Source: Haliotis cracherodii (Eukaryota). Taken from it: 64,000 nt of DNA. Position 1 is the stretch's first letter. Each line of letters opens with the position of its first letter. The DNA is taken from NCBI RefSeq assembly GCF_022045235.1, contig NW_027266275.1, positions 16,864,001 through 16,928,000 of the forward strand. The letters run 5' to 3'. Positions 1-64,000 of this stretch are shown in pieces. Below the pieces are notes generated by a model that was given only the letters and a program-made list of their open reading frames with translations, was not told the origin of the DNA and did no database searches. Both the position numbers and the translations under genes were made by a program.

Positions 1-3000
1 TCAGCAGTTTCAGATATTTTTCAATGTCGGTGTCCGGTAGATTCAGAAAATACTGGAACATAAGCAGTACACACAATTTTGGACATGCTTTAGTTTCATA
101 ACAATGACATGATGCTACAACTTACTGCAATTAACTGGCCTTATAAGTCATTTATCTGAGTTCTGTTTCTTATTTGATACAGAAATTATGAAATATGACA
201 ATTATTAATCTCCCCTGTGTCTTTCTACATGAAAATGGTTATGCACAATTTTCTAAATAATTTTTTGAGTTTCAATGGCAATTACTTTGACTAAGACTGA
301 TATTGGTGGTAGTGCTCCTTTCCGGAGCAGATCTTGAAAAACGTTTAGTATTTCTTTACCAAACTTGGCACACAGATAGGTATAGTGGTCAACTGGTGCT
401 TTTTGATAGTTTGTGAGTTTGTGAAAAATCTTTTTTTCAAGTTTCCATTTCCATTCCAACAACTTTGACTTTGACTGCTTGTTTCCAAAGTGTTAATGCC
501 TTGCACACAACTGGACATGACATACTGGCATGGTAAATATGAGTATTTCATGCTTATTATGTTTATTATTCAAACTGACTGGAACCAAAATCTAAAATCA
601 GAAAAACACAAAAACAGGTAGGGTGAAGTCTTGATGGGGAAAAACAGTAAAGCTGAGCTAGGCTGGAATTCTGGAGTTACATTTTGGCTGGGGTAATGAG
701 TCTATGCATAGTCCAATCAAAATTGGAACGAACTACACATCCGGTTTGTAGAATTCTGGGGTTACATTTTGGCTGGAGTAACGAGTCTATGCTTAGTCCA
801 CTCAAAATTGGAACGAACTACACATCCGGTATGTAACCAACATGGATTTTAACAAGTAGATTTCGGACGACTGGAGGATTTGCAGAGCATATGTACCGCC
901 AACTTGGCGTCAACAGATATTTTGCAAATCTTTTCATGTTTTTTATCAAGGTGCTCAAGTGATTTGCACTTTCACAGGGTAAGATCAGCTTGACTGGGCG
1001 ATGCCATTTTGTTTGAAGCAAATGCAAGTGATATGAGGGATGGAATCTGATTGGTCAATAGGAGAGACATAGAAGGGACATAACTCGTAAGAGTCATTGG
1101 TGGCGCTACAATCGAGCCCAGAAATTCCAGCTTAGTTTGGCAAGTGGGGAAACTGTGTGGACTTTTATAGCCAGTTAACGCCCTTGCCTCGAGAAGATGA
1201 CCATTAAGTTGAGCACTATCCTGGAACAGCTGATTGGGTAAAGTCTTGGTGGGGCACACCGTTTAGTTTAGCTATGTACCTGGTACAGCTGATAGGGTGA
1301 GGTCTTGATGGGGCACACCATTTAGTTTAGCAATGTACCTGGTACCGCTGATAGGGTGAAGTCTTGATGGGACGCACCGTTTAGTTTAGGAGTATACCTG
1401 GTACTGCTGATTGGGTTAAGTCTTGGTGGAGCAAACCGTTTAGATTAGCAACGTACCTGGTACAGGTGATTGGGTGAAGTCTTGATGGGGTGCACCGTTT
1501 AGTTTAGGAGTATACCTGGTACTGCTGATTGGGTTAAGTCTTGGTGGGGCAAACCGTTTAGTTTAGCAATGTACCTGGTACATGTGATTGGGTGAAGTCT
1601 TGATGGGGTGCACCGTTTAGTTTAGGAGTATACCTGGTACTACTGATTGGGTTAATTAAGTCTTGGTGGGGCAAACCGTTTAGTTTAGCAACGTACCTGG
1701 AACAGCTGATTGGGTTAAGTCTAGGTGGGGCACATTGTTTAGTTTAGCAATGTACCTGGAACAGCTGATTGGGTTAAGTCTAGGTGGGGCACATTGTTTA
1801 GTTTAGCAATGTACCTGGTACAGCTAATTGGGTGAGGTCTTGATGGGGCGCACCGTTTAGTTTAGCAATGTACCTGGTACAGCTGATAGGGTGAGGTCTT
1901 GATGGTGCGGACTGTTTAGTTTAGCAATGTACCTGGTACCGCTGATAGGGTGAGGTCTTGATGGGGCACACAGTTTAGTTTAGCAATGTACCTGGTACAG
2001 CTGATAGGGTGAAGTCTTGATGGGGCACACCGTTTAGTTTAGCAATGTACCTGGTACCGCTGATAGGGTGAAGTCTTGATGGGGCGCACCGTTTAGTTTA
2101 GCAATGTACCCGGTACAGCTGATAGGGTGAGGTCTTGATGGGGCGCACCATTTATTTTAGCAATGTACCTGGTACAGCTGATTGGGAGAAGTCTTGATGG
2201 TGCGGACTGTTTAGTTTAGCAATATACCTGGAACAGCTGATAGGGTAAGATCTTGGTGGGGCGCACTGTTTAGTTTAGCAATGTACCTAGAACAGCTGAT
2301 AGGGTGAGGTCTTGATGGGGCACACCGTTTAGTTTAGCAATGTACCTGGTACAGCTGATAGGGTGAGGTCTTGGTGGGGCTCAGCCACACTGCATTCCCG
2401 GCCGTCTTTCCCAGCTTGTCCCCTACGGAGCTTGTGATCAGGGGAACAGTCAGCCCTGCACAGTGTCACAAATATGTTGAGCCCTGCTACCAACTACACA
2501 TATACCAACTACACATATACCAACTATTATTACACAGTTTGAAACAAAATGGCCGAGTAAAGGTCGTAAGTAGTTTCAGCTTTCAGTATGGTTTAAGTGC
2601 GAAGGTCAAATCTAGGTAAACATTTAAAGAACTACTACATAAGGCTGCCATCTCACACACCAAGTTTCAGGCCACTGGTCTTATAGTTTTTGAGAAGATT
2701 TTTTCATTTGTTTTTCTTAAATCAAAGATGGCTACCTATGCACCACATGAAACTCAAATTTTAATGCCTTGAACAAACTTTCAGAAAACACAGGACTTCA
2801 GCTGAGGGACATAAGCTCAGATGGCCTTTTGTATAGACATGATCATGGTAATCCCATAGAAGACCTATCACACCTTAGATATCAACATTGCACTTTTTTC
2901 ATCCAGTCCGAGATTATAAACATAAATATAACATTGGAACCCAAATCAAAACTGAAACCAATGTAAGGAAAAGCGAGTTACCAAAAACTGGTTTATCCAT

Positions 3001-6000
3001 GAGCCGAGATATAAGCTCGTATCCTGCCGTCATGTTCCCCAGCTGGTCGTTTCCTCCAATCTGTCAACAGGAGAACAGGTTTTCTTAAAGCAATTCCAGT
3101 GTGAATACTGATGTGAAATAATCATATCATATTCTGGTATCACTGTCATGGGTTCTTCTGTTTCAACCCCTGGCTGATACACCTCGTCCTTTCCATGGTA
3201 GGTGTGATTCTGGATAAGAATATAGGTACCATACAACTGATGCTTCTCATGCGACTAAATAATGATCAGACAGACGGTCAGACTCGGTGGCTTGAATATA
3301 TCCAATTGCAGAAAGACATATATATTCATGTATTTTCAAAGTAGGTCACATCTATGGACTATTTATTCACATGAGCTATTTATTCACATGAGCTATTTAT
3401 TCACATGAGCAAGACATGTGAAGATCCGGGGTAGAATAGGTCCTCAGCAACGCATGCTTGCCGTAAAAGGCAACTATGCTTGTTGTAAGAGGCGACTAAC
3501 TGGATCGGGTGGTCAGGCTTGCTTGGATCGATGCTCATGATGTCAGTCACTGGATTGTCTGATCCAGACTTAAATATTTAAACCGCCGTCATATAGCTGG
3601 ATAATTGCTGAGTGCAGCGTTAAACAACAAACAAACAAAATCACATTTGCAAATTGACATTAAATTCCTATTAAGTCTCCTATGACAGGGAACAAGGGTC
3701 AATGGGGTTCTATCATGGTGTTCATGTAGCACATGCTGGCTGTACTGTTATGTGACAGATGTACCTGTATTGCACACTGGTGTTGTCTGTACAAGTGGAG
3801 CCAGTCATAGGACTGAAATATTTGATACGTAAACTCTGTGAAACTCATTCCTTCTTCACTCTTAAGTCTGCTCTTTACACTGAAATAATAAAGATGAAAA
3901 CACAATATGATTCACTCAACCAAATCCACTAAAGTTCCCTGCCTGTTGTAATTTCTAATTGGATATTGATAAAACTGACTCTCATCTGAACACTTCAGTA
4001 TGATTTGTGATATAAAAATCTCCTTGACAGTAATAGTTGTATCAAAATCAAAAGGTCTGTGCATGTTGCGTAACATACAATCAAACAATGGCGCAAGGGA
4101 GATAATTATCATTACATCAATAAAGCACTGTGTATAAACAGAAGTAGCCCGTCCATGTTATTTGTTGTTTTATTCATCATTACTTTTATATCAACACCAG
4201 GTACTTGGCATTTTTTGCTTTTTCACAGATTTAGTACCGTAACCAAGACAACCATGTACCTGTGTCTGGACAGCATCTGCCCCATCCTAAAATGTCGACC
4301 AGTTGTTGATAAAAATTCTACGATGTTCACATTTCTGTACCAGTCAAGGTTGTTCATAATCCTGTAAATATGTAAAGGATTTTTTTTGCAAATTACAAAA
4401 CATGGGTTGATTGAAACCTCCATCCTTATTTATACACATAGATATAACACTAGCAACAAATATATTACCTTATATAAGACAGCTAGGCGATAAATCCCAA
4501 AGAACAATGAAGAACCAAGCATGGTTTATTTCACAATAGAACATTGTTCTATCATGACATCATTTCTGGAGATTTGAACATGAGCTCGCAACTTGGTGAC
4601 ATTGTAAATTGGACAACGTTTTTTTCAAGTGGGAAGTGTTTAGTGAGTTATTCCCCAAAGATGTAGCTGGGCAAAGCAGATAAACATGACTGAATGATCT
4701 CACACACAAGTAAGAGAGATCTGACAATGGGTTTAGGGAGTAAAGGTACAATTGTGAGAATATCCGGGAAATACCAAACTTAACCCCCACTGTTCATAAA
4801 ATGGATTTGTCCGACATTGCAGAGGTTGGATTGTATTCAGGGAGTCATCATAATTTAAATATGGATGAATACTTCAAAGCTTGTACATGTTATTAACATG
4901 CTTATTTAAAAGAGGCCGTACATAATGTTGATATCTCATATACGAAATAAACGACTTATGATTTTTATATAAAATACAATAAAACACTGCAGGGAGAATA
5001 ATCTGCAGTGTTTTATTGTTCAAAGTTTACAGGAACTTTCTGTACATTGTATATTTTGCCTGCTACCACTACACACTGTTATAGCAGGATAGTAACAATT
5101 TGAATCAGGTCATATTTCTTAAAACCAGTTTCAGTTATAATTGAAATAAATAACACACAAGGCTGAGAAAAAGGTTTGCCAGGCATCGGTGTGAATTAGA
5201 CCTTTAGGACAAGTTTATTTTAAATTTTACACTTCCTAAATCATATAATAACTTCACTCATTACTTTTGTTCTAAAACACATAACATGATGAAAATCCAC
5301 CAAGCCTCATCAGTTTGAACAATATATGTCTGAGATAAACTTAAATACCCGTATTGGTATGCAGCCTAGTCAATGGTAATTATTCCTGAATAGCAAACTA
5401 TGCGTATATTAACCCAAGACGCTAGGAACAGTGAAACTATTTAACCAATTACCATGGAAATACCACTATAGATATTAAAAGTATTTTCTTCCCATATAAT
5501 CATCTTGTTCTAAACAAAATTTCACTTGGTCCTTCCTTCATCCCTGTGTATGATAATCATGGTGAAATGCGGTTTAGAATCTTATTGAAGATTATTGCAC
5601 TTATACAGCATTGTGTAATGCCTGTGTCTGTGGCTGCTTGTAATAGTCTGGACTTGTTGATGTTAGAGTGCTAGCCCACTGAGAAACCATGCCTCAGTTT
5701 TAACCCCTTAATGCCGAGTGCCAGGCAGGTAAACAGCAAGTACCATCTTCCAATGTCTTTTGGAAAAGTGGGCCCGGGAATCAAACCACCGACGGAGATG
5801 GTCTTCATCAGCACAAAATGTGTACGAGTCAGTTTAACGGAGTGAGTTTCATTAAACACAGATTTCGACAGTTTTTCAGTTATATCACAGCATGTCAGCT
5901 TGACGTGGGAGGAACACAGACATATTGCAAGTCTCAGATGTTAACCACCTTGGGGAAACTCATGAGCATAGGTAAAATCCGACAAACCAAGAAACATAAT

Positions 6001-7704
6001 CAGGGTAAAGCAGTTAAACTGTAAGTCAATGATGACATCTACTTGATCCTACCTCACTTGTGGCAAAGGCTTGCTATTTTTCCACAACAGATCTTGGTGG
6101 TGAGAGAAGACACGCTGCAAGTTTTCTGTTATTTGGACCACATTTTCCTCCACCTGGTGAAGCTCCATTGGTGTTCTCTCCTTCGTCTTCCCACTGGGGT
6201 CTCCGATCTGGGCAGTTGCACCTCCCACCTGGTGTAAATACAATCATTAGTGAACCTAACAAGCAAAGTATTCACTTCAACTTGTAAGGAAGAACAAGCA
6301 AGACAAGGGGTGCCCGGCTTGAATCTCTATTTTGTGTGATGCAGTAATAAATACTAATATATCCTGGTTATAATTCTTTGAAACCTGTCCATCCTAAATA
6401 TATTATGAATAATATAATTCAAGGGGCACAATTACATATCCAAGATTTGTTAATAGGGATGATTTCAATGAGACCAGTTTTCTCTTGGATAACAGGGATA
6501 AACATATCTGTAATATCAATTTGTATGAATGTTGCAATCTGAATTATTCTGAATTATTAATTTCTGTCATTATTACAATATCTATGTGTTTAACTCATAC
6601 ATCTCTGGGATGGCTACATTTGCTAATAAGGTTTACCGCACTAGCAGATAAGCCCATAAGTTCTGTGTATCTCAGGTTCCAATGTAACTTGAGGCGGTCG
6701 AGTAGCCTAATGGTTAAAGCGTTCGCTCGTCACGCCGAGACACAGGTTCGATTCCCGACATGGGTACAGTGTGTGAAGCCCATTTCGGTGTCCCCCGCCG
6801 TGATATTGCTGGAAAATTGCTAAAAGCGGCGTTAAACCATACTCACTCCAATGTAACTTCCAACATGAGATCTGGAGAGGAATACATCAAGTCAAATCCA
6901 TCCATATTATGAACATGTATATGACATGTGCGATGACTTACCAGTGCAATGGTGTTATGTCCAGCTCTCTGACAATGGATGAGTGCGATGATAGCCAGCA
7001 GGTTCCCTACATGGAGACTGTCTGCTGTTGGGTCAAAGCCACAGTACATACACTGTGGGCTCGACAGCCGACGAAGCAATTCTGCTGTGCTGGAAAAGAA
7101 CAGTTGTTAACAATAACTAATGAAATAAAACTCAAATATATGTTATGATACTTCCTAATCAGTTTTGACAAAAATAACTTTATAAAACATGAATATTATT
7201 TAGCTGGCATTATGAATCCTTGTATGTTCCCCCTAACTATAATGCTTCTTTGGTCAATTGTGACAGTTGATCACTCATGCTACGACAAATAAATGTGCAT
7301 ATATTTACTAATCTAGGCACTGTCCTTTTCCTGAACTGGACTGTTTCAGCCATCTAGAAAGTTATAGTAAACGTTTCCTGAGTGGAAGACCACAAGGATT
7401 ACCTTCCTTCTGGAAACACTGTCTGGAAAATACCTCTTTCATGTAATGTCAATATGTTCCTGGAGTTTTGACTGCTGTAGAATCTTTTGCAGACTTGCCA
7501 GTGCCACCTTCGAATACATCAATATTGTCATTATTACTCACAGTAACTAAAATGTATCTGATCAAAGACAGCAAAAGACAATCAAGAAAAGACAGAAAAC
7601 CACGACATCAAATATTATCATTTTCAAACGACAGTTTACTAGGCCTACCTCATAAACTGGCATCCGATTTTTCTGCCATACATGTTGACCATGGAGGCTG
7701 CCAT
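1..7704 (-). CDS. YARS2: Tyrosine--tRNA ligase, mitochondrial (multi-exon, 3' end beyond left edge)
   Basis: Exons on minus strand: 7704-7649 ([19 protein letters not shown], targeting-peptide-like); ~7509-7403 (acceptor uncertain; ...[20 protein letters not shown]); 7089-6942 ([21 protein letters not shown]-type motif); 6228-6053 ([18 protein letters not shown]); 4361-4260 (NNLDWY...[12 protein letters not shown]); 3879-3765 ([24 protein letters not shown]); 3060-2982 ([10 protein letters not shown]); 2455-2346 ([30 protein letters not shown]-type motif); 52-1 ([17 protein letters not shown]). Introns are GT-AG with compatible phases. Confidence 0.96.
665..832. repeat. Two-copy ~85-bp tandem duplication in a YARS2 intron
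   Basis: gaattctgg(a/g)gttacattttggctgg...aaaattggaacgaactacacatccggt occurs twice, near 665 and 750. Confidence 0.85.
1220..2380. repeat. 59-bp minisatellite (~20 units) derived from the YARS2 exon 8 / intron junction
   Basis: Unit approx. cctggtacagctgatagggtgaggtcttgatggggcacaccgtttagtttagcaatgta. The rightmost unit runs directly into coding exon 2346-2455. Confidence 0.95.
3413..3640 (+). mobile_element. SINE-like family B copy
   Basis: Head gtgaagatccggggtagaatagg, tail gctgagtgcagcgttaaacaacaaac. Degenerate 12-bp TSD tcacatgagcaa/tcacatttgcaa. Homologous to 53357-53624 and 62474-62737. Confidence 0.85.
5838..6005 (-). mobile_element. SINE family C, 3' portion, degraded
   Basis: gagtgagt tail, cagttatatcacagcatgtcagctt and acaaaccaagaaacataat are shared with 10862-11099 and 57933-58190. 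Confidence 0.6.
6691..6846 (+). mobile_element. tRNA-derived SINE family A, full length
   Basis: A box tagcctaatggttaa, B box ggttcgattcc, tail ccatactcac. 13-bp TSD tccaatgtaactt at 6678-6690 and 6847-6859. Confidence 0.92.
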
Positions 7705-8479
7705 CTTGGATGTTTCAAGTAAAGCTGTTCACGATAGTTTAGTATTTCCGTGCGATGTGTATTCAAATTATGTCTATTTTTATCCATACTAGGGTAAATA
7801 TTCAAAACAACTTTCATTATGAATCGTTGTTGTATACTTTTCTTGCCAGTACGTGAAATCATGGTTCACGATGGAAGGGAGGCAACTTGGCCAGTTTGCC
7901 TGATTTCAACAGTAATGGGCTTTGAACGATCCCATTGCAAGTTCGAATCTAAAATCACGATTTATATATTACAATTTAAAAAATGTCCAAAGATTTGTCT
8001 ACTGGTTAACATTTCGACCATGTAACTGTGACGACAATTTAACTTTGATACAAGGGCCAAGCCAAAACATAGTTACACCTTTTGATCACCTTCCGTGAAG
8101 ATCCGGGGTAAAATATAAGTTGATTTATTCATGAAGTTTCAAGCTATTGGCCCATTGAACATACATGTACATACACAATAAATTGTACAAAGTAGTGTAT
8201 GTAAAGACACAGTGCATACATATGGTTCATTGCACTATTGGAAATTACATATCATACTATTATAAATAAAAATGGGCGTTAATGATATGTAAGTCGTTAC
8301 TGCATTGCCAAGAGGCATTTAGATGCAAAATATACACATTTTGACAAAGCTACATCAGCAAATTTACATGATGAGTACAATTATTCAATGATTAATTTAT
8401 GCGTAAGGCTAACATTATTTTTAGTGTCTAGCTTTATACTTCTAAGCTCTGAATAAGCTTCGCATTCCAGTCAAAAATC

Positions 8480-10030
8480 ATTTTCTTTAATTAATGTTAT
8501 TTCCAAAACGTAGGCACAAACTCGATTTTGCTGTTCAATATGTCGATGTCGACTTCAATCACGAGATTATGGTATGAGCACCTGAACTTTGTGAGCAGGG
8601 AGATAAGTTTTCATGTTGAAAGCTGACTTGAAAGTAGAATGGGCTAACAGTTTAGAGTTTGAACAAATGGAGGATGCCATCTCCGTGTTTCTGAGTTATC
8701 CCCGTTGCTTGAATTCAGATAAGAATGTATTGATGTTGCCTGCATCCTGGAAAATCCATGCATATCCAAGACCACATTGAAATAGAATGTTCTGAATATT
8801 AGTGACCCATGATGTTCTTCCTGCTTCGTCTAGACCATACAACATCATATATGTGTTTTGGTAGTCTACTCTATTATTCATGTTGATTACATTTGTCCAA
8901 TATTTAAAACACTTCAGAAGATAACTTGCATACAATTTATGTCGTCCACATTCCCCCAGAACTACGTCGATACTGGCCGAATTCGGTAAAGTATTCTCTG
9001 GAAATATTTCGCCTGTACCTTTTCCACAATATCTATGGTGTAACATCCCCAGATATCTGCTCCATATGTTAAACTTGGAAGTACCATGCTGTCGAAAAGT
9101 TTTGATGCCGTTGTAACAGGTAGACCCCCGCAACTGTAGTGTAGTTTGTAGATTGATAGACATTCGGTTTCTGCTTGACTTGAAAGGACTACAGTAAAGT
9201 ACGGTTATAACGAACTCAAGGGGACTACTAATTTTAGTTCGTTATAACCGTAGTTCGTTATAAGCATATAAACAGCATAACTACAGCAAATAGTCGGGAC
9301 CAAAAAAGTAAGTTCGTTATATCCGTCAGTTCGTTATAAGCGTGTCCGTTATAACCGTAGTTTACTGTTGTAGGCTTTATGTCCAGACCAGTTTCGGAGT
9401 AAAGGACGATCCTAAATATTTATAGCATGACACGGTGTTTATTTGAAGTCCTCTGTATTGCCATTTATTCGTAGCTTCGAAGTGGTCCTCTTTTCCCGAA
9501 AACGACTATCTTTGATTTATCCAAATTTAAACTTAAACCCCATTGATCACAAAAGTATCTAGCACTGTCAACGTGTTGCTATAACCTTCCCACTGAATCT
9601 GCATAGTTTGCGATGTCAGCATGAAATATAGAACAGATGTTTGGTGCGTCTTCTGATATACATATTCCTCGGCACTGAGAAGCCCTTATGTCTACAATTA
9701 ACTCATTGGTATAAAATTAGAAATGTATTGGGCTGACCACACATACCTGGCGGGTACCAGTGCAACACGTGACAAAATCTGTGATGCCACTGTCTGTGCG
9801 TACACATGACTTTAGCTTGGAATACATATCACGTGGAACTGTCAAAATGTTTCCATGAATATGTCTGTGCCACAAATGAGAATGCTGGACACCATCAAAA
9901 CCCTTTGAAGAGTTGATAAAGAAACAGTTAAATCTCCCTCCAGGTGATTTTGACATGTATTTTCTAACCATTCCTTGTAAAGTAAACATGTTATCGATCG
10001 TTGAGTAATTTCGTCTAAATCCAGCTTGGT
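8480..10030 (-). mobile_element. Degenerate non-LTR retrotransposon (RT and C-terminal region; CR1/L2-group-like)
   Basis: Frameshifted RT motifs on minus strand: CFFINSSKGFD (cf. FID..KAFD), TGTRQVCVVSPIHF (cf. GVRQGCVLSP.LF), YADS, CYKYLG, then VVLGECGRH and WVTNIQNILFQCGLGYAW. Confidence 0.85.
9192..9367. mobile_element. Tc1/mariner (pogo/Tigger-type) MITE nested in the LINE remnant
   Basis: TIRs cagtaaagtacggttataacg / cgttataaccgtagtttactg, TA on the left flank, internal gttcgttataa sub-repeats. Related copy at 50782-50894. Confidence 0.85.
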
Positions 10031-10057
10031 TTTCATGTAGAATATGTAGAATCTTCT

Positions 10058-10297
10058 GACCACTTTTGAAGCCTTAGGGTAGAATTGGTCCTCAGCAAAC
10101 CATGCTTGTCACAGGAATCGACCCATAGGATCAGGTGGTCAGGCTCGCTGGTTGGCTGATGCATGTCATCGTATCCCAACTGTGTAGATCGATGCTCATT
10201 GTCAATCACTGGATTGGCTGTTCCAGCCTCAATTATTTACAGACCGCCATCACATAGCTGTAATATTGCTGAGTGAGGCTTTAAGAAACGAACAACA
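10058..10297 (+). mobile_element. SINE-like family B copy
   Basis: tagaattggtcctcagcaaaccatgcttgtc...tatttacagaccgccatcacatagctgtaatattgctgag matches family B. Confidence 0.8.
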
Positions 10298-10861
10298 GCC
10301 GTTGGATCACCATAACATCTGTTAGACTGTTTAAATGAAATGTGTATATTTAGACCAGAAAACCAAAGTTGGCAAAGTGTTTTTTTGTGTAAGAAAGAAC
10401 TATCTTTCTTGTAACTTTAGATGTGAGTGGGCAATGCCTTACTTATATTTTCAAATACTTCCTTCAGAGTTACATGTTAGTCATATTGCAAATAGAATCT
10501 CAAAGTCCAATTGAGATGTTGCTTGATGGTACAGGTAGACCTTGGGTGAAGATGCAAGGGCATCAAGCCTGGCACCATGTGGTTATGATCATATGTGCAG
10601 TGCAAGCAGTTCTCCACAGACACTCTTCAGGTGAGGAGCTAGTTCCACTCTCTTTCATGAGTACGTTTCTCCAAATATGGAAGGTCTTTTGAGGATGAAC
10701 ATCTGCCCAGGGAGTGGTAGCACCTTTGCCCACTGGGCCAAGCCTAAAGTTTGCAAAGAACCTCCAAAATGAACATATGAATGCTTCGTTTTATCAAAGT
10801 AATGCTTATTGTAACAACATTTTGTACAGTTTTAGCATCTTTATTTGTGTTCACACAATAG

Positions 10862-11099
10862 ATGAGTGAGTGAGTTGGGTTTAACGCTAGTTTTAACAGT
10901 ACTCCAGTTATATCACGGCATGTCAGCTTCATGCGGGAAGAAAGCCCGAATTGATGCAGGTCTGGTGCTGACAAACCAAGAAACATAATTGGGTTGAACC
11001 GGGATTTGAACCCACAATCATAGGTTTCTGGCATGCCCAAGAGATGCAAATCTGCACAGCGAATCGCGGCGCCTAAGATGACTGGGCCATCCATGCCCC
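10862..11099 (-). mobile_element. SINE family C (long tRNA-like head), full length
   Basis: Minus-strand head ggatggcccagtcatcttaggcgcc...gggttcaaatcc and (ACTC)n tail. 11-bp TSD tcacacaatag at 10851-10861 and 11100-11110. Confidence 0.85.
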
Positions 11100-12924
11100 T
11101 CACACAATAGGTACCACTTTAATGAAATAATATCCAGAATTCTGATGTCATAAATTTCAGAGATGTTATTTGTACTTTGAAACTTACTTCCAAAACAAAT
11201 TGATTTTAGTTGTACGATTAACGAGACTGAATAATGAGTGATTTCGGTAATTCGTTGCAAATTAGGTGTGTCGGAGACGAGTGCGAGACTGTCGGATTAA
11301 CAGATCTAAATAGCACTGATTTAAAAGGTTAAAAAATTCGATTGTCGATTGACGGATGAACGATCGTTGGATGAACGAGACTTGACTGTACTTTGTTTTA
11401 GAATCTGTTACAGAAGGAATAAAAAAAGCCTAGCTCTCTTTCCTCCAAATAAACGTTGAACAGCTAACAAACCAGTTGTAACTGTGTTTCAGCTAGATAC
11501 TGAGTTGTGTAAAGAACCAAGTAATTCTGATTTAAACAGATTTATTGAGAATATCAACAATAGCACATCAACATGCAATGTCTTCATCGAGGGTGTCTGG
11601 ATATGTTCAGTAGTTAATAACCACATAGTCATTTAGGAAATCAGATGATTGCCAGTTAACCAGTCTTCAAAAAAGAAATTGATATAAAGAATCTTGGGGT
11701 ACAGTGTTGTCAAATGATGCTGAAAATGACGAGCATCAGTAAAACTGGGGTAGACAATATGAACTGGATCCAACTAGTCCTCAATTCATTTCACAGTAGT
11801 TGTTTAATTAACGTTACATCACTAGCCCTTATAACTTTTCACAAGTATCCAACCAGCTGACCAGCGGTTGTGTCAAACCCTGTAGACAAAAATGTTTAAT
11901 AAAAAGGAAATGTTTATAAATATTGAGTTAAATATACTGATAATGTAATGTTTCCAAAGAATACACTGTAAGGAAACATCAGCATAGTGTCAGTTCATCA
12001 ATCACAGATGATTATCAAAAAGGTAAAATAATAAATATCACAAGCCAGATTCTTCATTACAAACCTTGTACTCCGTGTTTTCCTTACATATATAAATGTG
12101 TGTGAATGGTTTCATTTTGTTCAGTTGATGCAGTTTACCAGACTTGCTCAGTACCATGAGGTCATCTGACATTACATGACCCCCCTACAGGTACATGCAT
12201 TATAATTGCCATGACAATGATCAACACTACACATAATAACCATCATCAGCTCATCACAAATATTGCCCATAATGTTTCTAGAATGATACATTGTTGTCCA
12301 TTTCAGTGTGCTAGACACCATATAGATTCATAATCAAAGCACGTCGCAGGTGGTCAACCCAGTCAATGGATCAGTGTGCACGCAAATTTCTTCCTCAGAT
12401 CCCTTGGGAAGCCTATGTGTCTAGTCAGGACAGGTATGCAAAACGACTTGTTTCTATAATTTTGACACTACTTCAGCTTGCAAACATCAACTAAGTCGAA
12501 TCTCTAACAAGGAGAATGACTGGACATATTCTACTGGACCTCAAAGGTAGTTTGGCAAACTGAAGAATGATGAACCCAACAAAAACTGGATATATTAACA
12601 GTAATATTTACATTCAGTTCAGGAATTTTGGTCTCATTGTGTACATATATTTATTTGTGTCACACACAGTAATGTACAGTAGCATATATACATGATATAC
12701 AACATCAACAATTTACACAAGTTGTCTGATCCAGAGATCCCTAAAAACCTACAGCCAAAACAATCAACGGGTATACAATAGATAACAACAGCCTAACAGA
12801 ATAACATAAACATGTACTAAAATGCTTTAGAAATGGAACACAAGATTTCAATGACATTTGGTTCCGTTTTATCAAGTCAGTGAAATACTGGCCAAACAGT
12901 ACATTACAAACAGCCTTGTCATTG

Positions 12925-13075
12925 GAAATCTAATATCTGCCAATGTGGAGACAATGCTGTCATGGAGAAGTCCATACTGGGGCAGGGGAGTCCAAGAATG
13001 GGTTCCATACACTGTTCCCATGTGAGGAATCAAACCCAGGTCTTGGCATGACTAGCAAACCCTTAGGCTACTCAA
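12925..13075 (-). mobile_element. Degraded SINE family A in the putative WBP2 3' UTR
   Basis: aatgggttccatacactgttcccatgtgaggaatcaaacccaggtcttggcatgac...taggcta aligns to the family A antisense strand, with CpG decay. Confidence 0.6.
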
Positions 13076-13602
13076 CTGATAGATTTACTGGGATGATATT
13101 CTATAAACTAATGTTGTTTCATCATTACAAAATCACCTGATAAAGAGGTAAAACCTGTCCCTAAGTCTTCTTAATGGAGATTTACATCCTAATACTGTTA
13201 CATCTTCGCAGTTCCTCAATGTTCAAAGTGTTATCCTTGGTATCTCTAGGCACATAAAATCATATTTTCACATTTTAGTATATGTTTAATAATAGACGCT
13301 GTCATTAAAGAAGAAACAATATTGGCATGTACCATGCAGAGAGAAAAAAACAGGACCACAGCTGCAAAGAACAATCTAAATAATACCTTTGACAAATATC
13401 TTTATGTTCCAGTTCTACATATCACAATGTGAATGCAAACATATATAAAATGTGCAATGAGGAGTACATATATATACTTCCAGTCTTTCCATGTCACTTT
13501 CGTCACCTTCATAACAATACAACTTTTATAAACTTTCAATTTGGATTTTTCAGACAGCCATTACAGACAGCATCAGAGTTATTCTGAGCTAGGTCCAGTG
13601 AT

Positions 13603-16600
13603 CTAGTTGGTTTTCTTTGATGCCTCGTCATATGAGGGGGGAGGGTCCGAGGGCATGTAGACATTGTGAGGATTGGCTGGGCTGTAGTAGGCACTGCCGG
13701 CCGCCTCCCGGGCCTTCGCATCTGCAACAAACACACAAGATGTTAGTCACTGGGATACTTCACATCATTAGTTAAATTTGTAACTGGTTCATCTTGCCAT
13801 AATTTGTTAATGTGACGTTGACATGATCTATACAGCCTTAAAATGGATAAGAGGCTGGTCACATGAACATGAAACAAACTTTAAACAAGCAAACCAAACC
13901 ACAACACAATTAATAACCTGCAGTCTATTGTACTGTTAAATGTTTCGGACCTTCCTGTTATTATAGAATGCAAATGAATATATTTTCCTGAAGTGCTCCC
14001 AACTGACCACCCAGAACAACTGACACTCTTGTTACTTAAACTGAAGGAAACCTCTATTACAGTTTATAGTGTACACAGTCACTACACACAACAGCATGTT
14101 ATACATACCATGGCCGTTAGCCTGAGGTGGGGGGTAGGGCGGAGCGTTGGGATCCACTCCAGGGTACGGTGGGGGAGCTTCCGACATGTACACACCATCC
14201 TCTGTAGTCGAAAACCAAGGATGGAATAATCAGTCAAGTAATATCTCCTTTACATCAATCATAATCAGCATGGTCAGAGCTAACAACAGTAACAGGTATT
14301 TGTAAAAGAATTTGAATCATCATCATCATCATCATCATCATTTTTTTTTTGTTTAACACCACACTGAGCAATATTCCAGCTGTCTGTAAATAATTGAGCC
14401 TGACCAGACAATCCAGTGATTGACATCATGACCATTGATTTACACAATTGGGATATGATGACATGCACCAACCAAGTCATCAAGCCTGACCACCTGATCC
14501 CGTAAGCCGTCTCTTACAACAAACATGGGTTGCTTAGAGAACAACTATACCCTGGATCTTCACGTGCTACATGAAATGTCAAGTACCACCATAGTATTAT
14601 CAACAGATTTTCAATGTCATAGAATAACATAAGTAGCATTTACATATTGTCTAGTCAAACGCGCATGTCAAATACAGAAAGTCAGCGACTATTGTGACTC
14701 TTGTTATTTAGAGAGTAAGTTTGGGGTTACGCCTCTTAGAACAAAATTCCGGGAAAACAAAAACCTCACATGTCCCCATGTGGAGAAAAGAATCAAGGTC
14801 TTTGGTATGACGAGGCAGTACTTTAACGGCTTGGCTACCCCAATGCTTCTTGACAATGAGACTATAATCTCGCACAAAAGCATAACAGTTTACTGGTAAA
14901 TTTACAAATATTGCTAATTAAATACTGACAGGAAGAATTATGTCCCTTGTAATATTAGAGCTTGGGTCTCTATAGTTCTGCATTAAAATGTGAATAATCA
15001 CTGGGTAATTGGATTTTTCATTTCTGTACGTATAAATCTTATTTGAGGAATGTGAATCTCAAAAATACCAAATATCCCCCTCATAGTATTATGTACAAGA
15101 AATGATATCAATATTTCACTTCAGTAACAGTGCCTGTAGAGCAGTGAGCAGTACTTACGTGGTGGAGCTGTTGGGAATGTTTGATATGGGACCCAGTCAT
15201 AGTGTGGTGTGTGGGGCGGGGCATAGGCTGGGGGCGGGGCCTGGTACACATTGCCCATGGGTGGAGTGTAGGGTGGTGGCTGAGGTGGCCTATTGCGTGA
15301 GGCTGAAACAAATTTAATCCCAGTACTATAAAATCTAAAAATGCATTGCAACAAAAAAGAAGAAGTTTTTAATACAATTCATATTTCTAGGGACACATTT
15401 TAATACAGTGTTGATGAACATAATTGCTAGGATGCTTGGGTGTTTTCTTGATAAACAAAATTCCTCACAGTATAATATAGGTACATGAATTACAAAATGA
15501 GTCTTCATGATATCAAAAACATAGTGTCATTTAAATTTCAGTATAGGTGTCCCAACATGCCCACTGCATGGTAACACAGAAGACTTGTCAATAGTTAATA
15601 ATCTTATAATGTTTTTAAATCAGCAAACCATTTGCGGCAAAACCTAAAACAGAAGACATGTAATGAAGAAAAGAACACCAACCCAGCTGCCCAGCTTTCA
15701 TCATGGCTTGACCAAACTCTATTGCTCCACCATGAGTGAAGTACATCTTGTACCTGGCTTCACCTGTCCAGTTGCCTGCAAGTACAACACCATGTGAATA
15801 AATCTAGTGAACATGTGGAAACACTGAACGATTTATAACTCATGACAAGTATGCAACCCTCTCTTAACTATTTTCTTCCATATCTCTTGGCAATTGTTTT
15901 TCCTTTTAAGCGGTAACTGTCCTTTTCAACAAGTTACATTTAGAGTTATCTCCCTTCCTCTGGTACTAAAGACCATGTATAACCAATCTCATTAAAATCA
16001 GACCTTAGTTCTTGATACCGTAAACAAAGATCCCATTATGGGTCACAAGAAGTCGACATTAGCCAGTCAGAAGGCAGCTTTTTCGTGCTTTACGGCACTA
16101 GTTTCAAAACATATTTTGACAAATTCTGATTAAAAATTTTGAAAACTGAACAAAAGAACATTCTGGAATGGCTAATAGATGGCCAAGTTTGTATGGATTC
16201 AGTCATAAAGCCTGTAAATACCCTGTGTACCCTTTTTCCCAGTTGCATGATTCGAAAACACATTTCATGATCTGGTAAGTGACGCTCTGATTAGTTGGAT
16301 GAAAGGTCTTCTGACGTGACCCGTAATGGGATGTCCTCAAATCAGTGTTTAGCGGTAGCAGGAACTAAGATCTGATCTTAATGAGATTAATGACATGCAA
16401 TCAGCCCAGTCAGTGAGTGACCACCTGATCCTTAAGTTGCCTGACAAGCATTGGTTGCTAGGACCAGTTCTAACCCGGAATCCTCACGGGTGTGGAAAGT
16501 CAAAGGAACTCTTATGATTGTGCTAGGGAGCATTCTTCCTTTGCCAATATCCTTCAATAGTGGCATAACTATTGCAACAGTATGATGAGATTACTCTCCT

Positions 16601-19600
16601 TCCCATGATGTAGACTCACTTGTATTATTAACATTATTCAGCAGCAGGAGTTATAAGGGTATTTAAGGGTGGTATCTATGATTATTGTCTGAGATAAACA
16701 TGTGAACATATTCTCAATGGCTACTCACACACCTCTTCAATCTTCAAACAAGGGATTTTAGTTACAAGCATATCGCAAACGTCAACGATAAACAGTACTG
16801 TATTTCCTTTATCATGTCTATCATCACCATTGATACTATGATCTATTGATATTTGAAGCTGTCATCCATATATTAGCATCAGTCATGGTCGGATGCAATG
16901 CATTGACTTTTCAATCATTTGTACCCCCTAGAATCGGCCTACCTCCCTGCTCGGCCAGGATCCGCCCCTTGATGTAGTTGGCGCCAAAGATGGGTTGTTC
17001 CAGCTCCAGGTCTCGCATGTTCATGAAGGGCATGCTGAAGGACTGCATCTGGTCTTTTGGGTCAGTGCAGTTGAAAATCACCTGTCACAAGACAGACATT
17101 ATTATTACATCTCCCACTATATCCTAAATTAAAGGGTCCTGATGAATTTCTAATATTTACAGCAACTGAATCATATTTGATTGATGTTTCATACATGTTA
17201 AGACCTGACAAGTTTATATAAATTACAAAGAGATTTTAAACCGATTATAACGATATTACGATGAAACCTGTAAAAAAATCTCTTTCCTTACCAAAATGCC
17301 ACATCCTACAAAGCTGCAAACATTGCTCTTAAAACAAACAATGCTTTGTTTGATACAAACTTGATAATCAACAGGCTACCATCATATAACAGGAATACTG
17401 CAGAGTGTGGTATAACAACAAACAAAACAAACATTGTGCAGAGACTGTGATACAATAATTCAAATGTCTGATGTGTACACAGCAGACTCAGCACAGCCTT
17501 CATCCTTGCCCAAGGGCGGTCGGGTAGCCTAGTGGTAAAAGCGTTTGCTCGTCATGCCGAAGACCCAGGTTTGATTTCCGACATGGGTACAATGTGTGAA
17601 GCCCATTTCTGGTGTCCCCCACCGTGATATTGCTGGAATATTGCTAAAAGCAGCGTAAAACCATACTCACTCACTCACTCACTCACTCACTCATCCTTGC
17701 CCAACACTATTTACTCCACAACTGTCTGTCATAATAAATATGTACACAAAAACTACAAAGGATAAATTAATAGTGCAAAGATCCTTTTCAAAGGTCAACA
17801 TTACGACTTTAGAAACTTTGAAAAAGAAAAGATTTAGAACCTTACCCTGTGAGTAGTCAGGTAGACACTCCCTTTCTTCTTCCCCTTAAAGTGAGGCATC
17901 CCATTGGGACCATCATAGGACATTTCAATCCCATCATAATAGATGAGGATTCTGAAAACAGGCAGAAAGCAATGTTAATGAATTTAAACTTTTAAGTAAT
18001 CCTGCTCTTCCTTTCAAACCAATGGTAATACTGATGATAGTGTCTACCAAATTTTCAATTGTTACAATATGATACGAGTCAATACTTCTTGTGATTTATA
18101 TCCACAGAGATTAGAAAGCCCCTTAGGTGTTGACGATGAATGAACCCTTGCTGAAATGATTGTTACACTTATTATTGTAAACATGGTCAAAGAAATAATT
18201 TGAAGATATATTTAATATCTTGATGATGTTGACAGGGTAAGTCTCAACTAAATCCAACTTGGCAACAATTGTTTGTGACATAACATTACTCATGTTACAA
18301 CTATTACCAGCTACAGTTTGGGAGAATCCTAGAGATTTTCACCAACCTCAGACAATATAAGTTGCAGCAGTATCACAAGGGTATTTTTGTGGTTCAATGT
18401 ATTCTTTCTTAGGGTTTATACAAGGTGCAGGATGAAGAGAACTATGGCCACACAAAATGTCAAAAAGGGACACAAACAAAGGATGGCGACATTATAAGTA
18501 TATAAGTAAATATTTTGTATGTATTATATCTTTATTCAGTTCATAACAACTATCATTAACAGTAGGCATGCATCAGCATCACAAAGCACATCTTCTCTTG
18601 AGCAGCACTATCAGAGTTTGTTTCAGTTGTTCATGTTAGGTGAACTGATGAACAGAAAGTCAGCTGGACTGGGGTTTTCACCCTTGAGCTTGCTGAGAAC
18701 TGGTAGCTGTCTTCAATTAAGGGTTGACTGGGTATTTTTTTCCGTTCACTGAGGTATGAATCGAAAAACCGATGTGCAAACTGTATGGATCCATGTAGCG
18801 GATTCTTACAAAAGTTTGTAATCAACGGAGAGTAGGATCAAAACAATGTTCATTGGACCTGTCAGTTAAGGCAAGAGGCCAAAAGAACTGCAACAGTCAG
18901 ACTGTAATGAACCAGAAGAAATGTGTCCGGGAGAAGGCGGCTGTTTCAAATAACATGGTCAGTTACCGCCAGATTCAAACATTACTTCCCTGGTTACAGT
19001 AACACAGTAGGAAAAATGCTAGTCAGAAATGAAACCCGAAGACATGAAAGTTGAAACAGGCGAAAAAACAGGCTAGCGAGCCTGCACGTTTACTGTTTCA
19101 TTCATTCTCGGCCTTCGGTTTCAAAGGGTAGTTTGGACAATGAATATGCATGAAAGTCGCTAAATGTCCTGTGCATGATGCTACATGTGAGCAGAAAGGG
19201 AATTCCCTTGACTGTTATATTGGGATTCCCCGACATTCCCCGGTAGTGCGCCTCTGTGGGCGTGGCATATTTTTTTACAGTCATTGGGAAATGAATGCAA
19301 TAACACGTGACCAATTCAGCTAATCAGAAGGAAGGAATTTCAATGAAGATAACGAAAATTTAATTACGTATTGTAGCACCTTGCCCTTGTGCAGAAGTCT
19401 CACTGGCAAAGTAACTTGGGAGGCTTCCTTGAACAGGGCTGGCTAAAACTTTAAAAATCTAAGTCATCGTTCCTTGTTGTGACTGTTGATGCCTTTTCGA
19501 ACCTCCACTTTCCGCGCCAATCTTAACGAGCCTACTTTCCTGGAAAAATCTGGTGTCCTCCCATCTGTCTGTCATCCCACTTGTCAGACAGTTTTAGTAA

Positions 19601-22600
19601 TGGTTCACTGATTACTAATCGTATGCCTGTTACCAATGGTTGAGAGGACTCAGCCCTTTTAGCACTCATTTGTCAGACAGTGAGGAGTAAAAACAGAATA
19701 ACACAAACTGTTACTCATATGTTTATTTATAGTACTAACAATCCAAATGATATGAGTCATAAAAATCAATATCAACACTAAAATTATAAATTTTCAAAAG
19801 TAATTACTGTATTCGACATATGCGCCCTGCTCTAATAAGCGCCCACTGCGATATTTTCTTATATATTGGCTAGTGAACAATCCCAATTAGCACCCCTTCC
19901 GATTGATCAATGTACATTACACGTATTTATTCATGTATAATACGCACTCGTGTGTTACATGCACCCTTAATTATGGGCAATTAAATTCTGGAAAAATATA
20001 TCTGTCATATATAAACATTTTATGCTGTCAGCATAAACCACGAAATTTATCTTTCAAAATGTTCAACTCTGTTTTTTTCACCCAAATAATATTTTAATAA
20101 GAGCCCCTTATTTCTAATGTTGAGAGCGCCCTGGGCGCATATTACGTCAAATACGGTAACATTAAATGTGACACTAGCATGACTAGCAAATACATACTCC
20201 ACATTTGTCCATCACAAAACTTATCATAAAACCTGGTACCAACTGGTATGAATAAATTCTGTGCCCTGTTTGTTCTCAATATTGGCATTTGTAGTCAGCA
20301 GCCAGAAGGAAGATGTTGATACTCTGAATGTAAAACATTTGAGATATCACTTAATATTTTGTCTCTTCCCTGCTTGCAAGTTGTTTTTTCTTGTCTTGTG
20401 TTTACGTGACATAACATATGTGACTTGTTGCAAACCTGCCATCTTTAAGCAATGCACGAGTTCATATCTTGAATGGTAAGAACTCAATATCAATTGGTAA
20501 ATTATTCTTTTGTTAAATTCTTAATTAGGAAGTCTCAAATGTATGGAAGCAAGTTAGTGCCAAAGTCTAAAAAAGAGAGTATCATCTACATAGAGGATAC
20601 TTACATCTATGTACATGATGTAGATGATACTATAATCTACGTAGATGATACTATAATCTATGTAGATGATAATGCTCACATCTATGTAGAAGATTCTTTC
20701 ATCTACGTACATAATATGATTATCTATGTAGAAGAAAGTATCATCTATTATCAACTTAGGTAAGAATATTTTATATTATGGACACTTGTTCCGGGTCAGT
20801 TATATATAACCTCTGGATTAATTAATATGACTGATTTATTTGACTTTCTGCCTTGACATGTCTTTATTAAGGTACTATCTAAGCAGTACATGGAGTAAAT
20901 CTTCATTTCAATGTGTCGAAGTCGCTGGAGAATGACACATATCACAGTCTTACAAGTTACAACCAAAATATAAAGAGGAGAGCACAAAATGTTCTCCAAA
21001 CTACAAACAAACAAACAATTATAGGTCATTATACAATATTTTATCAAAATTACATAACATCATAAGATCGTTAAACATAATAAAGCTGGAGCAATCACGC
21101 AAATATGTTGATTCTCATGATTTCTCCATAAATGGAAATTAGGTTTAAGAGGTAAAACATGAAAATGAAGGGTGAGAATCACTCAAACTATAAAAACTAT
21201 ATCAAACCCTCGTCATCATCCTATGAAGCAGTGAAGGAACAATTCTGCAGTTTGTGTTTTTATTTAAGCTCTGAAGTTTGACAATTTGAAATGATCTCAT
21301 ATGTTGTAAAAATACGAAAAAGGCCAAATGAAAATTAACAACCAACATTTAATTAAATTAACAGTAATTAAGTACACAACTTTATTTAAAATATAAATGC
21401 TTGCATAAACTAGTATCCAGTTAGGGACTTCACAGGACAGTATAATATCACTGTCTGAGTTTCGATCTGTATGATCATAATCATGTAAGTATCATCTATG
21501 TAAATGTAAGTATTATCTACGTAGATGTAAGTATCATCTATGTAAATGTAAGTATTATCTACGTAGATGTAAGTATCATCTATGTAAATGTAAGTATTAT
21601 CTACGTAGATGTAAGTATCATCTATGTAAATGTAAGTATTGTCTACGTAGATGTAAGTATCATCTATGTAAATGTAAGTATGATCTACGTAGATGTAAGT
21701 ATCATCTACATGGATGTAAGTATCATCTATGTAAATGTAAGTATGATCTACGTAGATGTAAGTATCATCTATGTAAATGTAAGTATTGTCTACATGGATG
21801 TAAGTATCATCTGTGTAAATGTATTATCTACATAATGTAAGTATTATCTACATAGATGTAAGTATCATCTATGTAAATGTAAGTATTATCTACGTAGATG
21901 TAAGTATCATCTATGTAAATGTAAGTATTATCTACGTAGATGTAAGTATCATCTATGTAACTGTAAGTATTGTCTACGTAGATGTAAGTATCATCTATGT
22001 AAATGTAAGTATTGTCTACATGGATGTAAGTATCATCTATGTAAATGTAAGTATTGTCTACGTAGATGTAAGTATCATCTGTGTAAAAGTATTATCTACA
22101 TAATGTAAGTATTATCTACATAGATGTAAGTATCATCTATGTAAATGTAAGTATTATCTACATAGATGATAAAAATATTTTAGACTGGCACAAACATACA
22201 AATGTGGGTGTGAAATTGCTAAAAAATGAATAGGTAAGTAGCTTGTTTAAACTCAAATATTTTTGTTACTTTGCGTTTTACGACTCATCAGATACAAGTG
22301 TCCATTATACACCTCAATTCCTTTTCTCAGAGATCTTATAGTTACTCTGTTCCTTTAATCCCTTTTCACTGGTCAGTAATCCTAATTAGTAGTAGTTTTA
22401 ATCAGCCTAGCTAGACTGGACTAGCCCATTACAGCAACACATAAGCCCACTTACCATTTTTAGTTAAGTGTCTAACAACTGGCTGCCTAACACATGGGAT
22501 GTCTGACAGTTAGGGTGGAACTAAAAACTAGCACTATTTAGGCTTAATATTTACGCTTTTTTTTAGGTGGCCATTGTGACTCTTTGGTGTGGCCGTTTTG

Positions 22601-23068
22601 ACTTGGGTTTGTGGACCTTTGACTATGGTGTCTACGGTCTATGGCTCAGACTCGGACACTCTTTTTACCTGTTCCCGAGCCAAGTTCACTTGTGAGAAGT
22701 CATTTGGACTGTAATAACACAAAATAATACGTGTTTATAACTGGCATTCTCATGATTCTGTATCATTCACTTTGGAGTCGCAATGTGAAGGCGATACAGA
22801 CACTAGATTCAACTCGCGTGATGATGACTTGTCAACAACATCTGTCACTGAATACGAACAGGAACTGCGATTTTTCTAGATAGAAATCTGATCAAGTATG
22901 GTGTTAGCCTAATTACAAGCAGTTTACTAATCCTCTGATAATCTGGTTATGGCAATGTATATTCAGAGACACATTCTAAAAACTAGAAACGTGTTGACGT
23001 TTGAAATGTTACCTTTCCCCAGCAAATATAAGCACTCCGCCGTGAGCATGAGCAGTGTTGAGCGACAT
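13603..23068 (-). CDS. WBP2: WW domain-binding protein 2 (PH-GRAM domain plus PPxY-rich tail), 249 aa, 7 exons
   Basis: Exons: 23068-23013 ([19 protein letters not shown]); 17951-17846 (ILIYYDG...[15 protein letters not shown]); 17081-16943 (VIF...MQSFSMPF...[13 protein letters not shown]); 15775-15683 ([24 protein letters not shown]); 15302-15159 (PPPY, PPAY); 14201-14109 (APPPYPG); 13721-13603 ([13 protein letters not shown]...PPPSYDE, stop). Total 750 nt, all GT-AG, phases consistent. Confidence 0.96.
14341..14566 (-). mobile_element. SINE-like family B copy next to an (ATC)n microsatellite (14317-14340)
   Basis: tgtttaacaccacactgagcaatattccagct...ccctggatcttcacg is the reverse complement of family B, with heavy CpG decay. 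Confidence 0.8.
14713..14850 (-). mobile_element. Highly degraded SINE family A
   Basis: ccccatgtggagaaaagaatcaaggtctttggtatgacgagg...ctttaacggcttggctacccc resembles the family A antisense head. Confidence 0.5.
15985..16388. mobile_element. MITE with ~35-bp TIRs (AATCTCATTAAAATCAGACCTTAGTTC family)
   Basis: Left end aatctcattaaaatcagaccttagttcttgataccg, right end gcggtagcaggaactaagatctgatcttaatgagatt. The same TIR occurs at 37872-37963, 39025-39061, 42899-42960 and 43968-44006. Confidence 0.85.
17514..17690 (+). mobile_element. tRNA-derived SINE family A, full length
   Basis: A and B boxes, (ACTC)n tail. Perfect 14-bp TSD tcatccttgcccaa at 17500-17513 and 17691-17704. Confidence 0.93.
19807..20156. 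mobile_element. Tc1/mariner-type MITE (CCGTATT termini, TA TSD)
   Basis: ta|ctgtattcgacatatgcgccc ... gggcgcatattacgtcaaatacgg|ta, with internal taataagcgccc sub-repeats. Confidence 0.75.
20577..20750. repeat. Degenerate 21-bp repeat array, inverted relative of 21483-22168
   Basis: Repeated atctacgtagatgatactata / tacttacatctatgta units. Confidence 0.75.
21483..22168. repeat. 21-bp minisatellite (~32 units, alternating 42-bp dimer)
   Basis: atgtaagtatcatctatgtaa alternates with atgtaagtattatctacgtag. Located in WBP2 intron 1. Confidence 0.95.
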
Positions 23069-23422
23069 TTTGTTATCCAAATTGTCTATTATTGCGTAAA
23101 AACAAACGTGACGTCATCAAATCCTGCGTATTATCCTCAAACCACAACGCGCACCTGCAAAACAAAAATTAAATGTGGGTTTAAAATCAACGTAATGTTG
23201 ACATTATTCACTGAATATATTTCATTGTGTTTTATTTCAGTTATATTAAGTTCAGCATATTTGTCATCGTGAGTCGTTTGTCTTGATTTCCCCAAATACA
23301 CCCAACCTATATTATGTTTCGTGCTGCGTTCACTGACAGGTGGCGTTGCGAAAATGTTTACAAGATGGTGGCAAGGAAAATTAGCACACGAGAATCGCTG
23401 AGTGAAACCGGGCATTAGCAGA
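23069..23422. promoter_or_regulatory. Putative bidirectional promoter and non-coding first exon (WBP2 on minus, 2-TM gene on plus)
   Basis: Local CpG-rich patch, full CRE TGACGTCA at 23109-23116, YY1-like caagatggtgg at ~23361. Strong plus-strand donor GA|GTAAGT at 23422/23423 and acceptor tttcag at 24296. Confidence 0.6.
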
Positions 23423-24412
23423 GTAAGTTCTGTTGCTCCATTGATCTTTTTTTCATATCGTTTGTTCCAAGGAGCATGTTGCATGGTAATTTGTCATGGA
23501 TGGTCGACGAGAAATGGGAAAATTAATAGGTTCTAGAACTAGGCCAAATGAAATGTTATAAAACATCCCTCTGCTTTGGCCTCTGTCTATTCGTTGTTGA
23601 CACACATGAATCATCAATGGGATGGAGACATATATGTTTCGAGGTATCTCGATCGAGTTCGGAAATGCTATGCATATATTATGAATCAGTTGAAATATTA
23701 ATTTCTATTAATGTTTTTTTCTTGACCTTGCTTTGCAACTAACAACATGGTTTCCGAAACGTATTCAAAGAAAAGTCCTTTTTATTGAAATTTGTCAGCA
23801 ATGTGACCATTTTGTTCCATGGCATTTTGTTGTCAGGGGATTTTGAACAGACACATTATGATATATCTAACTCTAAAGATTGGTTTAGATCTGCACAAAT
23901 GCCGATATTCGGCCCCAAGTATGCACCAAATGTCAGTACATTTCCCAATTAATGTTAATATAATTTTAACTAGGCCTAATGGTATGGCTTTGCAGAGGTA
24001 ACTTGTATGTTACTGACAACAGGGCCAATAAAATGGAAGAGACAGTAATGCTAAGTTTTACATTGTTGCACTGTTAAGATACAGCCAAAATTAGGAACAT
24101 GAGAACTTTAGAAGAAATTCCAATTTTGAACATTGTATGGCAATGTATGCATTGGTTTACTTGAAGCAGATGTACCTAGGTACATCTTGTTACCCCAAAT
24201 GGCATGATATAGTGATATGAAAGAATCAGGTATTCTTTAACTTCTTTAGAGCAGTATGCTTCAATTGGCATTATGAATTTTAAAATTTATTTTCAGAATT
24301 TACATTCTTGATGATGAGGTCTACCTAGAAAGCTGAGAAGATTTGTTTGGAAATAATTCTGCCTCAAGACTTCATCTACTCCAGTTGTAGATACATACAG
24401 TGATTAATCAAA

Positions 24413-27400
24413 ATGGCAGGCGAGGAAAGCATACAATCTTCACCTGTATCTCCAAGACCTCAAGCCAGGTCCTATCGAGCTTATGTTGAACAACAGAGGG
24501 TGTTAGCCCTGAAACGAGAGGATCCTGATGGACCTAAGTTGTGGCGGCAGATGGTGATAGGATTCATCTGTGCTGCTTGTGTTGGCTTCATTATGTTCAT
24601 TCTTGGAAGTATCTTCATATCAGAAGCCATTTCCTTGAAGTATTCTGCAACAATCATGTTGTGTGTCATGGGCATGGGTATGTATGTTCAGCGTTGATTC
24701 TGTGTGAAAGCCTTTTGCCTTTTTGAACTTCAACAAACTCAACCCACAGGATGTTAACTTCCATTTCCATTTAACAATAGGACTGGACCATTCCACGTTT
24801 TCTTGCCTTAAATATTTAGAAGCCATTTCTTCCACACTCACTAATTCACAACTGTTGGCCTTGTCAAAAACAGGAACATCATTCATTTCATGTTTCCTAC
24901 ATAGTCTACCCCTATTCCCTGACCCCTGATGATATGGGTTAGAATTGGTCTTCATCAACCCATACTTGTTGTAGGAGGCGACTAATGGGAGGGGTGACTC
25001 GATGACTTTGCTGATTCATGTCAACATGTTGCAATTGCATAGATCGGTGCACATAATGTCAATCACTGGATTGTCTTGTCTTGACTTGACGTAATTATTT
25101 ACAGACCGCCATCGTATAACTGGAATAATGCTGAGGGCATCATCATGGTCATTGAACAACAGACAAACATCTAATGTTGTTCTTTTACCCATACATGTCA
25201 TCAGCGCTATATTTAGTAAATGTATTCTCAGCAACCCGAAGACAATGATACAGTCCAGACTAATTTTGCTCTCTGTGTTTGGTTTCAACATTACAAAAGT
25301 ATAAATAGAAACATTGTTCAAAATTAAGTTGATGGTCAAGGGGTCTTTGTTGAAACCTGTGGTCCCTTGAGTCCAATTATATACTGATACAGAAAATTTA
25401 GGACCCCTACAATTTCAAACAATCCATAGATATATCATGAATATGAAGCTGTTGTGTTAGACTGAAAAAAACATATTTTGACATGTTTGGGTCGTGTTCT
25501 TGTTTTGCTTTTATTATGTTTGTTTCAAGAGCTCTCTTTACAAATGTAAACAATTTAGGTAGTCAGAACCACCTTAGTTTGATCATAGCTGTCATTCACA
25601 TTTTCAAGTAAACCATCAGTAAACTGGTTAACACTATTTGTAGTTGTAGTAGGTGCAGAAGATCAAGTTATACGATATTCTTGCATATCATGATTAAGTT
25701 CTCTTAATGTCTAATAGGTGATATATAAAATCCTGAAAATGTCCAAATTACGTATTTCATCTGCAAAATCACTGAAACTGGATAAACCAAATAATGATGG
25801 TTACCATGGTGATAATTTCGAATCTTATCTCACCTCTGTCAGGTGTGTATTTCTAAATTTTCCATTTGATTTCACAATTCCACACTTTATGTAATTGAAA
25901 AAAAACATGACAACAACTTCATAGAAACATGTCTAGGTGTTAAGAATATTTATAACAACAATGTTGAGAAATTGTTTTCCATGTATTCAAAATAATTATA
26001 ATGCTAAAATGAGACATATCAAATGTTTCCTTTATTGTATTTGATGTTTAAATAGGAAGTTTTAAGTCTAGATTTTTATTTCAGTTTGTGGTTTGATAAT
26101 TGTCGTTGGTACAATTATCCTGGGCAAGTTGTTTATATCACGGAAGTGGAGGAAGTCTCAAGGGAGGGAACTCCAGCATCCTCCAGCTGCTTGCTTTCAT
26201 ACATGTTCAGGTAGACAAAACTTTATACATGATTTGCTTTCTTGTCAAATGATGAACATGATGAAACACCTAGTTTTACCTGCATGTTGCATGATATTGA
26301 CATGGCATATACTAGTACTTAACATTTGCTAAGAACCAAAATTATCTTTAATCAGAGGTGTGATCCTCAGCAAATGCTAAGTAGTTTATATGATAATGAA
26401 GATTATGCTTTTGACAATTTTAAAGTTTCAACCATAGTTTAATGTGTTAAATTTTTTTTAGTTTGAGTGCAGAGATATATCGACCATGACAGCATCATGT
26501 GCACTGAAAAACATTTGAGACTGGCCATTGATTATAGGGAGGTGTTTGTATGAAAAATTGACACAGTTCTATTTTCTCAAATAAAAAAGTTCTAAAATTC
26601 TGGTTCACTATTTTGGGTCTAGCTATTTAATATAGGGAGGGGAGGATCATGAAAAAAATGTTTCCAAATATGATACAGTCCGAAGTCCAGTGTACCCCAA
26701 CTCCCCCAAAATAAATAACAGGTCCCTCATTACTAAGCATTTTGTTTCGCCATTTAACAACATATCCCAGTGATACTTACCGATAAGTAGTTGTGATTAC
26801 ATTAACATCTTAGGAGTTTTATCGATCCACAGACTGTAAAATCAAGAAAGTAGAAAAAATACAATTCCAGAGCTATAGATAAGCTTTTAGTCATTTGGGT
26901 ATTTTACCCAGGGGTTTGATTTTGATTGGGTATCCACAAGTTGTAGAGGGTATTCAAATTGTTTTTACCCACCTGTTTCTTGGCATTTGGGTATTTAACT
27001 TAAAACCTGTTTGGTAACAATCCCTGTAAATCATTTAAAACTATGTGAATAGTAGTATACCCGTTTGCGTCTGCTTATGACTCCCTCTGTGGAAAGCCTT
27101 TTTTTTTTACAAAACCTAGCATTGTAAGAAATGCACTATTGTCTTAATTACCAATCAGCGACTAATTAAGATACAACATGTACATTGACTAGGCACGATG
27201 TGCTTTTCAATTGGCATCTATCAGTGTTTGTCGCAGAAGCTTTTCGGAATGTAATTGTCGGTAAGTGAATTTGGCGATCACCTGATACACAATCATTTTA
27301 TCTCACAGCTGTAATACATTTTATCTGATAGTTCTAATATACACATTAACTTTATTTCAATAGCGTATTTATAGATTTTGGTGCGTATTTGATATGCTAG

Positions 27401-27860
27401 AATTTGATTTGCATATTTCAGTTTATTTAATGCATATTTTATGCAAACATGCAGCTGATCTTGAGCTCTGCAATTCTCAATAAAAAGTTATTTTATTATT
27501 GCCGAGTCTCATCAGTTTAATGTTGTTCATAACCCTCCCCCCTTATGAACATGATCAACTTGTCATGTTTGTTTCTCTTTGACCATAACAACTCCTTGAG
27601 TGTGATATCATTGTCAGTAATCTATCACTACAATTTCAGTTATCTACACCCCATCCCAAGATCAACTGACCCAGGTAGGGTGTGGTGAACCGCCTCCCGC
27701 TTACGACTCCCTTGTACTGATGCCCCTCCCTCCTGGTCACCCTCGAGTCATCTTGGACTCGGATGGAGGATCGGAATCTGACCCAACAATTATGGTCCTG
27801 CCTCCCAAGTACGATGACATAGCTGATCCCCTGCCGCCTTACATAGAGGACAGACCTTGA
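24413..27860 (+). CDS. Uncharacterised 203-aa two-transmembrane protein with C-terminal PY motifs (PPAY, PPKY, LPPY)
   Basis: Coding exons 24413-24677, 26085-26210 and 27640-27860 are joined by phase-1 GT-AG introns into an open 612-nt CDS. Hydrophobic segments MVIGFICAACVGFIMFILGSIFI and ATIMLCVMGMVCGLIIVVGTIILGKLFI, basic RKWRK, then EPPPAYD...LPPKYDD..PLPPY. aaaATGG start context. Confidence 0.85.
24921..25140 (+). mobile_element. SINE-like family B copy (intronic)
   Basis: gacccctgatgatatgggttagaattggtcttcatcaaccc...atttacagaccgccatcgtataactggaataatgctgag. Confidence 0.75.
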
Positions 27861-29120
27861 TGATGGTCTGTCACGGAGCTGGGAGACGTCACTGATCTGC
27901 TGAAATTTGATAGGGCCACTTGGAGAACCTATGTGTTTGTCCTTGTATTGCTGTCTTGCTATGCAGGGCCACATGTGGCCCAGTTGTCTAAGTTGATGTG
28001 ATTAAACCCAACTCACTCACTGTCCTGCTTTGCTGATTTGGCAGTGTTCAAATCCACATGTAGTCATAGTGTAGTGCAGTCTGTGTCTAATTTTTAACTT
28101 TTTTTAGCCTGAACTTGTCTTTTGGCATTTTAGTCTTGATGCAGGAACACTTGTTAGATCATGTAGATGAGCTTACTGAACTGAAAGTGTTTATGAGACT
28201 CAGGTTTCGCTACTATTTGATAATGGTAAACATTGTTTTGGGTTGTATGAATTTAAAATTAGAAAAAAAAGTATGTTGTTTTGTATCAATGTACATTTGG
28301 ATTTTTGTTTTTTTGACGATACATAACACACCGGTAGGGTAAATGTCTATTGTTTATTGTGAGGACCTTTCGTTTTCAAAAGATCATTTCAGCATCCTGA
28401 CACATATCTGTATTTTGGTAGTATCCTCTTTTGGATATAACTTATCTACTGTCTGTCAATGGACTTCTTATTTCAATTTCATGGGTAAAGTAAATCATAT
28501 TAATGGACATGTGGAGGACAGCAGGACAAACAGTGGGGACAAGCACCTGGTTTCTCCAAGTTTTAATGTTTCTGTTTTCCTGTATTTTCTTCACTGACTG
28601 TAAACACTATGAGTCATCAAGAGGTAGGTCGTGTTTGTGTGGACTGCAAATCATTGAATACTGTAATGAAGTCTTTTGTACATTTATGCATTATGTTTAT
28701 GAGTTTGATGCATCAACACAAAATTATTTTGGGTTTGGTTCAGCTTTAATATCACAATATCAGAGTGAGCTTTTGTCGTTGGTTTGTCTGTTCACAACTC
28801 TCATCTTTTGATTGGTCTTCATTCCACAATATTATTCTCTTGAACTCCAGATTAAAAAGGACTCCAGATTGAAAACAATTGGCCATTATCTATGGGCCAA
28901 ATTGTTACTCGATATGTCATGTTATTCCATCTGGTATCTGTAGCATATTAAAGTGTTGAAATATACACTAAGCTTGAGAATAAGCGGAACTAAAAATCTT
29001 TTTTATTTTTTAACCATTTATCTATTTTACACCTGGTTTGCAGGATGTCATTGATCTGTTTGAAATTAACTCAGTATGTGTCACTGTATCAGGAAACACA
29101 GGTGGCTCCATTGTCTAAGG

Positions 29121-29285
29121 GGGCAGGTAAGGTAGCCAAGTGGTTAAAGCGTTCGCTCTTCACACCGAAGACCCGGGTTCGATTCCTGACATGGGTACAA
29201 TGTGTGAATCCCATTTCTGGTGTCCCCCGCCGTGATATTGTTGAAATATTGCTTAAAAAATGGCGTAAAACGATACTGACACATA
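29121..29285 (+). mobile_element. tRNA-derived SINE family A
   Basis: A box tagccaagtggttaa, B box ggttcgattcc. TSD gtctaagg at 29113-29120 and 29286-29293. Confidence 0.88.
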
Positions 29286-31943
29286 GTCTAAGGACGGATA
29301 TCAATGTGCTTGTCGTGGTCTGTGTTCCTCAATACTGTGTTACAATTACTGTGATCATATCAAATCATCATATACATGATATCAACTGTATTGACGTATT
29401 GTCAACATACTGCACAAGAATTCCCTACAAAGAAGGAACACAATCATTTGTTTCAGTAGTAGTAATCGGAACTACATTCCTGATTTTACGTCATTCGTGC
29501 TGTTATTGCCCGACTCGTGTTTATCGTCTCAGTGCTGAAGCATGGTAATTAGTGGCTTGTCATGAACGGTATTTGTTAATTTAGTCAGAATTTTGTAAAT
29601 ATTCACTAGTTAATATTTAAAATTCCACGCCATATTTTCTGATTGTTTCCACTGTTATGGGTGGTGAGGGATGTTCTGTACACGTGGTGTATGTGCTGCT
29701 AAGAACCATGATAGGTTGGCTTGTTTGCTACATATTGTTTATGATGTGATATGATTTTTGTTAGCTGTTGCTTCCTCTTAATCCAGAAGTGGGCCAAGTT
29801 TGAGTTATTGCTTGTATTATATGTATATATGGGGCTTTTTTATACACTTGATTTGGCTTACTGATCTTATCTGCATTTTGATGTTGGTAAATGCTGTTAT
29901 CCTCTGGATGGTTTAAATATCAAATATGCTTTAGCATACTCTGATTATGTAATTATCTTGCCAATTTATATAAGTATCTGTTATTTATGTTGTGAGGATA
30001 TAGACTTGTTAGACAATATCAGAAATTGCATGTGAGCCTGCAATCAGTGTTGCATAATTTCAGTAATTATTTTCTGAACATTATCTTTATTCCCTTTTAG
30101 GTGTATAATAGCACAGGATTAGTAAAATGTTGTTGACAACAGCATCTTGAGAAGTGATACATGTGTACTACATTTTTTAATTTGCCTCACAAAAATATGA
30201 GTTTACATCGCAAAAGAATATTGCATAGAACATGGATATTGTGTCCTAATCACTTTTGACATGGCGATGAACTTATACATATCCTACTATTAGGATTATC
30301 ATGATAAGTGAAATGTATTAAGAACATTTATGGTCTAAATGGTCACTTGTCCCTGTGCCTTGGACATACACTTTTATGATAGTTTTAAAACTTACCATCC
30401 ATGACATTTGCCCCATGGCATGGGGGTAGCTCCACTGTCAAAGCATTAGCTTGTCGTAGACAGATTGTGATTTATCTGCAACATCACTTATTAACCTCTT
30501 TCTTGTGATAATACGGAAGAAATCCATTTTGTGGTTATTTTATCACATGGCTATTTTTTTGTACTCTGTGCATATAATTCAGTTGGAAGATATGGATATG
30601 ATCAGACCCATCTGACGTGAAGGGGATATGTGTTCATGTTAAGTGAGTCAGGGTTGTCAGTCATATGGGTTTTCATGTTTTACCTCTTCTTACTGCTTGA
30701 GAGATTGAGCTGAAATAATTTGGCGTTCCTGACCATTACACTCTGAAATGTTTCCAAGTTGTTTTTTATAAGACTACAAAGAGTACAATTATTGATTACT
30801 TAAGAAATATTTGAGCTCTTCCTCTACAAATCCCAAAGAAAGAATATTTATTTTATGAATGCACAAGCTTGTTTCATTTTGTGTTGAGGATGAAATTGAT
30901 CTGATGTGTACCATGGGTAGGTCAGGATTACTTCTTGCAACTTCAATTTCGCTACCAAAAGTTCAAATATAGACAAAAAGTGTTACTGGGGTACCTTCCA
31001 TAATGAATACAACTTTTCGAGGAATTTCATATTTGGGATTCCAAAGTAACATGAGATTTTCAGCTGGACAGTATATTTGACAAATTATGATTCCCGTCAA
31101 GAAAGCGTGTTTGTCCAAATGCTCTGCACCTATTTATCATCATTTCAATATAAATAACATAGTTTGGGCTGTCACCATTCTAATCTACATCAGCTTAAAT
31201 AGTGAGCTTCATTAAAGGAAATATATTTAAAGAAGGTTTTGTAATTAAATACCAGATAAGTAATAACTTTTAAATCCTTTTGATATTTAAGAATAACTTT
31301 GATGGTTTTTATAAAAACAGGAAAGGCAAACCCTGGTTTGTTCTATGTAAAATGTTTACAACTTCAAGTTTCACCACACCTCTGAAGGTTTTTCAGTTGT
31401 GATAAGATAAATTGATTTTAATTACTTCTCAGTAATCATTTGTAAATAGGTGTATATATCATGTAAAGTAATTCACTTACATTGTACTGGTAATTATTTA
31501 GGCAATGTATTCATTTTCTATGTTAATGTATTATATACATGGACTTTACATTATTGAATCAATGCATATCTATGACGATTATTTCATTTTGTATTTATGG
31601 TTATGTTCTTTTGTTTCTATAATGATACTTATATTGAGGAACTATAGAACAAACAGGTTCTCTCCTTTCAATCATTGTTAGATTTGACACAGTTTCCCAG
31701 CCAAATGTATTGACATTCTATATCAGGATGATCGATATGCACATTGTCAATCAAAAATTGTTAATTTCTTGAATTAAAAGCCTGAATTATTGATGTGTGA
31801 AAACATTATGGAGGGACTAGCCTCAAGTCGTTCATCTTTTAGTTTGTCTGCTAGTCCATATTATGTTATGCTGATGTTTGCCCTGATTATGCACAAAGAA
31901 TGTCCCAAGTTAAAAAATGGCACTAATTACAACATCAAGGACA

Positions 31944-32052
31944 GGGTCCCATTCAACAAAGTCATCACAGTGCTATGATTGTTGAATGCCTATGTTATAG
32001 TATAGGAGTTATGATCGTCTTAGTGCTAAGATTGCTTTGGGGGTTGGGACCC
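31944..32052. mobile_element. Short palindromic MITE (~110 bp)
   Basis: Inverted ends gggtcccattcaacaaag ... ctttgggggttgggaccc, with imperfect pairing throughout. Confidence 0.55.
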
Positions 32053-32215
32053 ATGACAGGAAATGGGTTGCGGCTGTGGAGCTAGTCCTTTAACATCAGA
32101 TCTCTACTTGATAGATAGTTAGAGTATATACATGATTCATATTAACAAGGTGAGAAATTAACGCTAGCACAAATTCCTTGGGGCTAGTCCAAATTTCCAA
32201 ATTTACCCATTGTTT

Positions 32216-32327
32216 ATTTATGGATGAACAACTTCTTTATTACAATGTAAGAGCGCCGTTTCGGTGTAGGTTCTAACACTGTTATCAAGCTCTTAAATTG
32301 TAATAAAGAAGTTGTTCATCCATAAAT
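32216..32327 (-). mobile_element. Foldback (39-bp arms, 1 mismatch) enclosing a minimal hammerhead-like core; probable Penelope-like element remnant
   Basis: Arms at 32216-32254 and 32289-32327. The minus-strand loop reads TTGATAA-C-AGTGT-tagaacct-ACACC-GAAA-CGGC, followed by AATAAA. Confidence 0.6.
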
Positions 32328-34329
32328 TCTTATCCTTACTTATTACTCCAACTTCTAAATGCCTATCAAAGAAGAAATTACAAAGGCAATTTATCTTTAC
32401 CTGGGCAAGTCAAACTTTTGATTTTAGTTCTAAGCCTGCATATACTCAAATATTATTCCTTTAGTAGATATTGGTTTCCACAGAGCAATAATGTTCAGAA
32501 TGGCAAAATTGCCGATATGGCACAAAATAATTATCACACACTTGATGAAGGGCATTTCTGTTATTATTCCAGAGGTACCATATGTAACAGGAACAATCAT
32601 AACAAAGTCATTAACTTAGATAGTTTATTTTATATGTTATTTTATTCAAACAGATTTTAACATTGATGACCTTACTGTTATTTGTATGTGTATTGGAGTT
32701 TTGAAAGCATGAATATGTTGATAGTGTTCCCGATTGCCCTACTGTCATGTATAGAAATAGTTGTGTATTTTGAGATAGTTCCTTGGGTTTTATTCAAAAT
32801 TGCATAAAAGTTTCGTGGAAATGTTTCATGTTTTCGTTCAACTGTTTTATTAATGTTTGTGAATTTTGTACACAAATACGTTTTGTACAAGTGTTTTAAG
32901 TTTTGTAATTTATAAATATTTATTTGGTACTGATTGTGATCCAGTAATTTAAATTGTAGTGTTGATTCTGTCTTTGTCCTGTGTGCACTGAGCATAATAA
33001 AGAGTTCTGATTAAGGTCTAAACATGGTTATGGAAACAATAAAATATTCTGAATTTTTACTATTTCTATTGATTCAGTTTTTAAAATGTAACTGCAATTC
33101 ATTGAACAGTGTAAATATTTAGGTTATCATGTAAGAAATTACTTTTATTTGAAGTTTGTTTGAAAGGGTTTTGTTAGTTTGCATCATTCTTTAAATTGCG
33201 TTTGTGTCTGAAGCTTGAGAAATATGTAATTCAGGTGTCAAATAAATATCCTAGAGGGATTGTTAATGAATGTATCTTCTGAGCTGACAACATTCAGTCT
33301 TTTACTTTGTCTTTCATTTCAGTTTAAACAAATGTGCTATGGTAATAAAGTATTTGACCTTTGTGTAAATGGCATCTTTTGTATTTTTTACTGTTTCAGC
33401 AATATTGCTTGGGCAGGAAAGGAGGGTTGTTATTCGAGGAAAGATGTTAGTGAGTGAATGTTGTTCTATAGTTTCAGTCAACTACATGGTCGCTACAATG
33501 CAGCAGCCTGTAAATAAATGGGTCTTATCCAGGCAAACCAGTTGCTGACTGCTGGGGCAATGTCCCACATCAAGGGGTTGTGATGACACACTACAGTCAG
33601 GTCACCATTGTGACCACTGGATACTTGTCTCAGTCTGCAGAGGGTGCAGGGGACCTATTCTGATGGGGGAATGGCCTTAAAGATGGATGAGACTCCACTT
33701 ACATGTTATCTGTTTGAATCATGGCAAAGGAACTACACTTTACTCAATAAGACTTATCTAGACTTCCGGCTCTGGCTCATCTGAGATTTATTATCAATTT
33801 AAATCTACCCAGTTTTTATGAGGGAACTGAGAATGAATTGGGGGAGCACTGATAAACTGACAGGGGTCAAAGTGCACTTTGAACATGACCTCCAGCATGG
33901 AAAAAGCACCATGCAAATGGATTATTATTATTACTAGTATGATGCTGCTGCTGCTGATATTGTATCCAGTATGTTTGAGCCCAGAAGTGTCTCACACACT
34001 GATAATACTGCATGTGAGTCTGTTCTTCACCTGCTCAGTGGCCAAGTGATCATAACAGCACGATTAGGTTGTGCAGAGTTGTGTGTCTAAGCAGGAAGGC
34101 TTCGATGCATGTGATTTTGCATGGAATCATTTTCATCCCGTTTGTCATACCCGTAACATCTGTACTAAAGTGATATACATTTACTATATGATCACTGGGG
34201 TTCTTCTGATTTTACACTCTGTGAAATGTGATATGTGGTGGAAATCCTAAATCAATTACTCATTGACTCTTCAATAACTACCTCACTTCGATATCCACTT
34301 TGTGCACTTTATACTGCTTCGATTGTATT

Positions 34330-34342
34330 CGCCATCTACTGG
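34330..34342 (-). promoter_or_regulatory. CTCF-like motif
   Basis: Minus strand CCAGTAGATGGCG matches the core consensus CCASYAGRKGGCR. Motif match only. Confidence 0.35.
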
Positions 34343-34511
34343 TCGCAAATACATACTAAATCTTCTTAAGAAAAAAAATGTCAGTCAAAAAGAGTCCGTT
34401 GTACGATTCCGACTATAGCATGAGCATGTGTTTATGAATCGCTATCAAATAGTGATGATACCAGGTGTCTTCGAAGAGGTGGGCGTATCCTGCCCCACCA
34501 ATATTTGCTTG

Positions 34512-34785
34512 TGACGTCACTATATGATATTGTTATGTCACATTATAACAGTTGTCAATTCAGGCATCATTATCCAAGTAACAGTTTTGCAAATGATGAG
34601 GTGCGACTTCAAAACATCAATAAAACAATATATCTCGCGGAAGGAGAGGCTGTTCAAAATGGAATGCATTCGTCTGCACTCGCCCCTTTCCGTAACCTGC
34701 AATTCGGCCCTTCCGGAATAACACGAGTTGGTCACGAATTAATGCAATGGTATAGAGTCAGTGACGTCACTGTATTATGACGTCA
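34512..34785 (+). promoter_or_regulatory. CRE cluster upstream of tandem gene copy 1
   Basis: Perfect TGACGTCA at 34512, 34762 and 34778. Equivalent sites lie upstream of copies 2 and 3 despite divergence of the surrounding DNA. Confidence 0.65.
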
Positions 34786-34871
34786 TGTTATTGTGTCGTC
34801 ACGTAATTATCTCGCCCATATTCATTGAGACTCGCCGTGCTTTTTAGCGATGGCAAAGATATCTGTCTAAA

Positions 34872-35519
34872 ATGGGATGCAAACAGACCAAGGTTAAGCC
34901 TTTCAAGCAGACATCTCCTGAGGAGGCTCTGACGGGCAAGATCAACTGTCCTCACGAGCTGTACTACGCCAAGTGTCAGGTGACACCGCCCACACCCCGA
35001 CTATCAGGGACGGAGATTCTTCAACAGTTACGAGACGAGGGCTTGGTCCCCGACCGTCAGGCCAGCGGAGGAGTTGCCTTCTCTGTCCCTGCAGTGGAGG
35101 GGGTTGTTCCCCGTGGCAGAGCTCCCCGTCGTCTGGAGCAAATCCCAGTGCGATGCTTCTACACAGCTGAGTTGAGGAGACAGAAGGCTGATCTATTCCG
35201 ATTTGACAGGTAAAATCTTTAGAACGAAGACTGTAAACACTGAAAACGTTTAAATAACTAAGCGCCCATTTGTCTTGATCTCCCAATTTCTTAAGGATCT
35301 AATTCATGATTGCATGTTTTTGTGTACAGGTTGGTAGAACAAGTCCAGAGGAAACAACTGGACAGAGAAATAAAGCACAAAGCTGTCAAGGACGAGAAGA
35401 AACGTCGCGAGTTTATCAAGAAAATGAAGGCTGAGTATCAGCTTCAGGCGAGGGAAGAGAAACTGAAGAGGCTGGAGGAAGAGCGGGCATCTGTGAAGAA
35501 GAAGGCAGCCAAGAAGTAG
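34872..35519 (+). CDS. STMND1/CCDC198-like N-acylated coiled-coil protein, copy 1 (175 aa)
   Basis: Exons 34872-35209 and 35330-35519, phase-2 GT-AG intron. MGC start (myristoylation/palmitoylation-type). RLSGTEILQQLRDEGLV..GGVAFSV...RAPRRLEQI resembles, from memory, the STMND1/CCDC198 conserved block. Lys/Glu/Arg coiled-coil tail. Family call is unverified. Confidence 0.8.
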
Positions 35520-36775
35520 ACTAAGAGGAGCGAACGGAGTTGATGGTTGTGAGGATGTTGAGAACAGCGGATGATGCAAATAAATGACGAACATTAGTTC
35601 TCACTGAAAAAAATGAACAAAAGTAAAAAAGAACAAAAGAAAAGCAGCAGGCCAAGCGAAACAGGAAGCCGGAAGATGCAGTTGAAGGGGATACAGATCA
35701 TACGAATGCAGTGTGACATTCAGGAAATCCTTTAGTTTTTTTCCTAGGAGCTCATTCAAAATGTTCAGTTTATGTACATATCTAATGTAACATAGTACAG
35801 TCATATAACGCATGGATAATGTGTAAATACAATGCTTTTGTTTCATACCTTGTTGATGTTATGAGATGGATTGCTTTTAGTAATAAAATTGTTTCCGAAC
35901 ACATGTTATACATGACAGTTTTCTTAGGATAGTAGTCGGAATCGTAGAATGGACTGTGCTTTTACCAGATATTTCTTGTTATTATGGAAAAGGTATTTAT
36001 TTATTTATCTATTTATTTATTTAATTATAACCTAGTTCCAATGTTATTGAGATGCTTAGGGAGTTCTGTGAGAAGATAATACATGGGATAACCTAGTTCC
36101 AATGTTATTGAGATGCTTAGGGAGTTCTGTGAGAAGACAATACAGGGGTTAACATGTGTAGGTCATGGAACATAATATCAAGCTTTTAGCGTGTCTGTGG
36201 GTCTCTTGGTTCTCGACAACATCCGATTAGAGTGAGTGAGTGAGTGAGTGAATACTTTTATAACATACAGTTTTAATAAAGGTAACTTTTACTCAAGCCA
36301 GGGAGCCAGGATAGTTATCAAACAGACACCATATTCCTGCTGACGAAAGCTTTACTATCGCTGTAGGGGTCGTTGTCGGTACGACAGTTCGCGTTCAATT
36401 TCAGAACACCTGGGCTACCCCGATGAACACCGTTGACCAAGGTATGACCCAATTTACCTTTGGTTGACCAGTGTTAGCACATGTTAACTGGTTGACGTCA
36501 TGCTTGACCAAAGTTGCCTATCGCTAATGAACCCGCGGGGTCCGGTACTCTGGGTAGGAGCCTCCAAATGAGGTAGTGACGTCATCGTTAAAGGCAATAG
36601 TTTCATTTATTGAATCAATCATGAATAAAAGCATCTTAATGAAAATAAGTAACTAGGAGATTATAGTATATATGTAATCAGAGAAATTAAAATTTTCGAT
36701 TGTTGATATACACGTGAAGATACTTTAGATAATGTTGCATCTCTGTGGGATGTTCTACTCGTAATGTCTGAATGC

Positions 36776-36958
36776 CAAACGCCGCACCCAGCAATATTCC
36801 AGCTACATGACGGCTGTCTGTAAATAATCGAGTCTGGACCAGACAATCCAGTGATTGACATGAGCCGAGTCAATCCACGCAATTGGGATACGATGACACG
36901 CATCAACCAAGCTAGCGGGTCTGACCACCCGATCCCGTTAGTCGCCTCTTACGACAAG
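36776..36958 (-). mobile_element. SINE-like family B copy (duplicated at 41811-41993)
   Basis: aacgccgcacccagcaatattccagct...cccgttagtcgcctcttacgacaagc. Confidence 0.85.
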
Positions 36959-36959
36959 C

Positions 36960-38045
36960 TTACGACGGCTTCATCCATATTTCTCAACCGACAAAGTAAA
37001 CAAAATCCTGTAGGCTCCCAAATAACCGAACTACTGGAGATGGCTACACCCATACACAACCGCCAAATTATAAAAAAACGAACACGCTGACCAAGCAGCC
37101 AAAGCAGCCAAAGCAGCCCTTAAACTGCCAGAAATAAGCCCAAACTTCCCTATATCCAAAAATGAGATAAGAATCACCGCTAAGGAAAAGATTCCCCCAA
37201 AGTGCCAAACCAAGTACCAAAGCTCAAACTTTAAAATATAACATATGTTCCTAAAGCAACTAAAGAAAATTAAAAACACACCATAAATAAAAAAAAAATT
37301 GACCATGCAATAACCAAACTACAAACAGGCCACACAAAATATAACTCCAATCCACATAAAAAAAAGAAACACAAAACAGGTAAATGCACACACTGCAACC
37401 AACTAGAAACATAAAAGCACGCACTACTACACTTCACGCACTACAAACAACAGAACACGTCATCACTAGACTGCAACACTCAACTTACAGTAGCAACACT
37501 TCTAAATCCGCGTGGATCGATGCTCATATTATTAAGCAGTGGATTGTCTGGTCTAGACTCGATTATTTACAGACCGCCGTCACATAGCTGGAATATTGCT
37601 GAGTGCGGCGTTAAACAACAAATAATAATATAATCTAAATCCGCTGAACGATACACAGATCTTCAAAGCATTAGGCACCTTCCTAATTAAAACAGGCCTA
37701 CCAGGCGTCATGTAATTACCTACAAGCTTAAAACTACCATTAATCTAAAAACTTAAAAACACAAAGACCCCCACCTCTGGTAAAGCTTCCAAATTCCCAA
37801 ATTCTCAAAATTTAATTAAGCAACCCTAACGCCCCCTCACCTTTCGGACATACCCTCCTTGGCAATCTCCCCAATCTCATTAAAATCAAATCTTAGTTCT
37901 CGCTTCCGCTGAACAACTTTGTTCAGCGGTAGCGAAAACTAAGGTCTGACTTTAATGAGATTGGCAATCTCCCTAAATGACATGGCGGGCCCCATGTGCG
38001 TATGCGCATAATGTCGGAAAGCGCACGTAAAATCTCTAATTACTT
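36960..38045 (+). mobile_element. 5'-truncated I/Nimb-like LINE 3' end (RNase H end, Cys/His knuckle, 3' UTR); duplicated at ~41995-43043
   Basis: Plus-strand motifs NEHADQAAKAAL (RNase H end), ITKLQTGH, KCTHCN..TTEHV and LGTFLIKTGL. Interrupted by a family B fragment (37509-37630) and a hairpin MITE. Confidence 0.7.
37872..37963. mobile_element. 92-bp hairpin MITE with 10-bp TSD (Mutator-like TSD length)
   Basis: caatctcattaaaatcaaatcttagttctcgc...gcgaaaactaaggtctgactttaatgagattg, flanked by gcaatctccc at 37862-37871 and 37964-37973. Confidence 0.85.
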
Positions 38046-38253
38046 AGTAACTGTGCAAGTCAAGAGTGTCGCCAGTGGTGACATGTCAAGTACACCTTAA
38101 TTTAACGTGAATTATATAATTATAACATTGTAAGATATTTTCCTTTCAATTTTAGAATTTAAGGGGCACAGGTCATAGGTTCAAACATGTAGGGGTTTAC
38201 TTGAAATCTACAATTCATCTTCCGAGAAACATTCACATTCCATAATAACGCGT

Positions 38254-38778
38254 ACACTAAAAGTACTCACGGAAATGAAAAAAACCTGTTTTTTCGACCT
38301 CAGATCTGAAATAAATGCAGTTAATATACAAAATATGTAAATATTCAAACAACTAAATTAGTACTAATTGGGCCGTGGCACAAATACAGCGTATCAAATG
38401 TTTTTATGCCTTTTTACACGTACAAGTGTGTATAAATGTGAATAAAACAGACTATTGTGAAACAGGGCATAACCAGGTGTAAGTAGATCAAGGTGACCTA
38501 TGACACCTTGACGACAGGTGAGAACAGGTGCATAATGCCTATAGTCTGTTTCTGCTATGTCAATTTGGACTTAAGTTTTATTTTTGAATGTTGAAAGTGC
38601 CGACAATTTACCTCCTGTAAAGTACATTTTGTATTGTTCACTGAGATCAAACTAGCAAATCCAGACTAGTACTTTTCGAGTTGTTTTGGTATTTCGTATT
38701 TACAGCTATGTAACACTTTGTGTCGATTTTTAAATTGAGAAAAACAGTTTTTTTTCATTTCCGTGAGTACTTTAGTGT
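38254..38778. mobile_element. MITE with ~40-bp TIRs (duplicated at ~43251-43724)
   Basis: acactaaaagtactcacggaaatgaaaaaa ... ttttttcatttccgtgagtactttagtgt. Confidence 0.8.
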
Positions 38779-39865
38779 CACTGTCAGAGCAGGACATATC
38801 GAACAGGTTATGATATAGCAAAAAGGACCGAACTTAGTACTAGGCTTCATCATATCATACACACAACAACCAGTATTTAAGAAAATTCGTACAAAAAAAT
38901 AAATGAGATGAGTACCCTAACGCGAACAATAAACGCAATTGAAGAAATAGATTGTTTCGCACATCGTTTCCTCACCGACTATCGGCCGTTCTGATGTGAC
39001 CCGTCATCCAGATCTTTATTTAGACGGTAGCGAGAACTAAGATTTAAATTTAATGAGATTGCAGCAAGGATTCGATGCATTGATTTTACTTTCAATCACA
39101 GTTTCACCCTGTTTTTCAGACTCCATACCATATGTGTTTAAGTGATATTCTCTCCAATTGTAAAAAAACCCAAAACAACTAACAGCTGTGCATGATATGG
39201 TAACAGGGGTAGACGGATTGTGATTGACTATAAGTTTAAATTATCTCTTTGTCAATCTGTTGAATAACATCAAATATGGCTTTGCAAAAGAGTTCAGGTT
39301 TTAAATACGCCGTTCTCTGATAGAAACATATGTATTACTTACCAACATTGAAATCACAATTGCTAAAAAAACACAATTTATTGAAAACAAAAACACTCCA
39401 GGGGAAAAATATGATATGTTGAATATTAAGTGTCGCTACATTACAGCAAAAGATAAAAGCCGAGGTTGAAACTCCATTTGGACTAACCCAAGTTTGTTGT
39501 GACGTCATTGTATAATGTTTTTTTTTTATTAATATGCTATATTATTACAGTTGTCAATGCAGGCATGACTACCGAAGTTAACAGTTTTGTAAAGGATTAG
39601 GTGCGTAAAAATCAATAAACAATATGGCCATTTATAAAGAAAAAAGGATTCCGACCTTTCTCGTGGAAGTAGCTTCTAAAATGTAATAGTCAGTGTGCAT
39701 TCGTGAAAACTCGTGTTATTCCGGTACAAGCCGAATAGCTCTTGCAGGTTACGGAAAGAGGCAAGTGGTGACGAATGAGTCAGTGACGTCACTATATTAT
39801 GACGTCATGTTATTGTGTCGTCACGTAATTATCTCGCCCATATTTGCCATAGATATCTGTCTGAA

Positions 39866-40513
39866 ATGGGATGCAAACAGACTAAGGTTAAGCCTTTCAA
39901 GCAGACTTCTCCTGAGGAGGCTCTGACGGGCAAGATCAACTGTCCTCACGAGCTGTACTACGCCAAGTGTCAGGTGACACCGCCCACACCCCGACTATCA
40001 GGGACGGAGATTCTTCAACAGTTACGAGACGAGGGTTTGGTCCCCGACCGTCAGGCCAGCGGAGGAGTTGCCTTCTCTGTCCCCGCAGTGGAGGGGGTTG
40101 TTCCCCGTGGCAGAGCTCCCCGACGCCTTGAGGAAATCCCAGTGCGATGCTTCTACACAGCTGAGTTGAGGAGACAGAAGGCTGATCTATTCCGACTTGA
40201 CAGGTAAAATCTTTAGAACGAAGACTGTAAACACTGAAAACGTTTAAATAACTAAGCGCCCCTTTGTCTTGATCTCCCAATTTCTTAAGAATCTAATTCA
40301 TGATTGCATGTTTTTGTATACAGGTTGGTAGAACAAGTCCAGAGGAAACAACTGGACAGAGAAATAAAGCACAAAGCTGTCAAGGACGAGAAGAAACGTC
40401 GCGAGTTTATCAAGAAAATGAAGGCTGAGTATCAGCTTCAGGCGAGGGAAGAGAAACTGAAGAGGCTGGAGGAAGAGCGGGCATCTGTGAAGAAGAAGGC
40501 AGCCAAGAAGTAG
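39866..40513 (+). CDS. STMND1/CCDC198-like protein, copy 2 (175 aa)
   Basis: Exons 39866-40203 and 40324-40513, intact. Differs from copy 1 by Q>E (LEEI) and F>L (FRLDR). Confidence 0.8.
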
Positions 40514-40970
40514 ACTAAGAGGAGCGAACGGAGTTGATGGTTTTGAGGATGTTGAGAACAGCGGATGATGCAAATAAATGAAGAACATTAGTTCTCACTG
40601 AAAAAAATGAACAAAAGTAAAAAAGAACAAAAGAAAAGCAACAGGCCAAGCGAAACAGGAAGCCGGAAGATGCAGTTGAAGGGGATACAGATCATACGAA
40701 TGCAGTGTGACATTGGAGAAATCCTTTAGTTTCTTTCCTAGGAGCTCATTCAAAATGTTCAGTTTATGTACATATCTAATGTAACATAGTACAATCATAT
40801 AACGCATGGATAATGTGTAAATACAATGTTTTTGTTTCATACCTTGTTGATGTTATGAGATGGATTGCTTTTAGTAATAAAATTGTTTCCGAAAACACAT
40901 GTTATACATGACAGTTTTCTTAGGATAGTAGTCGGAATCGTAGAATGGACTGTGCTTTAACCAGATATTT

Positions 40971-41140
40971 NNNNNNNNNNNNNNNNNNNNNNNNNNNNNN
41001 NNNNNNNNNNNNNNNNNNNNNNNNNNNNNNNNNNNNNNNNNNNNNNNNNNNNNNNNNNNNNNNNNNNNNNNNNNNNNNNNNNNNNNNNNNNNNNNNNNNN
41101 NNNNNNNNNNNNNNNNNNNNNNNNNNNNNNNNNNNNNNNN
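40971..41140. other. Assembly gap (N run) inside tandem unit 2
   Basis: 170 N. Falls where unit 1 has (TTTA)n and a ~62-bp duplication (36027-36145). Confidence 0.99.
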
Positions 41141-44100
41141 TATTGAGATGCTTAGGGAGTTCTGTGAGAAGATAATACAGGGGTTAACATGTGTAGGTCA
41201 TGGAACATAGTATCAAGCTTTTAGCGTGTCTGTGGGTCTCTTGGTTCTCGACAACATCCGATTAGAGTGAGTGAGTGAGTGAGTGAGTACTTTTATAACA
41301 TACAGTTTTAATAAAGGTAACTTTTACTCCAGCCAGGGAGCCAGGATAGTGATCAAACAGACACCATATTCCTGCTGAGGAAAGCTTTACTATCGCTGTA
41401 GGGGTCGTTGTCGGTACGACAGTTCGCGTTCAATTTCAAAACCCCTGGACGACCCCGATGAACACCGTTGACCAAGGTATGACCCAATTTACTTTTGGTT
41501 GACCAGTGTTAGCACATGTTAACTGGTTGACGTCATGCTTGACCAAAGTTGCCTATCGCTACTGAACCCGCGGGGTCCGGTACTCTGGGTAGGAGCCTCC
41601 AAATGAGGTAGTGACGTCATCGTTAAAGGCAATAGTTTCATTTATTGAATCAATCATGAATAAAAGCATCTTAATGAAAATAAGTAACTAGGAGATTATA
41701 GTATATATGTATTCAGAGAAATTAAAATTTTCGATTGTTGATATACAGGTGAAGATACTTTAGATAATGTTGCATCTCTGTGGGATGTTCTACTCGTAAT
41801 GTCTGAATGCCAAACGCCGCACCCAGCAATATTCCAGCTATATGACGGCTGTCTGTAAATAATCGAGTCTGGACCAGACAATCCAGTGATTGACATGAGC
41901 CGAGTCGATCCACGCAATTGGGATACGATGACATGCATCAACCAAGCCAGCGGGTCTGACCACCCGATCCCGTTAGTCGCCTCTTCCGACAAGCTTACGA
42001 CGGCTTCATCCATATTTCTCAACCGACAAAGTAAACAAAATCCTGTAGGCTCCCAAATAACCGAACTACTGGGGATGGCTACACCCATACACAACCGCCA
42101 AATTATAAAAAAACGAACACGCTGACCAAGCAGCCAAAGCAGCCCTTAAACTGCCAGAAATAAGCCCAAACTTCCCTATATCCAAAAATGAGATAAACAT
42201 CACCGCTAAGGAAAAGATTCCCCCAAAGTGCCAAACCAAGTACCAAAGCTCAAACTTTAAAATATAACATATGTTCCAAAAGCAACTAAGGAAAATTAAA
42301 AACACACCATAAATAAAAAAAAATTTGACCATGCAATAACCAAACTACAAACAGGTCACACAAAATATAACTCACATCCACATAAAAAAAAAGAAACACA
42401 AAACAGGTAAATGCACACACTGCAACCAACTAGAAACATAAAAGCACGCACTACTACACTGCACGCACTACAAACAACAGAACAACGCATCACTAGACTG
42501 CAACACTCAACTTACAGTAGCAACACTTCTAAATCCGCGTGGATCGATGCTCATATTATTAAGCAGTGGATTGTCTGGTCTAGACTCGATTATTTACAGA
42601 CCGCCGTCACATAGCTGGAATATTGCTGAGTGCGGCGTTAAACAACAAATAATAATATAATCTAAATCCGCTGAACGATACACAGATCTTCAAAGCATTA
42701 GGCACCTTCCTAATTAAAACAGGCCTACCAGGCCTCATGTAATGACCTACAAGCTTAAAACTACCATTAATCTAAAAACTTAAAAACACAAAGACCCCTA
42801 CCTCTGGTAAAGCTTCCAAATTCCCAAATTCTCAAAATCTAATTAAGCAACCCTAACGCCCCCTCACCTTTCGGACATACCCTCCTTGGCAATCTCCCCA
42901 ATCTCATTAAAATCAAATCTTAGTTCTCGCGAAAACTAAGGTCTGACTTTAATGAGATTGGCAATCTCCCTAAATGGCATGGCGGGCCCCATGTGCGTAT
43001 GCGCATAATGTCGGAAAGCGCACGTAAAATCTCTAATTACTTAGTAACTGTGTATGTCAAGAGTGTCGCCAGTGGTGACATGTCAAGTACACCTTAATTT
43101 AACGTGAATTATATAATTATAACATTGTAAGATATTTTCCTTTCAATTTTAGAATTTAAGGGGCGCAGGTCATGGGTTCAAACATGTAGGGGTTTACTTG
43201 AAATCTACAATTCATCTTCCGAGAAACATTCACATTCCATAATAACGCGTACACTAAAAGTACTCACGGAAATGAAAAAAACCTGTTTTTTCGACCTCAG
43301 ATCTGAAATAAATGCAGTTAATATACAAAATATGTAAATATTCAAACAACAACATGTTTTTATGCCTTTTTACACGTAAAAGTGTGTATAAATGTGAATA
43401 AAACAGACTATTGTGAAACAGGGCATAACCAGGTGTAAGTAGATCAAGGTGACCTTGACGACAGGTGAGAACAGGTGCATAATGCCTATAGTCTGTTTCT
43501 GCTATGTCAATTTGGACTTAGTTTTATTTTTGAATGTTGAAAGTGCCGACAAATTACCTCCTGTAAAGTACATTTTGTATTATTCACTGAGATCAAACTA
43601 GCAAATCCAGACTAGTACTTTTCGAGTTGTTTTGGTATTTCGTATTTACAGCTATGTAACACTTTGTGTCGATTTTTAAATTGAGAAAAACAGTTTTTTT
43701 TCATTTCCTTGAGTACTTTAGCGTCACTGTCAGAGCAGGACATATCGGACAGGTTATGATATAGCAAAAAGAACCGAACTTAGTACTAGGCTTCATCATA
43801 TCATACACACAACAACCAGTATTTAAGAAAATTCGTACAAAAAAATAAATGAGATGAGTACCCTAACGCGAACAATAAACGCAATTGAAGAAATAGATTG
43901 TTTCGCACATCGTTTCCTCACCGACTATCGGCCGTTCTGATGTGACCCGTCATCCAGATCTTTATTTAGCGGTAGCGAGAACTAAGATTTAAATTTAATG
44001 AGATTGCAGCAAGGATTCGATGCATTGATTTTACTTTCAATCACAGTTTCACCCTGTTTTTCAGACTCCATACCATATGTGTTTAAGTGATATTCTCTCC

Positions 44101-44801
44101 AATTGTAAAAAAACTCAAAACAACTAACAGCTGTGCATGATATGGTAACAGGGGTAGACGGATTGTGATTGACTATAAGTTTAAATTATCTCTTTGTCAA
44201 TCTGTTGAATAACATCAAATATGGCTTTGCAAAAGAGTTCAGGTTTTAAATACGCCGTTCTCTGATAGAAACATATGTATTACTTACCAACATTGAAATC
44301 ACAATTGCTAAATTTATTGAAAACAAAAACACTCCAGGGGAAAAATATGATATGTTGAATATTAAGTGTCGCTACATTACAGCAAAAGATAAAAGCCGAG
44401 GTTGAAACTCCATTTGGACTAACCCAATTTTGTTGTGACGTCATTGTATAATGTTTTTTTTTAATTAATATGCTATATTATTACAGTTGTCAATGCAGGC
44501 ATGACTACCGAAGTTAACAGTTTTGTAAAGGATTAGGTGCGTAAAAATCAATAAACAATATGGCCATTTATAAAGAAAAAAGGATTCCGACCTTTCTCGT
44601 GGAAGTAGCTTCTAAAATGTAATAGTCAGTGTGCATTCGTGAAAACTCGTGTTATTCCGGTACAAGCCGAATAGCTCTTGCAGGTTACGGAAAGAGGCAA
44701 GTGGTGACGAATGAGTCAGTGACGTCACTATATTATGACGTCATGTTATTGTGTCGTCACGTAATTATCTCGCCCATATTTGCCATAGATATCTGTCTGA
44801 A

Positions 44802-45449
44802 ATGGGATGCAAACAGACTAAGGTTAAGCCTTTCAAGCAGACTTCTCCTGAGGAGGCTCTGACGGGCAAGATCAACTGTCCTCACGAGCTGTACTACGCC
44901 AAGTGTCAGGTGACACCGCCCACACCCCGACTATCAGGGACGGAGATTCTTCAACAGTTACGAGATGAGGGTTTGGTCCCCGACCGTCAGGCCAGCGGAG
45001 GAGTTGCCTTCTCTGTTCCCGCAGTGGAGAGGGTTGTTCCCCGTGGCAGAGCTCCCCGTCGTCTGGAGCAAATCCCAGTGCGATGCTTCTACACAGCTGA
45101 GTTGAGGAGACAGAAGGCTGATCTATTCCGATTTGACAGGTAATATCTTTAGAACGAAGACTGTAAACACTGAAAACGTTTAAATAACTAAGCGCCCCTT
45201 TGTCTTGATCTCCCAATTTCTTAAGGATCTAATTCATGATTGCATGTTTTTGTATACAGGTTGGTAGAACAAGTCCAGAGGAAACAACTGGACAGAGAAA
45301 TAAAGCACAAAGCTGTCAAGGACGAGAAGAAACGTCGCGAGTTTATCAAGAAAATGAAGGCTGAGTATCAGCTTCAGGCGAGGGAAGAGAAACTGAAGAG
45401 GCTGGAGGAAGAGCGGGCATCTGTGAAGAAGAAGGCAGCCAAGAAGTAG
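44802..45449 (+). CDS. STMND1/CCDC198-like protein, copy 3 (175 aa)
   Basis: Exons 44802-45139 and 45260-45449, intact. G>R (VERVV) relative to copy 1. Confidence 0.8.
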
Positions 45450-45944
45450 ACTAAGAGGAGCGAACGGAGTTGATGGTTGTGGGGGTGTTGAGAACAGCGA
45501 ATGATGCAAATAAATGAAGAACATTAGTTCTCACTGAAAAAAAGGAACAAAAGTAAAAAAGAACAAAAGAAAAGCAACAGGCCAAGCGAAACAGGAAGCC
45601 GGAAAGTGCAGTTGAAGATACAGATCATACGAATGTTGCAGTGTTGACATTGGAGAAATCCTTTAGTTTTTTTTTATTGTTAGATTATTTATAAGAACTC
45701 TTTCGGATTACTACGTTTAATGTGTAAATACCTGTTATATACCTCAAATGGCTGTATTCATTAAATATATCATAAAATATTTTACACATGTCATATCTTG
45801 TTGATATTATGAGGTGGATTTTTGTATTATAATAAAAATGTTCCCGAAAAAAACATAGGTATTGTTGTTATAACCCAGTTGCAAGGTTATGGAGCTGGCT
45901 GGGTAGTTCTGTGACAAGGTAACACACGTGAACAGTCATATTTT

Positions 45945-47055
45945 GTTATACTCTGTCCTTGAATCCCCACTTGGAGACAATCGTGGTGTACCGGTGATAT
46001 ACTCTGTCCCGGAATCCCCACTTGGAGACAGTAATGGGGTACTGATGATATACTCTGACCCGGAATCCCCACTTGGAGACAATCGGGGTATACTAGTGAT
46101 ATACTCTGTCACGGAATTCCCACTTGGAGACAATCGTGGTGTACTGGTGATATACTCTGACCCGGAATCCCCACTTGGAGACAATCGGGGTATACTAGTG
46201 ATATACTCTGTCACGGAATTCCCACTTGGAGACAATCGTGGTGTACTGGTGATATACTCTACCTAGGAATCCCCACTTGGAGACAATCGCGGTGTACTGG
46301 TGATATACTCTGACCCGGAATCCCCACTTGGAGACAATCGCGGTGTACTGGTGATATACTCTACCCAGGAATCCCCACTTGGTGACAATCGGGGTGTACT
46401 GGTGATATACTCTACCCAGGAATCCCCACTTGGAGACAGTCGTGGTGTACTGGTGATATACTCTACCCAGGAATCCCCACTTGGAGACAGTCGCGGTGTA
46501 CTGGTGATATACTCTACCCAGGAATCCCCACTTGGAGACAGTCGTGGTGTACTGGTGATATACTCTACCCAGGAATCCCCACTTGGAGACAATCGCGTTG
46601 TACTAGTGATATACTCTACCCAGGAATCCCCACTTGGAGACAGTCGTGGTGTACTGGTGATATACTCTACCCAGGAATCCCCACTTGGAGACAGTCATGG
46701 TGTACTAGTGATATACTCTACCCAGGAATCCCCACTTTGAGACAGTCATGGTGTACTGGTGATATACTCTACCCAGGAATCCCCACTTGGAGACAATCGT
46801 GGTGTACTGGTGATATTCTCTACCCAGGAATCCCCACTTGGAGACAATCGTGGTGTACTGGTGATATTCTCTACCCAGGAATCCCCACTTGGAGACAATC
46901 GTGGTGTACTAGTGATATACTCTACCCAGGAATCCCCACTTGGAGACAATCGTGGTGTACTGGTGATATACTCTACCCAGGAATCCCCACTTGGAGACAA
47001 TCGCGTTGTACTAGTGATATACTCTACCCAGGAATCCCCACTTGGAGACAGTCAT
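45945..47055. repeat. 51-bp minisatellite (~22 units)
   Basis: Unit ggaatccccacttggagacaatcgtggtgtactggtgatatactctaccca. Explains the repetitive ORFs on both strands. Confidence 0.96.
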
Positions 47056-48004
47056 AGGGTATGGCTATGTTCACGGAGTCACCACCTGGGGTCAATCATT
47101 AATTAACATGTCTCCAAAATGAAGTTATGTATAAGGTTTAATAAATCTCCAAATGTTTAGTACATTCTATAAAAAACACCTTTAATGTATCATAAGTTGA
47201 GAGCTGTAAATGGACTTGTTCTATAGGAAAAAATGCTGTGGGGGTTGTAAGAGAGAATACTTGAAAACATAAGTTTTTTTCCTCATTTCCAGAAAAATGA
47301 AGCATCGTAAAATCCCGAGCACAGCTTATAGAATAGTAACTTTCGTAAGGACGAAATGCTGAATGGTGCTGACAACTACGCGGCGACTTCGGCAGTCAGA
47401 CACCTTGTTCCAGTTTGTTTCTAATGATGTACAACATAAGCTCCATAAAACGCCAATTCACATGAACTCCGTGAGCATATTCATTTATGCTGCTTGACAT
47501 AGTTTTGTGATCATCAACGCTAACGTAGCGGGTTGGTTTATTTGGATACACTCCCACAGCACCGTCTAAAGTAACCATTGCGTGAAAGGAGTAAGTTGTA
47601 GAACGAAGCCACGTCTAAACCGGCTTGGAAAAGAAAGGCATTCTTGTTTATGGCTCAGCCATTCAGCTGTCCCAAGACAGGTGTTTGTTTCGTGCATGGG
47701 CGTATGCTGTGCTGGTGTATCTATGCGTATGTGTTAAGGAATTTCCTTTCACGTGACATTTGTATTGGTCCTTTATTAGTTACCTTTATTAGACCAGCGT
47801 ACTCTCTGTCATATGGAAGATGTGGGTCATGGTGCACTTTACGTTCAAATTATCTGTATAACCCATTTCGCTCATTGAGGCTATAATATTATGTTCATCT
47901 TCCGAAGTGCGAGTGTTATAAGCCATTCAAAGACGTACACATCTATGTATCAATTATCAATTTCAGTCGTCTCTCACGTCAAGCATGACATAGCCCTCAC
48001 GACA

Positions 48005-48148
48005 NNNNNNNNNNNNNNNNNNNNNNNNNNNNNNNNNNNNNNNNNNNNNNNNNNNNNNNNNNNNNNNNNNNNNNNNNNNNNNNNNNNNNNNNNNNNNNNN
48101 NNNNNNNNNNNNNNNNNNNNNNNNNNNNNNNNNNNNNNNNNNNNNNNN
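48005..48148. other. Assembly gap (N run)
   Basis: 144 N. Confidence 0.99.
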
Positions 48149-48311
48149 GCAGAAACGTTCCATTACGGGACAGATGCAATTTTAAAAGACAAGACATTAT
48201 GATTCATATAAACATATATACAGACGTACGTAATTTACATTCCTGTAGATACATACAAAAATAAAACAACAAATATTACATATTTGATGATATTATTATA
48301 CATAAAATGTC

Positions 48312-48313
<2 letters not shown>

Positions 48314-48348
<35 letters not shown>
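48314..48348. repeat. (GA)n microsatellite
   Basis: About 17 AG units. Confidence 0.95.
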
Positions 48349-48351
<3 letters not shown>

Positions 48352-48949
48352 GTTATCCCTGTCAGTCTCCAGGGAGGGATACGCGTAGTTGTTGTTTTTA
48401 GCGAGGCAGTGCAGATTCCTGTGGCATTTCCTGTGTAACACCAAAAAATATCAGAAACAGAAGTTGTTTGCACAGCTGTTTCTTGGGGCCATCCACCTGT
48501 TTAACTATAACTTCAACAGTGCTTTTGCTTTTCTTTTGTTTCATGACCCACCATGCCACGTTGTACTGTAAGGGTCTTCATAACTGCTGAGTTCCTGCGA
48601 TATGGCATGCGAAATTACATTAAGAGAGGCGGTTGTTTTAAGGCTCCTGTTTTCCTCTTGAAACGCTAAATATGAATAACTAACATCAGACATGCACAAC
48701 GGGGTTCGATGTGACGCTAGCGTAGCCAGGCGTCAACATAACACGCAACTTGTAGCAAGGCATTCTACAACCGCTCCCCTCATCTGACGGTTTATATGAC
48801 CGTATGTTATGTTGGTGTGCTTTTCTCAACACATATGAGCCAGTTTGGTTTAACGTCTCTTGAACAGTATGTTCAGTTTCAGTTCTATCACGGCTTGATG
48901 TGGGAGGCGTTAATAGACGTTTACCACTTTGGTGACGGGAGCGAGCACG

Positions 48950-49083
48950 GGTGTGGTACTGACAAACGTAGAATCATAATCAGGGGATTCGAACCACGAT
49001 CACAGGATTCTGGCACGCTCAAGGGGCGGAACTCTGCACAGCGAATTGCGACGCCCTAGACAAAATAGGCCACCCACGCACCA
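48950..49083 (-). mobile_element. SINE family C, head portion
   Basis: ggattcgaaccacgatcacaggattctggcacgctcaaggggcggaactctgcacagcgaattgcgacgccctagac matches the heads of 10862-11099 and 57933-58190. Confidence 0.75.
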
Positions 49084-49999
49084 CTTAACATTTATGAACA
49101 TGGAGGATCTATGAACCTGAAACTTTTCAACGTATCTCAGCATTTGTATTATTACAAACACAGCAACATTTAGATTGAGTTAAATGTATTCATGTGTAAT
49201 TTGTAAACTATGTTGCAAGTAGGTAATATGTGCAATACCATTTCTAATAGGTTTTGCGGCAAATACAGCCAAACACTGTCCACGCCCACGAATCTGTTAA
49301 CGTTTTTTTTTAATATTTCAGATATAGCTATCGCTATGTCTTCCAGATAAACAAACCAGAGTTTATCAGGCGAAGACAGCGAGACTGTTAAGAGGCCACA
49401 TAACAGCTTACATAACATAGCTATCAATTCTACAAGCGCACTCATTTGAACTTATGTTTCTTCTTTTCTGAAGCGTAAAATCTTCGCCACTATTTCAGAC
49501 ATCGTTACAAGGGTTCCATGCATGGGTGCGCCAACGCCATTCAGGGGAATTCCCTTGAGAAAAGTAGTTCCGGGTGGCAAGTCGTTTCTACAGTTACTAC
49601 AGTAATCACTCCGTAATGAGTCCGCATGACGAAATCAGACAACAAAAGCATAATGTAATTATTTAGGTATTAACTCCGCTGACTCCGCCAATCAGTGACT
49701 GCATATCCTCTATTCAGCCGCAGACAATGGACGCGCCGAGTCAGGTCATAAATTTATTTTTTTAATTCTCAAATTTATTAAAATTATTAAGACGTACACT
49801 TTAGATACGTTTTAGTTTGTTTGGTGTTTAACCTTACTCACATGGAAAGGGAATCAGCAGTTATGTTGTGGGTAATTGATTGTTACACTCCAATCGATCA
49901 TGGTCTGTTTAACAAGGCATACGCAGACACACAGGTTTGTGTTGTTTGTGGTGTTTGAATCACTGCACGTTTCAAAGTTTAGGCACAACATTTCAGAGA

Positions 50000-50342
50000 G
50001 GACGGTGAGGTAGCCTAGTGGTTGAGGCGTTCGCTCTCGCCGAAGACCCGGGTATGATTGCCCATGTGAGTGTGAGTGAGTGAGTATGGTTTTACGCCAC
50101 TTTTAGCAATATTCCAGCAATATCATGGCAGGGGACACCAGAAATGGGCTTCACACATTGTACCCATGTCGGGATTCGAACCCGGGTCTTCGGCGTGACG
50201 AGCGATCGCTTTAACCACTAGGCTACCCGACCGCCCCGATTTCCCATGTGGGTACAATGCGTGAAGCTGGTGTCCCCCGCCGTGATATTGCTGGAATATT
50301 GCTAAAAGCGGCGTAAAGCCATGCTCACACACTCATTCACTG
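50000..50342. mobile_element. Nested SINEs: antisense family A copy (50069-50237) inside a sense family A copy
   Basis: Host split into 50000-50068 and 50238-50342. 13-bp TSD gattgcccatgtg / gatttcccatgtg. Confidence 0.9.
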
Positions 50343-50781
50343 ACATACAGACACTCTGTTGAGTCGCAGGTATACAGATACTAACTCAAAACAGTTTACT
50401 CATCATGTAGCAGACTGAATCTTCTATTGAAGATTTATGCATTTTTTAGGAATTATGTTGGAAACAAGTAACTTTGTAAATAAGCCTGTATTAAAGTACT
50501 TCATATCTGATATGTGTTTTCAGGGACTCTCACCATACAACCATCAAATACGAGACAGTATTTGGTCACTAAAAGTCATAAAGTTATAAAGTTATTCATG
50601 CATACTTTTCCCTTTTAGCTCAATAATACATGTATTTGCAATTTTTATATCGATTCGATTCATACGTCATAATGTTATATAAATATATATCATATTGTTA
50701 TTATGTGTGCCGGATTATTATTGTTACGTTTGTGTTCTGTCCGGAGTGGGGGCTTGGTGCAAAAGAGTCTTCCTCTGTGTA

Positions 50782-50894
50782 CAATAAACTACGGTTATAA
50801 CGAACTCAAAGGGACCACTAATTTTAGTTCGTTATAACCGTAGTTCGTTTTATACATATATACAGCACATGACCAGGACAAACGGAGTTTACTG
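50782..50894. mobile_element. Internally deleted copy of the 9192-9367 MITE
   Basis: ta|caataaactacggttataacgaactcaaagggaccactaattttagttcg...gagtttactg|ta. Confidence 0.8.
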
Positions 50895-53356
50895 TAGTCA
50901 TTACCTCAAGTATCTTGTAAGTACGTACACGAGACCAATAAATCAGTTGTGATTCACTTACATGGGGCTAAAAGAGTTGATCGTTAATTATATAACATAT
51001 TATATTCATAATTAACCAGTGATAATAAATTACGTATCATGTCATACCCTCATATCCTCGTGTGCGTGAGTCACGTGATATCAGCTGTTAATTATCAAAC
51101 AACCAAATCGGTTGTTTATGATTCATATTCAACCTGCCAAAGGCGAAACAAACCGGCTCCTTACAGCTTTCCCTCATCTGAAGCAGAGAAAACACAGCGG
51201 GTGAATCTCCCGAGCCGTCAGCAGTTATCCCCCTGAGTCGGGTCGAGTGGTATGTGCTCCCTCGCATAATCCGACACTACCGCCCCGTCGTCTCAGTTCG
51301 GCGTTCCTGAGGGTTTGGGGGCATACATGAACCGCGACACACACCTGATGGTCGAGCTGTAATCCTCACAATGGATCGCGTGAAGGGGTATTAAGTTCGG
51401 CGAACATACGAACATCAAATTTCTCGGTATTCGGGGTCGCTGGAGCAGTGCGCGGTGTGAGCAGACGACAGTGCAGAAGTTTTCTGACACCGCTTGTACG
51501 TGGCAGCACCCATAACACAGACTTGGGGCTACATTAAGTTGGTGTAAACAGTTGTTCCGATAACATACCGACGCGGGTTGGATGGTTACCGTCGTGAGAT
51601 CGATATCACCTTCAACACTATGACAACTTCCGTATGGCTGTCAATACCATTCAACTAGTGGCTCTGATCGTCCAAGTGTGAGAAAAACGTCAAAATCATA
51701 ACAGGACGTGGGAGTGATGATTAACACCTATCTCATCGTGAAGTCGGGTACACTATTAGTACACAGGTGGTCGTCGGGTAGAACAGGGCGACTCCCTTGC
51801 TCATTGGCTTGCTCTGTGTTTGTTTAAAGGGTAGATTTGACATTGTGAGATATTAAGTTGAAGACGCATTCTTCTGGTTCATAGGATTGATATGTGTTGA
51901 GAGTGACGCCGTTTTAGACCAGATACGTGTGTTGACACTCTGGAAAACGTGTTGACTGACAGAGAATGGATACCCATTCATAACGGATACTTGGATAACT
52001 CCATACAACATACGGACAGGACTTTCACTGAACAAGGTAAGGATATAGATAAGTTGTTTTTGAACGTCTTGTTTAATTCTATCAGCGATTTCCTACTTTA
52101 TTTATTCTAGACTCTCTTAACGCCACCCCCCCCCCCTCTCCACACACCCACCCACCACACACACACGGACTGAAAGCATAGTTAGCACATGTTATACTAT
52201 CTAACGAAGTTATGTTTACCAAAAATCCATATACATTCTAGTTGCCATTGCAGTGCTTGTTATATGTCAATGACGTATGATTCAGCAGATTTATTTCCCG
52301 CGATTGTATTTTAGATTTCTTTACCCGTACCCACACGTGCTGGTGACCTATATAATTGTTACATGTATGTCTCCTGGTCAGATGCTGAGCCATCTGACGT
52401 CAATCCTCGCCAAGTGTACATGCTACAAGGGCATAACTTACCACCGTTAGAAATAGTTCAAACATTCCTACAACCAGCCTCTTGCCTTGAACCGTGGGTG
52501 GGGTTCGAGTTCAACGGGAAGTTTATCTGGCTTTCAAGAAAACGCGTCTAACCCAGCCCGCTATTGTCTCGATACGAGCCACCATCACGAAATCATGTGA
52601 CTTCTACTTTACTTGAATGAATGGCTACACCGTAAGATATCTGTCGGTAAGGCTGTTCTCATGTAGTGTAGAAATCGGGACTGTAAGTAAATATTGACAC
52701 TGTATAGCTTCAGACGGTAAGGAACATTCCGTTATGAAATCATATCCGCCCCTGTTCCAGGTTGTTATGCGTCAGGCTGCATGCTTACAATTTGGTGGCT
52801 GTTTACTTGACGCGGTTACTATATTTTATGTAGTTAGATAGGACGCAGTCTAAGGTATAACACAATGAAGTTCAATGAATACGTATAAGATTAAACATTT
52901 CATTATGAAATAAGTAACTTAAAAAATAAATCAATCCCATGTAGGCCCATACAGTTTAGGTCTGATAATTCGGTTTGACTTTGGATTATAAGTTTACGTT
53001 TCGTATACTTCCATTACATGTTTACGTGTTTGTGTTAATTTTATTCGGGGGCAAACATACATGGGCTAAATATGCTCACGTTTGTATATATTGTTACCAC
53101 ATGACCATAAACAATAGCGATGACATGTTTGTAAAAAAACATTTGTATCAATCACCTGTTTATCAATTTAAACAATACATCTTCAATAACCGTTCCTGTT
53201 GTATTTTCATCAAAATATTTAAAGTTAAACAGGCTAAACGACAATGTGACATTTAATGAAATCATAATTTGAATATAAGTTGTTAACATTAGCCGTAAGT
53301 ATGTTTAACGATGGTACGCCATATTTGGTGAGGAGCTGCTCTCTCGCGCGTGACGC

Positions 53357-53624
53357 GGACCGTGAAAATCCGGGATAGAAAAGGTCTTCAGCAACCCATG
53401 CTTGCCGTAAAAGGCGACTATGCTTGTTGTAGGAAGCGACTATCGGGATCGGGTGGTCAGGCTCGCTGACTCGGTTGATGCATGTCATCGACCCTAATTG
53501 CGTGGATCGATGCTCACGTTGTCAATCACTGGATTGTCTGGTCCAGACTCGACTACTTACACATCGCCGTCATATAGCTGGAATATTGTTGAGTGCGGCG
53601 TTAAACAACAAACAAACACACAAA
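53357..53624 (+). mobile_element. SINE-like family B, full length
   Basis: Complete head and (AAAC)n tail. 13-bp TSD tc(g/a)cgcgtgacgc at 53344-53356 and 53625-53637. Confidence 0.9.
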
Positions 53625-54892
53625 TCACGCGTGACGCATTACTGAAGTGAGTGTTGAGCTACTGTTTTTATTCAGCTTCGTACTTCATTACCCCTAAAAA
53701 ATGTTCTTCATTTAAACTCTTTCCCAAGCTACAGAAAGAGCCACTGCATCTGCTCGGTTATTTAGCATGAGAACGAAAATCAGTTTATGTCATTTTGACA
53801 ACCCTTGGGCTATTTATATACATGCCAGGCGATATCAAGTGAAAATATGTTGGGCAATATTTTGATTGCTCTTTATATGACAACATGTATTGCTATAAAC
53901 GACTGAAACATTTCGATGTTATCTTTTCATTAACCGAATACCACAAGAATAACATTTTACATGTTTTGGACTTTATTCTAAACATAATAAGTGTTATTTA
54001 AGTTACTAAACATTCTTGCAAGCAATGTTTGTGCAAGGTGTATAGTAAGTAATAATAAAAAAAAGGAGTAAAAGCAAATACAAGTCCTCCCAAAGAAGCT
54101 GTCAGCTTATTTCAATGATTATATGTGCTAATTAACATCAATAACGTACACGTTATGCAACAAGTCACGAGCTGACCAGCGGTTATTTCGCCCAGGGCAC
54201 TGGACACTGACCAGAGGTATGCCTCGTTCATCAACTTAGCGGAACAGGAAAGTCACACTTTTACAAATCGTTTATGCGTCAGCTAATTGCTGAGACACTG
54301 ATTAATTATACACGTGGCTCCAAATTCTCTTGCCAGCACATCTCACTTTAACGTTCATCACACAGTTGCCGGGACTCTTCAAAGGGTGAGTTGATAAACA
54401 TTCAGTAGCAACCCTCTTTCAAACCTGCTATCAGCTGATTGTGTATTTGTGGTGTTTGTATTGAGGTACCGGGTGTTGTTTAGTTAGACTAACATCTAGT
54501 CTCTGAAATGAACATATCGTACAGAAAAAACAGTTGTTAATTATCTTAAAAAAAATAATATAAAGGAGGCCAGAGACTCTCATTTTCAGATGATACTGCA
54601 GAAATCTAGACTTGCCAAACATTATAGACTTGCATTGGCTGTATTTGATTTATTTGTATGAGGGTCTGTAAGACAGACTATTGTTTAGTCACCTTTGTAT
54701 GATTGAAAATTTATATTCTGATTTAAGGACCATTGGAGATAAGGGGCACAGCACAACCCCTATTTGGCCTTAAAATGTATTATATTTACTTTTAATTTTT
54801 CAAATATGTATTATATTTACTTGTAGGTTATTAAAAATGGTATATATTTTCTTGTAAGTTATCAAAAGTACAAGCTTTCAATATGATTTTGG

Positions 54893-55040
54893 TGGGCGTG
54901 GGGAAGCCTAGTGGGTAATGCGTTCACTCGTCTCGCCGAAGAGCTGGGTTCGATTCCCCACTTGTTTACAATGAAGCCAATTTCTTATTTCCCTCGCCGT
55001 GACATTCTGGAATATTTCTCAAAACGGCGTAAAACCACAC
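54893..55040 (+). mobile_element. Diverged SINE family A
   Basis: aagcctagtgggtaatgcgttcactcg...gggttcgattcccca...aaaacggcgtaaaacca. Confidence 0.8.
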
Positions 55041-55665
55041 AAGTAAACATGTAACTGATGAACTAGGAATCTCCCTACACACGTACCCTCAACCAACTGT
55101 TGTTAAAATGTGAGTGATGAATACGATGCATTTGTCTCTATTTTGATTCAGGTTTGTATTCAACACATGGTTCTATGTATACATGTATACACTGGCAACC
55201 TTGCAATGGTCATTTCGGTGCAGTTAAAGATAAACTAAAGATTAAATACATTTCACTCCTCACCAGATCACATGGGAGTCAAAAGTTCACCTTTACCGGT
55301 GATTGAATAGCCTAAACACAATATATTGCTCAGACATACGGTATACCCAATACAAAGCCTATTTGACATACAACTCCTAATTCTCAATACTCGAAGAATA
55401 GTGAATAACGGGTTTCGACATAGTCTCCTTTAGGCGCGTATTGAGTGAAAACGAGCCACCCAGGTTATCGTGACGGGTGTATTCAGATCTCAGTGCTACT
55501 AGCACATCAACAATGGCTCGAACAATACTGACCGACCTTGTGTGTGACCGGATATATCTGATACCCATACAGGCCGGTGAGACGCTGTCTTTTGAGGTAA
55601 ACCCCATTAACAGGTTTACTGTCTTCCAAACAGCATTTACCCGTTTTCGATCTTAAATTTTATGA

Positions 55666-55824
55666 GTGACTAAGTGAGTGAGTATGGTTTTACGCCGCTT
55701 TTAGCAATATCACGGCGGGGGATACCAGAAATGGGCTTCACACAGTGTGCCCATGTGGGGAATCGAGCCCGGGTCTTCAGCATGACGAACGAACGCTTTA
55801 ACCACTAGGCTACCCCACCGCTCC
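55666..55824 (-). mobile_element. SINE family A (small internal deletion)
   Basis: Antisense A/B boxes and gagtgagt tail. TSD ta(a/c)attttatga. Confidence 0.88.
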
Positions 55825-56819
55825 TACATTTTATGATGTAGATCGGTCTAACAGTTAATGATAATACAAATGTACCTAAATTAACAAACAAAATGCTTCA
55901 ATTTCACACATGGCTCTTAGATTGAATAAGGGCATCCGAAAAGTCTCCCTTTAAAGCCTTGTTGTTAACGCGAAGGCAATCATTAACAGAATATCTTAGA
56001 TACTAGTATATACAGTCAAAAGATGTTTTTAAATTTGAAAATTGAGTACACGCGGAAAGACGCCATAGTACTCAGACTACAGATACATCTACCATTACTC
56101 GGAAAGGACGGTATAATGTTTCGTTTTGTTCATGTTCAACAAAATATCAAAGACCTGGCTCGGCTCTGAGTGTCTTATCATTAAACACGCAATTCTAACA
56201 TAGCAGGTAGTTAGTATTAAAGAACTCCCCCGTGTGTTGTAGTTTCAGCCAAACTGCTCCATTTCGTTGACCTCGGTTGTACACAGCTTATTCATCAAAT
56301 CCTAACAATATATAATCCACGTGGGCGATTGTTTTTTAAGGGATCAATGAAGCCATGAAAACTGTTTTCAATATTCAATTACGTTTGAGTGGGAGCATTC
56401 TTATCATTCGACAACAGAGTGCAAGGTATGAAGTCCAACACTCGCGAAGATCAACTCTAATGAATGCAAATGGCACGTGCTGAAGGGTTACATTTAATTC
56501 TGCCATTGTTTCTTGTGCTAGCAGACCCAGGGAGTACTCCCTTGAGAGACTAGGTTCAAGTTGTGATTAGGATCGAAACATTTGCAATGGAGACAGAATT
56601 TGAAACGGTAAGAGTCTAGGTTTATAAGCATGGTTATATTGTGGAGCATATCACACAGAGGTTTCTCTAGTCAACCAGCATGGCTATGTAAAGCGTGAAG
56701 TCAGTAATATCTCATCAGCATGGCTTTTTAAAGTGTAAAATCAGTCTGTACGCTGTAAAAACGTGTTTAGACCCTAAACACAATCCTAAACACGTGCCTT
56801 GCCCCATGTTTGGGATTGT

Positions 56820-57555
56820 ATTGTATAGCATGCCTAAATGTATGGTAAAGTAGGAAGTGAAACAGTTGTTATACCAGTATTATCTAAGCGTGTATTGCAA
56901 AGTAAGTAGCGTATACAGCTATTATCATTGTATAGCATGCCTAAATGTATTGTAAAATAGGAAGTTAAACAGTTGTTATACCAGTATCTAAGCGTGTATT
57001 GCAAAGTAAGTAGCGTATACAACTATTATCATTGTATAGCATGCCTAAATGTATTGTAAAATAGGAAGTTAAACAGTTGTTATGCCAGTATCTAAGCGTG
57101 TATTGCAAAGTAAGTAGCGTATACAACTATTATCATTGTATTGCATGCCTAAATGTATTGTAAAATAGGAAGTGAAACAGTTGTTATACCAGTATTATCT
57201 AAGCGTGTATTGCAAAGTAAGTAGCGTATACAACTATTATCATTGTATAGCATGCCTAAATGTATTGTAAAATAGGAAGTTAAACAGTTGTTATACCAGT
57301 ATCTAAGCGTGTATTGCAAAGTAAGTAGCGTATACAACTATTATCATTGTATAGCATGCCTAAATGTATTGTAAAATAGGAAGTTAAACAGTTGTTATGC
57401 CAGTATCTAAGCGTGTATTGCAAAGTAAGTAGCGTATACAACTATTATCATTGTATTGCATGCCTAAATGTATTGTAAAATAGGAAGTTAAACAGTTGTT
57501 ATACCAGTATCTAAGCGTGTATTGCAAAGTAAGTAGCGTATACAGCTATTATACC
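56820..57555. repeat. 104/107-bp minisatellite (7 units) with a 315-bp higher-order period
   Basis: Unit starts at 56823, 56930, 57034, 57138, 57245, 57349 and 57453. Degenerate ~50-55-bp relatives (agcatggcta..gtatt..gaag) flank both sides. Confidence 0.93.
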
Positions 57556-57932
57556 AATACTATTTTTACATGGCTAAGTGTATTGTGAAGTAACCAGAAT
57601 ATTCAACAGTTATACCAGTAGCATCAAAGCATCTGCAAGCATGGCTATGTATATCATATACAACTTCTCGTATCAGTAATAACTAAGCATGGCTACGTGT
57701 ATTTTAAAGTTATTAGTGTGTGCAACTGTTATGTGAGTAATATCTGAGCATGGCTAAGTGTATTGTGAAGTAGTGTATATCTCAAGACATAATGCATGTC
57801 TTTATTGTGACTGCAATATCATATTCACGAGTAATACAACTACAAATAGACAGATTTATTCCATGAACTACCCGCATGGGAGTCGATTAGTCGGATAAGA
57901 ATAGGTCCCCAGCAACCTATGCTTGTTTTTAG

Positions 57933-58190
57933 AGTGAGTGAGTGAGTGAGTTGTGTTTAACGCCGCTTTTTACGGCGTGTCAGCTTAATGTGGGAGGAAA
58001 GCCTTAAGTGTTGCAGGTCTCGGACGTTTATCACCTCGGTGAAACCCACGCGCACGGGTATGGTGCTGACAAACCTACAAACATAATCGGGGCGAACCGG
58101 GATTCGAACCCACAGTCATAGGTTTCTTGCGTGCCCAAGGGACGCAACTCTGCACAGCGAATCGTGGGGCCTTAGACAACTGGGCCACTA
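57933..58190 (-). mobile_element. SINE family C, full length
   Basis: Minus-strand head tggcccagttgtctaaggcc...gggttcgaatcc, (ACTC)n tail. Preceded by a short family B head fragment (57895-57930). Confidence 0.85.
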
Positions 58191-59619
58191 GACTAACATT
58201 TAGTCTCTGAAATCTTATATTACACAATATCCTTCTTGACTTTAAAAATAAAAAAATTCCCTATGCTGATTTCAGAGCTTGAGCTGGCTAGACTTGATTT
58301 TGTATGCATTTCTAGATTATTATTTTTTCATAAAATAAATATATTCCACGGTCATGGTGCAGGACTACTGGGCCACCTGCGCCCCCGCTTGTTTTTAGAG
58401 CCAGCCAAATCAAATAATCAAACAAATACAATATATGAACAGAATTATTCAATTCTACGGAAATAAGTTTAGTGTCAAGTGTATAGTGTATGCTAGTGTA
58501 TCTAGCGAAACAGATTCCATTGTGCCTAAAAGGCAAAATTGCGGTAAAAATTATATTACCCCAACCTTAATCCCCACATGGAACGATATTCGTGGTTGAA
58601 ATACTGAATACGTTACTCACTATCTATACGGAGGACATGTGTCCATTTAGTTTATTATGGCAACGAGTTCCAAAGATTTTGATGTTTAATTTCATCGCCC
58701 ATTGGCTGAAAATGATAAGATTAAAAGAAAACGAAAGTCACTGTGTATATTTAAATATTTTTTGGCTTCTAATCCTAGCATAATTAACCTATTGTAATGT
58801 TTTGAAGTCCTTTAGAACTTAATCATTTTCAGTCAATCTTTAAAATACAATGGTGCTGACAAAAAAAAGAGAAACATTATTTGGGCGGATCTTGAATTCG
58901 AACCCACTCTGTAGTGAGCTTCGATGCTTAAGACGCCTTGGCCACCCGTGTCTCCTTAACGTGAAGGAAATCTTTTTAAATTTGAGGAGAAATGCGATAG
59001 AAAACATTCTTACGATTTTTTAAAACAGTTTTACCAAACAGTATATTCATGAAATATGTTACAGGTGCGAATAACTGACTGACTTAAATCCATGATGACA
59101 TTAACGTTGTTTTGTATATTTTAAGCATTTTAAGTATACTGTGTATTGATACATGGAACTTCTTTTCAAAACATTATGCTTACTGAGATTGCAAATACAA
59201 AAATAATCGTTTAATCTCGATAATACTCTTGTTCTTGCACAAGTGTAAGTTGCGTATAATGTCGCTTTAAACAGTATCACAGCCTGTAAGCCCACAATAA
59301 CTTACACAGTCAAAAGAATCACTACTGTGGCGAGCCTAGGATTCGAACCCTTGAATTAGACCTCATCAAGCAATAGAGGACGTTAATATAACAAGTAGAA
59401 GGTCTGGTTAGAAGTTTGCTGACGTCCAACTTATAGTTGTATATATATATATATATATACTCTTTAAAAAAAGAAACGCAAATCCAGATTTGCGTGAGGT
59501 AGGAAAATACAATTATACGAAACACCGTACAAGGTAATAAGGCAAAATGTTGTGGAGAGAACACTTGGTGATTGTAGTCATCTCAGTTATCGGTATATAG
59601 GAAAAGTCCAAGGGGAAGG

Positions 59620-60165
59620 TCAGCTACCACCAATAACGCCCCCGGTGGAATCGATAGCGACCTGACATCTCCATGGAAGAGACGAGTATGCGAATAACAT
59701 CCTGGTAGCCCACTTGGCCTGCAACGCAAAAGCCAAATGATGCAACGTCTGGGGTTGTGGTAGTGGTAGCCGTCTATCCAATTCATCCCACAGGTGCTCT
59801 ATCGGGTTCAAATCCGGGGATCTGGAGGGCGAGGGGAGAACATCAACGTTGCTGTTGTATAGACATGCTCTTGTGATCCGTGCTGTATGCGGTCGAGCGT
59901 TGTCCCACTGGGAGTTGGGAGGACCAAACCTGTCCAGCCATGATGAGAGATAGTCACCCATATCATAACGCTACCCGCACCAAACCTGTCTTCTTCCTGT
60001 ACGCAATTTCCGGCGTAACGTTCTCCCCGACGTTTGTAGACCCGTGCTCTTCCATCCCCTCGACGGAGGAGAAATCTTGATTCGTCGCTGAACCAGACAT
60101 ATATCCATCGCAGTTGAGGCAATACCCTGTGTTGACGACACCAATGCAGTCGTTGTCGACGATGT
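59620..60165 (-). pseudogene. Tc1-family DD34E transposase remnant
   Basis: RRQRLHWCRQH...W..VWFSDESRF...GAGSVMIW, then a frameshift/deletion, then DNARPHTAR...SRSPDLNPIEHLWDEL. 34 residues separate the second D and the E. Confidence 0.92.
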
Positions 60166-60210
60166 GTGCGTGCGTGCGTGCGTGCGTGCATGCGTGCGTG
60201 CGTGTGTGTG
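60163..60210. repeat. (GCGT)n/(GT)n microsatellite
   Basis: Read directly from the sequence; abuts the transposase remnant. Confidence 0.9.
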
Positions 60211-60826
60211 AATATATATATTCTGGGTTCAAATAACATTTATCTGTATGCATGTAGCCAATCAGTTAACTGGACAAGCTGCATCCATGTCATGACCCCC
60301 ACTGGTTGAACCTTCATTACAGCGCAGTATTGAAGCAGCTATTACACACTCTGGTGTGATTGCGAGTCAAGGAGTTGTGTAGTGGTACACAGGTCACATT
60401 TGAGAGTCTGCGTTTGGATGAGACGCCCTACCAGACACAACAGAACCGTGTTGTGATAAACGTTCTAGCATCATATAAACACGGCGGTCCTCATGGCGTA
60501 GTTGCCATGGTATTTCTTTTAAATAAAAAAAACAGGGCATAGAGATGTACATTTGAATTCATTATTGTCTTCAATTCATATATATTCTTCACGGTGACAT
60601 ATCTACTTTTGATAAAGACGAAGGGATTTGTATTATCTTGATGTTTCCTTCTGCTAAATGGCACCAGTGTAAGGTAAGGCTCATGGTATAGGATATCAAT
60701 GATTCCTTCAGCGTTTTGTTGTTGCATTGCTTGTGGTACACGTAATTCTTATCATGTCTTTTCTTCGCCTGGTAAGTTGTCTGTCAACCGAAACATTTCA
60801 CATTTTCGGCTTCTTTCTGAAATGAG

Positions 60827-61030
60827 AGGCGCCGCTATTTGATGTGTAGAGTTGCGCCCCTTACGGACATGGAAACCTATGATCGTGGGTTCGAATCCCG
60901 GCTCGTCCTGACTATGTTTCTAGGTTTGTCAACACCATATCTGTACTTGTGGGTTTCACCAAAGTGGTAAACGTCTGAGACATGCATAAAACACTAAACC
61001 GACGCACTGTTATGTAACTGGAATACTGTT
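60827..61030 (+). mobile_element. SINE family C, diverged, A box missing
   Basis: aggcgccgct...gaaacctatgatcgtgggttcgaatcccggctcgtcctgactatgtttctaggtttgtc. Confidence 0.75.
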
Positions 61031-61059
61031 CACCCCTAAACCATGGCAACTTTAAAGGC

Positions 61060-61555
61060 TGATGTCAAGGCCTTTGGAATTTCTTCCAGCTGCCATTTCT
61101 GCTGTCTCCCAGATTGCAGTTTTGCTCATGTTTTTTCCCTACAGTATATTTTTATTTTTATCGCAACCATATTTAAAAAAAAGTATCGAGCAACTGGACC
61201 TCAAATGTGAAAATGCGTTTTAGATAACTTGGAACAATAGTGCAGTTTGCATGGATGATGCAACCAGTGGTCTCTCAATCTGGTCAAAATTGACTACACC
61301 GTCACAGCTGAGGACGACGTCATCACCAGAGATAAAAACACTGAAAACACCTTCCCTCCGGACTCCAATGATGAATTTGAGACAGAAACAGAACCCCCGA
61401 GCGAATGTGAACTTCTCACACCATCTGAAACGACTACGCAATTAGACGCCATTCGTCGGTTCTTTCAGAGTCGTCCTGGTGTATCATCGAAAATGTTTGA
61501 TAATATTGATGACATTAAGGCAACGCTGACTAAATCCGTCTTATATTATATATAA
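61060..61555 (+). pseudogene. Possible pogo/Tigger transposase C-terminal remnant
   Basis: LEFLPA fragment near 61074. An ATG-less open frame then reads ...DDVITRDKN...DSNDEFETETEPPS..LLTPSETTTQLDAIRRFFQS...MFDNIDDIK, like the acidic TIGD-type tail. Confidence 0.4.
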
Positions 61556-61828
61556 TAAAATAATATACTGCCTTTATCCAGGTACTATCATCTGCTTAAA
61601 ATCGTTTTATTTGTTCCCCGACCAGTGGATCCGTTTGCATTCCAGTTATCATTCTCAACTTCCTTGGGAGTATAAAACCCACGCTGCCTCCGAACGCTTT
61701 ACATCAGCCTCATATATCGGGTATCCGTTCACTGCTGGGTAAACATCGTTAGTCCATGGGCTGAAAATCAAGCGATAGTTGCCATTTCTTAACATTAATA
61801 CCCTCTTGTTTGCAGAGGCCTATGTATT

Positions 61829-62052
61829 TGTTTGTACGTTGTTTAACGCCACACTGAGCAATATTATGTGACGGAAGTCTGTAAAGTCTGGACTAAGCAA
61901 TCTAGTGATAGATGTCATGAGCATCGATCGACGTAACTAGGATACGATGACATGCATCAAGCAAGTCAGGGAGATTAACGATCCCTTCTGTCGCCTCTCA
62001 CGACAAGCATAGTCGCCTCATACGGCAAGCATGGGTATTGTTCCCGGGGTCC
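61829..62052 (-). mobile_element. SINE-like family B, diverged
   Basis: gtttaacgccacactgagcaatatt...gtcgcctctcacgacaagcatagtcgcctcatacggcaagcatggg. Confidence 0.8.
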
Positions 62053-62473
62053 TATTTATTTGAAATATGATCACTTGTTTTGTCGCTCAAGCGGACACTT
62101 GACTTCAGACATATGATCATATATACGAGCTAGATTTAGTGTCATCCACTAGAATGTCAAATTATCTTTCTCTTCTCTGTAAGAGCCAACTTCCTGCTAA
62201 CTCGCTATCTCTCGTGGCAAACGCATGTAGGACTTATTTGTAGTTCATGTGAAGTGCAGTTTAGTCCTGTTGAGGAGTCGTGTGTGAAACAGATTATACA
62301 ACAGAAATTGTCCATGATGGAACTCATTGTGCCTGAGATTCGGATAAATTCTGAGGTAATGTAAAATACTTATATGTTCTTAATTGCCGGGTAAAAGAAA
62401 GTATGCACTTTGATGGTGGGCAATGGTTATTAGACGGTGTATTTTATACGGGTATCATGGCGATATTACATGC

Positions 62474-62737
62474 TTTGTTAGTTTGTTGTTTAACGCCGGA
62501 CTCAGCAATATTCCAGCCATATGACGGCGGTCTGTAAATAATCGGGTGTGGACCACACAATCAATTGATTGACTTTATGATCATCGATACACGAAATTTG
62601 GATACGATGACATGCATCAACGAAGTCAGAAATCCTGACCATCCGATCCCGTTTGTCGCCTCGTACGACAAGCATAGTCGCCTTTTACGGCAAGCATGGG
62701 TTGCTGAAGACCTATTCTAACCGGATCTTCACGGGTC
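62474..62737 (-). mobile_element. SINE-like family B, full length
   Basis: Perfect 13-bp TSD cgatattacatgc at 62461-62473 and 62738-62750. Confidence 0.92.
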
Positions 62738-63914
62738 GATATTACATGCATCATATCCTGTTGTGAGATATTCACTGATATGATATTATATGCATGACAT
62801 CAATGAGTGTCTCACAACAGGTAACGTGCAGATGACATCTTAAGAAACAGGGACTCGCAATGAGCAGAGTGAATCGTCAAGAGTATGCTTTCTTTTGGCC
62901 GGCAGTGTATTCATACATTTTGTGACATGTAGATACACAAATCAAGATAATTAAAATAAGATATTTAATCCGATGTATTTATACATATATATTCCTTACC
63001 TTAATATCTCCAATGTGCGCTAATGTCATTGGTCCGTCATTCGTGTGTCTGTCAGTCCGGTCTTTCTTCCGACCGTCCGTCCGTTAGCAGGGCAACATAA
63101 AATAAGCGTTTCTCCAAATCTACGGAAAGATCAATATAAGTTTCAAATAACTTGTTGTGCATGCCTCTTGCTACAACCTAGGAATTTTAAAGAAAAGTAA
63201 ATTGGCCGTCGAAGACTCTCATTGTGTTGAAAAATAGCCTTCGTGCCAGACTCTTGAAAGAACCCAGTTTTCCCATTTCAAGAGTATGATCACACGATCC
63301 TTCCCTACATTAAAAAAATTAAAATATAACTAAGATTTTTGTAATCTGTTGGATATCCAAAAATTTCAACCACATGCTGACAGAGATAACTGATTCTAAA
63401 GCAACTCTTTATATTTTAAGTGATTGTTCAGGCATATTATTGGTTGTTAGCCATATCTAACCCCCTGAATTAATCAGCAGGAATGGGTTATATGTATAAA
63501 TTCAGTTATTGATACAGTGGAGACTCATTGCTCTTGAACTCATCTATTCAATGTATTGCAGCATCAAATAAGATTGATCAAGTATTAACTGTTTTTGAAT
63601 AAAATGCTTCTTTCGATTCAAAGGCTCTTTGTCTTATGATGCAATGAGGTCCGGTTATGTTCACTGTGATAAATCATCTATCAAACTTGGAATTTCTCGC
63701 TTCAAAATTTAACAGTTAATGAAAAAACATTATTTCCATTTGTTTGGTATGATGTCCTCCACACTAAAAAAACTAGTGTGGAACCACCTCGTTCCGTAAA
63801 TGTTACCATTCGGATTTTTGACCTTCAAACACATGTATTTTAATTAAAAGGACCCACTTCTTTACAACTGAACTATTGTTGAAATTGGAGTTGAACTCGA
63901 GTAACTCACTCACT

Positions 63915-64000
63915 CTGTGTGTGTGTGTTTGTGTGTGCGTGCGTGCGTGCGTGCATGCGTGCATGCGTGCGTGCCTGCGTGCGTGCGTGCGTGCGTGCGT
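63915..64000. repeat. (TG)n then (GCGT)n microsatellite, running off the right edge
   Basis: Read directly from the sequence. Confidence 0.95.

What the first reader, a model, noticed from the sequence alone, without database searches (positions are those of the whole stretch)
62474..62737. Family B retroposon has no Pol III boxes but a fixed 5' end and a predicted pseudoknot: candidate structured RNA or ribozyme head
Seen: about a dozen copies or fragments (3413, 10058, 14566, 16490, 24921, 36958, 53357, 62052, 62737 and others), some with 12-13-bp TSDs and (AAAC)n tails, so it is retrotransposed. Intact copies start at or near the same point, GACCCGTGAAGATCCGGGTTAGAATAGGTCTTCAGCAACCCATGCTTG, and I find no tRNA A or B box. 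GAAGAYC can pair with GGTCTTC while GGGTT pairs with AACCC, which are crossing stems (H-type pseudoknot). A hairpin GTCG-TAAGAGG-CGAC follows, locally duplicated in some copies. The copy ending near 16490 shows GAGGA/TCCT in place of GAAGA/TCTTC, a possible compensatory change. Established: several LINE clades define their 5' end with self-cleaving ribozymes, and bipartite LINE-5'/LINE-3' non-autonomous elements exist. Inference: this is a bipartite LINE derivative whose head is a functional RNA fold that I cannot match to hammerhead, HDV or twister consensus.
Basis: partly seen in the sequence, partly recalled or inferred. Interest (0 to 1): 0.7.

Follow-up and report, generated by a model that had tools for sequence, protein, structure and literature searches.

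The report
Retrotransposon RNA knot shared with viruses
The front end of this abundant mollusc jumping element is predicted to fold into a two-knot RNA shape that also heads related jumping genes and sits in the tails of unrelated RNA viruses, and it likely shields RNA from being chewed from its 5' end, a trick so far described in viruses.

Summary
The element is real: a ~260-bp retroposon with a 12-bp target-site duplication, no Pol III boxes and roughly 10^5 copies. It is most likely the Haliotis LP-SINE described in 2016 (PMC4758252), whose LINE-derived head was proposed as a promoter. The head is better explained as structured RNA. Across 24-26 families it shows covariation for an H-type pseudoknot (4-bp S1, 7-bp S2), a second hairpin, an invariant T-loop-like hairpin and a second pseudoknot. 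The same fold follows a complete HDV-like ribozyme at the 5' end of I-group LINEs in this genome; 28 of 30 sampled copies keep the ribozyme and none starts at the fold, which argues against the fold being a 5'-cleaving ribozyme or a start-site-setting promoter. It also lies, sense-strand, 7-125 nt after the last stop codon in six distinct RNA-virus contigs, twice in tandem. Five SINE-like families start two nucleotides before S1. Best reading (0.45, untested): an exonuclease-blocking (xrRNA-like) module that sets and guards the 5' end. Rivals: translation or host-factor binding, promoter, new ribozyme. No Rfam match; not found in ten literature searches.

The parts
62474..62737 (-). Full-length family B (LP-SINE-type) retroposon copy, two-unit subfamily
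62738..62749 (.). Target-site duplication, 5' copy (12 bp)
   Evidence: identical to 62462-62473
62462..62473 (.). Target-site duplication, 3' copy (12 bp)
62732..62735 (-). Stem S1, 5' strand (CCCG), two bases from the element's 5' end
   Evidence: covariation; boundary
62724..62731 (-). One-base loop L1 plus stem S2 5' strand (7 bp)
   Evidence: 6 of 7 pairs change on both sides
62721..62723 (-). Stem S1, 3' strand (this copy has lost one G relative to most copies)
62713..62718 (-). Near-invariant AGAATA at the 3' end of loop L3
   Evidence: 25 of 26 representatives have AGAAT; this motif was also a search anchor
62706..62712 (-). Stem S2, 3' strand
62694..62704 (-). Hairpin P3 whose loop (CCC) is the 5' strand of the second pseudoknot
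   Evidence: (P3 z=4.9, PK2 z=4.7)
62675..62691 (-). First, degenerate copy of the conserved hairpin (22-nt duplication)
62652..62669 (-). Conserved hairpin P4 with 7-nt T-loop-like loop and YRA linker (two changes in this copy)
   Evidence: T-loop reading is inference
62645..62651 (-). 3' strand of the second pseudoknot (GGG)
62535..62644 (-). Body of unknown origin
   Evidence: no convincing match to the local I-group LINE or Rfam
62488..62534 (-). LINE-type tail shared with the window's tRNA-derived SINE and weakly with I-group LINE tails
   Evidence: 74% over 34 nt, E 0.23
62474..62487 (-). Terminal (CAAA)n-type repeat
53357..53620 (+). Second full-length copy with 13-bp TSD
3413..3640 (+). 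Copy with head and internal deletion
24921..25140 (+). Older single-unit copy
16419..16492 (-).
10058..10300 (+). Older copy
14340..14568 (-). Older single-unit copy
61825..62052 (-). Older copy lacking most of the first pseudoknot

Best explanation
Family B is a LINE-headed SINE whose first ~70 nt are predicted to fold into a double-pseudoknot RNA shared with LINE 5' ends and RNA-virus 3' UTRs, and this fold likely blocks 5'-to-3' exonucleases (an xrRNA-like module of a new class). Shown: retroposition hallmarks, covariation of four helices, the fixed 5' boundary, the HDV-plus-fold tandem in local LINEs, the viral placement. Inferred: copies are transcribed by read-through from host promoters; Xrn1/Xrn2 trims the host-derived leader and stalls two bases before S1 (six to seven bases before S2); the protected RNA is then copied in trans by an I/Nimb-group LINE that recognises the shared tail. 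In LINEs with an upstream HDV-like ribozyme, cleavage sets the end and the fold would be a second barrier; in viruses it would yield 3'-UTR subgenomic RNAs.
For: Covariation in 24-26 family representatives anchored by sequence only: S2 133 of 168 cells paired vs 96.6 shuffled (z 6.6), S1 88 of 96 (z 4.1), P3 z 4.9, PK2 z 4.7; G-U 19 vs A-C 5 fixes the strand. Plain MAFFT alignment of 11 compact members: 89% cells paired, 11 of 19 pairs change on both sides, 0/500 shuffles reach the covariation score, slid controls 30-46%. Present in RNA viruses, which have no DNA stage: 6 distinct contigs plus one near-duplicate, all sense, 7-125 nt after the last stop, tandem in L420 and L427; xrRNAs are described in 3' UTRs and often in tandem (PMC8374639). 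Shared sequence starts at S1 minus 2 in 5 families; class 1 xrRNA halt sites lie 5-6 nt before P1 and are precise to 1-2 nt (PMC5760640). 28 of 30 LINE heads carry a full HDV-like ribozyme, 2 partial, 0 start at the fold; TSDs end at the ribozyme's G1 in 2 of 2 checked. A stable 5' fold raises R2 insertion, proposed through exonuclease protection (PMC11331408). [quoted passage not shown]
Against: No exonuclease assay and no RNA 5'-end data: small-RNA runs gave too few head reads. [quoted passage not shown] L3 varies from 6 to 63 nt, unlike a 15-16-nt ring. The first base is mostly a purine (64-89% in 5 families), which suits a transcription start. The ~17-nt invariant stretch suits binding to a host factor as well. 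No LINE copy trimmed to the fold was seen in 30, though trimming might be expected now and then. The dominant subfamily has a duplication inside the second domain. Shuffle controls ignore relatedness, and the invariant motifs were the search anchors, so their conservation is partly built in.
Confidence: 0.45

Rival explanations
1. The fold binds a conserved host factor (initiation factor or ribosome): a cap-independent translation enhancer in uncapped viral RNAs and ribozyme-cut LINE RNAs, and for the SINE a dock that brings it near newly made LINE protein.
For: Near-invariant loop sequence across animals and viruses; kept behind the HDV-like ribozyme about 540-870 nt before ORF1; 3' UTR of tombus-like contigs, a group known for 3' translation enhancers (search listing; otherwise recalled); upstream of a long ORF in a large DNA virus contig.
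Against: Does not explain why five families begin exactly two bases before S1. No match to Rfam models.
Confidence: 0.23
2. The head is an internal Pol II promoter at DNA level (the published LP hypothesis), with the RNA fold as a second function, as in the trypanosome Pr77 element.
For: Proposed in PMC4758252 section 10, untested there; purine at the first base and a fixed CCCGTG near the start.
Against: Occurs in RNA viruses with compensatory changes; distance from 5' end to the invariant core varies by over 50 nt; 0 of 30 LINE copies start at the fold.
Confidence: 0.13
3. The fold is a new class of self-cleaving ribozyme that cuts two bases before S1.
For: Precise 5' boundary; many invariant unpaired bases and a C-U-A-A linker like HDV J4/2 (likeness recalled); ribozymes occur in UTRs of linear RNA viruses, including tandem pairs (PMC13725137 passages).
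Against: Cleavage there would remove the upstream HDV-like ribozyme, yet 28 of 30 copies keep it whole; bases at the would-be cut site are not conserved between families; cutting just after a viral stop codon would sever the 3' end, and contigs run through the site.
Confidence: 0.14
4. The fold is a recognition signal for LINE proteins or viral replicases, or a relic carried by descent.
For: All carriers are self-replicating RNAs.
Against: Carriers use unrelated enzymes (I-group RT, tombus-like and toti-like RdRp, a DNA virus); covariation shows selection on the fold.
Confidence: 0.05

Closest known systems
LP-SINEs Hdi_LP / Hmi_LP and Nimb-17_LMi-type 5' domain (Matetovici et al. 2016, PMC4758252; sections 9-10, passages, part 1 of supplementary PDF and table rows read)
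   Same: LINE-derived ~70-bp head, TSDs, terminal tandem repeats, 255-bp consensus length; the scallop head in Suppl. Fig. S2 carries the same 17-nt invariant stretch and, by eye, the same stems with compensatory changes.
   Different: The sections I read propose a promoter and describe no RNA fold, no viral copies and no HDV-plus-fold tandem. The Haliotis consensus (Fig. 3A) was not visible, so identity of sequence was not tested.
Viral xrRNAs, classes 1-3 and coremin (PMC8374639 parts 1-2; PMC5760640 passages; PMC12397905 parts 3-4 and passages; PMC10321173 abstract)
   Same: Compact 50-80-nt fold with pseudoknots, 3'-UTR placement, tandem copies, a T-loop-like hairpin, a precise 5' boundary.
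   Different: No three-way junction, different strand order, no sequence likeness; found in host retrotransposons; resistance untested.
HDV-like ribozymes at LINE 5' ends (R2, RTE, L1Tc/ingi Pr77; PMC11331408 passages, PMC5786205 parts 1-3)
   Same: Short structured module at the 5' end of non-LTR elements, swapped between clades.
   Different: The head does not fit the HDV topology; a true HDV-like module sits directly upstream of it in the local LINE.
ENE triple-helix stability elements (recalled, no call)
   Same: Precedent for one RNA-stability fold shared by RNA viruses and retrotransposons.
   Different: ENEs guard the 3' poly(A) end and use U-rich loops; no likeness in fold.
Bipartite non-autonomous LINEs (Kojima 2018, PMC5786205)
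   Same: Short element with LINE 5' and LINE 3' parts and no small-RNA head.
   Different: Reported there only for RTE, Ingi, Vingi and R2; here the relatives are I/Nimb-like and the body is of unknown origin.

Membership tests
LP-SINE | Head homologous to the first ~70 bp of Nimb-17-type LINEs | tested here: met
   By-eye match to Suppl. Fig. S2 heads; 78% over 63 nt to the head of a local I-group LINE, E 1.6e-9
LP-SINE | No tRNA/5S head, no Pol III boxes | tested here: met
LP-SINE | Variable TSDs and terminal tandem repeat | tested here: met
LP-SINE | Identity with the Hdi_LP/Hmi_LP consensus | tested here: inconclusive
   Length 252-264 vs 255; consensus only in a figure not held; paper's AATATA hexamer reads AATATT here; host genus inferred from (CACCT)n MESC-type tails
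xrRNA | Blocks Xrn1 without proteins, precise halt site | not testable with these tools
   needs an in vitro assay; genomic boundary is only indirect
xrRNA | At least one functional pseudoknot | tested here: met
   two pseudoknots supported by covariation; function untested
xrRNA | Ring of 15-16 nt around the 5' end | not testable with these tools
   no RNA 3D tool; variable L3 is a caution
xrRNA class 1/2 | Three-way junction P1-P2-P3 | tested here: not met
   derived structure has none; description
xrRNA class 3 | P1/P2 stem-loop with apical-loop pseudoknot and T-loop inside that loop | tested here: not met
   T-loop-like hairpin lies outside, strand order differs
HDV-like ribozyme (family B head) | P1 7 bp from G1, P2, 3-bp P3, 7-nt L3, P1.1, catalytic C | tested here: not met
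   12 nt between S2 strands cannot hold P2-P3-L3-P3; no Rfam HDV hit on the head while the same model hits the LINE module
HDV-like ribozyme (module upstream in the local LINE) | Same topology; element starts at G1 | tested here: met
   P1 7/7 with G-U, P2 7/7, P3 3/3, L3, GG, GCUAA; RF02682 27-29 bits, below its cut-off of 44; TSD ends at G1; cleavage itself untested
Hammerhead, twister, twister-sister, pistol, hatchet | Match to Rfam models | tested here: not met
   no hit in window or in loci carrying the fold
Bipartite non-autonomous LINE | 5' and 3' parts from one LINE, little else | tested here: inconclusive
   head matches, tail weak (E 0.23), ~110-nt body unmatched in the one LINE compared

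The most novel reading that the evidence does not exclude
The head is a new class of exonuclease-resistant RNA encoded in animal genomes: it lets promoterless SINEs and some LINEs be carved out of host transcripts by Xrn trimming, a third route to a retrotransposon 5' end besides internal promoters and ribozymes, and the same module has moved between retrotransposons, several RNA-virus lineages and a large DNA virus.
Probability: 0.4. Interest if true: 0.9.

Novelty: new variant of a known kind. Interest (0 to 1): 0.76.

Why it matters
How SINEs without Pol III promoters get a defined 5' end is open; the 2016 paper left the promoter idea untested. A 2021 review treats cellular xrRNAs as still to be found. 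Here a ~70-nt fold with covariation support is shared by retrotransposons of several animals and by unrelated viruses, and every rival (Xrn block, cleavage, translation, promoter) can be told apart with short in vitro RNAs. Whichever wins, it is a conserved RNA motif absent from Rfam 15. If it blocks exonucleases it would also be a compact natural 5' stabiliser for RNA templates.

Tried and rejected
HDV fits to the family B head in several registers: none gives P3/L3/P1.1. Single-sequence folding is uninformative for pseudoknots (z -2.6 for the window copy, -1.7 to +0.75 for the other five). MAFFT of 25 members misaligned the 5' half, so an 11-member compact set and anchor-based counts were used; two viral copies (L427) lacked the 5' anchor and were left out of the S1/S2 tests. 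RNase H search found another I-group LINE family without this head or tail. No LINE with a tail identical to family B was found; the search was limited to best hits. Prokaryotic genomes: 14 pattern hits, 7 scoring over 39 bits, those at contig ends, beside microsatellites or in animal-symbiont assemblies and read as eukaryotic carry-over; the other 7 scored 13 bits or less. Most viral-collection pattern hits were chance and scored under 26 bits. Sequencing runs: no RNA holder listed; small-RNA runs had 1, 18 and 0 reads on the head, too few for end mapping; contigs cannot show ends. One family (F155) gave no rows in the boundary test. Literature: ten searches, including the motif itself as text, listed no description of this fold; subscription journals, figures and Repbase/Dfam are not covered, and Ruminski 2011 could not be read. 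Earlier scan findings: none.

Full report
Observation. The copy at 62474-62737 (-) is flanked by a 12-bp duplication and ends in an (AAAC)n-type repeat. The window holds 13 body fragments and 10 head matches. The genome is a 1.18-Gb eukaryote. In 40 stretches of 10 kb taken at round coordinates there were 72 bodies and 46 head matches, which scales to about 1-2 x 10^5 copies. Half of tail-bearing copies (27 of 54) have a detectable head; 19 of the 27 align from base 1-5. There is no tRNA, no Rfam hit and no A/B box pair.

Identity. Matetovici et al. 2016 (PMC4758252; sections 9 and 10 read) describe LP-SINEs in Haliotis, oysters, Littorina and scallops whose first ~70 bp resemble the 5' ends of Nimb-17_LMi, I-3_DR and RTE-9_CPB, and propose an untested promoter role. 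The scallop heads in their Suppl. Fig. S2 carry the same 17-nt invariant stretch; the Haliotis consensus is 255 bp. I infer that family B is the local Hdi_LP-type family; the figure with the consensus was not available, and the host genus is inferred from MESC-type (CACCT)n tails. Parts 2-5 of the supplementary PDF were only searched, not read.

Relatives. A pattern excluding family B's own continuation gave 219 hits in the genome, among them other heads. Clustering gave about two dozen families.

Structure. With columns set by sequence anchors only, 24-26 representatives show: S1, 4 bp between the 5' CCCG and the strand right after S2 (88 of 96 cells, z 4.1, includes C-G to G-C swaps); S2, 7 bp (133 of 168 cells, z 6.6, slid controls 61-77); loop L3 of 6-63 nt plus AGAAUW; hairpin P3 (z 4.9); an invariant 4-bp hairpin with loop U-A-W-R-A-G-G, which fits a T-loop pattern (inference); and a second pseudoknot from the P3 loop to bases after the YRA linker (z 4.7). 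On an unfitted 11-row alignment 89% of cells pair and 11 of 19 pairs change on both sides. Caveats: shuffles ignore relatedness; invariant motifs were search anchors; several representatives are single, possibly decayed copies.

Autonomous partner. Locus L286 is a two-ORF LINE with endonuclease, RT and RNase H domains, so I-group; Nimb-like is my inference. Its head is 78% like family B over 63 nt, its tail only weakly alike, the body not. Directly upstream of the fold lies a complete minimal HDV-like ribozyme. Of 30 loci taken by the fold alone, out of 478 exact matches, 28 have the whole ribozyme, 2 nearly all, none starts at the fold; ORF1-selected sets agree (28 of 30 and 20 of 20 have the fold with ribozyme sequence upstream), and TSDs end at the ribozyme's first G in the 2 checked. 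So in this LINE the fold neither cuts at its own 5' side efficiently nor sets a start site.

Viruses. Six distinct RNA-virus contigs (L420, L251, L426, L229, L424, L427; L094 near-duplicate of L251) carry the fold at 46-77 bits, several by construction of the model (L424 and L427 were not in it). Their ORFs match tombus-like and toti-like RdRp, nodavirus, tetravirus-type and S-domain capsid families; L420's protein matched no Pfam family. In all six it is sense-strand, 7-125 nt after the last stop, with tandem copies in L420 and L427. A 212-kb DNA virus contig (L421; iridovirus-like by my recall) has it between genes, upstream of a long ORF. Prokaryotic hits looked like eukaryotic carry-over or chance.

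5' boundary. In family B and four metagenome families shared sequence begins two bases before S1, mostly with a purine. Contigs of a related species' run also lose similarity at that point and run on into unrelated upstream sequence (237 contigs; that run is only guessed to be RNA).

Mechanism. An RNA-level role is shown by covariation and by presence in RNA viruses. A role in setting the 5' end is suggested by the fixed boundary. Cleavage and promoter readings are weakened by the HDV-bearing LINE. What remains most economical is a block to 5'-3' exonucleases: known xrRNAs sit in 3' UTRs, often in tandem, halt 5-6 nt before their first stem and can use a T-loop, and 5' fold stability helps R2 templates. 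Against this: no assay, no evident ring, plain pseudoknots do not stop Xrn1, and the purine start. I give xrRNA-like 0.45, host-factor or translation element 0.23, new ribozyme 0.14, promoter 0.13, other 0.05.

Novelty. The SINE type is known. The fold, its tandem with an HDV-like ribozyme and its sharing with viruses were not found in ten searches of the open library or in Rfam 15; Repbase, Dfam, figures and subscription journals were not searched. Rated a new variant of a known kind, interest 0.76.

Noticed in passing
L286:507-6660, L336-L365, L479-L498, L529-L558 (G000, e.g. C2:20.9-21.75 Mb): Young I-group LINE families, ORF1 down to about 50% identical, share a nearly identical 5' module of minimal HDV-like ribozyme plus fold; many copies cluster on C2 at 20.9-21.75 Mb. 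I-group/Nimb is not among the six ribozyme-bearing clades listed in PMC5786205.
   Followed up: partly
window 6691-6840, 17515-17670, 50150-50320: A tRNA-derived SINE with A and B boxes shares the LINE-type tail with family B but ends in (CTCA)n, like the local LINEs.
   Followed up: partly
L026:1670-1700: 31-nt antisense small RNAs from the SINE body, one dominant 5' end starting with U (63 and 9 molecules in two runs), piRNA-like.
   Followed up: no
window 34851-45673: About 5-kb tandem segmental duplication at 97-98% identity; it doubles the copies at 36958/41997 and 37511/42538, so these are not independent insertions.
   Followed up: no
window 1200-2380, 21483-22172, 45944-47050, 56820-57552: Minisatellite arrays with periods near 59, 42, 51 and 104 bp.
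   Followed up: no
G000:C3:43398492-43429203 (L071-L074, L298): Head-to-tail array, period about 6.4 kb, of another RNase H-bearing LINE family that lacks this head.
   Followed up: no
L370, L375, L379, L369, L372, L373, L377: Bacterial genome assemblies that carry eukaryote-like retroposon pieces at contig ends or among microsatellites, likely contamination or chimeric joins.
   Followed up: partly
L091:252-1598 (-): Viral ORF without Pfam match whose motifs read in the order C-A-B, as in permuted RdRps (read from the sequence; family names recalled).
   Followed up: no
L031, L037, L038, L060, L121: Tandem heads in retroposons, echoing the tandem copies in viral UTRs.
   Followed up: no
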